A DNA stretch of 58,861 nucleotides, counting the filler, from Dirinaria sp. TL-2023a (Eukaryota), in NCBI GenBank assembly GCA_051941275.1. It is 4 parts of 4 records of this genome, joined end to end, with 100 filler letters (N's around TTAATTAATTAA, not from the genome) between each part and the next. Parts side by side here need not be neighbours in the genome. Positions count along the whole stretch, not along the records: positions 44,258 to 58,861 come from JAVEBF010000594.1; 3 more parts are not named here. One strand, given 5' to 3'. How positions within the stretch are numbered: position 1 is the stretch's first letter; each line of letters starts with the position of its first letter. The translations under genes were made by a program, and so were the position numbers. The notes beneath the pieces are model-generated. The model saw only the letters and a program-made list of their open reading frames with translations. It was not told the origin of the DNA and did not search any database. Shown here in pieces: positions 1 through 58,861 of the stretch.

Positions 1-27
1 CGGCGGCGGCGGCGGCGGCGGCGGCGG
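1..27. repeat. (CGG)9 microsatellite at contig start
   Basis: Sequence begins with cgg repeated nine times; probably the assembly break point. Confidence 0.95.
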
Positions 28-221
28 TGTATATTTTAATGGGTTTGATTACATTACTTTTAATGGGAAATTGGATCAAAATACAATCATACGTTCGACA
101 AACGCGAATATTGATCAATCTCGAAGAGGAACCCACGAAGAGGCATTATTCTATTAACACCTAAACTTTTTTTTCATGGGCCAGCCGTGGCAGTTTCGCT
201 CCGGTACTATCTTACCGAGAT

Positions 222-1067
222 TTACCGTAACAACGGCGTCTCTTCTTCTTCTTCGTCAGCAGCAGCAGCAGGATCATTTCCACAGGGAACCAAAAACCCG
301 GCAAAAGCCCAGAAATAGCCCGTGAGCACGAAGCTCAGGATCCATTCCAGGATGCCCGCGACGCGATACTGGTCCGTCCACAGGAACGCGATGAAACATG
401 CGCCGAGGACGATTTCGGTCAGGAAGATGGAGTTGCTGGCGATTATACATCTCCGTCTTAAGGTCTCGTTATGCGGTTCCTTTTCATGGTGGTGGTGGAC
501 TGTGGGGTTGTTCCGTGGCCACATTTCGCTCCAGAAGGTGATGGTCGTGGAGATCGCTGTGAATGCTGTGCCTGCTAGCGCGAGAGAGAGGAATAAGTGG
601 TGGGTTTGCGGGTGGTGGCGCTTGTTGAAGATGGGGACACAGATTTGGCAGGCGCACGATGCGAGCGCGAGGATGCATGCTAGGACTGAGGAGACGGTCG
701 TGGACCGCCGCCATCGGTGCTCTGCGAACGCTTGGGGTTGTTGGCTAAGGGTTTGGTGGAAGGCAAGGTGGACCGTGAGGATGGTTCCAAAGAGCGTTAG
801 GGCCGTCAGAACCGCGCCGACGATGAAGAGTGGTTGCAAGCGGAACGCGCCGATATCGGATATGTAGGCGACATAGGGATTGCTTTGGGACGGGTAACGT
901 GGACGTCCTTCGGCTAGCCAAACAATCAGGAGAATCAACAGTGTCACTGACCATGCTGTGCCTGCGGCAAGAGGCAGGAATCTGAGAGATCGAAGAGAGC
1001 GGCGCATAACGAGAGCTGGTACTTGGCGCAGGATAGAAGATGGCTTTTCGAGGCTTTTCGACTTCAT
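222..1067 (-). CDS. Frag1/DRAM/Sfk1-family multi-pass membrane protein
   Basis: 281-aa intronless ORF with about 6 hydrophobic helices and family-like motifs 'VAYISDIGA..LQPLFI', 'HP.THHLFL' and 'AGILEW'. Confidence 0.8.
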   Translation of the reverse strand: MKSKSLEKPSSILRQVPALVMRRSLRSLRFLPLAAGTAWSVTLLILLIVWLAEGRPRYPSQSNPYVAYISDIGAFRLQPLFIVGAVLTALTLFGTILTVHLAFHQTLSQQPQAFAEHRWRRSTTVSSVLACILALASCACQICVPIFNKRHHPQTHHLFLSLALAGTAFTAISTTITFWSEMWPRNNPTVHHHHEKEPHNETLRRRCIIASNSIFLTEIVLGACFIAFLWTDQYRVAGILEWILSFVLTGYFWAFAGFLVPCGNDPAAAADEEEEETPLLR

Positions 1068-1367
1068 GTCATGTCCTTTGCTGAGAAAAAGGCCTCGAGG
1101 AGCACCACAGTATGGCGTTTGTTACTCGGCCGGACAGTGCCGAATGCCTAGTGATGATGCGGGGATGCTTCGGGAGCATAAAATAGCGTTGAATGCCATC
1201 TGCGCGTTTAGGTAATGTCCAACTACATCCAGATGTACTGTGATGTACTTTTGGCATCAGGTGACCGTGCCAGGTGACGGAGGCTGCTCGATAGGACTCG
1301 AACATGATGCGGGATTACAAAACCTGCCTCGCAGGGGAAAAGCTCGTCTTCAAGTCTCAGCCTTGGC

Positions 1368-3462
1368 TCATCTTAACCAAGACTCAAGGCCTCCTCGAAG
1401 GGCTATCCAAGCCTTCCAGCCAAATGATGATTGATCTTTCCTCTGGTTGAGCGGCAGACATCGTATACTTTGTATCGGCCGCTGGCCCTGGACATTCTCT
1501 TCGGAAAACCAATGACCGTGTAAGCCATAAGGTACCCGCTGTGGTAGGTATATTCTGGCGACCACATCGGTCATGTTCTTTGCATCAATGATCCAGAGCT
1601 CGCTTTTGGCACCAAGCGGGCATTCACCGTCATCATCTAACTGGCTCTCGTCAAAGACATAACTCAAAAGCCAGCCATCATCCTCGCTTTCTCCATTTGC
1701 GCGTGGTACAAACCTTGACTCTTGAGCGTACCAGCCTGGAGGCGTCTTGAAGACCTGGATTGGGTCGTTGGGGTCCTTGCTGGCCAAGATGTCCTCCATA
1801 CTTCGACAATCGACACAGCCAGTGATCTGTGCTGGCGGACAGCTTTCCCCCCTCTTCACCAAGGTCTCGACATCGACTTTCACCAGTGAATCTATCTTGA
1901 CAGCTCGACCCAGTGCGGCACCGAATGTAGTCCCTGAAACCGAACATCCATAGATATACCTGGCGGCGCTCATGGAAGCCGAGTCGCGCAACGAAGGAAA
2001 TTCGAATGGTATAGCAGCCAACGCCCATTGATGTCGAATGAAGTTCTTCTTCTCAGAAGTGGGTGCTTGACATCCTGTCATGGTAGAGCTCGGGAGCTGG
2101 AACTGATAGTAATACAGGCGGCACTGCTCTTCTTCCTGCTGGTAGGACGGAACGGGACCTGTGGGGATTGGCGTAGCTAAACAACCTGCGCTGAAAACTA
2201 GAGCAGCAGAAGTCAAACGACAGGCGAGCATGTTCACCGTACTAAGCTGTTGACCCGTGGCTGAATCTTCGATCGTCGAGTCCCATGAATTGGCAGTGTG
2301 GAAAATACAACATGGGTTTGTCTCAAACCAGTGTACCCTATCGGGCCGATAACGAGGGAAGACTCCAAATCTAGATATGCCACTGGGGTCATAATCAACA
2401 ACAGGCTCATTCTTCAACAATTTCATGGGATCGAGGGACAGTGGTAGATCCAAGATAATCGTATGGTTGCTCGAGACCCCAAAATCGTGCATCATCTTAG
2501 CAGATCGCACGCCGGAGACCGGAGCATTGAGAAGCTTGATCTGAACCAACGTAGCCTTCTCTGATCTTTGAGTCCATGTGGCTGGAATGATGGAGTAATG
2601 TACATATGGAGGCGCAAAGGTCGAGTGGTAAAGCAGAAGCTCGGAAGACTTGGGATCCACCCGCGGCTTCAGAGCAGGAGCGGAAATCAGCAATGATCTA
2701 ACATTACACTGACTGCTACACTTACATGACCAGTCGTCCATTCCTTCATGAAGCTCAGTAACCCTTCGCCTCCGAAACCTGGTCTACCGTCTAGGCTTGT
2801 TTCCCCTTCACTCTGCCTCCCATTAAACCATCCGACAGTTTCCAGTCCTGGTAAGGAGATGCGCATCGGTGGTCCGCTCTCACATGTGGCCAAAGCCCTT
2901 CCATCATGATACAAGACTGCCGTATTTGCCACACTGATCCTCTTGATCGCTTGCTGTGACCCTGGTAAATGAGAGAGGGCTACCAAGAGTAATGTCCGCA
3001 AAATGCGCAACGTGATAGCGAACACAGAGCTCAAAGGATTCACTAAGATTGCAATACTTGGTAGGATAGGCGTCTCCAAGGCCGGTGTCGCCAAGGACGA
3101 CAGATATACATCTGTTAACACGTACTGATTGACGAATTCCGGCTCCACATGGTGGCCCTGGTCCTGTTTGCGGAACAAGACACCACTCAGCATACCATCT
3201 CCGTCAAACCAGTGGGCATCACGACCCAATTCGCCGTTGACTAAGGGACTGCCTCCATTACGCACATACTCGCCTCCAGCGAGCTCAGCTGGAATGACAC
3301 CAGAGTAGCCGCAAGGAGTCAAGGGCTGAACGCGATGGATGGGCGCGAAGTTGCCAGAGAGATAGCTGGTACGACGGTCAGATGGGCCTCGAATTGAACG
3401 TGTCTTGGGGTATGTTACGGGTGGGGATAGTCACGAGGCTTCTGCTGTGCGGTGGAAGTCAT
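1368..3462 (-). CDS. carX: Carotenoid cleavage oxygenase (RPE65/CCO family, CarX-type, probably retinal-forming)
   Basis: Three exons: ATG at 3462 (MTSTAQQKPRDYPHP|YLSGNFAP), introns about 3367-3418 and 2667-2725. Motifs 'GEYVRNG' and 'HWFDGDGML'; four Fe-binding His (TTGH, MMHDFG, IFHTAN, YGLHGHW). Divergent from carRA. Confidence 0.92.
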
Positions 3463-4088
3463 GCCAAGGAAGTTTTCCCAAAGAAACCTAACTGCGAACA
3501 CCTAGATAGACTTAGCTCATGCGGAATCAGAAGATGAAAGCTAATGGAAGTAATAATAATAATAAACTGGTAAATTGAGCCATGAACTAATGCCGTGGAT
3601 ATTCCGGTGATTGTGCCCTTATGTGCAGTACCTTAAGCGGCCACCATGCACTGCTTAGCGGTCGAAGCTAAGTGATAGATGCAGTGGTGGCATGTTGCAT
3701 GTGACTCTTCTCACAGCAGTCATTCATCGAAAGGGATGCTGATCATTGGCTCCGGACTGCATCGAACGATGGGGTTCATTGAAATGCCACCCATCATCCG
3801 AAAGAGCTCTGCATATTGCTCGCCCCAATCGATTGGCGGGTGCTGGTGTTTATTGAGCGAGAAATGAGGTAAGGTAAGATACACAGACGGAAAAAGCGGC
3901 TCACAGGCTCAGAGCAACATGGGAAAAGCGATTTCATGAGATGCGGATGGGTTGGTGACGCAAGTGCTCCGATTACCTTATCCTTCATCCTGTCACAAGG
4001 TAAGACTTACTTACTTTTGCCTTAAAGGTAGCAGCAAATTGGTTCATTGGATGAACAGTCGGCGGGAAGGATTTTATGCCGCTTTCCA

Positions 4089-4118
4089 AGCCGATCTGTG
4101 GCCTGACGTAGCCGATCT
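4089..4118. promoter_or_regulatory. Direct repeat AGCCGATCT x2 (21-bp period) in the carX/carRA divergent promoter; candidate White Collar-type light-response element
   Basis: agccgatct at 4089-4097 and 4110-4118; resembles the CGATC repeats bound by the Neurospora WCC. Function is inferred. Confidence 0.35.
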
Positions 4119-4484
4119 CCCAAAGCTTCATGAAACACCTTACCGTATTATTGGCCGCAATTGGAGAACAATCCAATTACCGTAGCAATACCATTAGAGA
4201 TTCCCAATAATTGACAACGGACATGATGGCAACGGTTTGAAAGAGCTGTAGAGCTGGTTGGAGAAATAGTTCGGAATTGGTGAAGCAGGTGCATTTTAAT
4301 GCTTGGATGAGCGAGCACTACGGTACCTCGGTACCTACTAGGTGGTAGCTAAGCTCCTGACTAGAGCATTGAACGATGTACCTTGATTTCCCCGCGCTTC
4401 CCAATCCCATCCTTCGTTTTCGCAGTGACAACATGGAAGCTTGAACGAACGTGCTTCCCCCATCTGGTGGACCACACTCCGAGC

Positions 4485-6433
4485 ATGGGCTACGAGTATG
4501 CCTTGGTGTAAGTTGAAATTCCCACAACGTAGCTGTCGCTCACGAGGATCCATAGCCACCTCGTCTACACCATTCCCCCGGCCATACTCTTGACGCTGTT
4601 GTATTATCCGCTTGGGACCGGTATTGATATCTACAAAACCCTCTTTCTTGTGACTGTATGTTGCGCACGGTTGCCGAAGGTTCTCTTGCTGATACACTGC
4701 AGATTGCGGTGGTATCAACGATTCCCTGGGACTCCTACCTGATTCGCAACCGCGTCTGGACGTACCCCAGCCATGTAATAATTGGGCCGACATTGTTCCA
4801 AATCCCGGCCGAAGAGGTCTTCTTTTTTGTTATTCAGACATACAACACCTCTCTACTCTACCTGTTTGTCAGCAAGCCCACGTTCCACCCAGTCTACCTT
4901 CGTGGCGAGCAGCTACTGCGCCATGGCCGTCACCTGCTCGTCTCGAGGTGGTTGGGCACTTTGGCCGTTGCCGCTGGCATAGCGTTTGGTATCTGGTTAG
5001 TCACCAAAAGCGGAGAGGGTCTCTACATGGGCTTGATCCTGATCTGGTCGGGACCTTTCATTCTCCTCTTATGGTACGCCGGTCACTATTATAAGGTTAC
5101 AACTCGAACTAATCGTACCAGGAGCCTGGCCCATCAGCTGATTATCGAGCTACCACTCTCAAACACTTTGTTGCCAATCGCACTACCTACCCTGTACCTG
5201 TGGATAGTTGATACTCTGGCGTTGAAACGCGGGACTTGGGTCATTGAGCCTGGTACGAAGATCGGGCTGCATTTGTGGGACGGGCTGGAAATTGAGTTTG
5301 TATTCGTTGGTCACTGGTCTCTCGAAGGTTGCTAATCTCCACACAGGGAAGCTGTGTTCTTTCTAGTCACCAACGTGCTCATCGTCTTCGGACTTGTTGC
5401 TTTCGACAACGCCCTCGCTGTTCTTCACACGTTTCCGGCGCTTTTTCCTTCCATTCCGACGCACCCAAGCCCATTATTATTAATCGAAGCACTTCTCGTC
5501 CCGCCATCTTCCTACGACAATGATCGCATAGCCGGGTTGCAGCAAGCATTGGGCTGTCTTAAGGCAAAGAGCAGAAGTTTCTATCTCGCAAGTGGGGTTT
5601 TCCAGGGTCAGTTGCGAATTGACCTTATTTTACTGTACTCGTTTTGTCGCGTGGCAGACGATCTTGTTGATGACGCTGCGTCGACTGAGGAAGCTCGGAG
5701 CTGGATTGGAAAGCTCTTCTATTTCCTCGACTTGTCCTACTCTGACAAACCCGGCCGCGTCATGGATTACGTTAATGCCACGTTTCCACCATCCGCTCGA
5801 GCAGCGCTGCTTCTACTGCCCTCTCAATATCTCTCACCCAAGCCACTGTACGATCTCTTAAAAGGCTTCGAGACAGATCTGCACTTCAAATCCGCCAGCA
5901 ACCCATTTCCAATTAAGGACCTATCAGCATTGGAACGCTACGGCGCCAGAGTTGCTGGCACAGTTGCTGAAGCATGTATCGAGCTTGTATATTATCACAC
6001 CACAACTCCGACATTGCATAGTCGACGCAAGCAAGTTGTCCAGGCTGGAGGCCGTATGGGCGTCGCTTTGCAGTACATTAACATTGCCCGCGACGTTTCT
6101 GTCGACGCGTCAAATTTCAGAGTCTACTTCCCGCTAGACTGGCTCAAAGGATGTGAATTAGTACCAGGAGATGTCATTCGTGACCCCACATCTCGAAAGG
6201 TAGAATGTTTGCGGCAGCAATTACTTGACAATGCCATGGATATATACCAGAGCTCCAGGGGAGCCATTGAACAGTTACCCCCTGAAGCGCGCAGACCGAT
6301 GCGCGTAGCAGTGGAGAGCTATGTGGAGATAGGGAGGGTGTTGCGAGAGCCGGGCCACAAAGTCAAGGCAGGCAGAGCGACAGTGCCAAAGTGGAGACGC
6401 GCGTGGGTTGCTTGGAAAGCGCTGAATTATTGA
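4485..6433 (+). CDS. carRA: Bifunctional lycopene cyclase / phytoene synthase (al-2/carRA)
   Basis: Starts MGYEYALV|HLVYTIPP. Cyclase motifs 'PWDSYLIRNRVWTYP' and 'IPAEEVFFF'; synthase motifs 'KSRSFYLAS', 'RVADDLVDD' and 'LQYINIARD'. Four GT-AG introns (about 4508-4554, 4657-4702, 5074-5121, about 5297-5347). Confidence 0.95.
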
Positions 6434-6787
6434 TACCCTTTCGATCTGAAAGCCATGAAGGCTTCAGCTACTGTTGATAAAAGATACTGCTCTGTTCATA
6501 GGTAAAATTTAGGTACATGACCATAATAAAAAGTAATTACTGCATCCTCGGCAGCAAAGACTGTAACTGGAGGCAGATGTATGAGTACATGAATTTGGAC
6601 TCTAAAAACCTCGGTCTTTACCAAAGGTACTGGGCAATTTCAAGTTATCTTCAAAACCTTTCTTAAGGTAAGATCTTATATCTTACCGGTTGACCTAAGG
6701 TACGTCATAGAGCGCCATGGCGAAATTATCTAGGTACTCTACTCAAGCCGAAACATAAATGCATCAACCACGTCGATTGGCCTTTCC

Positions 6788-8612
6788 ATGGGGAAGGATC
6801 CGGCTCAGAAGACTGCGATCATCGTCGGTGAACTCAATAGAAGCTCCGTAAGAAGTCAAACGGACTGATCTGATTCATCATTAGGGGCTGGCGTTGGCGG
6901 AGTTGCAACCGCAGCTCGACTTGCAAAAGCAGGCTTCAAGGTCACTGTGTTCGAAAAGAATAATTTTACAGGAGGAAGGTGCTCCTTGATAAAATATGAT
7001 GGCTATGTCAGTGCATGGGTGAGCCGGAGAGGGAGCGGTTTGCTGATATAAAACACAGCGCTTTGATCAAGGGCCTTCATTGCTGCTCCTACCGCACCTT
7101 TTCCGCGAAACATTCGCAGATCTGGGTACATCCCTTGAGGCTGAAGGGGTTCAGCTGCTGAAATGCGAGCCCAATTACAACTTATGGTTCAACGATGGCG
7201 AGTTTTTTGAGCTGTCAACAGATGTCTCCCGCATGAAGACAGAGGTCGAGAAATGGGAAGGCAAAGATGGGTTCAATCGCTACCTGAGTTTTCTCCAGGA
7301 AGCACATCGACATTATGAGCTCAGTGTAACCCACGTGCTCCGAAAAAATTTCACATCGATCCTGTCGATGGCCCGGCCATCGTTCCTGCGTCATCTACTA
7401 CCTTTGCATCCTTTCGAAAGCATTTATTCCAGAGCCTCGAAATATTTCTGGACCGAGCGTCTCCGCCGTGTCTTTACGTTCGGAAGTATGTACATGGGCA
7501 TGTCGCCCTTTGATGCCCCTGGAACGTACTCGTTGCTCCAGTATACCGAGTTAGCTGAGGGCATATGGTATCCCCAAGGCGGCTTCCACAAGGTCGTCGA
7601 CGCACTTGTTGGAGTTGGAGAACGCCTAGGCGTTGTTTTTCGGCTTGCAACCGCAGTGTCTGCTATCACGCTGGCTCCGGGAAACGGTAGGGCGACAGGG
7701 GTCAAACTTAGCAGTGGAGAACTCGTTGAGGGTGATATTGTGATCATCAATGCCGATCTAGTCTACTCATACAATAACCTTCTACCGCCATCTTCAACTG
7801 CAAACTCCCTCGTCAAACGCCCCACCAGTTGTAGCTCAATATCTTTCTACTGGGCCATGGACCGTAAGATACCCGAGTTGACGACGCACAACATCTTCTT
7901 GGCGGACGATTACAGGGAGTCGTTCGATGATATCTTCAAACATCAAATCATTCCTAAGGAGCCTTCATTCTACGTTAATGTTCCTTCAAGGATTGATACA
8001 ACCGCTTGCCCTGAAGGCAAAGATGCCATTGTTGTTCTGGTTCCAGTAGGCCATCTTCTGGATGAGAAAGAGGGAAAGGGAGTGAATATGCATAGCAAGC
8101 AGGACTGGGAAATGATGGTAAAGAAAGCTCGAGAGATTGTCTTCTCTACGATCGAGGCCCGGACAGGCGCACGCGGTCTTCAGAACGCACTCGTAAAAGA
8201 GATTGTCAACACGCCTCAGAGTTGGAAAGATGTCTTCAACCTGGACAAGGGGGCTATCTTGGGCCTCAGTCATAGCTTCTTCAACGTTCTCGCATTCAGG
8301 CCATCTACAAAGCATGCGTCGATTGACAGGCTACACTTCGTCGGTGCATCGACGCATCCTGGCACAGGAGTTCCAATCTGTTTAGCAGGCAGCAAGATCA
8401 CAAGCGAGCAAGTGCTCCATTATTTCGGCATGCAAAGCCCGTGGACTACGAAAACGCATAACCAAAGCCAACATGTCAAAGCAATCGACAAGCTACAAAC
8501 GCTGCCACTCGTGTCGAACTTTCACACCGCTCTTGTCATGCTTCCCTTACTCATTGTGATTATCTATTGTTTCACTATAGGAAGAGGGATTGGAGAGGCA
8601 ATAATACGATAA
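6788..8612 (+). CDS. carB: Phytoene desaturase (CrtI-type, al-1/carB)
   Basis: MGKDPAQKTAIIV|GAGVGG FAD-binding motif, 'EKNNFTGGRCSL', 'FDQGPSLLL', 'YPQGG', 'FVGASTHPGTGVP' and a C-terminal TM helix; two 5' introns. Confidence 0.96.
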
Positions 8613-10535
8613 TACATCCAATAAACAGATATACCGACCATTAAGATTTTATAATAGTGAAAATTGGCCCTTCAGCGGGCAGCTACAACCTCAGGCTCTG
8701 CCTGACAGAGAATGGAAAAATAAGGATGACATTTGATACTTCTATACGCTTCATATTCCATACAAGTTTGATTTGGTAATAATGCCCTGTTCATGAACGC
8801 CTTCGACTTGCCTGAACTTCCACCCACTGCTGCGCGTTTTACAGTCCACGTATATTGAACAGTAGCACTAAAATCGGCTCAGACTGGCATATTCGTTACT
8901 GAAGTACGGAGTACAGCAGACTTGTCGCTTGTGGCGCAAACAAGCCCAAACGGGATCAAAGCTTAATTTCCCTGCCGAGATGAAGTATCCTCCCGGCTAC
9001 TACTCTGGGTCAAGCCTCGAACCATGGAAATGCCCAAACTTTGCGGAATTTTTAATTTCCCATGTGAAAAGGGAATAATAATTTACCTTACGTCTTCCGA
9101 TTTCATAAGTTGCAAGGCCATATCGTGACCAGCTCCTCGTCGGATTTTCCAGGGCTGCATGTCCACCGTCTTCATTGGTTCCATAATCCCTCAGGAAGCC
9201 GTCATGACGAGAGCATTGACCACTTGGCGGCACATGACCGGGTCTGATTCGATACCAAGCTGTCGTTCCCGCCGACGGGAGAGCAGAGCAACCCCAAAAG
9301 GGCGTAGTTCTTGGAGAGCTCGAACGTCCAGTCTCAGTTACTTGCGCAGTCTTGAAATTCCTGCTCTCCGCATCTGTGTAGCTCGGGCGCTGTTTCAATT
9401 GTAGCACTTGAAGCCCCCGTGGAATGATACTTTCTATACAAGCGCTTCCATGGGTAGAATGCCCTGTTTTCCTAGATGCGTTCAGGGTTTTTAGTCAACA
9501 TTGGGTGTAAAAAGGCGCTGCATACGGAGGTATGGTTCTCAGACTAGATACCTTACCTAAGGCACCTTAGTCAGAAACAAGGAGATCAAGTAAGTATCCT
9601 GGGATCGCTGGCGTGCATCATACAGGACAGCCCGACCGTAACCGTGCCGGCCAACGCTTCTCATAGGTTGGCTTCATTTCCACTGCTTATCGAGCGAGCG
9701 AGCCTTCCTTGCGGAGAGCGTCATGTATCTGCAGGCCTTGTTCTTGGCTGCCTTACATCAATGACATGCTAATGATGCTATGTGAAGCCTTGACCTCTTT
9801 CAGAATAGTACGATGATGAGAGCAATTCCGGTCTTTTCTTAAGCGGGACAAGCTTTACGAGATCTCGGCAAGGAATTGAAGGAAGGAAACCCTTGTACGG
9901 AGGTACGGAGGTACAGAGAACGGAGTACAGGCTACCTGACCTTACGGAGGGGACCCCGGACAAGCAAAATCTGGGTGGCACGAAAGGCTAAATTGACTAC
10001 GGAGCACTAGCCGCTTAGCCGACCATCAGTCATTCTCCATCCGAGCTACGGAGTACAGAAGAGTACGTCCTGAGAAGCCCAGAACGAAGACTAAGGCACT
10101 ATGAACAATCATCATGGCTTTCTTCCAAAGGTGTCGTGTATTAGCGTTCCCTGCACGGAGAGAGCAATGGAACCCTGGCCAATGAAAATGACAATAGCGT
10201 TATTGCTCCAATCCATGTGGGAAGATGGGCTCGAATGCATGCAAGCTCGTGAACGTGACTGATTAAAGCAGGATGCATAATAGGGACTTTTACCTTATCC
10301 TTATGGCAACACTGACGGGAATGCTCTGGATGATGTAACTCTCATACCACGTCACTTGACCCTCGACCCTCTCATACCTTACCTTGATACTCCACCCGCA
10401 TTCCGATTTCCTCTACCTTTCCTCTTTCTCTCCTCTGTTTGTTTTGTCTTCCTCATCCCAAGGCACAGCGCTTCTTGTCACCATCTGTGGTTTCTTAATA
10501 TTTTCCCATAGGATTGCTGCTCACCTTGCGTCGCG

Positions 10536-11717
10536 ATGGGTTTGGGACGCCGGTCCAACCAGGCTATTGCCATCAATGGTAATACCGTGAATGGCGCGAC
10601 CGCAGATATCGCTATCACCACTCATGTAAATTCTCCCATCCTTTGCAACTTCTTTTTGGGAACATGCTGACGCTCAATTATTCAGGGTTCCGACTGGTAC
10701 TGGGTAGGATGTCGATTGATGACCTTTGTCCAAAAATCCTGACGTTGTTAGGCGGTATGCGCAGTGATGACTGTTGCAACTTTGGCCTTCATTGGGTTAT
10801 CCTTCACCAAGCCTCGCAGCCACCGAATCTTCCACTACATTACCGCCCTGGTCACTATGGTCGCCGCTATCGCCTACTTCACCATGGGCTCCAACTTGGG
10901 CTTTACCCCTATCCAAGTCGAGTTCGCTAGGAGCAACCCGCGCGTCCATGGCACCTATCGTGAAATTTTCTATGTGCGCTACATCGATTGGTATGTCCCA
11001 CAGAATTACGTAGATTTTTTGACATCTTTAACTTCATTGCCAGGGTTATCACCACCCCGCTCCTGCTCTTGGATTTGCTCCTGACTGCGGGTCTGCCATG
11101 GCCTACCATTCTCTACACTCTTGTGATTGACGAAATCATGATCATCACTGGGCTTGTGGGTGCTCTGGTAGTTTCAGACTATAAGGTATGATTTTGAAAA
11201 AGTGGTTTGACCTGGGACTAACCTGTGGACAGTGGGGATACTTCACCTTTGGTTGCGCTGCTCTCTTCGTCATCGCGTGGACCCTTACATGGACTGCACG
11301 CAAGCACGCATCGGCGCTGGGCGCAGACGTTTCCAGAGTTTACCTGATGACCGGTGTTCTCACCATTTTCCTGTGGTTCTTGTACCCGATCGCTTGGGGA
11401 ATTTGTGAGGGTGGCAACGTCATCGCGCCGGATTCGGAAGCAATCTTCTACGGTATCCTTGATTTGTTCGCCAAACCAGTCTTCGGCGCTCTCTTGCTCT
11501 GGGGCCACCGCGGCATCGATCCCGGACGTCTTGGACGTGAGTCGCATCTGCAGTCTTCATACTCATTTCTTACAGTCCTGACATACATATAGTCCATATC
11601 CGCGACTACGACGAAGACCCAGCTATTCACGGCGGCGTTCATTCTGGGGCACATGGAGAGAAGAGCACTGCCGCCGAGCCTCCCCAGAACGGCGTCGACG
11701 GCGCCCAACAGGCTTAG
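10536..11717 (+). CDS. carO: Microbial (type I) rhodopsin, CarO/ORP-like proton pump
   Basis: Six exons including an 18-nt micro-exon (10686-10703, GSDWYW). Helix C 'RYIDWVITTPLLLLDL' (D85/T89/D96 equivalents); helix F-G 'LYPIAWGICEGGNVIAPDSEAIFYGILDLFAKPVFG' with the Schiff-base Lys. Stop TAG at 11715-11717. Confidence 0.93.
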
Positions 11718-12248
11718 GAATCTTCCATCCGCTGATCGCAGAGCTCGTCATTGGACGTAAGTCTTATCGATGGAGGGGATGAGACTATTGTAGGCATAGT
11801 CAGGACGTCTGAAACCGTTTAGCGGTGAATCACAATTCTTTTGAACAAGTCTAGGACTAAAATACCCCGTTGTTTTCTAGGTAATTTAATATTTGCAGAA
11901 TGCTATGAACAAACTCATCTCCTACCTTACCTGAGATATTTCTCAAGTTCCGTAAATTTAGAGGTGCCTGCTTTTGCTCGATATCACGATTCATTAGTGA
12001 ATGATGGTATTCCTCCCACAAACAGCCCAAAATTGACCTGACCATGAACCATTGGGATAATTGGCCTCGCGAGTTCTCTATGCTTGCACTTTCGTCAACT
12101 TTCGGGTTTAAGTCATTTATGCCCGGAGCGCCAAGCACTTATCGATTAGAAGGAAGCGGGTCTCAGCGGGTTTAGATCACTACCTACTTACCTACCTTAA
12201 GAGCAGGAGCTTCCTTTAAATTCGCAATAAAATCTGAATAAGACAGCC

Positions 12249-14670
12249 ATGGACGGCTCACGGGACATTCAATTGGAAAGACCGCAATCGCCCGACCCGT
12301 CACGCCACACACCAAACGCTTATGATGCTGTAGCCACCGAGAGCGACTGGCTAGACGAGGTGGATGATGACGACATGGATTTCGAGCCGGATGCTGAAGA
12401 GAGTGAAGACGCTGAGTTCTTTGATCCGTCTGATGAGGAAGACGATGTCGACTTCCATGGTATAGCCCTGCACCACAAGATTGAGGACCGAGGAGTATTA
12501 TCGCTTGTCAGTGAAGGCTGATGATGGATTCTAGATGCAGACGAGGGCTTGAGCAGTGTCGAGGTCGAAGTAGCCGTAGACGAGGACGACGAGGACGATG
12601 AAACTACAAGTGGGCCAACCAACCAGGCAGCTGGTGGCGCCGGTACTCAGTTTGGCGGGGAACAGGTCGCTGGTGCAGTCCGTTCTGGACATGGCACGTT
12701 GCATGGTAGTTTCTCGATTGGATCCTCCGTCTGTACTAGGCGACTGACGTGTGGAAAGTCACACGGAACCAAATAATGGCACTACTGGGACATGCGGGAC
12801 TTGGAAGCATGTTTGTGAACCATAGCGATTCCCGGTCAGCGGACGATGACGACGACGATTACTATGGCATGAGACGACGGAGACCTAGACGATCAAAACA
12901 CCCTCCTCCACCGGTCCCTAGCGAAGAAGGCACTAGATTGATGCGCTGCGGGACTTTCGGTTGTACAGATCCCTATCAAGATGAACTGAGGCGAAGGAAC
13001 AAGCGGCTTGCCAGGAAGCTACTCAGTAGAGAGCTAGGTGCCGAGCGTGATCACTTGGGCTCCGAGAGCAAACTAGTCTTTCAGGTAAGAAAGAACATTG
13101 TGGCTTGTAAATGATCAAATGCTCATCTTACTCCTCTGTAGGGGCTGATTCCATCATCGAGAGCAGACACCATTATACATTACAACGATCGCTGCTACTC
13201 AGGCCAATTCTCGGACGATGGTAATTTCTTCTTTTGCTGCGCTAAAGACTTCAAGGTCAGGATGTACGACACTTCAAACCCCTACAAGTGGCGTTACTAC
13301 AAGACCGTGACCTACCCGTTTGGCCAGTGGACAATCACAGACGCCTCGCTCAGCCCCGATAACAAGTATCTTGCATACAGTTCTATTCGTAGTATGGTTT
13401 GCCTTGCGCCGACAGATCCAAATGAAACCTCAGAACCGTGGTTGCTTGACTTCTCCGATCCGCCTCCGGGAGCCGGAACCCGTCGGTACCGAGGAGGTTA
13501 TGGTAGAAGTTTCGGTGTAAGTGACCCATCCTTTTAGAGAGCCAAAAACCTTTACTGAATCGAATCTAGATCTGGTCAATTCGATTCTCAGGCGATGGCC
13601 GCGAAATTGTCGCCGGTACAGGAGCTAAGTCAGTGCTAGTCTATGATATCGAGACACGCCAAACAATATTGAGCATCGAGGGCCATCATGATGATGTTAA
13701 CGCTGTCTGCTTTGGGGATACTTCGTCTCCGCACATCCTGTACTCGGGATCTGACGACACCCTTATCAAAGTCTGGGACCGGCGAAGCATGGGCGACAGC
13801 CGCGAAGCCGGTGTCTTTGTAGGCCACACAGAGGGTCTGACCTACGTCGACAGCAAAGGAGATGGGAGGTATGTGCTCAGCAACGGCAAAGACCAGACCA
13901 TGAAACTGTGGGACCTGAGGAAGATGATGTCGACGGAAGAATCATCCAAGATCGATCATGGTCGATATGCTCTGGGATTCGACTACCGCTACATGAACTA
14001 TTCCGAGGTCGGCTACAGACCACACCCGCACGATTGCTCGCTGGTCACCTATCGAGGGCACAGTGTCCTGAAGACGCTGATCCGCTGCCACTTTTCCCCT
14101 CCCAACAGCACCAACTCGCGGTACGTCTACTCCGGCAGCGAGGACGGGACCGTACACATCTACAACCTGGACGCGACGCTGGCCGGGAAGATCAACGTGA
14201 CCGAAGCAACCCAAAATTCAAGGCCACAGGACCCCAACCTCTACTCCCCCGAATACGATTTCGACGACCGAAGTAGCGCGACGTGGAAGACTTGCGTGAG
14301 AGATGCCAGCTGGCACCCCAACGCCCCTATGATCGCAGGTACGCTTTTCGTTTTTTCCTTTCCTCCCACTTTCCCAAACTTCCTTCCTCCAGCATTACCA
14401 AAAAAAAAAAAAAAAAATCTACTAACTTCTCCCCCCCCACACCCCGCCAACAGCAACCTCCTGGAACGGGTGGAACATGGCGACGGGCACCTGCACCGTG
14501 CATAGCTGGAACGACGACGCCTCGGACGACGAAGGCGACCCCAAAATGGGCCGCCGCGTCAACGCCGTCCTCGAGGAATGCGATGACCTCAACGATACTA
14601 CTACCCGCCCCCGCAGCCGGTACCGCACCAACCGGACCCGCAGCCGGCGCGTCCCCGTGGGCATCGTGGA
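12249..14670 (+). CDS. WD40 protein DCAF11/WDR23 (LEC14B)-like; 3' end truncated by contig end
   Basis: Acidic N-terminus; 'CYSGQFSDDGNFFF', 'WTITDASLSPDN', 'GHHDDVNAVCFGD', 'KVWDRR', 'GHTEGLTYVDSKGDGRYVLSNGKDQ', 'VRDASWHP'. No stop before the gap. Confidence 0.9.
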
Positions 14671-14770
14671 NNNNNNNNNNNNNNNNNNNNNNNNNNNNNN
14701 NNNNNNNNNNNNNNTTAATTAATTAANNNNNNNNNNNNNNNNNNNNNNNNNNNNNNNNNNNNNNNNNNNN
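14671..14770. other. Artificial contig spacer (44N-TTAATTAATTAA-44N)
   Basis: Exactly 100 bp; the palindromic 12-mer gives stops in all six frames; identical copies at 29420 and 44158. Confidence 0.97.
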
Positions 14771-14792
14771 AGATGATGAAAGAGGTTATGTT

Positions 14793-17378
14793 CTAAGAAG
14801 AAGCCTCCGGTGTGCTCCGGATATACTGAGCCAGTGTCGTCAGATATCCCTTCGGCGCCGCCGCATGGGTATACTCGCGCGACCCCCTCCGACTTGGCGC
14901 TCGGCTGTTGCTGCTGCCGCCGGCGGCTCCAGCTGCAGTCTCAGTCTCGCCGACGGCGGCATCGGCGAGGTGTTGGAGTCCTGCGCGATCCGGTGCGCCG
15001 TTCGCCCCGCCCGAGGTGATGGTGGTGTTTGTGTCCTGGTGCTGGGCCATGTTGGCCGCGGCGCACTTCTTGAGGGCTGTGAGCCAGTGATCGCCTGCGC
15101 CGGCGGGAATTTTGTCAGCCCAGAGATTCGAAGCGAGGTTGTCGAGGCCGGTTAAGGCTTCGTCTTTGTGCTCCGGGTTCTTGAGCGCTTCGATGAGGAC
15201 CATGGTTGCCAGGGAGGCGAAATGGTGGTTCATGTTGTAGGTCGCTTTTTCGGCGGCGTTGTTGTTGCAGAGCATGTGCGTGACGCGGATGGCTTGGTCC
15301 ATGGTTGATTTGAGGAGGGGGAGACCTTGTCGTTCTGAACGGTTGTAGTAATTGACGAAGAGATCAAGTACTACGCTGAGACATTCGATTGGTGGTGGCA
15401 GGGGTCGATCCTCAAGAGTGTCGCGGATCTGGGTTTTCTCCGCGTGGAGCAGCTTCCATCGCTCGAGGTCGAAGGTGTTGAGAGACATCTCGCTGAGTTT
15501 GGCATCCATTACGTGGCTGAGCACGGACGAGGAGCCTGACGGAGGTTAGCACCGTGCGTTTGGTAGGTAAGTATCTAGTGATAAAATTACGTAGTAGATA
15601 GTAGCCGATATCACCGAGTATGGCGTGGTCATCGGGGCATAGCTCCGTCAGTTCGTCTGAAACTATGCTGGGACTGGCGATACCAGCAGCATGCCAGCGC
15701 TCCAAGGTCACGAAAGTGAGCCAAGCCCGTCTTGCAAGCAAGTGATGCTCGTCGAGATTGTGGCCGATGAGCTTTCCAGCATCTCGAACGTGGCGTATGT
15801 GATAGAAGTGGAAACTCGCTGCGCCGAACGCCTGTGAGAACCAGCCCAGGTGGTCGGTGTTGGCGGGTCCACTCATCTCAGTAGCGAAAATCATCAAGAG
15901 GATGGCTTGCAGCGTGACCAACTTTTCTTCGGAGCTCTGCGTAGCGTGCTGCTGCTTCTGCAAGTCAAACACAAGTCTTGCGGACTCGTTGCGCGAGCTG
16001 TCACGGTTGTTGCCTGGTATTGGATCGTGATGCCCTGGCTGCGCGAGCGCCTGCAGAGCACTCCAGAACGCTTTGCGAGTAGTTGGTGCGACATCGGCAA
16101 TGATAAAAAATAGATGCATTTGCTTATGGGGCAGAAAGGGGAAAAAAGGGTGAATATGCTGATAGTAGCTATAAGGTCTATGTGAGCACTGCTTAGCTTT
16201 GACACAAATAAAAAACTTACAAATCAAGAGATTCTCGAATTCCTTCAGTAGCATGCTCCTTTAGAAGAGTGTGCTCTACTGCGTCGGAAGCTGAAGCCAA
16301 GTTCCGATCAAGACTTTGCTGAGACGGAGCACGGTCGTTCATATCCAAAGACTGTGTTCGTGGATCTGTCGATGGCAGGCCCTTGGACCAATGGGAACCA
16401 AATGCAGGACTCGGGCCGTTGTCGTTGACTTCAGGGCCCTGACCTTCGAGGAAAGGCTCCGTGTGCAAGCCTTGTGAACTCGAATGTGCTCTCTTTCTTG
16501 AGCTATAGCTATTTTCTATAGGACTCTCCATATAATTCGTTGGCAAACCTGGTTGCTGGTGATGAGCTACCGGTGTCATGTTGGCATATGGCACTTCTGG
16601 GCTACGTTGAAGCCGCTCCGTTTCAAGCGCTCCGACCCGCTCCGCTAGCTCTTTGATATATCTGCATCACATTGCTTAGTAAGGCATTTTCGCATTCCAA
16701 ACACATGTCTCGCACCCTTTGCTCGGTCCTCTTTTCTGGGGCTCCCTGCTAAACTCGCACATTTGATTGTTGCGTCTGCATCCAACACATTGCTGGCCCA
16801 CAGAGCCTGGGATTTCGTCACAGCGTGTCTGAAGATGTCAGCAACTGGCTTGGGAAGGATAAAAAAGTATCATCCTGCAAGCTGAAGATGATACTTTAAT
16901 AGGGTTTGAGGACAAAGGAGAGATTGAGAGCATGGCCTTTCATGATACGGTCTTGAAAGGAAGTAGAACGGCAACAAAAAGGCCCATAATGGTACAACAC
17001 TAGCAGTGAAGGACAAGTTGATGGATTCTTGCGACATACCTTTTTTGCTCTACACTGGTCACAAGCTCGAGAGGTCTTGGTTCGTTTGCCAGCAGGAGCG
17101 GCAAGATTTGGATCCTGTGATGCAGGCAATTGGTTCTGTATCTGAACCCTAGGACTGCTTTGACCCGCTTGATACTGATTTGCAATATGATGATCTCTCG
17201 ATGCAAACATGTTGGCTTCACTGACATGGCTGTTGAGTGTCGATGATCCTTGATGCCGGCCCGAAGAATGCATATCCATCCCTTCAGGCGGCGATTGCTG
17301 CTGGGCGTGGAAGAAAGGATGTGCGCCTTCTGCCATCTGCGACTGAGTGGGAGAAGGATAGGAAGTTGGTTGTGCCAT
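14793..17378 (-). CDS. Zn(II)2Cys6 transcription factor, RGT1-like, with fungal-specific TF domain
   Basis: Spliced zinc cluster 'RACDQCRAKK|TRCDEIPGSVGQQCVGCRRNNQMCEFSREPQKRGPSKG|YIKELAERV' resembles the yeast Rgt1 zinc cluster. Middle region 'YYQHIHPFFPFLP...LARRAW..LERWHA'. About 5 exons. Confidence 0.85.
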
Positions 17379-19023
17379 ATTTGAATATAGTGAATGTCCA
17401 CTGATATCGATCTACACTGGTGATGACAGGAGTGTGGGTGCAGGTGTGAGAGATTCTTGGCAGTTGAGGTTCCATATCCACGCGTTTTGACGCTAACGGC
17501 TTTGGGAATGGCGTGACTTTGCAGAAGCCCATACTTCCCCTCAGGTGAATCCTGTTCATTGTATACATTCTGTCGAACAGCAGATGGGTGATATAGGGCT
17601 TTCTAAGCCCCAAGAAGTATTCCAAGCCCAATGTGCGGTTGATGCCCCGGACCGAAGATTTCTCCGAATTTCAAAAACTAGCGCGATTACTCTACTTTCC
17701 AGACTGCTTTGGAGAAGACTTGCTCATCGCTTTGTTACTGACATCTAATCTATCTCTATATCCGTCTATTCAATATCATCTGAAATCGTTATGGGCGCGT
17801 GTGAGTCGATGTGCTCTCACTACCACCATCACCTAGACAGTTTCGCCTACGATCACTTTTCCCGTTCTCACATCCAGGCACAGACCACATAATCGAGAAC
17901 CCCTACATGATTAGTCTGAACTGGAAGATCTGTATCCTGAACAAGGCGCTAGATTTAAGTTGGACACAATTCGAGGACTCGCTCAAGTACCTCGATGTGA
18001 GATGAATTCGAAACACTGGACGTTGCTGCCCCCTGCAGTAAACCCTTTCCCGCGTGTTGGCTGATTACCTTAGGTTGAGCGAGGCTCGATAAATTATCGT
18101 AATGCTGATTGAGTAGTATGATTTCCCCGTTCATAGAGAAAGAAATAGAAAGTCCGATTGCTCCCATTGTACAGTACATAGAGGACCGAGGACCCCTCGG
18201 ACTCGGAGTTGAGATTAGGTGAATGATAAGGTAGGGCTGAGCTGTTATCGAACGTCTGACGCCTTGGCACACTAGCCCAGAAAGGGCTAGCACAGGAATT
18301 TCTCCACGAATCGATCGTGAGTCGTACTTTAGGTCAGTAAGCTTGGCTTGTGAAGGGAGCTTGGATCACTTCAACCTTTGTCTTTCCAGCCAAATAACTT
18401 TCAATCACCACGTTTCACTTGCCGAGCTCGTGCACCATCTATCAATTCTGCTTGTACAATCCTAGGCTCACATTGCGCAATATTCAGAATTGGGTTCGGT
18501 ACTTGAAGTAGACCCACGGGACATGAGCAGGTGACTCTTTGCGCGGCAGAGTCATATTCAAAAAAGGTCCTCATTGCTCAATATCTACAATATGGTAGCC
18601 TGACAGTTCTCCCATTGGCACTGCTCTCATCTAGTGTCTTCGTAAGTAGCATCTCAGTCTCAAGATTATCCTCAGGCACTAACAGCCTTGCCCCTCGCTG
18701 TCAGGCACCTTTTCACTCGGCTTCAAGGATAACCAGAAGCGTCTCAGGTTGTCAACATAAGTATGTGAAAGAGGTGCACCCGTTGTCTATGAGCTTGGGG
18801 CTCAGAGATTTTGGCGAGGCGCTGCACTGTCTATCAGCTGTTGCTTAGTTGAAAAGGAGGCTCTGTCCTAAGGCTAGCTCATCCTAGTCCCTGTCATGGC
18901 ATTCAACACTTCTGCCTTCTCGTCCTCCATACACCGAAAAGCTGCCTACCCCTAGACCTTGCCGGTTCTTATCCTTCTCGAAGTATTACTTGAACACATT
19001 TTCCCCAAAGTTGTGCACACAAC

Positions 19024-21915
19024 ATGCATCAGCACCCCAGACCGTCGCCCGTGATAGGGTCGCCAGCCACTTCCTCTAGGACGACTCCCACAAGATCGAA
19101 CAATCCTAGAGAAGAAGAGAGGGAGGTGGTAGGGGCAGAAAGCGAGAGGCGAGCTGGCACACCGGATAGCTTTAGTACAGGAGCGAGAGCTCAGGAAGTC
19201 ACTGCTCGCGATAAAGACTCCATGACGCGGCTCGACCAGGTCGTTCAGGTCGGTGTCAACCGCGTTGTACGAGCGTCCAGGTCATGGCTGACTTTTGAAT
19301 AGAATTACTTCACCAAAGCTGCCCTCATCATTCTTCAAGCAAGAGTCACTCTGCCACCGGCGTTCGCGAAAGGCTCGAATGTCAAGAGAGTCAATAAGTG
19401 GTTCAACGTTGAGCTAGGTGAAACGGAAGCGATACGAGACGACCTGCAAGTATGGAAGAGCTGTGGGTCTATTAGCGCTAGGCCACCAACTATGGTCATT
19501 GAGACCTACCTTGATACGGAGGATCTGACAAATAATCAAAGCCTGGCCCTGGTCGACGAGCTTGGAAGAAGATGGGATGTGGAAGAAGCCCTGAATGCGT
19601 CACCGGCATCCTCTGGAGGAAGTGCTCGGAAGAAGAGATCCGAGGTCACACTCGAGCGGTGGCAAGTCAAACTCAACGAGCCCCTTGAAGCTATACCGCA
19701 GAATCTCAGCTCTATGCTCCCTCGCGTTTACAGAAACAGCATAGTGTTATACCGCTCGCTTTTCACGTACGCGAAGCTCCTGCCTGCTTGGCAATTTTGC
19801 AAGAAAGCTTCGAAGGGCAGGTCTTCCCAAGGGTTCCCCAAGCTAAAGTATAGGATATTAGCAGGGTCAAGACCGCAAAGCAGGACCGATACTCTTTTAA
19901 TGCCGCTGTTCGACCATCACGGCGATGTCGTTGAGGAATTTTCTTTCGACCCAATTGACTCGCCTGCAGGCCTTCTAAGCATTCACGTAACATACCGATA
20001 CCACTGCGACTTTCGGATTGTAGACTCGGAGGCATTGCTGAGCTCGCACTTCATGGGCATGGATGACCAGTTCTTTGAACCTTCCCTGGGTCCAAAACCT
20101 ATTGTCGACCAGCCAGAAAAAAGTGCAGCGGCTCGGAAAACCGAGGTTGGATCTCTCCCACCGCAACGAGGCGGGCAAAGACCACGTCCAGACCACTCTC
20201 AAGCTTACGGAAGCTTGTCAACCTTTCACCAAGTTGGGCCCCAAGCTGGCTCAAGTCCATTGTCGGCTCTTCGAGAAGCGGGCGATATGGGCCGCCAGTC
20301 TCCCATCGGTCCGGCGTCGAACCGGCCCCCAAGCAATACGTCGCTGCAAGGATCAAAATCGTCTCTTCGGTCTACCGAGGGAGCTCCCAAGGTAGGACGA
20401 CGACCATCTGTGTCTTTCATGCCATTCAAAACGCCCTCATTGTCTGCTTCGCCTTCTCAGGCAGAGCAGGCCAATACCGCAACTCGACCAGCTTCAGTCG
20501 GGAGGGCTTCGGCATTGAGTTCATTGGCTGAGGCTCGGGCGCCTGCGACGCTAAGTCCGCATGGTTCGGTTCCATCACGAGGCTCACCTAACATGCCACC
20601 AGTGTCAGGGTCAGGATCAGGGTCAAGCTCACCAAAACCAGCCCCAGCACCACGTTATACGAGCAGCTTTGGACACAGAAAAGCGAAGCTCTCCACAGGC
20701 GGCAGCAAGACGGAAGACGACAACAGCAGTGGCAAGACAAGTTTGACCTCTTCTGCTGCACAGCCCGGCTCTGGTGTCTTAGCTGAAGGCGGAGGAAGCT
20801 CAGGCTCAATTCATACAGACGATGACAATATCTCCGACTTTCTGAAGATGCTTGATCGAAAGAAGGACCTAAAGAGTTTCCGAGCTTCAAAAGACCAGGC
20901 CGTCAACGAAGCCGCCACGAGACGGACAAGCGCAGCTCTGACCAAATTCCAGCAAATGCGAGAGTCAAATGCGGCCCTCTCAGATTCCATGTCTTCTTCA
21001 CTACTACTCCATCGCTCCTCAACCTCCAGCAGCCGTCAACTCTCCAGTGTTCCCCCAATGATCGCAGGTACATCCACGTCTACATCCTCGTCACCGGGAA
21101 AGCCCATATCCCCACACACTCCACATACCCCCGCCATCCCCTCACGACTGTCGGCAAATAGCATCATCGAGTACCCGCGTACAGAACCCCGTCAAGTCCA
21201 GCATGCCCGTCGTGAACGCCGGCCGAGCATCTCCCGCGACTCCAGTACCGGCGCAATTGATATCCCCACGTCTCCGCGCCCCTTCCATCCCTCATACCGC
21301 CGCTCAAGTTCCGTGGCTCAACAGTCACGTGCACTGCCCGTGGATGATGACCTGGGCGATATCTTCCCCTTCGGCCTGCGAAGCGCCAGCCTCGGTACCG
21401 ATGACAGGCCGCAGCTCACGCTCAGCGAATTAGCGGGCTTGACGGGCATGCCAGAGGGTACAGCAGTGGAGGATCCGGTGCCCGAAGACTCAAACGAAGG
21501 CCGCCAAATGTACGGCCCGCTGCCGAGGCCTGATGAGCATGGATGTGAGCCAATGGCCAGGCAACCCTCTTCCAGCCTCGAAGGGCGAAGTGGCGGACCG
21601 TTGCGAGGTGTGCCGTATCGGCCGCGCATCGGCCGCGCGAGTGGTAGCCGTCAGGACAGTTTGTCCAGCTTGGGTGAAAGAGGCAGTGGCAGCGAGAGCT
21701 CGGACCAACGGAGTCGGCGGTATAGCTCGAGCCGGCCGAGCACGCATGCGCTGGAGGAGGGTGAGCCGCTATTGTTTGCTATGAGCGATTTCGGCGCCGT
21801 CGCCGCTCATCATCAGCAGGGCCGGAGGAGTCTGGAGGAGGCTAATCGTGGAGGTGGAGGTGGTGGGGACTCGGCCGGCTCGTCGAGAAGAGCTAGTCGA
21901 CGCGGCGGATATTGA
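19024..21915 (+). CDS. ATG13: Autophagy-related protein 13
   Basis: MHQHPR start, intron about 19249-19302. HORMA motifs 'QNYFTKAALII', 'NKWFNVEL', 'MVIETYLDT', 'LERW', 'RSLFTYAKLLPAW', then a long Ser/Pro-rich tail with 'DDDNISDFLKMLD' and 'EPLLFAMSD'. Confidence 0.93.
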
Positions 21916-23117
21916 TGACGCCAGAAAGAAGCAAATCTCTCTTTTTCTTTTTTTTCCTTCCGTCGGCGCAAGAGGCGCGTTTCTTCACAGGGAGACCTCC
22001 TTCGAGGAGTTTGAAGAGGGTCCGACAGTATTCACTTGACTAGCACGCGGCGGCATGGAATCATCTCGGCGTCAAATAGTAAGGCAATTTCGCTTCATAC
22101 ATTCTGATATCATGTTTCCAGCGACAGAAAGGCAAGAAGGGCTACCTAAGATTCTGTATAGACCTCCTGGTTGGTGGATGGGCGAATCAGGCTTAGGACA
22201 TTTAAATGGGGCGAACAGTAGGGAGATAAGGTATTACAGCGTGCGCAGAGGGATTTGTTTATATAGAACGAGTCAGCAAATAAAAAGAAAGGCAATCAAG
22301 AAATGAGGATTCCGAAAAAGCAGGGATTTAAAGTAATAATGCACAAAAAAAAAAAAATCCATATATTTGCTTTTTCGGCATTCTTGTTATCTTTTCTTTT
22401 CTTTTTTTTTTTTTTTCAAAATTATTCAATTGTTTTTTGAGAGGATTAGTGTGGGAACAAGGGAAGTGAGGACGAAGTTTTTAGGCTGCATAATCGCCGG
22501 CGTGTTGATGATGATAAGTAGGTATGAATTTGGTTTTTGAGCAATCCAGATGGAATTACCTACTACAGGTGCCCTACTTTATGGTAGCTTGCTGTAACAT
22601 GATGTATGTACTCTGTATGTACTCTGAAATGGCATAAGGTACTCCGTAAAGTAGGTAGATTTGGGCCAATCGAATGATCAATCGGTGCCAAGAAATCTTA
22701 TGGTCGTGCTCCCTTTGATGTCTCTGATTGGTCAGAACTCAATCTAGCATGACGCGCACTGTACATACATATTTGTACCTTACATTTCATCGGTTTCCAG
22801 CTGCCATATGAAAAGAGCTCTCCATATCCATAGACAGGATCTTCATCCTCCTCATCGCTTACAATCGAAGCGCTCGAAACCCTATAGCGTAATAGAACGC
22901 GAGACCGAGCACCTACCTATCGATACCTCTAGAGCGACATCGTGGAACATTTATCGGCAGCTGCGCAGTCTTCCACACCTTCCCACCCATACCTCATCGA
23001 GGAGCCTCTAGTCTCCCTCCAGCGCCTTTAAACACGCCGTAACCCTTCGAGGTTACAGCGAGGCGCATCCTCCGGGGGCGACGGGAAGCTTCTCCCCTCG
23101 CTCTCTTTCGCTAGCAT

Positions 23118-26100
23118 ATGAGTACCCTTCTCTGGAAATACTTCTTCGAAAATGACGTCCAGAAGTTTCGCCAGGTGCTGGAAAACGCTGTCCATAATCC
23201 ATCGGCGGGTTCGTCCAAGAACAGTGTTGTTGGACGGGGAGGCATTACTGGCACAACGCCCAGTCCAGGGACAAGTCTATCAGCTTCACCGACCTTAAGC
23301 AAGGGAAAGAGGGTTCATGGCGCGCAAACCCGCGGGAATCCGACTTCGAGCCGTATAGATGTGAACTGGCAAGATCAGCATGGCGTTACATTGCTGCACT
23401 ACATTGCAACCTCTCCAAAGGAGACGGCATTTGGTTTCGCCCAAGCGCTAATTCAAGTACCGTTCTTGGACCTCTACATACAGGATGCTGAGAGTGGCTG
23501 GACAGCCCTGCATCGTGCCTTGTATTTCGGCAATGTGTCGATTGCTCGAGCATTGTTGAACCGAGATATCAACGACGCCATTGGCCACGGTCACCTTGGG
23601 ACGCATCAGGGAGCTGGAGGTCTGATCAAGGTCAAGGACCATGAAGGCAAGAGCCCTTTTGACGTATACGCAGCCACGATCACAAGAAGGGTCATACATC
23701 AAGGTCCGAGCATGTACACACTGTCTGGATCGTCCGATAGTGAGGACGATGATCTGGCTCATGGCGTGAGTGGTGACAACGATAATGACGATTCGGGTAG
23801 TAAGCACATTGCGCCTAACATCGTGGTCAATGGTGATCAGGTGTTCGCTTTCGGCAGCAACAAGAATTTTACTTTGGGTTTTGGGGACGAGGACGACCGG
23901 CAATACCCCGAAAGGGTCACTTTGACACGCCCAGATCATTTGCTTAAACGGCTTAATGCCGATCACGAGTCATTGATAAGTGCATCTGCGTGGGCGCCGT
24001 CAGCATCGCCAACATCGACAAAACCATCACCGCTGCCTGCGCTAGTCCAGTATCGCCCAATCATTATACAGGATGTCCAGCTCTCGAAGCTGCATTCCTC
24101 GATACTGACCACTGATCCAGAGGCCAACCTTTACATGTGTGGTTTCGGATCGGGCGGCAGACTTGGCACAGGCGATGAAACTACTAGATTTCATTACGTC
24201 CCAGTTTTCGGTGGAGGGCTTATGGGCAAGAAAGTGAATCAGGTGGGACTTGGTCAGAACCACACGATAGCCATTTCCAGTCATGGTGAGGCGTTCACCT
24301 GGGGAATTAATGCGTTTGGTCAGCTTGGCTACGCCTCGGCTACTCCAAGGTTTCCAAACGAGGAGCCGGTTCAGCTCCTCCCGCGCCAGATCTTCGGATC
24401 TCTCAAACGCGAAGTTGTCATAGGCGCTGCAGCGTCTCGGATCCACAGTGTAGTTTATACTCCCAACTCATTGTTTACCTTCGGTAAGAATGAGGGTCAA
24501 CTTGGCCTGGTCGATTCGGATGCCCGATCATTGATCGTACAAGGTACGCCTCGAAAGGTTGCAGCGGCTCTATTCGCATCTCCCATAACTGCCGTTTCAG
24601 CTATCGATACTGCAACGGTGTGTCTTCTCGAGAACCATGATGTATGGGTATTCGCCAATTATGGATACACCAAAATGGCGTTTCCGCTGGAAAGCTTTTC
24701 AAATTATTTCCTGAGAAGTAGCTATGCTGCTACCAGGTACAGCAGCACTCCGAACGAGATCTGCAAAATCACCGCCGGAGGAGATACCATCTGTGCCTTA
24801 TCGAGCATGGGCGACGTCTTTACCACACATGTGACCCAGAACGTGGAAACGGCAGCCGCGAGCACGTCGACTACAAACCCTTCGAAAATTCGTGGCGCTT
24901 TGTCCGCTGTACAGCGGGTTTGGTCAATGAACAGGGGGCAGATGGCCGTCACAGACGTTGATGTGGGTCAAGATGGATCAGTCATCATCTGCACAGACTC
25001 TGGATCTGTTTGGAGAAGAGTTAAGCGGGCTAAAATAAAAGATACCCAGTACTCAGGCTGCATGGCATATAAGTCCAAGGATTACAAGTTCTCCCGGGTC
25101 CCCGGATTAACGAAGATTACTGCAGTCAGGAGCAACGCGTTCGGTGCGTATGCTGCTATTCGGAAAGACTCTGATGTCCTCCAATCACAAATAGGGGTAG
25201 ATAGTCCAGCACTGTGGAAAGACATATTCCCACTTCTTCCTTTACGGAGCCTAGGTATTGCAGAAGACCCCGATTCAGACCAGCCAGCACTGCGTTTCTG
25301 GGTATCAAGCCCACCAACGAACGACACATCTTGCATTCGGCGCGGTGTGCTGGCTGCAGATAATCTAGAGCATCAGCTGCCGCCGATCCTAAGTAATCTA
25401 GAGTTGTCAGATTCTCTCGGTTATGATCTACGTATCGGATCGACAGCCTCCGAGGTGGTTTTCCCTGTCCATGAATTTGTCTTAGCTGGCCGCAGCGAGA
25501 TCATGAGACGCGCGCTTATGGACTTCCGCCAGAACTATTTTTTGAGTGTAGCAGATGTCATGACGATTGAATACGACAGCGAAGGCAAAGTGCTTGTCAA
25601 CTTCAAAGGTGCTGATCTTCTGACGGTGTTGAATGTTGTGCTCTATATCTACACTGATAGCCTGGTTGATGTGTGGCACCAAACGAGGCATGCTCCTAAG
25701 TTAGCTTCCAAGTACCGACAAGTACGCTTAGAAATAATGAAGATTGCGGCGGGCTTGGAAATGAAAAGCCTTGAGCAGGCTGTGCGGCTTATGGTAGAGC
25801 CCTCAAAAACGTTGCACAATGATCTTGGACATGCCATAAGGCATCCAGATTTCTTTAATACCGGCGATGTCGAACTTAAGCTTGATGGTCAAAGCTTGAT
25901 GGTACACAGTGCAATGATTTGCCATCGATGTCCCTTCTTTGAAGGGCTGTTCCATGGTCGGGCTGGTGGTGCATGGCTTTCTTCCAGGCAAGGGCACGAG
26001 GCCCAAGAAAGAATCGAAGTTGACTTGACGCACATTGATCCAGCCATTTTCCAATTGGTTCTACAGCATATTTACGCGGATGCCGGCGAAGCGATCTTCA

Positions 26101-28075
26101 ACCATGTTGTTACCGCAGATTTCGATGCTTTTCTTGATTTGATAATGGAGGTAATGTCGGTGGCTAATGAATTGATGCTCGATCGACTTGCACAATGCTG
26201 CCAGTTGATCCTTGGCCGCTATGGTGAGTACACTATTGTGCATATGGTTCTTCTGCTAAGTACTCTAGTGAACATGCGCAATGTCTGCCAGCTCCTTAAT
26301 GCGGTCGCACGGTGCTCTGTCACGGAGTTCAAGAATGCCGCTTTGGAGTATATTTGTCTTAACCTAGAAGGGATGTTAGAGAATCAGTGAGTCATAAATT
26401 GCTGTGCTATACCAGCCTATCACTGATTTCGTTTTCTAGCCTGCTAGATGAGCTAGATGAGGATTTGATGCTTGAGTTAGACGAAGTTGTTCGCCAGAAT
26501 CAGCTTGCTTGTCTTCCCTTTGCAAAGAGTGGCAGGGCGGAGGCCGAGTTAATCGATAGGCACCCCGGTTTGAGAGATACTATTGAACGGGGCAGACGTG
26601 CTAAAATCGACTCTTTGGCCCTGCGATCTAGGTTGAGAGACGAGGACGCGTTCTACGCCAATGCAGCAAAAGCTCGCCCGGCACCGCGCAATGACGACGA
26701 TACGCCTTCGTCTTTGCAGAAGATGAAGCCCAGATCGTCTAGTGAAAAAGATGTCCGACTCGATAATCCTCTTAAACAGAAAGCCTCTAACGGAGACTTG
26801 ATGTTTGAAATGGAAGAGGACGATAATCAATCCTTGGCGCAAGGCCACGAAAGAGCATCTGCGTTCGAAGACACTCCTCTGGCCGTACCTCGAACTCCTG
26901 CGTCGAATTTACCCTTAGCTGGATCGTCATCCTCAATGAAAGCAATCACACCGGAACAACAATCTATTCTGGGAGACTCAATCAATCCCCCCCATGATAG
27001 CCCGACACAAGTATCAGAGTACGCGCTATCGCCCAACAATATCGGCATGACGGCTGGCGTCTGGAAATCATCAGCATTCGAATCTTCGAAATTAACCATG
27101 AAAGAAATCATGGACCAAGCGTCGTTGTCAAGCAGAACGTCAAACCTTTCATCTGGTCTAGCGCTAAAAGCTCGCAATACCGACAATATCCCGAGTGGAT
27201 CAGCAGCTAAGCTCTCTCAAAGAGAACGAAAGAGGCAGCAACAACAAGCACAACTGCAGCAGCAGGATAGCTCAGCTTCGCCCGAGGCCATTGCGCAGTC
27301 GGAAGATGCAGCAAATCCGACGTCGCCGTGGCAAGTGGCTGGCCAGGGGTCCAAGGTCTCGTTAAAAGATGTTCTCGCCGTTGAGGCTACCAAATCTCCA
27401 TCCTCACCTTTACAACAGAAGGCAGGCCGTCAAGCTTCCGCACCACCCCTGACACTTCGGCAGACTGTTCCAGGAAAGGCACCAGCTCCTCAAGGGTCCG
27501 CTGGCGGAAGATCTCAACAACAAGAACAACAAGGTACAACACCTAAACGTAGCGTTTCGACTCCTAGCGCAATCAAGAAGCCGTCTGCTGCACCCTTGGA
27601 GGCACCCTTGGAGGGGAGCAGCACACCATCCCCAAATATTCGGTCGATTCGACATGGTCCTCCGCCAGTCGAGCCCTCTCTTCAGCTCTCGATGGCCGAT
27701 ATTCTTGCCCAGCAGCAGATCGAGAAAGATGTCATCAAGGAAGCGGTCGCCAAGCGAAGCCTTCAAGAGATTCAAGAAGAACAGGCTTTCCAGGAATGGT
27801 GGGATCAGGAAAGCAAGAAAGTCCAGGAGGAAGAAGCCGCAAGAGGTAAGACGGTAAATCAAAGAGGTGGGAGGGGCAGGGGGGGACGAGGCAGGTCGAG
27901 AAACTCGCGAGGAAGAGGAAGAGGTCGTGGAGCACTTCTGTCAACGGAGAATGCCACAGAACAGGCACAAAGTCAGCGCTCAAGGGAGACGCTGAGCGAG
28001 GAGCGAGGTAGCAAGTCCACAGGCCGACGTGATGCACGGCGCGATCATAGTGAAGGCGGACGAATTCAGCGATGA
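23118..28075 (+). CDS. Ankyrin + RCC1 repeat + tandem BTB/POZ protein (IBTK / S. pombe Btb1-like)
   Basis: 'QDAESGWTALHRALYFGN' ankyrin; RCC1 repeats 'FGSNKNFTLG', 'GFGSGGRLGTG', 'WGINAFGQLG'; BTB 'VHEFVLAGRS' and 'VHSAMICHRCPFF'; C-terminal 'SLQEIQEEQAFQEWW'. Introns 26224-26268 and about 26387-26439. Confidence 0.9.
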
Positions 28076-28463
28076 CAGGGCATCGACCAACTAGAATTTG
28101 TTATTGGCTGTGTGTACGATGTGGTCGAGATGGTAAAGCATATCATGAACCCAGAAGTCTTGTTACGAAATGAGGGATGCCTTCAAGCCTTTGTAGATAT
28201 AGCATGGCTCCCTGTGCATATAAACATGTATTTTATCAGCTCACATTCTAGAGATATGTGCTTCATGCCTGTAGCTAGTTTAGTTGCGTATTAGCACTGA
28301 ATGGCGCAGCACACGACTAGGGTTGCTTCAGGGCATGGATACGGCCTACGCATGTTGCTAACGTCTCATCCACCTGCTGTTGAAGGCAGTATTAGGGCGG
28401 CAGTACTTGCTCACGGCATGACAGCAAGGCGTTAGCCTGTGCTATGTTCTTCACTTCGATGTA

Positions 28464-29419
28464 ATGAATAGGAGACTATTCTCCTCCCTACAATGCCTTC
28501 GATCTCATGAAAACCCTCTGGTAAGTGCCCAGCCAAAGGCCATCAGGATATACCTACTGAATTACAATATAGGGAATACCCTCCCGTCGACCACCTCCGC
28601 AAATCCCAAGGCGAGGTCTACCAGCCAAGCGCCGCATACCAGATGTGAAAAAGGTGGTTGCGGTCTCGTCTGCGAAGGGAGGAGTCGGGAAATCAACTTT
28701 GGCAGGTGGGCCTTGATCCACCCAAGAACAGAAAAATCCGGCAGCTTCGATATCTGACTATGGGTGAACAGTCAACCTTGCACTGCAATTCGCCCGCAAT
28801 GGCCACCGAAGCGGTATCCTCGACACGGACATCTTCGGTCCTTCGATCCCCACCATCATGGGTCTCGGTGATGCTCCAGAGCCACGCCTTACTGCTCGTG
28901 CGGCAAGCCCCTCCTACTCAAAACACAAAAAAAAAACAACAAAAGAAAAAAAAAAAACCAAAAAAGGGGGGAAAAGCAAAACACTGGGGCATATTTTGAC
29001 TGACGACCAAAATAGGGAATCACCTTATCCCTATCACCAATTACGGCGTGAAATCCATGTCAATGGGATACCTGGTGCGACAAGATGCCCCTGTCGCATG
29101 GAGGGGGATGATGGTTGTGAAAGCGCTGCAACAACTGCTCCATGAAGTGGAATGGGGAGGGTTGGATATGCTTGTGCTGGACCTGCCTCCCGGGACGGGG
29201 GATACGCAGTTGACGATTGCGCAGCAGGTGAAGCTTGATGGTGCGTGCTGATTTTCGCTTCTCCTAAACACCGAACTACAGTAAAAAAGAGAATCTAATA
29301 TATGAGTGGCTTGGTGTTTTTCAGGGGTGGCCATCGTCTCCACACCCCAGGATGTTGCGCTCAAGGATACCCTGAAGGGCATCTCCATGTTCGAGAAAAT
29401 GAATGTACCGGTATATATT
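28464..29419 (+). CDS. IND1: Mitochondrial P-loop Fe-S assembly NTPase Ind1/NUBPL (Mrp/NBP35 family); truncated at contig end
   Basis: 'LRSHENPL', Walker A '[12 protein letters not shown]', '[10 protein letters not shown]', 'SMSMGYL...WRGMMV', 'LDLPPGTGD', 'VSTPQDVAL'; contig ends inside an intron. Confidence 0.9.
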
Positions 29420-29519
29420 NNNNNNNNNNNNNNNNNNNNNNNNNNNNNNNNNNNNNNNNNNNNTTAATTAATTAANNNNNNNNNNNNNNNNNNNNNNNNN
29501 NNNNNNNNNNNNNNNNNNN
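29420..29519. other. Artificial contig spacer
   Basis: Same 44N-TTAATTAATTAA-44N linker. Confidence 0.97.
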
Positions 29520-29858
29520 GAAGCAAAAGCAAAAAGCAACGAGGGATCATTTATGTATGCATGTAAACTCTTAGATCTTTTGTGTGGCCTAGCGCCTTTT
29601 TGTTATCTGTTTCTCCTTTTGTGTGTGAATTGAAATAGTAAAAGTAAAAATTTGCCCCAACGAAAAAAAAAAAAAAAAGGATGGATGTGAGAGGCGATCT
29701 TGATTTGTTTCAATCTAACCTACCTACCAACCTACTCAACTGCTATCATACTTGCCTATCTCAGCAATCATTGGCTATTGCTGCTGCTGCTGCTATCGAC
29801 CTTCTTCTCAGCAAAAAACACACTGATTCCGTTTTCTCCCCCTTTACAACTCAAAATC

Positions 29859-31036
29859 TCACCTCCTATTCCGGTTCATGCCGAGGATCTGCACCATCCT
29901 TATAAAAATATTCAAAAAGTCCAGCTCCAGGCTGATGCTCTCATTGACCGCATCCCTCTTGACGACGCCATTCTGCGCTAACCTCGCGTTCCGGAGCACT
30001 TTCTGCACATCGTACAATGTAAACCCGCCGAAGACGGCCAAGCCGCCGTATAACCAGATGCGCTCGCTCCACATCAGCGTCCGCGCGGCGGTGGCGGGTA
30101 AGACGAGGGGCGCGAAGCCGCTCACTGCGACGATGGCGACGCCGGCCAGTAAGGGCCCGCCGAGGTAAAGGTATTTTTCTTGCTTGGCCGTCGCGCCTAC
30201 GAAGGCGATGCTGCCCATCATCGCGACGGTGTAGAGGCCTGCGCGGGCGAGGATGGCGGGCTGCATGAAGAGGAGGGGGGATAGGAGTGCCGCTTGGGAG
30301 GCGTTGAAGACGGACCAGAGGGCGTATTTTTGGACGTAGCTATATTTGAGTCAGTAAGTGGATGTGCTCATCTCCATGCACTGGCTTCCAAACATGCACC
30401 AAGGAAGATAGCGAGGAAGCCATATCAAAGTCACACACGAGAATTTTCAAGGGGAACGGAAAGTGGGGTAGGGTAGGAAACATACTTATCAGGATCCGTA
30501 GCAAAGCACCCCATCATACTGCCAATGCTAGCCACCAGCCCACCTCCCATCACCAACCAGGGATTCATGCTCATGAGGCGGAAACTCCATCCGGTACTAT
30601 GCAACGCTTTCGCAACGACCCCGATCATCCCCACTCCCAGACCCGTATGCAGGAACGTTTCGTTGAGGTACGCCCGCTCGAATGGCGGCATGCCGCCATC
30701 CTCACGCGTCTCGCGGTTGAAGAGCAGGTTCGTGGCGAGCATGGTTCCGCCGACGATGGCGCCGCCGTACAGCAGTTTGGAGCCCAGCGAGCCCCCCATG
30801 TCGGGCCTCTGCGTGTACGTTGCCGGTTGCGCATATGTTCTTTGGCCGCCGCTGCGGAAGCCATGCTTGACGAGGGAGGAGAGGGAGGCGGAGGTCGGTT
30901 TCCGCGGAATTTGGGCCGAGGGTTTGGGAGAGGTGTGGAATGTCCGCAGGACGCTGGTGGAGGGGGTTGTTGTTGGTTTTGGGATCTGCTTTAAGGCCGT
31001 TGTGATGGCGAAGGGACGCCGGAGAACGAACGCCAT
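29859..31036 (-). CDS. Mitochondrial Bax inhibitor-1 family protein (GHITM/MICS1/TMBIM5-like)
   Basis: Targeting-like start MAFVLRRPF; 'NRETREDGGMPPFERAYLNETF', 'AGLYT..MMGS', 'YLYLGGPL', 'LYDVQK', 'LDFLNIFIRMV'. One intron, 30340-30485. Confidence 0.9.
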
Positions 31037-31389
31037 GATGGATGTGATGTGGAAGGGGGACTTTGGTCGGATGTAGGAGGACGTTAATTTGTAGGATGAG
31101 GTCGACGTTCGAGGAATGGCAGCTAGAAAGGCGGGTAAATTCACGTGACTGGGCTTTGCTAGAAGAGGAAATGCAATCGCCACCTCACTGTCAGTCCTTC
31201 AGCATAGAAGCTGCTCGAACACGAAAGGCGTCGGGAGACATCAGTCAAGTAAGGCACATGTGATTTGTACGAGACAATATTCACATAATCATCATCAATG
31301 CTGAAGAGTCCTCGTACGACGAGTTCTATGCCAAGAATGCTCCCTGGCATTGAATGCCGAAATGCCAAAAGACCCAGTTATCATGGAGG

Positions 31390-34122
31390 TCAATACCTTG
31401 CTCTCACTCCGCCTCTCAAATTCTCCCTCCACAGACAGCACACACTTCTCGCTTCACACCATTCTTTCACCATACCAGAGCTGACCTCTTCGTCCACGCC
31501 TACTTTTCCTAACCCTTCTGTGTTCAGCCACAGCGCTAAATCTTCGAGTACAATAGGATCGTACATCAGCATCTTCTCGTACCACGTCAGATTGTTCATG
31601 TCATGTGTCGGCGGGTAGGTTGTTACTGCTTCCGTAATCTTGTCCAGCAGCGCTGTACGATCAAGCGGAGTCAACGTCGTGTCGGCGGACGAGGTCGGAT
31701 CCGGCTGGGCTACTGCCAAAGGCGAAGGAGGTAGGCCGTCAGTTATTAGAGGCTTAGGCGTAGCATCGAGGTCGACAATGTCTTCTGTAGTAGGCGTAGG
31801 TTTGCTCTTGGCTGGCGAAGTCTTCTTTGCCGCTTGTTTTGGCGATGATGCCGCCGCCACCGCCTTCTTTGGCCTGCCTTTTGTCCTTGTCAAGGGCCGG
31901 TCTTTCCCTCCCCTCTCTTCGTTCTCGTTCGGTTGAGCGGGAGCTTTCGCTTTCGGAGGTCTGCCTCTCTTTTTGGCAGGATTTGCCTCCCTGGGCGGAC
32001 TTTTCTGCTTAGGTAGCTCCGAGTCAACTTCAACAGCAACGGGCACTTCTGACGGATATACATTCGTTGAGAACGACTGTAAAGCAGCACTGTTCTTGCT
32101 TTTCCAGCATTTCTCAAGTAGAGCAATTTGCTGATCTCTTCTCTTGATCGGCTTGAAACCATAAGCTGCAATACCTTTGGTGAGCTCCGCCGTTGTGAAG
32201 CCGCGGTAGTTAGGCATTCCTTGCGGCTTTTCTTCCACAGACTGCCCCTTCAGGATATGCTCACCGGACTTTTTGATAGGAGATCGGCTTCGGGGACGGT
32301 TTCGCAATGACGCCTCTGCCAACGACCTTGGGATGGGGACTTGAATGTCCTGATTAGCTCGACTTGAGGTCGAGGTTGAATTGCTATCCACTGCGTCAGG
32401 CCCTTTAGGAGTATCATCGATAATGGTCCATCCCGAGTTGTCCGCTTTTGCAGGTTGGGCCTCTGATACGTCGCCGTCTCGTGAAACCCGTGGATTTGGC
32501 GTGATGGAAAGGTCGACGAATTCAGCATCCTGCAGAGCCCCATTTTGGTTTCTAGCAGCGGCAGACCATAAATTTCTCGAAGCAGTATAAAGAAAGGTAT
32601 TGGAGCCAGCTGTAGAACCAGAGGCTGTACTTGACGGTATTGCTCCATCGTGAGCTGGCAGAGTGGTAGAGTTGAAAGTCTCAGACTCCGCGATGGCTTG
32701 CTGCATTTCCCTGAGATAAGCAGGGCACTCATCGCGCGCAAGTTGACTTGAGGTACCGAACAGTAGATCCTGTTGGTCTGTGCTCTTCAAGGCTGCCTCT
32801 GGCGGCAGAAGTACTGAGACTTCTTTGGAACGTTTCTTGCCTGTAGCTTTACCCTCGCCAGTCCTCTTTTTCCGAGCTTTGCCCTTTGAGAGCTGTCCAG
32901 TTTCAACGCTGTCGACTTCATTCGTGATTTCTGGATTGCTATCAAGAGCTAGATATTGGCGAATGCCATTTGGCTGAGGTTCACCAATTGAAATAAATGG
33001 CGCAGTGGCCTTGCCAGTTACTGTTTGAGGCTTCTTCTTGGGAGATTTGCTCTTGAATCTAACGACGTCAGATGAAGGGCCAAGGCTGACTGGTACAAGC
33101 TGGTTCTCAATTAGCTGTAGCCTATTGCCTGGATCGTGCGAGCCCACCTCAACCTTGCGCCTTTTTGTCAAAGCTTCTCCACTAGATCTTCTTGCAATTT
33201 CAGGTTTCGTCGTGACAGCGCTAGTTTTGTGAGCGTACTCGTAATCCCCAAGGAGGCTCTTTAAATGCTCGCAGCGTGGCTCGCCAGCTGTAGGATCTTG
33301 AAGCTTGGATTGGCCCTCCAGCGTTTCGTCGACGCTGTCAGGAGTTAAGGAGTCATCGTCTGTGTCTTTGATTGGTGTCCAATTCCTCCTACGCCTTACT
33401 GCTCCCTCGAGACCTAGTGTAATGTCGCCGTCTTGGGTTACAGATGCCTCTGAAACCTCCTGCTCCAATGGCTCTTCGAGTGTCTGAGCGCTCTTCGGCC
33501 CTTTTGACTCATTCTTGCTTGGGCGAGACCCAGCAGCTTTTGTCACTTTGCCTTTCTTGATCGTCGACTGCACGGAAGACTTGACAGTCTTCGAACAAGT
33601 TTTCTGGGCGGCGCGTGCCTCTACCGCCTCCGAAGCCGTACCAGAGAGATTATTGGCAATTGATTTTCTCGCACTCCGAAAGTCCTCTGCAGGCGCCTCT
33701 TGGGGCTTTGGATGTAATACGTTGCCCGCCTTGAGTGCTTCGGAGCGTGTTGTCGTTGTGTCGCCTCCTGTTACTGCTTTGCGCGTTTGTTTATTGGACT
33801 TCGACAGCCCCTGCCCTCCATCTGTTTTCCCGTCGGTCGGGGAATCCGCTTTGTCTAACGGTGTTGCGTCGTCTGAGAGAATGACAGCTGAGGGCTGGCG
33901 CGACTGACTCGAGGCTCGGGCGAGTCCAATGGCGGGTTTTCCTGGGCATGGACTACCCTTGCTACTTATTTGGGCGCGTTTAGAGATCTCGACGAAGAAT
34001 TTGGAGACAGATGGTAGTCCAGGGGAAGAGGACATGTTGTATGACTTTGCTAGAGGTGTTCTGTCGCAGACCTGTGGGACTGGCGACGACGACGTGAGAA
34101 TAATGGGAGACGCAGCTGCCAT
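31390..34122 (-). CDS. SLX4: Structure-specific endonuclease subunit Slx4
   Basis: 'RRRNWTP', 'QDLLFGTSSQL', SAP-like 'MPNY..F..AEL...IAAYGFKPIK' and C-terminal CCD 'WYEKMLMYDPIVLEDLALWLN...VKEWCEARSVCCLW'. Probable intron 33100-33147. Confidence 0.92.
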   Translation of the reverse strand: MAAASPIILTSSSPVPQVCDRTPLAKSYNMSSSPGLPSVSKFFVEISKRAQISSKGSPCPGKPAIGLARASSQSRQPSAVILSDDATPLDKADSPTDGKTDGGQGLSKSNKQTRKAVTGGDTTTTRSEALKAGNVLHPKPQEAPAEDFRSARKSIANNLSGTASEAVEARAAQKTCSKTVKSSVQSTIKKGKVTKAAGSRPSKNESKGPKSAQTLEEPLEQEVSEASVTQDGDITLGLEGAVRRRRNWTPIKDTDDDSLTPDSVDETLEGQSKLQDPTAGEPRCEHLKSLLGDYEYAHKTSAVTTKPEIARRSSGEALTKRRKVEVGSHDPGNRLQLIENQLVPVSLGPSSDVVRFKSKSPKKKPQTVTGKATAPFISIGEPQPNGIRQYLALDSNPEITNEVDSVETGQLSKGKARKKRTGEGKATGKKRSKEVSVLLPPEAALKSTDQQDLLFGTSSQLARDECPAYLREMQQAIAESETFNSTTLPAHDGAIPSSTASGSTAGSNTFLYTASRNLWSAAARNQNGALQDAEFVDLSITPNPRVSRDGDVSEAQPAKADNSGWTIIDDTPKGPDAVDSNSTSTSSRANQDIQVPIPRSLAEASLRNRPRSRSPIKKSGEHILKGQSVEEKPQGMPNYRGFTTAELTKGIAAYGFKPIKRRDQQIALLEKCWKSKNSAALQSFSTNVYPSEVPVAVEVDSELPKQKSPPREANPAKKRGRPPKAKAPAQPNENEERGGKDRPLTRTKGRPKKAVAAASSPKQAAKKTSPAKSKPTPTTEDIVDLDATPKPLITDGLPPSPLAVAQPDPTSSADTTLTPLDRTALLDKITEAVTTYPPTHDMNNLTWYEKMLMYDPIVLEDLALWLNTEGLGKVGVDEEVSSGMVKEWCEARSVCCLWRENLRGGVRARY

Positions 34123-35147
34123 GTTGGCAAAGCGCAACGAGAACAGCGATCGAGTCAGGGTTGCTACTTCATCATAGTGTAAAGCCGCCACTTTATGGAC
34201 CCGGCGTTCGCCTGTTGTGATTTCATATCATCGGGCAACGCATGTGGGTGAACAACAGTCGATACCAGGCACGTCATCACGTGATCATGCTACAATTGAG
34301 CAGTGCCGAGATAGCTGGCAAAATCGCCATGCTTTGGCAATGAGGCAATCAAGGAATGAAACTTAACATTAATTGGTATTTCTGGCATTTAACATAACAC
34401 TGCAAAAAGGCATGCCATCAGTTCCTCGAGAGTATACTAAAATCAGACCGTGATTTGATAGCTTTAGCAGATGTCAAACAGACGGCCACCAGCACTATGC
34501 AAAGAAACGGCACGTTGCGCCAGAATCTGATTACACAACCCAACCCGAAAGTCGGATGTTGAGTGGTTCAGAGAGCTACTGATAATTCCATGTAGTTTGG
34601 CGCGACTGCTTAGTCTAGCCTTTTCTCAGGCAATTGCAGCGATCTGTGTGGCGAGAATTGCTTTGCATAGAATCCGTATTTATGTATCCTAGAGAGTGTG
34701 TGGGTAACAATAGTCGGTGTCTCGTATCTAGGCCGGTTCATATGATGATACCGCTAGACCGATCATGATCTCCATCAACTTTCCCCTTCTCACGCTCAAG
34801 TAGATTTGGCGGAGTTTCTGTCCGAGTTTGGACCCGAAAGTCTTGCGAACTCTCAGCTTTCGCGGCTCTTCAGGCCCTTCATTCTCTTCTTCAGGCGTCT
34901 GTAGTGGGATGGCAAGGCAACTATAGCCAATATAGTATATACTGCATCCTCCGCCCCTGGACCGCGCGTCGTTCCTTATGTGGGCTCATGCAAGGCTACT
35001 GCCTGACCCAGCAAGATCTGTCGATTAGACTTCAGGCTTTTTGTGGTGGAACATCATATCTTCGGAATATTATATAAGCGCAGCAAGGGCGGTGAAGAGA
35101 GCACGGGCGGTCTCTCATCCATGGTCTGATATCGGTGAAGAGGACTC

Positions 35148-35812
35148 TCATCCTGTATGTTCTACACTTTCAGGGTTTTTGCGCGTCAAGAAGTCCACAT
35201 ACGCAAGCCTTCGCCCTCGCGCGAGGCCGGCGAGATCCTGGAGAAGGCCGAATGCTAGACCACTGTAGAGACCTAGTTTGGCAGTACGAGCAGCTGTGGT
35301 CAGGGGCAGTCTATCTGCTGGAGGTTTAGCCTGCAGTGCTCTAGCTCGACCGTTAACTTGCGACAGGACTTACTCCACAAGCTCCAGGCGCCAGCGACAG
35401 TCAAAGTAGCCACAGTCGTAGATACGAAGTCTTTGTCGCGCGGACCGCGGATGTTGTCGACGGCTGCCTCCAGGGCAAACACACTCCCGGCCCACAAGGA
35501 AAGCTTGGGACCCAATTTCAAGCCATCTTTCAAACCTCCGAGCATCGCATTGTAGTTCTTGCTTTTGTGATAGAGGTACCAACCTTTCTGCGTGGTTGGG
35601 AGGCGGTGAGCGTTCTCGGCTCGGAAGCGCAGACCGGATGTTTGGCTGCCATGGGAGACGCCTAGGAACAGTCCTGTAGCGAAGCCACCGAGTGCTCCGT
35701 ATGTGCAGCGAGCTGGGGTAGGTAGAGAAAGGCGGTCCTGATCGTTATTGACTGTGGTTGCCTGTGCGGACGAAGCTGGGGAAGGGTGTAATTGAGACCG
35801 CTCTTCGGTCAT
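35148..35812 (-). CDS. Conserved fungal Tim17/22/23-like mitochondrial membrane protein
   Basis: 'LRFRAENAHRLPTTQKGWYLYHKSKNY' and Gly-rich TM helices. An intron after 'AWSLW' (about 35314-35372) leads to exon 2 'NRLPLTTAARTAKLGL...LLQD...LAYVDF', stop at 35148. Confidence 0.75.
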
Positions 35813-36314
35813 GTTCGTTCCACCAGTGAAGTGCCTTACTGCAGATTACTGTACCCCTCGTGCCTATGGACAGGTTAGAAGGGCGATTACCTAAGATACG
35901 GGTTACCTTATGTTGTCTGACCTCGCCAACCTGGTCTGACATCCTGATACCGTCACCGCCACAATTGTTAATCCGGCACCAGCGGGACGAAGGTGGGTAA
36001 GGACTACCTTACCTTACCTCTTAAGGTACATTGCCTTAGGTACCTTACTTTACCCTACCCTTATCTTACTCGCAGCCTAACGAGCGAGCGTGCCTGCCAG
36101 CCTGGTAAGGTCCCGTTAGTGTAATGTATGATTCATCCCTTGCAACAATCAGTCTTGGCGTCAGAGCGAACAGGGATCAGCAGAGCCACATGAGCTTCTG
36201 CAACAATATAAAGCAAAGGTACATGTAGGTAATACTACGCTCATTACGAAGAAAAGTTTCGCTCTCGCCAGCTTTCCATTTCCCTCCCCAGTCTCTACAT
36301 TTCCTGATTCTAAG

Positions 36315-36984
36315 ATGGTGAGTTCTTCTTGTTGTGAAAGGCCAGCTGCCAATGACCCGGCTAATCACTTGCCCAGTCCGCCCAAAATTCGAAAGGCATC
36401 CAAACCCTCCTTGATGTAAGCTTCACCGCCTCACTGCATTGCGCGAAAGCAGCTGAAGAAAGGCCTCCCAGGCAGAGCGAGAAGCACAGAAGATAGTCCA
36501 AAAAGGTATGCCCCGTTTTTCTCCAACAATTGTATTGAATACCATCTAACGTGGAAGCAGCACGAGAATGTATGCCCCTCCTCGCCGCTTCTCAGTCCAT
36601 TCCTCCGTAGATTCCGTTCTGAAGATCTTTCTCTTGCAGACCGCACACAACGCGTCAAAGACGCTCGTCACGAAGCCCAGAAAGAAATTGATCATTATCG
36701 CCAGCAGAAAGACGACGAATTCAAGAAGTTCGAGAAGGAGGTATGCTCGGCCACGGCCACTGTCCCGTGGCTCTCTCGACTTGCTGACGTCCCCTGCCGG
36801 ACAGCACACAAGCGGCAACAAGAAAGCCGAGGAGGACGCCCGCAAAGATGCCGACGAACAGGTGAACGAGATAAAGTCTGCGGGTCAGAAATCAGGTGAT
36901 AAAGTTATCGACGACTTGCTCAGGGTGGTCACGGACGTGAAGCCCGAGGTCCCTGATCGCGTTGCCGCTCCACCAAAGGCGTAA
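36315..36984 (+). CDS. VMA10: V-type ATPase subunit G
   Basis: Spliced M|SAQNSKGIQTLLD|AEREAQKIVQK|ARE|YRTQRVKDARHEAQKEID...|HTSGNKKAEE...VTDVKPEVP. First coding exon is the ATG alone; 9-nt exon at 36561-36569. Confidence 0.93.
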
Positions 36985-37321
36985 TCGTTCCAAGGTCTGG
37001 GTGGCCAAATTGTTCTTTGGAGTTGCTGCATATCATGAGCTTGAAAAACCAATAGAGTACACCAGCAGTACACGATCGATGTCAAAAACCTCTTATTACT
37101 TGTCCAATCTATGCTAAATGATCGCAAATGACGCAGGGAGCAAGCCTGGAGAAACACGATGCTATCTAACAAGGTCGCGAACACCGATCGAATCTGCAAT
37201 CGATGACTTGCTCAAATGTGGTAGTGCTGTGTTGTGAGAATCACATATCCAGGCGCTCATGGGCCCCTATATCCAAGCCAGCTGCTACTATGAAAGATAA
37301 AAAAAAAATGAAGCCTCATCA

Positions 37322-40300
37322 TTAGCTGAGCGCTGCGTACTGTATCCCCTGTGAGGCCGAGACTGTACCAATCTGCGACTTCGGGTAGCAGTTGGCTTGG
37401 TTGCTCCCTACTGGGTACCCAGTGAAGGTCACAGCCACGCAAGTGTTGTAGGTACTGCAGTATGTCAAGCAGCCATCAAGCGTATGCGCCACCGTGGATA
37501 AAAGATCGTTTCCTGTGATGGTTTTATTGCAGCCGATTGTGTAGCTATTGCCAAAGGCGTCAGTAATTTTTTGCCCGTCGTCTTGTGTACACAGCTGCTG
37601 GTTGCTATTTGCTCCCGTCGTTGTTCCGCCATTGACAGGAACACCGCTATATACACCGTCTGCTCCTGCTTGGTCGTCGTAAAACCGAAAGGTCGAGTAA
37701 GGGTAGCAATTGGACTGTGTCGTCTGGGCCCCATCCAGATAGGTAACCGCAGCGCACCCTGAAAGGATATCACAATATTCAATGCATTTGCCGAATGTAT
37801 CAGCATGCGCTGCATAAAGATTATCCCCATCGATATTGCGACCGCATTTGACTTCGAACGTTGTGCCGAAGACATCAGTGTAACGTGTGTTGTTGTTAGC
37901 GGGGCAAGTTGGATTGGTCAAGGTAGGCTCTGCTGATGAGCCCGTGCCTGTGCCTGTAGCAGACTGAGTATTCTGGACTGCATGCGTTGAAGATGTACTA
38001 CTCTGAGTATTCTGGACCGGGGCCGGCTGACTGGTAGAAGAGCTGCTTTGCGACGTCGAGCCAGAAGAAAGCTGATTGGAATTGGACTTGTAAGCACTAT
38101 ATTGGCCGTTCTGGTTGTAATTGGTGGACGAGATACTGGATTTGAGATAACAGTTACCGCCAGGATTTCCGTCGCCCCAGGTGACGGCCACACACGACGC
38201 ATCATTCGCCGTCTGCGGACTTGGCACATAGTTGTCGCATGCAGCAATACAGGCTTGGAAGCTGTCCACGTGAGGTGAAATAAGATCCGTCCCGTAGTAG
38301 CTGGTGTTGCACTGGATGGTGTATGATGCTGACGCACTACTAAGGTATTGTTTACCGTCATACGCTTGACAAGGGTACTCAGGGCTGGATGGAGTCGCAG
38401 CGGATGAGCCGGCGGATGAGGTTGTGGTCGCAAGGGGGGATGAGGTAGCTCCAGGTGGACTTGTGGCCGTCTGACTGTAAGTATCCTGGCCCAGAGACTC
38501 ACTCTGTACATTCTGTGGTTGATAACTGATCATACGCCCACTCTCGATGCCTCCATCGCCATAGTTGATCGTTGTAATTGCATATTTCAGGTAGCAATTG
38601 CCACCCACATTACCGGCCCCGTAACTGGCTGCAACGCATTTTTTACCATCAGCAACGCTCGCCGTGGGTGTATAATTATCACATGCAAGCAAGCAGTCCG
38701 AGAAACTGTTTACATGCGGTGTTGTGAGGTCGTTGCCGGGAAAATCAGTCCCGCAATAAACTTGATATTGCTGACCCGATGAATCAGTGTAAGTGCCGGG
38801 AGTGCATGTGCCACTCGAGCTCGTAGGCAAAGGTGATGCAGAGCTACCTGCGCCTGTAGAACTCAAGCATGGCCCGCTTTGACAACCATCGCCACAGTGG
38901 GCGGCGTCGCTACCGCAGTACTATCAAATATCAACTGAAGGTTTCTTTTCACATCATCAGGAAAACTACTTACGCCGTACTGGGAGCAACAAGATCCTTC
39001 CGGCCAATTGCCGCAGATTGTGTTGCCATTATTCACGCCACATGTGCCATCAGTGGTTTGCTTGCCTCCAGTGTTACTCGTGCCTGGAGAAGTCGAGCTC
39101 GAAGGTGAAGGCGATGCAGAGCCCCCTGCGCCTGTGGAACTCAAGCATGGCCCGCTTTGACAGCCATCGCCACAGTGAGCGGTATCGTTGCCGCAGTACT
39201 ATCAAATATCAACTGAAGGGCTCTTTTCACATCAGAAAAATACTTACGCCGTACTGAGAACAGCAAGATCCTTGCGGCCAATTGCCGCAGATTGTGTTGC
39301 CATTATTCACACCACATGTGCCATCAGTAGTTTGCTTGCCCCCAGCAGCACTACCTGCGCCTAGAGAAGTCGAGCTTGAAGGCGAAGGCGATGCAGAGTT
39401 ACTTGCGCCTGTAGTAGAAGTCAAGCATGGCCCGCTTTGACAACCATCGCCACAGTGAGCAGTGTCGTTACCGCAGTACTATCAAATATCAATTGAAGGG
39501 TTTTTTCACATCAGGAGCAATACTTACGCCATACTGAGAACAACAAGATCCTTGCGGCCAATTACCGCAGACTGTGTTGCCATTATTCACGCCACATGTG
39601 CCATCGGTAGTTTGTTTGCCTCCAGCAGCACTACCTGCGCCTGGAGAAGTCGAGCTCGAAGGCAGAGGTGATGCACCGTTGCCTGCGCCTGGAGACGTCG
39701 AGCTCGCTGAAACAGGATTTGTTGAAACAGATGATCCGGTCGCTGCTGTGTTTGCTGGTGTGGTCGTTTGGCTACCTTGGCCTAGAGACTCACTCTGAAC
39801 GTTCTGAGGGTTATAGCTGACCAAACGTGCACTATCTATGCCTCCGTCACCAGAGTTGATCGTCGTTATCGCATACTTCAGATAGCAATTGCCACCCGGA
39901 TTGCCCGCCCCATAACTAACTCCAACACAGGGCTTACCGCCAGCAGCGTTCGCATTAGGAACGTAGTTATCACACGCGGCCAAGCAATCGGCGAGGCTGC
40001 TTACATGCGGTGTTGTCAAATCATTCCCGGGGAAGTCAGTGCCGCAGTAGATTTGATACTGCTGACCCGATGCATCAGTATAAGTGCCAGGAGTGCATGT
40101 GCCGCTCGTAGGCAAAGGCGGTGCGTTGCCTGCGCCTGCGCCTGTAGAGGTTGAGCCCACTGGACCAGATGATCCGGTCGCTGTATTCGCAGATGTGGCC
40201 ATCTGAGTGTTGGTACCTTGACCCAGTGACTCACTCTGTACGTTTTGAGGGGTATAGCTGATCAAACGTGCGCTATCTATGCCTCCATCACCTGAATTTA

Positions 40301-42629
40301 TGGTTTTAATTGCATATTTGAGATAGCAATTGCCACCCGGATTGCCAGCTCCGTAACTAACTCCAACACAGGATTTACCACCAGCAACGGTTGGGTCGGG
40401 AACATAGTTATCACACGCAGTCAAGCAATCTGCGAGGCTGCTCAGATGCGGCGTTGTCAAATCATTTCCCGGGAAATCAGTTCCACAGTAGACTTGGTAC
40501 TGGTGCCCTGATGAATCACTGACAACACCGGGTGAGCATGCAGCACCGGGTGAGATCGTGGGGGCAGGCGTAGTGGCCACCGTGCTCGAAAACGTCTGCG
40601 TTTGCACACTCGTCACAGGAGACCCGTGAGGCTCGGTCGTCACCAAAGTGGACGTAGTGGTCCCAGCGATGACGCTCGAACCGCCCACTGGAGCCGCCGA
40701 TGTAGTTGATGTGACGAATGAAGAGCCTCCAGAGTCCGTGGTGGTGTACTGAACCACGGTGGACGAAGGGCTCGAAATTGGGAAGGTCGATGTAGTTGAC
40801 GTGGTATATGTGGAGCCAGAAGAGTCCGTGGTAGTAATTGGGATGACAGTGATTGAGCGGCCAGAACCCGGGAAGGTCAGTGTGCTTGAAGTTACATATG
40901 AATGGCCAGAAGCGTCCGTGGTGGTATATTGAACTATACTTGTTGAGGGCCCCGAAGTTGGGAGGGTCGATGTAGTTGAAGTGGTATATGTGGAGCCAGA
41001 AGCGTCCGTGGTAGTAATTGGGATGACAGTGACTGAGCGGCCAGAACCCGGGAAGGTCAGTGTACTTGACGTTACATACGAGTGGCCAGAAGCGTTCGTG
41101 GTGGTATACTGAACTATACTTGTTGAGGGACCCGATATTGGAAAGGTGGAGGTGCTTGAGGTAACATATGAGTGACCAGACGCGTCAGTAGTAGTGTACT
41201 GGACGATACTTGTTGTCAAGGGGCCCGAAACTGGAAAATTTGAGGTGCTTGATGTTACATATGGATTGCCAGAAGCGTCAGTAGTAGTGTATTGAACGAT
41301 ACTTGTCGTCAAGGGGCCCGATGCTCCGAAAGTCGAGGTGCTCGATGTCACGTATAGGTTGCCAGAAGCGTCAGTAGTAGTATACTGGACGATACTCGTC
41401 GTCAAGGGGCCCGATGCTCCAAAGGTCGAGGTGCTCGATGTCACGTATGAGTGGCCCGACGCATCGGTAGTAGTATACTGAACGATCGTTGTTGAGGGGC
41501 CCGGAACTCCGAAGGTCGAAGTGCTTGAGGTCACGTATGAATGACCCGATGAATCGGTAGTAGTATACTGAACGATAGTTGTTGACGGCCTCAAAACTCC
41601 AAAAGTCGAGGTGCTTGATGTTACGTATGAGCGGCCTGATGCATCGGTAGTAGTATACTGAATGATAGTCGTTGAGGGACCCGGTGGCAAGGTCGAGGTG
41701 CTTGATGTCACGTAAGAGTGGCCCGATGCGTCGGTAGTAGTATATTGAACGATAGTCGTTGAGGGCCCTGGAACTCCAAAAGTCGAGGTGCTTGAGGTCA
41801 CGTAAGAGTGGCCGGATGCATCGGTAGTAGTGTACTGAATAATAGTTGTTGAGGGGCCCGGAGGAAAAGTCGAGGTGCTTGATGTTACATATGAGTGACC
41901 AGATGCGTCGGTAGTAGTATACTGCACGACCGTCGTTGAGGGGCCCGAAAGTGGAAAAGTCGAGGTACTGGATGTCACGTATGCGTGGCCAGAAGAGTCG
42001 GTAGTGGTGTATTGAACCACTGATGTTGAATATCCAGAGCCTGATGAGCACGTCGGGCAATGGTATACAATTCCATATCGTGGTGAACCGCCACACTCAG
42101 ACGCGTTACCGGTACACTGCGTAGAACAACCGTATGTGCCAATGTCCGCCGGCGGTCCAGCAGGTGCTGAGGATCCGCATGTGCACTCGTCGCCTAAGGT
42201 AGTCAAGTAAGCAACTATAACCTCAAAACGGGATATACGAGATACCGTTCTGAACTGCAAAGTACGCAGAGCCTTTGCAAAATGAAGCACAGTATTCCAG
42301 AGTCATAGATGGACTGGTTGTTCGCGCTCCATCAAGAATGGATCCGGATGGTCCAGCGTCAGAGCATCCATCAAGATCGTAAGTGCCATAGGGACTGTCG
42401 ACGGTCTGACCCAGGGTAGGCGATCCACTATAGATATTAGTCAAGAGTACTATCCAGCGCATCTATGAACAGCCTACCTGCCAGAGCCAGCGCCAGCTCC
42501 AGAGCCACTGGGGCCCGGGAACGCACCAGTAGTACACGTGGGAACCCTAACAGTCACTTTAGTGACAGCTTGAGCCAGCACAGCAGGGTTGAGTAGCCCG
42601 AGGGCAACACCGAGATGCGTGGTCCTCAT
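37322..42629 (-). CDS. Large secreted carbohydrate-binding / adhesin-like protein: signal peptide - WSC - 15 Thr-rich repeats - 2 PAN/apple - 3 hevein (CBM18) - 4 PAN/apple
   Basis: Signal peptide MRTTHLGVALGLLNPAVLAQA; WSC 'MTLEYCASFC..YFAVQNG|DECTCG..CSTQCTGNASECGG'; PAN-like 'YQVYCGTDFPGNDL...DCL.ACD...CVGVSY...NCYLK'; CBM18 'DGTCG..NG...CG.WPQGSCCSQYG|YCG....CGDGCQSGPC'. Introns near 42430-42477, 42195-42245, 39479-39527, 39199-39247 and 38921-38973. Confidence 0.85.
38865..39700 (-). repeat. Three tandem ~280-bp units, each a hevein domain plus its own intron
   Basis: Intron 3' ends at 39479, 39199 and 38921 (periods 280 and 278); intron sequences are clearly homologous (gtaagta...caNtTgatatttgatag). 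Confidence 0.92.
40680..42030 (-). repeat. Coding minisatellite: 15 units of 87-93 bp encoding (P)ST(T/S)IVQYTTTDASGHSYVTSSTSTF(G/P)xxG
   Basis: Counted directly in the translation of ORF 39489..42290. Confidence 0.93.
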
Positions 42630-43369
42630 TGCAAGACAAGAGACAGCCTAACAGTCGAAGCAAGAAGACATGTATGGATTAATTTTAGAACACGAAATGC
42701 AGCGTGCAGCTTGACTCTTGGTAATTAAAGAATAAGAAGAAGTGTCTTTCGAAGAGAGTATCCGGTTGGATAAAAATACGATGGAGCAAAACAAGAACAA
42801 ACATAATGAAATGAGGTTGGAGACTTCGGAATGCTTTGGAATGGTAAACATCGCGCTGGGCGGCCAATCTCTAGCCTCCTAGCATCGACTTCCATTCCTT
42901 TCTGCTTCCGGCAATTTGGATGCTCAAGTGAGAAATGTTCGATTAAGGAAAAGAGAGTAGAGAGGCTGGTGTGCCACATGGCAACGTCCATTCTGATTAG
43001 TATGCAATTTCACGCACGTTTCTGGCCCAAAGGTAAGAGCATGCGCTGACTCTGGACCAGTCCAGGAATGCTCGAATCCTGAAAATAGATCAGTCATTCG
43101 AGATTCGACTTCTAGGAAGGACGAAGTCGGAAATCGCTGGAAAACTACATGAAATTAAGGACAGGACACAGCTAATTAGGGGGGCGACACCAGCAACTGG
43201 ACCGTCGGCGATGCTTGGAGCGAGGGAGTAACTTTCGCTCGACCATGGATCAATCAACCATACTCGAATTCACCAGATGACACTTCGAATAGTTCAAATA
43301 TACACTTGCTCGCTGAGCTCTTTGCCATGCTAGGTCAAGGAGTAGCCAAAGTGGCTCTTTCACTTCCGC

Positions 43370-44157
43370 ATGGCTTTCCCACCATGCAAACAATGCTTTC
43401 AATATATCTATCGCCGCAAATCTCTGAGTAGACTTCGTGATTCCCGAGCGTTCACGTCTTATTTTTATCTTCGAAATGCTCAAGGCTCCATTTCCAGAGT
43501 CTCCGGTCGAGTGATCGAAGATGACTATGCCCAAATACGAGCCAAGTATCGTGAGCGGATCCCGATCTGGAAAGCCATTGGGATAAACGCTTAAAGGGAG
43601 GCAGAGACACCAAAGTATCCGATAGTGTTGGCTCATGGGCTGCTTGGCTTCGATGAACTCCATCTCGTGGGTCATTTGCTGCCAGGCTTGCGCTACTGGC
43701 GAGGTATCACGGAAGCCTTGACGGCAAATGGTGTCGAGGTTATCACTGCCTCGGTGCCGCCATCAGCATCCATTGAAGAAAGGGCGCAAAAGCTATGTGA
43801 AGATATCCAGAGTAAAGCCCACGGCAAAAACGTCAACATCATAGCGTAAGCGAAGTCTTAAGTCCGAAGCTTGCAAAGTACAAGATATTGAAACCTCACA
43901 GACATAGCATGGTTCGTTAAGCTAGCATTCCATCTGCAAGAACACTACCTAGGCTTACAGAGAGCTAGGGGTAAGTCTGAAACAGACCTGATAGAAATTC
44001 TGCAGGTTGCTGAGCAGACCTCATCAGCGGTCTGGACGCACGATATATGATTAGCCGCCTGCAACCCCCCAACGTCAATGTCCTTTCCCTGACCACCATC
44101 GCATCACCCCACAAAGGCTCTGCATTCGCAGATTACGTTTTCGATCGCATTGGCCGT
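43370..44157 (+). CDS. Triacylglycerol lipase (Tgl2-like alpha/beta hydrolase); truncated at contig end
   Basis: 'GRVIEDDYAQIRAKY', 'PKYPIVLAHGLLGF', 'YWRGI', 'SIEERA', spliced nucleophile motif 'IAHSMGGLDARY', and 'SLTTIASPHKGSAFAD'. Confidence 0.88.
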
Positions 44158-44257
44158 NNNNNNNNNNNNNNNNNNNNNNNNNNNNNNNNNNNNNNNNNNN
44201 NTTAATTAATTAANNNNNNNNNNNNNNNNNNNNNNNNNNNNNNNNNNNNNNNNNNNN
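44158..44257. other. Artificial contig spacer
   Basis: Same 44N-TTAATTAATTAA-44N linker. Confidence 0.97.
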
Positions 44258-44904
44258 GCTGCAGGGGAGTAACCCCTGACTATCCGGAAACGCGATGTCT
44301 CTCGTGGCGCCGGCCTTACCTAAAATACGAGTACAGAATACCCGACCTCGCTACGGTTCTCGTATCCGGCAAAGAATATTTTAGGACTTTTAAATGCACC
44401 TAAAGTAACATTCTAGCGCCTTGTCAATTAGTTGCCGTCTTCTTGGCAGCAAAATATAAACCAACACAAATAGTACAAGATGGACGTTGAAAGCACAATG
44501 TCTAGAGACTTCGGCATAACATGGTACATGGATTTGACTTCTCCACACTGACTGATCGTCGAGCGATTGCCCTGGTTCATGCCAACACCATGCTCGCTTT
44601 GCATGCACCGCGCCATTGGTCCAGCTTCCTTTCCCTCTGCCTGAAGTTCATCGATAACTGAGACTTCGTGCACCTTTCTTGGCAGACTTCGAAGGTGACA
44701 CTTTCGAATCCCTGTCATAGGTCCAAGGCGCAATCATGGGTTGACCTACATAACGTTCATGTGACGCTGCGGCTGTCGATGAAGGCTTAGAGCGCTTTGA
44801 ATCAATGTCCTATTGAAGCAGCGCCCCTTCTTGGCCATATGGCATTTGCGTATTGGCATAATTTGTTGGTTGCCTTGCTAAAGATGCAAGTAACCCCCTT
44901 TTCT

Positions 44905-47900
44905 TTAAGTCCTGTAAGCCCCGAAGGGCTTGCATCAGCCAGTTGTGACACGATGAAACCCATGGCTTCGGCCGCGGGCCGGCTATTAACGGAAAGAACG
45001 GGAGGAATGAGATCTTTGTTCATACCAATCCACATCGCTGAGCTGCAGCTTCCTGGCGCGCTGTCCGCTTCGGTTTGCGCCAGACCTGTCCGAGGGTGGC
45101 CGCGCACTCGCGTTGCTGGGTGATGCTTGACGCAGGGATGCGTTGTGTTGGTGCCTCTCGCCACCAAGACCTTGATACGGATGACTGTAAGTATTCGTAG
45201 ACTCGCACGGAAGATTAGGGTTTGGGTTGGAAAAGCAATCAAAGTAAAGATCATTGTCTATACCGCTTTGCTCCGTGCTTGAGCCTTGCAGGTCGTAATT
45301 CAAGACGAGGTTCTTGATACGCTGCTGCTCAGCTCGGTCCGCTTCCTGTTGATTCTTCATTGCAATGGCAAACTGTGAGTCCGAAGGCATTTCAATAGTT
45401 CTTGTCTACCGTAAGGTCAGCAAGAGTTGGTGGAGCGAAAATACCACGATCCCAACTCACTTGCTGCCGAGTCCCTTTCTTTGTCATCAAGGAGAATGCC
45501 ATGGTCCCTGGCGGTGTAGCCGTCCCTTCGTTGGGGCTATCCTCAGAGGCCAGAGACGCATCCTTCTGAGCGCGACGCATTGGCAAGGGAGCGTCGAACA
45601 TGGGTTTTCGATCAAACTTTCGCGAATCCAAGCTTTCCGACATCATCTTTGCCAGCTCTCGGTCGAACTCGGCTTCAGCTTCTGGATCATGCTCCTCTTT
45701 GAGTCGAGTTACAACGATGTCGTCACCGAAATCCGATTCTGCTTTGTCGTCGCCATTAACAAGAGGCTATTCAAGTAATCAGTGCGTGGTCCGTCTAGAT
45801 GTGAACTTCTCTTACTTCCGGCTCTGTCTCTTCACTGGATGAATGACCATCTTCCATATCTGGGATGGGCGCCTCGTCTTCGTCCGCCTCATCGCTTGAA
45901 AAGATACCGTCTTCCACTGGTTCAGGTTCGACGGTCTTCTCAGGCTCCTGTGTCTTGTAATTATTCGCAACCAACTCTGCGAAGGTGCGGCCAGCGTCTT
46001 CGTAACTACCAGCAAAATTCCATTGTGGTCTTGTCGAAGCATACGTATCGCGAATGAGGATCCCTATCTCCATAGGCAACCGATCCTTTGTATACAGGTA
46101 GTACTAATGGATTCGCATTAGCAGAGTAAAATCCCATTCCTCTACGCGAAAGTACCTGGAAGAAGGTCAAGAAGAAGTCGAGCCTTTTCTTCGCAGCGCC
46201 TCGGTCGAAACAGAAACCGCAAGTGTCGAGGATTGTGCACACAAGGCGGATGCGGAAGAAGTCGTTTGGAGAATCAAGTGGATTGATACGCTCACGCACT
46301 GGGGTTGCATCGGCTAAAATCCTCAGTGACAAGCTCCTTTCGGCAAGAGGCATACTCACAGTGCCCGAATCCAACAATACGGTATAGAGCATCGAAAATG
46401 ACAAAAGAATCGACCATTTTATAATTGTACAATTCTCCAAGATACTTAGCTTCAGAAATACGGCGCTGATTGTATTTGAAATCGTTTTGTTCAAGGCCTA
46501 AAGTTATGCGTTCGAGAAGGTTGTCGATACACATAATGACAAATTCTGGGTGATAACGGTAAAGAGACCCGATAGTTATTGCTAACAGATGGACATTATT
46601 GTGTTTGATTTTCTCAGGCTTGGAGAATATCCTCTCTAGAATGTCGACAACCTAGACAATATCAGTAACGGTCCACATACCACTCGACTTCCCTACCTCC
46701 TGCTCTTCCCAGTGTAGCTTCCGAATGGACTTCAAAACCTTGGGATAGTTACGCTTATTCATGTCAAGGTAGATGAGCTTGCTGATGAATATTTCTACTG
46801 GGGTCCGTTCTTTCTGCTGAATGGCGGCCCGTTCTGGCGGATTGACGAAGTAAATGGCGTTCTCGATAAGCATCCGTTCTTGGGGCGCGAGGTGCTGAGC
46901 TGCCTTCTTCCTTTGAAGTGTTTCCAAGAACGAATTTGCCCTAGGAGCGGTTTCCGGATTTCGCAAAAGGTAACGACCACAATTCTCCAGGAGATTACAG
47001 ATTATTTCAATGTTGATGCGTGAGAAATCATCTAAGCTGACTTTCAAGCAATGGAAAATTACGTGCTCAGGCACGACACCGAACTTAGTAAGCTCTGCGA
47101 GATAGCGGATGTTCCCAGTGCGTACTTGGCCTAGGAAGTCTTTCTGTTTGCGTCGTTGCAGGCTTCGAAATTCTTCATCTAGGTAAGATACGAGGCCATT
47201 TAGTATGTCGGGCAAGTACCTCCCTAGAGTAGCTACCAGCCTTGAGTACAGCGGCATCAAGTCTGATCGACCTTTGGGCACTTCTTGAACAGCCTTGATA
47301 AGGCGATTTCGCGAGGCTTTGGAATTGAGGAAGCAAAAGTCCACAGCTGCTTGATCGACCATATCCTTGGTTTGAAGGTCCGGCAGACGGACCAAAAGAG
47401 CGTCAACTTGTGCACCAACCGTTTTATTGGCGATCGCAGTAGACTGGTCGTCCGGCGCTGAAACTTCAAGCTTTTCTGACGTAGTTTTGACATCATTAGC
47501 ATTTAGAGCCTGGTCTTGTCGTTTGCCAACTTGAGAATCCTCTGCCCTTTTCCTCTTGCCGTCCTCGAGCAGAATGCCTGGCACTCGATCTTGCAGGTCG
47601 ATCAGGTTTTCATAGAAACGGCGCTCCTCCTCGTCTTCCCAGATACCCGCACCGTCTACTTGACCACGCAAATAATCCCCAGCCTTCACTAAGCCGATTC
47701 CACCTACTCCTCCCGTGTCATGCGCATCCTTCTGCTTCAGATCAGGCATCTCAGCACCGAGAACGTCACATAGTACCTGAGCATTGGCGATCATTCTCTC
47801 CTGGGCTTTAAATTGTCTATCATAATTGGCTTGTCGGTCCTCGAATACCTCGCCAGACTTGACATATGCTTCGGCGTTGCGCTTTGCTTGATTTGATATA

Positions 47901-48976
47901 GACTTCTGACAGCTGAGAAGGTGCTTTTTAACATCCTCAAAATAACGTAGGAGTATGCTCCGAAACCGCTGCTGTAGTTCAGACGTAGTGAGCGGGGGGT
48001 CATCCACGGCAGTGGGTGTTTGCGCATCCTCATCAGCAGAGCTTTGATCAGTTTCACTGGCAGCGGCAATCGCTGGACCATTTGCTTCGACGGTCCTAAG
48101 TCCCCCTTCAGCTGTGGATCTAACTCCCAGAATATCCCATGCAAAACTTTTAATGAACTGTACAACAAGAGGTAGATTCGAATGTTCCCTATCGTGTCCT
48201 AGAAGATCCTTTAACACTTCGAGAGGGAAGGGCTCTGCATCCGAACTTTGAACCGTTTTCGTTACGCTCTGCCCGGGCTTGGATTTAGTCATCGCTTCAT
48301 TCAATTTACTATGAGCGGGGCCGATATTTTCCTTGCCTCGAGCGGTTGCGTCTTCGGGCCTAGCTACATCGTCCAAGCTTCGGAGTAAGCCAACCAGCCA
48401 TAATTCCGTTACGACTCTCAGCAACACTCGCTGGCGGATGAGCCGTTCCTTCTCTTCCTTCTCCCTCGCATCTTGGCCCAGCGCTTTTAACTGCGACTTC
48501 TCCGGGGTACTAAGACCCCTACCAAGGAGCCATCCGAGGTAGCAGGTGTAGTCTGCGGGGCCGAAACGCTGGTGGAGGGCACTGACAATTTCTACACCGG
48601 CCGCAACTTCTCCAGGAGTTTTAAGCCTGCATAGACCTTCGTAGCTCGCTGAGATAATTTCTGAGAGGTACTTCTGTAACGAAAGTGTCCGTATCTCTTG
48701 TAGGAAAGTGGGTGCACTCGTAGCAGTGATGGCTGTTCGTAGACGTTTAATGAAAGCTGTATTCTTTTTCAGAGATGAATCTAGATTTGTATTGATAGAG
48801 AAAATGTCTGCAAGCACTATCAGCATGGTTCGTGTCCGAGCAATGCATCAAAACCAACCATTCTCGCCCGCCCATGCCTGGGAGTTAATTTCGCGCAATT
48901 CGCCTTGAGACGGGTCATCAGCGTCCGCAAGCCTCCAAATGTCTGGGGAAAGCTCACGCTTCGTTCTGCGATCCAT
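44905..48976 (-). CDS. UPF2: Nonsense-mediated decay factor Upf2/Nmd2
   Basis: MDRRTKR start; MIF4G motifs 'LDSSLKKNTAFIKRLR', 'IWEDEEERRFYENL', 'RYLAELTKF', 'LLENCGRYL', 'KYLGELYNY', 'FFRIRLVCTILDTCG'; C-terminal 'EQQRIKNLVLNYD...LQLSDVDW'. Stop at 44905 if the last intron is spliced, 44986 if it is retained. Confidence 0.93.
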
Positions 48977-49554
48977 GCAACTACTACAAGTTAGGTAGCT
49001 TCCAAAAGCCAATTCCTGGGGTGTTCGGGTATGTCTCAAAATCTAGGAAATTGCAACGACTTTGTCGCCACAAGCTGCAAAACTTTGACTTGCGGAAACG
49101 GGGGCATTGGTCCTGGATGTGATGCATACAGCAGATTGATTGGTTAAAGTAAGATCTTACGAAATTGCGCAAGGTCCTAACAAGAGCGGAGGTATGTTTA
49201 CACCCTAGGCACATGTAAGGTACCTTATGTTGAAGTACTGTAGTGGGTTCGCAATCGATAAAGCAAGGCGCGAGGATTATGTAAAGTACATAACTAGCGC
49301 AGTCCGTTACATTGATCTGCAACAGGGGTTTGATTTTAGGTAAATCGCGCCTGAGGGAGAGGGGCAGCTGAGTTTTTTGGACTCTTCACATGATTACCAT
49401 TGTGTGCTGGGTAGCAGGATTCGCATGATAATTATGCACTAGATGTCTAATGAGCAACTCAACACGTCTGACACTCTTCCACCATCCATGTCAAATCTTC
49501 ATAATAAGGTGACCGGCTTGTTGGGGCAACGCCGCTGCCGTCGTTCGGTTAGCG

Positions 49555-52202
49555 ATGCCTTCCAGGCCTTCCAACAGTTCAACATCGGCGCGAACCCATA
49601 TCAATGATATTCGACCTGTGCAGACATCGCCAACTCTACAGCCATTCTCTGGTTCCTCCTCGCACGGGTCTGCAAATGCTTATGGACCCAGTGGCTATCC
49701 CGCTTTCACCTCCCAGCAAGACTCCGAGAATAGCGCATCCACTACCCTAGAAAACTCCACAACAGCATCAGCCAGGGAACGGCTCGTCGGTAACTATCAT
49801 CAGCTCTGCGGTGCTACTGGGTGTAATGGAAAGGGGAGCGGAGAATGCGAGCATGGGGCACTCTCTCCACATGCGCCAAGCCCGCACAGGGAATGGGACA
49901 ATCCAATAGACAGGGCAATGGGTAACTACAACGGCAAATCCTATCCCGGCGGAGGAGACCTCATACACGGCGCGTTAGGTGACAGTCTGGCGAATGATTC
50001 GTCAATGCGGCGGAGGGGCAACGACAGTAGCGACAACCGGGGTGTGAGCAAAATAGGTCCTGCAGAGTGGCTTGCGAGGCCGTATGCTGTAAAAGGAAGC
50101 AGAAAGATGTATGTACAGTTGAGAACCTTTCCACATGGAGCTTTGCCCTACAATACTTTTTGGGTGTATGCCGGGCCCCTGGAGCGCGAGCTAATCCGCG
50201 TGCTATCAGGTATTTCATATACTATTTCCCATTCATGCAATGGACTGCCCAATACAAATGGTCATACTTACGTGGCGACGCGATCGCTGCACTTACCATG
50301 GCATCATTTTACCTGCCAATGTCCCTTTCCTTGGCCTCCAATCTCGGACACATTCCGCCAATCAATGGTTTATATTCATACGTTTTCAACCCAATCATCT
50401 ATGCGCTCCTGGGGAGCTGTCCTCAGTTAGTTGTTGGTCCAGAAGCTGCAGGATCACTGCTAGTCGGACAAATGGTAAAAATACGTGTTGACAAGGGAAC
50501 CATAGGCGACGAAGACCAAATGATGAATGCGCGAGTTGCCGGTGTGGTCACTGGTATGGCTGGCGCTGTGATCTTCATTGCTGGCTTGACCCGCCTAGGA
50601 TTCTTGGACAGCGTTCTTTCCAGGCCTTTCTTGAGAGGGTTTATAAGCGCTGTTGGATTTGTCATACTGGTCGACCAGCTAATTCCTGAGCTGGGACTTT
50701 CGCGGATAGTAAAGCATGTCGGCTCAGTAGCTCATGGTAGCAGCATAGACAAGATCATTTTCCTATCCGAAAATTTGCGAGACGTTCACGGCCTGACTGC
50801 TAGCGTTTCTTTTGCTAGCTTTGCAATAATAATGGTTTGCAGGTACGAGTAAAATCCCTGCATACTCACCCTTCGTGTTTAACTTTGTTGGTGCTACTTA
50901 TAGGGAGGTCAAAAAGCGGCTACAGCCGCGCTACCCTACTGTGGCCTATCTCCCGGATCGTTTCATCGTCGTCATCCTCTCAGCCCTTTTTACCTGGAAA
51001 TTCGGCTGGCACAAGCAAGGCCTCGAGATTCTTGGTGACGTTCGTTCTAGCACCGGATCTCCTTTTCCTGCCCATTTCCCCTTTGTCCCGTCTCATATGG
51101 GACATGTAAGGGAGGCCATGAGCACCTCATTCTTGATTGGTCTTTTAGGCTTTTTCGAATCATCCGTGGCCGCCAAAAGTTTAGGAGGCGGGGAAGGAAA
51201 GAATAGAGACGGACTCCAAGGAATGGCGTTGAGTGCCAATCGTGAGCTCGTGGCTCTCGGCGTTGCGAACATCGTTGGTGGATGTTTCATGGCTTTACCC
51301 GCATTCGGTGGCTATGGTAGGAGTAAGGTGAATGCGTCTACTGGTGGCCGTACGCCCATGAGTAGCATATTCCTTAGCCTCATCACCATTATTTCTATCC
51401 TCTTCCTCTTGCCGTATTTCCACTACCTTCCCGTGAGTTGTCTCGGCCAAAGCCCTCAAAATCACAAGCTGACGCACGCCAGAAAGCGGTTCTGTCATCA
51501 ATGATATCCGTTGTGGCATACTCACTAGTTGAAGAAGCCCCCCATGATATCAAATTCTTTGTTCATATTCGCGGCTGGCCCGAGCTAATGCTCATGTTCC
51601 TCATTTTTGCTGCTACCATTTTCTACTCACTTACCCTTGGTATTGCACTCGGTGTCGGGCTCTCTCTTCTCTCGGTGATTAGGCATGCCACGAAACCGAG
51701 AATACAGATCCTAGGCAAAGTTCCCGGCACCGACGGGCAATTTGAAAATGCGGAAGCGAATCCTGAGGCATTGGAATTTATCGAGGGTTGCTTAATAGTC
51801 AAGATACCAGAACCTCTCACATTTGCTAATACTGGGGATCTCAAAAGCCGATTACGCAGATTAGAATTATACGGCACTACCACCGCACATCCAGCCCTCC
51901 CCAGGGTTCGCGACCCAGAACATAACCAGAACATCATCTTCGATGTTCATGGTGTAACAGGATTGGACGGATCCGGAACACAGGTCTTGGCCGAAATAGT
52001 GGATAGCTATATTAGCAGAGGTGCTCGTGTATTCTTTTGTCGGGTGCCAAAGGAGACCAGCCCGGTCTTTGGTATGTTTGTAAGAAGTGGCATCGTCGGC
52101 AGATGTGGAGGGATGCGGCATTTCGTCCGAAGTGTGGATGAAGCTCTTAGGATGACTGAGCTCGAAAGCCTCTCGGAGTCCTACAGGGATGAGCCAGAGT
52201 AG
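49555..52202 (+). CDS. SulP/SLC26 anion (sulfate-type) transporter with STAS domain
   Basis: 'GDAIAALTMASFYLPMSLS', 'GLYS', 'VVGPEAAGSL', 'NRELVALGVAN', 'PAFGGYGRSK' and STAS 'IPEPLTFAN...FDVHGVTGLDGSG'; 3 introns. Confidence 0.92.
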
Positions 52203-52629
52203 AGCGGAAGCTCAGGCCATGTGAAAACAACGATCTTTGACATCTTCACCAATGCTTTCACTGGGTATATCTCCAAGTCTTATTGACCCTGTAGACGAAA
52301 CAGGGGATCTCAGAGATACGTGTCTGAGTCTACCAAGTACTTCGCTCTACCTGCATTGGCGTGTAGACCCACAAGCGTCCTTTCCCTTCTTATCTTACCT
52401 TACCTACATCCTTACCTTACCTGTGTTACATTAACGAACGCTACCTGAGTACCTTAGGTACCATAGGTACCTTACATAATCTAAATTTCTTAAAATCTCT
52501 CTGATCACGGTACAACAACATACAGGGAAAATCAAGAAGTCGGTCTGCTCTGCCGGCAGCAGTTATATTTTTAGCGTCTCGGATTGTGTTCTAGTTTCTC
52601 GTATACATCCTGACTTACAGCCTCTCAAC

Positions 52630-54404
52630 ATGCGTTTCCTCTATCTTCCAATTCTTACCATAGCGCATCTTGTGAACAATACGTGCGCGAAGGCTACTGC
52701 GCAGAGTATTCTAACTTCGCTGGATTCAGCATCAGTCCTACACTTCACGCTCAGCCGCCGTGGAGGGGCCTTCTCTACTACACAGCCGGAGCATGATTGG
52801 GTAAACCTCACCTATATGGTTCAGCAGCTGGAGCGGACAGAGTGCAGATACAGTCTTACCAAGCGTGAGGCCAAAGGCAATAAGCTTGTACGGAAGGCCA
52901 AAGCAGACGAGACTGGAGGGAAGGAGCCTGGTTCCTTGATGGGAGATATCGCGGCCAATGGAACTTGGTAGGGCAGCCTCGATAGCAGCATGGTTACAAG
53001 TACCTGACGAGCACTCCTAATAGGTTCGCTAACATAAAAATCGGCGACCCTCCACAAGAGATTGAACTAGACCTTAATATGCTTGCATCGGATTTCTATG
53101 TCATAACTACCTCGAGCAAAAAGGGGAACAAATTTGACGACTACTTCTCCAAATCCCACTGTAAGAGACCCCACAAGATAATTGCGAGACCATCAGACGC
53201 TGACACCAGCCATTTCAGCCAAATCGTTGGATCATCCATACCCTGGTTGCGGTCAGCCATCGGATCTTTTTTATCTCCCTACCATTAATCGCTCATTGCA
53301 CCTCTCCTTCGTTTATTGTCGACCACAAAAATTTACACGACGGACTCTGGGCCCATCCGGTAGTGCGCTAGGCCTCGCTCCATCCGCGCATTTAAAGCAG
53401 ACACAATCTTCATCGTTCATATCACAGTTACTAAAGAATGCTATCATTGAGCGGCCCATTTTCTCGCTGATGCTCGTCAACGGCCAACAAGGTGTATTGA
53501 GTATTGGTGGCACTGCAGCTTCAGCGGTCGATCTAGTCACCCAACAAACTAGAGATGAACTGGATCGGGTTGGAGCTTTGGAAGAAGGGAAGGTGCCGGT
53601 CATCGCTACTACCGACTTGTCAGTATCGAAAGGAAAAAGCTCGGCCCTCTGGCAACGAGGTCGATCACACGGAAGTGAGATCGGCATTAGAGAGGTGGAC
53701 TGGCGGGATGAGTGGAAGTGGAGCCATGTTCAAGGGGCTGAAGGCTGGTGGCAGATGCTGATGCAGGGGGTCTGGGTTGACGGCAGTAGAGTTTTGCAGA
53801 ATCAGGCAGCCGTCATCGATGTCAGTCTCGACTCGAATTGTCTTTCGCACTGTTAACACACTCATAGATCAACAGCCCTTTCATTCTGGCTCCTCCACAC
53901 GCCGCCAAAGCCTTCTACGCTTCCATGTCCGGCTCGCACCCTCTTCCATTTCCATACTCCAACTTCTACGCATTCCCCTGTCTCAATCCACCCGCGCTGC
54001 ATTTCGAATTCGCTGGCGCTTCCTTCCCCGCGATGCATGGTGGACGTGGCGCAGATTGGTCTGATGTTCCGGGCGGTCGATTCAGCCTCGGTAGATTAGA
54101 GAACGGTAGTGGATACTGCGTGGGCAGCGTCGTGGAGACGGCAATGGGCATAGGACAAGATAGCGATGAGCTGCTAAGTCATGTTCCAAACGAGCCCCAC
54201 ATAATAACTCCGCGAAGGAGCGTCGGAGGGAACGGCATGCGAGATGTGTGGGTTATTGGAGAGGGCTTTTTTCGAGGCGTTGGGGGTGTGTTCGATGTAC
54301 GTCGTCTCCTTCTCCTGTCACAGCAAACAAGATCTACATGATATGTACTGACCGACACCACCAAATAGCTTAGAGAGCAGCGAGTGGGCTTTCGCTCATA
54401 CTGA
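52630..54404 (+). CDS. Secreted pepsin-like (A1) aspartic-protease-fold protein with degenerate catalytic motifs
   Basis: Signal peptide; 'WFANIKIGDPPQEIELDLNMLASDF', 'LGLAPS', 'IFSLML', 'GVLSIGG', 'AVID|INSPFIL', 'WVIGEGFFRGVGGVFD|LREQRVGF'; 4 introns. Confidence 0.82.
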
Positions 54405-55114
54405 AGGTACATCATAGCGCTAGCCTCAGTTCGGGACCGAGGTATTAGGTATTCGATCAAGAGATCTCGCGCCTTTCTACACCATAATAAAATCACTTCG
54501 ACTTAAATAGTCAGGCACACGAATTGTACAAATCTATGACGTTCAAGGCACTCCCTTGATCCCATTAGAGTAGCTGGAAGGAAATGGCGTGACAGACATC
54601 ATGTATCAGACAGGACAGCTAATGGTTCTGGTTATCGACATTTTGAGAATTTTGCGTAGAGTAGCTGATGTGCACAGAGCAGATACCTTATCTGTAGTGC
54701 GCCTTCAGAAGGAAGTTTATTTTTTCCCTATCTATGTTTTATTTCTTGTAGTTTCCCCCCTCCATGGGATCTACCTCAGTAAGTACCTTACCTAGAGACC
54801 TCACATTACCTTACGAAGAATCTCAGGTACTTAACCTTACAGTACCTGAGTACGTATAGAACTACATTATTAACGACAGGACCAGCTCAGCTGCAGCATA
54901 TGACGACAGGGTTTCAGCCTAACTGAAGCGAGAATCTTGGATTCAAACCACGAATCAATATCACATCCTGTTTCTTTCACTCGACTCCCCTATCCAACAC
55001 CCTCCTCTCTCCGAAATTGAATTGTCTCTGCATCGCAGAAATCTGGAAAAATCATCATTACCACCATCACTATCAGATTCCAATTCGGCGGGTAAAATAA
55101 CTCTCAGTGTGACG

Positions 55115-56107
55115 ATGGCACCTCCGGCACATATCCCTCTAGGTCAGAGGATGATGCACCTCGCTCAGACCCTGCAGTAAGCTCATCCGTCTAGCACTTC
55201 TCACGCTGTTGGCGTAAGGTTGACCCTTGCTAGATTCGGGTGGTTCGTCGGACACTTGACGCTATTGTTCAGTTCCCTCCGTTACGCCCTATCCTATATC
55301 ACCTTCCACCCTTACTCCCGCTGGGCCCGCTTCTCCTACCGTACAGCTTTTGTCGCTGCCGCAGCAACATATGGCATCGTCGTCTACAAAGCGTTTCGTG
55401 CGCGCGCACGTTCCGGAAGTCGCCAGCAGGGCGGTGCGTTGGCCATAGCCGGCGATGAAAATGTCCAGTATCTTGGTGCGTACACAACTCCTCGTTTGTT
55501 CGGGATGAACCCACATGGAAACAGGCACATGCTGATATCAGTGCGTGATTCTGTAGGTATGGCACTGGTTTGGCTGTTTTCGCGTCAAATCCCTCTCGCC
55601 CTTCTACCCTTCATGGTTTACTCCATTTTCCATGTTGCGACGTACAGTCGTACCAATCTCTTACCCACCTTGCAACCTCCACAGCAGACGTCTAGTTCGG
55701 CCTCTCCTGGCGGTCGGCCAACCACCAAATCGTCCCCTACGGCAGACACTATTGGCCGCTTCGTTAAGGAGTATTACGATGCTAGCATGATGCTCGTTGC
55801 AACACTTGAGCTTTCACTCTGGTTCCGCATCTTGTTCTCCGCTATCATTTTGACTAAGGGCAGCTGGATCCTCCTTGTAATCTATACGGTCTTCATCCGC
55901 GCCCGCTACAGCCAAAGCAGCTTTGTTCAAGGTGCAGTCGCGCAGCTTTCAAGCAGAGTGGACGCATTCGTCGCAGGACAAAGTACACCTCCAGTTGTTC
56001 GACAAGGTTGGGACACTCTTAAAAACATGGCTAGACGAGCCACTGATCAGACCGACATCAACCGTTATGCAGGTGCTCAGCAACCAGGCATGAAGAAGGC
56101 GCAATAG
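55115..56107 (+). CDS. POM33: TMEM33/Pom33/Per33/Tts1-family ER / nuclear-pore membrane protein
   Basis: MAPPAHIPLGQRMMHLAQTLQ|FGWFVGH, 'TYGIVVYK', 'DENVQYL', 'LLPFMVYSIFHVATY'; introns about 55177-55232 and 55476-55556. Confidence 0.88.
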
Positions 56108-57061
56108 ACGCACTAGCAACAAGGTCAGAACCGTGAGAACCGTCAAGAAGTCCCTCCCGTCATTATAGAGTTTCTGCAAAGACGATGAGGGGCTTTGCAT
56201 CACTGACTGTCCACTATTGCGAAAGATCGAAATCACGGACTAATATGTGGGTGGGTTACCGCGGAAATTGAAGGGTCCCACTAGCAGCATGAAAAGCTAA
56301 TTAGTCAAGAGTACCTTGAAGGGCTTCTGCTGCAGCAGTAGTCTTTTTCCTTTCTCCTTGGCTGTCTCGTGAATTACCGTTCCCTGGCGTGCCTGGTATT
56401 TAGAACCAACTTCGGACTCTGCGAATACTGTATAATATAGCGTTATTACTTCATAAAGATACGCTCGTCACAGAAGTGAGAGATACTCCATCTATGTATC
56501 CCAAATTAGCTTCCTTGTAACTATCGAATGTGTAAAATTCTCGGCGAGATGTTTACACCCGAGGTGCGTAAACGTTATCTTTGCTGATATTCAAGACACC
56601 GGCCCCTTCCTCATTGCGCGACCGGAACTCAGGCCTGATCGTAGCCCATCACGTTCCACGGAACCAAATAATTGAGTCACTCTGTCCGCATGATCGTGAA
56701 AACGGGAGAGAACGAATCCTGCTCTACCGATCTGCCCACTTATGAGATGACAACTCCATTATTCGATCATATTAGAAGAGTCAAGGGAAATTCCATTCTG
56801 ACTAATTTCTTCGATTCCGTACTCTTCTAAAACAAGTGTATGACTTTTTTTCCATGAAAGAGAGTGACTAAACTAACTGAACAAAGGCTTGACACTATTT
56901 GATCTAATATAAGAGACAAATCAACACGAAAATCTATCAAACAAACGATACGAAAAATTGAAAACTGATTGCGAACATGTTTATTTTGAGCTCATAAAAA
57001 ATCATGTCGAATGAGAAACGAAATTTTGTAATGATTGTTCTGTGAAATGTAACAATTAATT

Positions 57062-57359
57062 TGTTACGACCCTGTGCTGGGACATACCTTATGTATGGAA
57101 TTCTGGAGCACAGGTACGTATCATGATCAAGGTCACCAGGGCTCTTGACACTTGAGCGAGCTAGCGGAGATCACGTGAGCAGATCAAGAGGATCAAGATG
57201 ATCAGGGTTTGAGCAGCTTGATACAGCTTGAGCAGATCAAGAGAATCAAGATGATCAGGGCTTGAGCAGCTTGATGTAGCTTGAGCACTTAGCGCGAGAG
57301 AATCAGTATATAGATTTTCAACACGACGTTCTTCTGACATCGTGTTCAACACCTTTACA
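57062..57359 (+). repeat. Putative 5' LTR (~298 bp) with an internal ~53-bp tandem duplication
   Basis: TG...CA ends; gagcagatcaagag.atcaagatgatcaggg.ttgagcagcttgat is duplicated at about 57177-57286; TATA-like at 57307; hairpin aacacga...tcgtgtt at 57320-57346. Confidence 0.7.
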
Positions 57360-57654
57360 ATAGTCATCTACTGCTCAGTGTAACTTGTATCTTATTGTGA
57401 TACTTACTTTATCACGTTGACACTCGTTGTTCTAAGACTTGAATCTCTTCGAACAGATCAAACTCTAGCATCTTATATTAGACACCTGAAACTCTAAATT
57501 GATAATAAAAAACGCAACAACATTGAACATCCTTAAAAATATTTGTCTCAGAACAACGTAACTCTGTTTCAAACATTATCGACTCAACAATCTCTCGCGA
57601 CTCAATCAACAATGAACGTAACGACGATGACAAGATTAAAATCAACAAATCTGA

Positions 57655-57872
57655 TATTAGGACCGGTGCAGAGCAAGTCAATGCAGGTATAGTTAACTAA
57701 GGTATTATTACTAAGGAAGGAAGAAGAAGGAAAACTAGATACAATAGGGGGTCCCGGGTATATATGCGTGTGTGCGGGTGTCGGGTAAACACCCCGATCG
57801 GGTTAGCGTATTACCCCTGAGAACCCTGGGAGGTGTTGCCCCAGGTAGTATACCAGGTGCATGCTCGTAACA
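57655..57872 (-). mobile_element. Nested solo LTR (218 bp) of a second retroelement family
   Basis: Ends read TGTTACGAGC (minus strand, from 57872) and TATTAGGACC (plus strand, 57655; mutated TGTTAG), forming imperfect terminal inverted repeats; abrupt composition change from the flanks; interrupts gag. Confidence 0.7.
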
Positions 57873-58861
57873 ATTTATATGACAAATCAGATCATTTCGC
57901 GAGAAATTGTCGAACTAAAAACGCGATGTCTAAAAAACAATTGAATGTGATATTAAAAAAAGACATATCTGACGATGAAAAAATCTGCAACGATGATATA
58001 AACTCGACAGAAAATGCAGTACTCACGTCAGAGAAAAAATACTATTTGATGAAGAATCTCACAATATTTCAACAAATTCTGAATGAGATCAGATCAGACA
58101 CAGCATCTGTCTCGACTCAAAAGATTAATACGATTATCGAACAAAAACGACAACAAGATTTCGACAATAAATTTGAATGAAATAACGACGTATTTCGAGA
58201 ACTAAAAAATCGAGAATTCGTTCAAACAAAAATTACGAATAGATTTGAGAAAATTCTAAACAGCGATGCGACTCAGAAACGAGAAATTTCGAGACAAGAC
58301 ACATTAGTGTTAAATCGAGAGAATGCGACTGTAGAATTACAGAAATGAACGACGTGCTGCGAACATCACTGCTAAATGCATCAACAAAAGAGATGCGACA
58401 ATACGATAAACAAACTACGACGCGCAGTATAGAAAAAACAATTCGAACATTCAGAAATCGCAGCAATCAGATGTTATAACAGAGAGTGCGTAACACATCA
58501 GCGAGAAAAAATCGAACACGCGAGTGTACATTGATCAGATTGTTACGACGACGCATGCATGACTCATTATGACGAGAAATACGAAATCAACTAATTTTCG
58601 CGTGAGTCAAAACAAAAGAACTCGAGAAAAAACAAAACATCTTAATAAAGAACGTATTGAGAGAGTGCAACATAACAATTCAAAAACAAATTAATGTAAC
58701 ACAGCATGTTTACATTCTCAAAACGTCAATATGAATTAACGAGAAACGATCAACGACAATGATCGATTCAGACGTAATAAAGAATTTTATGACGAAACAT
58801 TTAGCAGAGCAACATAAGTTTGTTACTCAGACGAAAAATGACGTTTACGATTTAATAACAG

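Follow-up and report, generated by a model that had tools for sequence, protein, structure and literature searches.

A contig of a lichen-forming ascomycete genome (Dirinaria sp. TL-2023a, GCA_051941275.1) ends in a dead, internally deleted copy of a Ty3/gypsy retrotransposon in which C-to-T hypermutation has gone to saturation at CC dinucleotides of either strand. A gene of the same stretch of DNA shows 100% identity to a protein named Dirinaria sp. In the retrotransposon copy, CC became TC and GG became GA, whereas CpA and CpG were essentially spared. We estimate at about 60% the probability that they result from RIP, or from a RIP-like repeat defence, that takes CC as its first target and is not flagged by the classical indices. 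The signature points to a genome-defence mutator with a CC-first sequence preference, of which we found no earlier description; our literature searches returned no report of a CpC-dominant RIP context.

A gypsy copy with a 1-kb run devoid of CC and GG

The window, i.e., the whole stretch of DNA that was analysed (58,861 nucleotides), is composed of four contigs joined with N-spacers, and the finding therefore sits where the last of these contigs (44258-58861) terminates, and not just at the window edge. No CC and no GG were found in the 1005 bp between 57857 and the window end, the final such dinucleotide starting at 57856. The CC/GG-free run, which the first-pass annotation had placed from 57860 onwards, thus starts at 57857. 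From the base composition of this run (C 17.0%, G 17.0%, A 43.6%, and T 22.4%), 29.1 CC and 29.1 GG are expected, in line with the dozens predicted by the same annotation. In 20,000 mononucleotide shuffles, the sum of CC and GG averaged 57.8 (sd 6.4) and never fell below 32, and every 1-kb stretch of positions 1-56800 of the window carries at least 85 of these dinucleotides.

As had also been noted at first reading, CA (83 observed/74.5 expected), TG (49/38.3), and CG (61/29.1) are still common in 57857-58861. TC (54/38.3) and GA (109/74.5) are enriched, whereas CT (27/38.3) and AG (60/74.5) are not, and TA is depleted (60/98.1, o/e 0.61). The TpA/ApT index of the window copy is 0.58 and its (CpA+TpG)/(ApC+GpT) index is 1.10, and both fail the thresholds quoted for RIP in PMC3897900 (>0.89 and <1.03, respectively). 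The CpA to TpA preference of RIP is thus not seen here, and indices of the TpA/ApT type do not flag this copy, as anticipated. Moreover, 18 TCG are left in the window copy, which does not show the TCG/CpG loss of the Pucciniomycotina type. The dinucleotide counts exclude classical CpA-type RIP, CpG decay, and TpCpG hypermutation for this copy. By comparison, the (CpC+GpG)/(TpC+GpA) ratio is 0 in the window copy versus 0.83-0.88 in neighbouring genes, and could serve as a simple diagnostic for the signature.

The depletion forms a mosaic that begins upstream of 57857, and the depleted segments are split by two islands of normal composition (Table 1). At the first depleted segment, non-coding as far as seen, normal gene-type DNA gives way to the mutated repeat block. 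The two units of the tandem repeat that lies mostly inside the first island differ by four transitions. The second depleted segment is presumed to comprise the LTR/leader and the first codons of gag; its frame translation reads 'DDDKIKINKSDI' at ~57620-57655, which aligns with 'DDDKIKVNKPD' in intact relatives. The second island occupies the place of ~240 absent gag codons (capsid part). In intact relatives, NKPD is found at residues 32-44 and CGKPGH at residues 273-287, which brackets the codons absent from the window copy. Since this island replaces the missing codons and matches gag sequence in no frame, it was considered to be foreign filler or a later insertion. The CC/GG-free run starts within ~20 bp of the point where this island meets the gag fragment. 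More generally, both unmutated stretches may stem from later insertion and not from sparing for want of homology.

LTR borders could not be located around the depleted segments, and the contig covers only the 5' part of the element. At the borders of the segments, short repeats (9-18 nt; 'GTAACAATT', inverted arms) were considered as LTR ends or terminal inverted repeats, but they were at chance level, and the idea was dropped because many chance matches were equally good. Self-BLAST detected no second copy of the element within the window.

Table 1. Features of the CC/GG-depleted block that closes the last contig. Positions are those of the window.
Feature	Position	Strand	Description
Depleted segment 1	56886..57070		185 bp; 0 CC, 1 GG vs 7.9 expected; GA o/e 1.51
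Island 1, near-normal composition	57071..57259		189 bp; CC 3, GG 13
Tandem repeat D2	57176-57287		Mostly inside island 1; 53-bp unit, 2.1 copies, 92% identity
Depleted segment 2	57260..57659	+	400 bp; 3 CC (all CCT), 0 GG vs 26.3 expected
Island 2, unmutated	57660..57856		197 bp; CC 15, GG 23
Depleted segment 3	57857..58861	+	No CC/GG; gag from the zinc knuckle on and start of pol; reaches the contig end
CCHC zinc knuckle remnant	57878..57910	+	Y-DKSDHFARNC replaces C-GKPGHFAR[DN]C
Gag C-terminal motif CYDDxCxxH...W	58541..58594	+	Reads 'CYDDACMTHYDEKYEIN*'; Trp codon now TAA
Start of pol, -1 frame	58687..58860	+	Protease active-site region 'TMIDSDVIKNFMT'; D-S-D at 58765-58773

The window copy contains the N-terminus of gag, the part of gag from the knuckle to its end, and the first ~34 protease codons. 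Gag and protease were recognised through HMMER matches of 57857..58861 to retrotransposon gag proteins (13 proteins at E<=0.001, best 2e-12) and through alignment, and not through Pfam, which returned no family even at E<=10 for two window translations, including the 58-aa protease piece. A word-based protein search with the window gag gave no match within the length band of that gag. The gag frame is interrupted by three TGA, two TAA, and one TAG. In the least-mutated relative (L023), Retrotrans_gag and zf-CCHC share one frame, and RVP_2, RVT_1, RT_RNaseH, Integrase_H2C2, rve, and SH3_Tf2-1 follow in the -1 frame. At the place corresponding to the protease active-site region of the window copy, this relative has 'AMVDSGAIGNFMT', which likewise lies in the -1 frame and falls within the RVP_2 match. 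The domain order of Ty3/gypsy elements (CCHC gag, then protease, reverse transcriptase, RNase H, and integrase) was thus found via this relative.

Direction and sequence context of the changes

As only one DNA copy of the element is available from this organism, the direction of mutation rests on protein-level comparison with relatives that are 21-58% identical. Codons of the window copy were scored at those alignment columns that are conserved among 14 intact gag relatives. Conserved Pro columns read TCN in four out of four cases and never CTN, and all seven conserved Gly columns read GAN (4) or AAN (3) and never AGN; CT/AG-type outcomes were observed in 0 of 13 cases. Stop codons (TGA and TAA) replaced Trp at two of three columns. 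CAY was retained at all three His columns and CAR at two of three Gln columns, the change at the remaining one not being C to T, and the majority of Cys codons were preserved, along with many others at conserved positions. The changes of Pro to TCN and of Gly to GAN or AAN, with His untouched, indicate a C to T change at the 5' position of CpC, affecting both strands.

The individual motifs read at first sight agree with these counts. The knuckle GKPGH appears as gac aaa tca gat cat at 57881-57895, with gac and gat for Gly and tca for Pro, and the protease DSG appears as DSD (gat tca gac, 58765-58773). The proposal that probable Trp codons had become TGA holds at one conserved column, with an in-frame TGA at 58532-58534, just upstream of the gag C-terminal motif, aligned with the Trp of '(S)WT(A)C', whereas another column reads TAA instead.

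Intact relatives could have lacked CC and GG as well, but their content of Gly, Pro, and Trp is normal (8.6-18.5% in 28 proteins). Six further gag-like proteins, relatives of the window copy, contain only 0-3.1% of these residues, and their content of His, Gln, and Cys is similar to that of the 28 others. An alignment of seven mutated proteins was too diverse for use.

A pattern scan of metagenomes yielded 120 loci, 101 of which come from one gypsy family related to the window copy. The pattern demanded one GG to GA change, and by its nature left out copies that are intact or only lightly mutated. Another scan, with two peptides shared with P0004, produced 596 pattern matches, none of which was confirmed. 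Fifty-nine loci were sufficiently long for alignment; all are distinct (pairwise identity <=88.5%), and they originate from Illumina/metaSPAdes assemblies of other samples, from rock-dwelling, Antarctic endolithic communities. Their host is probably an ascomycete, judging from one flanking ORF. The window copy and this family share only 54% identity, and scoring the former against the inferred ancestral states of the latter was rejected as too noisy (57 sites: TT 18, TC 13, CT 7, and other 19).

Among the 59 copies, the CC+GG o/e ratio is graded from 0.65 down to 0.01-0.05, CA+TG remains steady at 0.78-1.05, and CG climbs to 2.6. An inferred ancestral C was read as T at 0.71 of CpC, 0.43 of CpA, 0.39 of CpT, and 0.32 of CpG sites, the inferred states presupposing the C to T direction and the background rate being inflated by shared subfamily differences. 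When the least-mutated copy was taken as reference, the values were 0.68 (617/914) for CpC, 0.28 for CpA, 0.26 for CpT, and 0.15 for CpG. The tally of C to T changes by 3' neighbour, suggested as a check in the first-pass annotation, is thus highest at CpC, and not at CpA or CpG. An independent reference, the intact protein P0016, gave a concordant picture, with 8% of Pro, 4% of Gly, and 3% of Trp kept as compared to 92% of Cys (TGY).

The changes are transitions of C:G to T:A on both strands, both in the codons of the window copy and in the 59 copies, all of which showed about as many C to T changes at CC as G to A changes at GG. Relative to the least-mutated copy, each copy carries 272-567 transitions versus 40-290 transversions, a ~2- to 8-fold excess. 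Runs without CC or GG extend up to 3401 bp and end within ~250 bp of flanking genes, and sharp borders were observed in the window as well as at loci L006, L022, L061, and L064.

Isolated CC (116 sites, 6536 cells) survive in 6% of cases and read TC in 41%, CT in 20%, and TT in 33%. At least two different outcomes were found at 114 of the 116 sites, and the events are therefore independent. The 3' C of CC is hit at about half the frequency of the 5' C, and YpCpA is a secondary target in this family, where His and Gln codons became TAY/TAR in 36-40% of cases, as compared with no C to T change of His or Gln in the window copy. GC goes as low as ~15% in this family. The two families also differ in detail in their CT outcomes (0/13 in the window copy vs 20%). 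The initial assignment of the changes to the 5' C of CpC on both strands therefore stands for the window copy, where the target may be strictly this C, but its strictness does not extend to the related family.

Possible origins of the signature

According to the reading that we favour, a putative enzyme of the cytosine-methyltransferase family (a RID and/or DIM-2 homologue) would be directed onto repeated duplex DNA in the germ line. Cytosines would be deaminated inside the repeated unit only, giving rise to sharp borders and leaving the two ~190 bp islands untouched. RIP has length and identity thresholds of about 400 bp and >80% (PMC3318451), which would explain the sparing of such islands. 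The context would be shifted from that of Neurospora, a C preceding a C being the first target and driven to completion; in the metagenome family, where YpCpA and the 3' member of CC serve as secondary targets, further rounds would bring GC to ~15%. The agent may be a RID-like methyltransferase or a deaminase, and its action may have been triggered by repetition in this genome. The wider proposal, that a RIP-type defence operates in some lichen-forming and rock-dwelling ascomycetes with the preference of its enzyme switched to C beside C, has in our view an even chance of being correct; in the papers searched, CpC is the only dinucleotide context that no one reports as the dominant one. The signature carriers are a Dirinaria-like mycobiont and a probable ascomycete of Antarctic endolithic communities.

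Alternatively, context-specific methylation of transposons, directed by heterochromatin and carried out, for example, by an enzyme of the DIM-2 type that prefers CpC/CpY, could have been followed by slow deamination of 5-methylcytosine, with neither a homology trigger nor a premeiotic burst. Such decay likewise predicts C to T changes on both strands, restriction to transposons with borders at genes, and age-graded copies, and it has a precedent in the CpG-type signatures of some fungi, ascribed to methylation-mediated deamination by Amselem et al. (PMC4352252). We nevertheless regard it as unlikely. The loss in the window copy is complete where ~100 sites would be expected from the CC+GG density of the family (231 per 2244 columns), and the codons for His, most of those for Cys, and many further conserved ones survived it. 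Furthermore, close subfamily members differ at 58-77% of their remaining CpC sites, the 40-60 transversions per ~2300 aligned bases imply that a very large rate excess would be needed, and CpG, the usual target of decay, is enriched and not depleted.

A cytidine deaminase dedicated to this task (AID/APOBEC-like or from a different deaminase superfamily), editing retroelement DNA at CC without the RIP machinery, for example on reverse-transcription intermediates, would account for the retroelement target, for a CC motif such as that of APOBEC3G, and for changes that are saturating and clustered. However, editing of minus-strand cDNA predicts only G to A changes on the coding strand, whereas C to T and G to A changes are about equal in 59/59 copies and both CC and GG are absent from the window copy. 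The preference for the 5' over the 3' C does not fit either, and the affected DNA reaches beyond one element: whole 8-kb loci, including several kb upstream of gag, are free of CC and GG, and the upstream leader segments of the window are also depleted. These observations make this explanation rather improbable. Finally, the stretch closes a contig of a metagenome-assembled genome, a location that might suggest an artefact (contamination, wrong base calls, or a chimeric end). Such an artefact is hardly credible, as the mosaic already starts 2 kb in from the contig end and adjoins ordinary fungal genes without a break, the gag-protease is readable with exactly the codon changes predicted by the signature, and this signature is repeated in 59 distinct copies from other samples and in six independent predicted proteins.

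Significance and comparison with known systems

The indices and tools for mapping RIP, the textbook genome defence of fungi, are built on its CpA context (TpA/ApT, RIPCAL, and RIPper-type scans). If a CC-first preference is real, RIP in lichen fungi could have been mis-measured, or missed at early stages, and tools based on TpA/ApT would under-detect it across this large group. The determinants of RIP context would then become testable by comparing the RID/DIM-2 homologues of CC-type and CpA-type species, and the target-recognition part of RID/DIM-2, or a new deaminase, would constitute a natural experiment on this context. A CC-first signature would also explain predicted proteins without Gly, Pro, and Trp, an absence that can serve annotators as a flag.

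APOBEC3G deaminates the 3' C of CC on minus-strand cDNA, leading to GG to AG changes on the plus strand only. As in the present case, its target is the CC dinucleotide and it acts on a retroelement, but here the 5' C is preferred, the strands are equally affected, and flanking non-element DNA is included. Strand-asymmetric G to A changes at a 3' C target were not found, CT-type outcomes accounting for 20% versus 41% for the TC type in the metagenome family. The TpCpG hypermutation of transposons in Pucciniomycotina (Microbotryum, Puccinia, and Melampsora; PMC3318451) is likewise a lineage-specific non-CpA motif in transposons. However, it targets TCG in basidiomycetes, whereas the present signature occurs in an ascomycete and spares CpG, found at 2.1-2.6 times expectation.

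RIP of the Neurospora/Pezizomycotina type, which depends on RID and DIM-2, resembles the present process in its C:G to T:A changes on both strands, an apparent confinement to transposons and repeats, the broken reading frames, the sharp borders, and the gradation among copies. It differs in context, which is CpA there and CpC here, with TpA not enriched. In Neurospora, CpC is the least-used RIP context. A 2025 survey of >1,200 fungal genomes comes to the conclusion that a CpA preference is common to RIP-like defences (PMC12543289), and Amselem et al. (2015) list only CpA, CpT, and CpG signatures, the term 'CpC' being absent from their paper (PMC4352252).

RIP has also been reported in lichen-forming Lecanoromycetes (Cladonia rangiformis and Xanthoria), which belong to the same or a close host group. 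The accessible parts of the papers on these fungi report strong, sharply bordered RIP, homologues of RID and DIM-2 in Cladonia, and, in Cladonia rangiformis and Xanthoria, AT-rich transposon compartments whose intermediate-GC copies were read as having undergone fewer RIP rounds (PMC12542154, PMC13486527). There, RIP is described in these parts through GC content or standard indices, without dinucleotide context, whereas here CC is the first target and its loss is saturating.

Composition and location of the CC/GG-free stretch

The final CC or GG dinucleotide of the window begins at 57856, and the 1005 bp that follow (57857–58861) contain neither, against 29.1 CC and 29.1 GG expected from their own base composition. 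The count thus bears out the first-pass annotation, which had reported both dinucleotides as absent up to the window end. In 20,000 shuffles of this stretch, the mean CC+GG count was 57.8 and the lowest was 32, and all other 1-kb stretches of the window (1–56800) carry at least 85. CA (83) and TG (49) are still common, as had also been claimed, and CG reaches 61 vs 29.1 expected. TC (54 observed vs 38.3 expected) and GA (109 vs 74.5) were enriched, whereas CT (27 vs 38.3), AG (60 vs 74.5), and TA (60 vs 98.1) were not.

The depletion at the contig end is a mosaic of three depleted segments with two islands between them (see the table). The only CC left in the second segment lie at 57352, 57485, and 57531, each followed by T; in a related family from metagenomes, CC survival was highest at CCT (10%, vs 5% at CCA and 2% at CCG). 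A 53-bp tandem repeat (2.1 copies, 57176–57287) lies inside the unmutated first island. Its two full units show four differences, all transitions and one of them GG/GA, so slight mutation may have reached a patch that otherwise escaped.

As the window consists of four contigs joined by spacers, the CC/GG-free stretch is the end of the last contig (44258–58861). The spacers (14671–14770, 29420–29519, and 44158–44257) have the form N44-TTAATTAATTAA-N44, and adjacency across them is not real. The remaining genes are ordinary fungal genes, among them ATG13, Slx4, one for a MIF4G protein, and a carX/carRA/carB-type carotenoid cluster arranged like that of Fusarium; two adjacent ORFs with PAN/Apple domains possibly encode secreted adhesin-like proteins in tandem. 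The phytoene desaturase ORF matches, at 100% identity, an NCBI protein labelled 'MAG: ... [Dirinaria sp. TL-2023a]', and its next named relatives all come from lichen-forming Lecanoromycetes, indicating a lichen mycobiont host with a metagenome-derived assembly.

Coordinates of features in the window and of CC/GG-free flanks in the related metagenome family
Feature	Position	Description	Basis
Joined contigs	1–14670; 14771–29419; 29520–44157; 44258–58861	each ~14.6 kb	
Carotenoid gene cluster	1368–8612	RPE65-type carotenoid oxygenase (−); lycopene cyclase/phytoene synthase and phytoene desaturase (+)	Pfam
Two adjacent long ORFs	37322–38866; 39489–42290	PAN/Apple domains in each; minus strand	
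Depleted segment 1	56886–57070	0 CC, 1 GG	
Island	57071–57259	normal composition	
Depleted segment 2	57260–57659	3 CC (all in CCT), 0 GG	
gag N-terminus	~57620–57655	'DDDKIKINKSDI'	alignment to gag relatives
CC/GG-rich island	57660–57856	197 bp	
Depleted segment 3	57857 to contig end	no CC or GG	
CCHC knuckle remnant	57878–57910	Y-DKSDHFARNC; relatives C-GKPGHFAR[DN]C	alignment
Conserved motif	58541–58594	CYDDxCxxH...W	alignment to gag relatives
CC/GG-free flanks	L033:5268–8032; L026:102–2772; L012:5485–8032	2.5–2.8 kb, 15–18% GC, 26–35 CpG each	

Identity of the element and direction of change

The read-through translation of the window gag (stops as X), searched exhaustively with HMMER, matched 13 retrotransposon gag proteins at E ≤ 0.001. 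A profile search gave 23 hits, two of them among these 13, and thus 21 added relatives, most with Retrotrans_gag and zf-CCHC domains. Approximately 240 gag codons found between the N-terminus and the knuckle in intact relatives are absent from the window copy, and their place is occupied by the 197-bp island, which showed no gag resemblance in any frame. In the −1 frame from 58687, the window copy reads 'TMIDSDVIKNFMT', and L023, the least-mutated copy of the related family, reads 'AMVDSGAIGNFMT' at the matching place, within its aspartyl-protease match; the pol of L023 is also in the −1 frame and continues with RT, RNase H, and integrase. The window copy is thus a Ty3/gypsy element, internally deleted and ended by the contig end.

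The direction of change was read at alignment columns with at least 70% agreement among at least 7 of 14 intact gag relatives. In the window copy, the seven Gly columns read GAN (4) or AAN (3), never GGN or AGN, the Pro columns were TCN in 4/4 cases with no CTN, and the three Trp columns read TGA, TAA, and TTC. CAY was kept in all three His columns and CAR in two of three Gln columns (the third being GAA), and the five Cys columns gave TGY three times, TAT once, and an unreliable reading at the junction. Thus, the C preceding another C was changed on either strand and CpA sites were spared, as the first-pass annotation had proposed in describing a change of the 5′ C of CpC to T on both strands. 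This direction agrees with the TC and GA excess and the absent TA excess.

The prediction that standard RIP indices would miss the stretch also held: TpA/ApT was 0.58 in the window copy (0.73–0.79 in neighbouring genes) and (CpA+TpG)/(ApC+GpT) was 1.10, against thresholds of >0.89 and <1.03 quoted in PMC3897900. The CpC index (CpC+GpG)/(TpC+GpA), as defined in the RIPCAL paper (PMC2621366), was 0 in the window copy vs 0.83–0.88 in genes.

Six gag-like proteins from the searches (P0004, P0005, P0007, P0008, P0014, and P0015), 30–58% identical to the window gag, contain 0–3.1% Gly+Pro+Trp vs 8.6–18.5% in 28 other relatives, His+Gln+Cys content being alike in both groups; the C-terminal end of P0004 is the exact place of the first in-frame TGA in the window copy. 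The same codon losses thus occurred in other copies, and intact relatives are not themselves free of CC and GG. P0016 (jgi, contig of 151,709 nt) is an apparently intact gag with 11.9% Gly+Pro+Trp. It is 76% identical (373/488 residues) to the read-through gag of L023, so the hypermutated family has an unmutated and perhaps still active member in public data. Another gag relative, P0022, differs from the closely related P0021 (named from Teloschistes chrysophthalmus) by Cys>Tyr and His>Tyr changes, with most Gly, Pro, and Trp kept. This is the classical CpA/TpG-type pattern, so the CC-type signature is not in every lichen-related copy of the superfamily.

Sequence context in a related metagenome family

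A metagenome collection was scanned for the knuckle with Asp for its first Gly (D-K-x-x-H-F-A-R-[DN]-C-R), giving at least 120 loci. Among the matches listed, 19 loci encode other peptides and have normal CC+GG (0.69–1.07 of expectation), and 101 belong to one gypsy family ('CY[SL]CDK[SL][SNDG]HFARDCR'). The contig name prefixes of this family match accessions in a data paper on metagenomes from Antarctic cryptoendolithic rock, obtained by Illumina sequencing and metaSPAdes assembly (PMC7171226); a title in its reference list describes these fungal communities as dominated by Lecanoromycetes and Dothideomycetes. From one flanking ORF, the source looks like an ascomycete. Alignment used the 59 loci with 1800 bp or more surrounding the match, and 42 shorter ones were left out. 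All 59 are distinct copies (highest pairwise identity 88.5%). Their CC+GG ranges from 0.65 of expectation in the least mutated to 0.01–0.05 in the most mutated, whereas CA+TG remains within 0.78–1.05 and CG reaches 2.6 times expectation.

With ancestral states inferred column by column, C was read as T at 0.71 of CpC, 0.43 of CpA, 0.39 of CpT, and 0.32 of CpG. A consensus-free tally of the least-mutated copy against its seven closest relatives gave 617/914 (0.68) at CpC, 542/1955 (0.28) at CpA, 570/2184 (0.26) at CpT, and 224/1514 (0.15) at CpG, and the lightest of these copies 0.58 at CpC vs 0.09–0.12 elsewhere. C>T was thus highest at CpC in both tallies, and not mainly at CpA or CpG. At 116 isolated CC sites (6536 cells), only 6% kept CC, and the outcomes were TC (41%), CT (20%), and TT (33%); cytosines without a C neighbour were changed in 29–38%. 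This fits the CC pair as the target, the 5′ C being hit at roughly twice the frequency of the 3′ C, with the remaining C then mutating at the background rate.

Against P0016 as an independent codon reference, the family kept 8% of Pro, 4% of Gly, and 3% of Trp codons vs 92% of Cys (TGY), and 36–40% of His and Gln codons became TAY/TAR. In the tally from inferred ancestral states, CpA changes were also favoured after a pyrimidine (CCA 0.65 and TCA 0.59 vs ACA 0.30 and GCA 0.20), so CpA, as YpCpA, is a real secondary target in this family, whereas in the window copy it is not.

Depletion spans whole 8-kb loci, including DNA well upstream of gag, and ends within one 250-bp step at the start of ordinary genes (L006, L022, L061, and L064). 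The longest CC/GG-free run is 3401 bp (L017, GC 0.23), where 254 CA+TG and 112 CG remain. Some flanks have 15% GC and few CpG left, which looks like a later stage with all contexts affected.

Origin of the mutations and comparison with known systems

The signature has one direction, affects both strands alike, arose independently among copies, and appears restricted to transposon DNA. Mixed outcomes at 114 of the 116 CC sites (at least two among copies) indicate independent events in each copy. From these sequence patterns we infer RIP or a RIP-like process, in which a methyltransferase-family enzyme would be targeted premeiotically to repeated duplex DNA. The earlier interpretation is supported for signature, direction, and the inability of standard indices to flag the stretch. 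Slow decay after CpC methylation is unlikely in view of the complete CC loss beside intact His and Cys codons and the small number of transversions. Editing of cDNA by a separate deaminase is more doubtful still, since C>T and G>A are about equal at CC/GG in 59/59 copies and flanks are depleted too. An artefact is highly improbable, given the recurrence in independent Illumina assemblies and independent proteins. For a RIP-like process, the two unmutated ~190-bp islands would fit the minimum length of ~400 bp quoted for RIP in PMC3318451; it is equally possible that they are later insertions.

No report of CpC-dominant RIP was found among the papers listed for RIP and CpC, dinucleotides of RIP-like hypermutation, or RIP in lichens and Lecanoromycetes. 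Clutterbuck 2011 is cited in this literature for target-site variation among ascomycetes and may bear on the novelty of the CpC context. The RIPCAL paper defines the CpC index and reports CpA dominance (PMC2621366), Amselem et al. 2015 list CpA, CpT, and CpG signatures, the term 'CpC' being absent from their paper (PMC4352252), and for Pucciniomycotina a TpCpG target was described by Horns et al. 2012 (PMC3318451). A 2025 kingdom-wide survey gives CpA preference as common to RIP-like defences (PMC12543289). The available parts of papers on lichens (Cladonia, Xanthoria, Helitrons) give no dinucleotide context for RIP; work on Cladonia rangiformis describes RID and DIM-2 homologues in this lichen fungus, and compartments of 10–20% GC that resemble the 15%-GC flanks of the related family (PMC12542154).

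Neurospora-type RIP prefers CpA, whereas the window copy was mutated at CpC with CpA spared. CpC is the least-used RIP context in Neurospora, and within CC it is the 3′ C that APOBEC3G deaminates. Because the CpA feature is missing from the window copy, the CC-type signature is not assigned to the Neurospora-type system and, judged by its pattern, is filed as one that appears to work like RIP.
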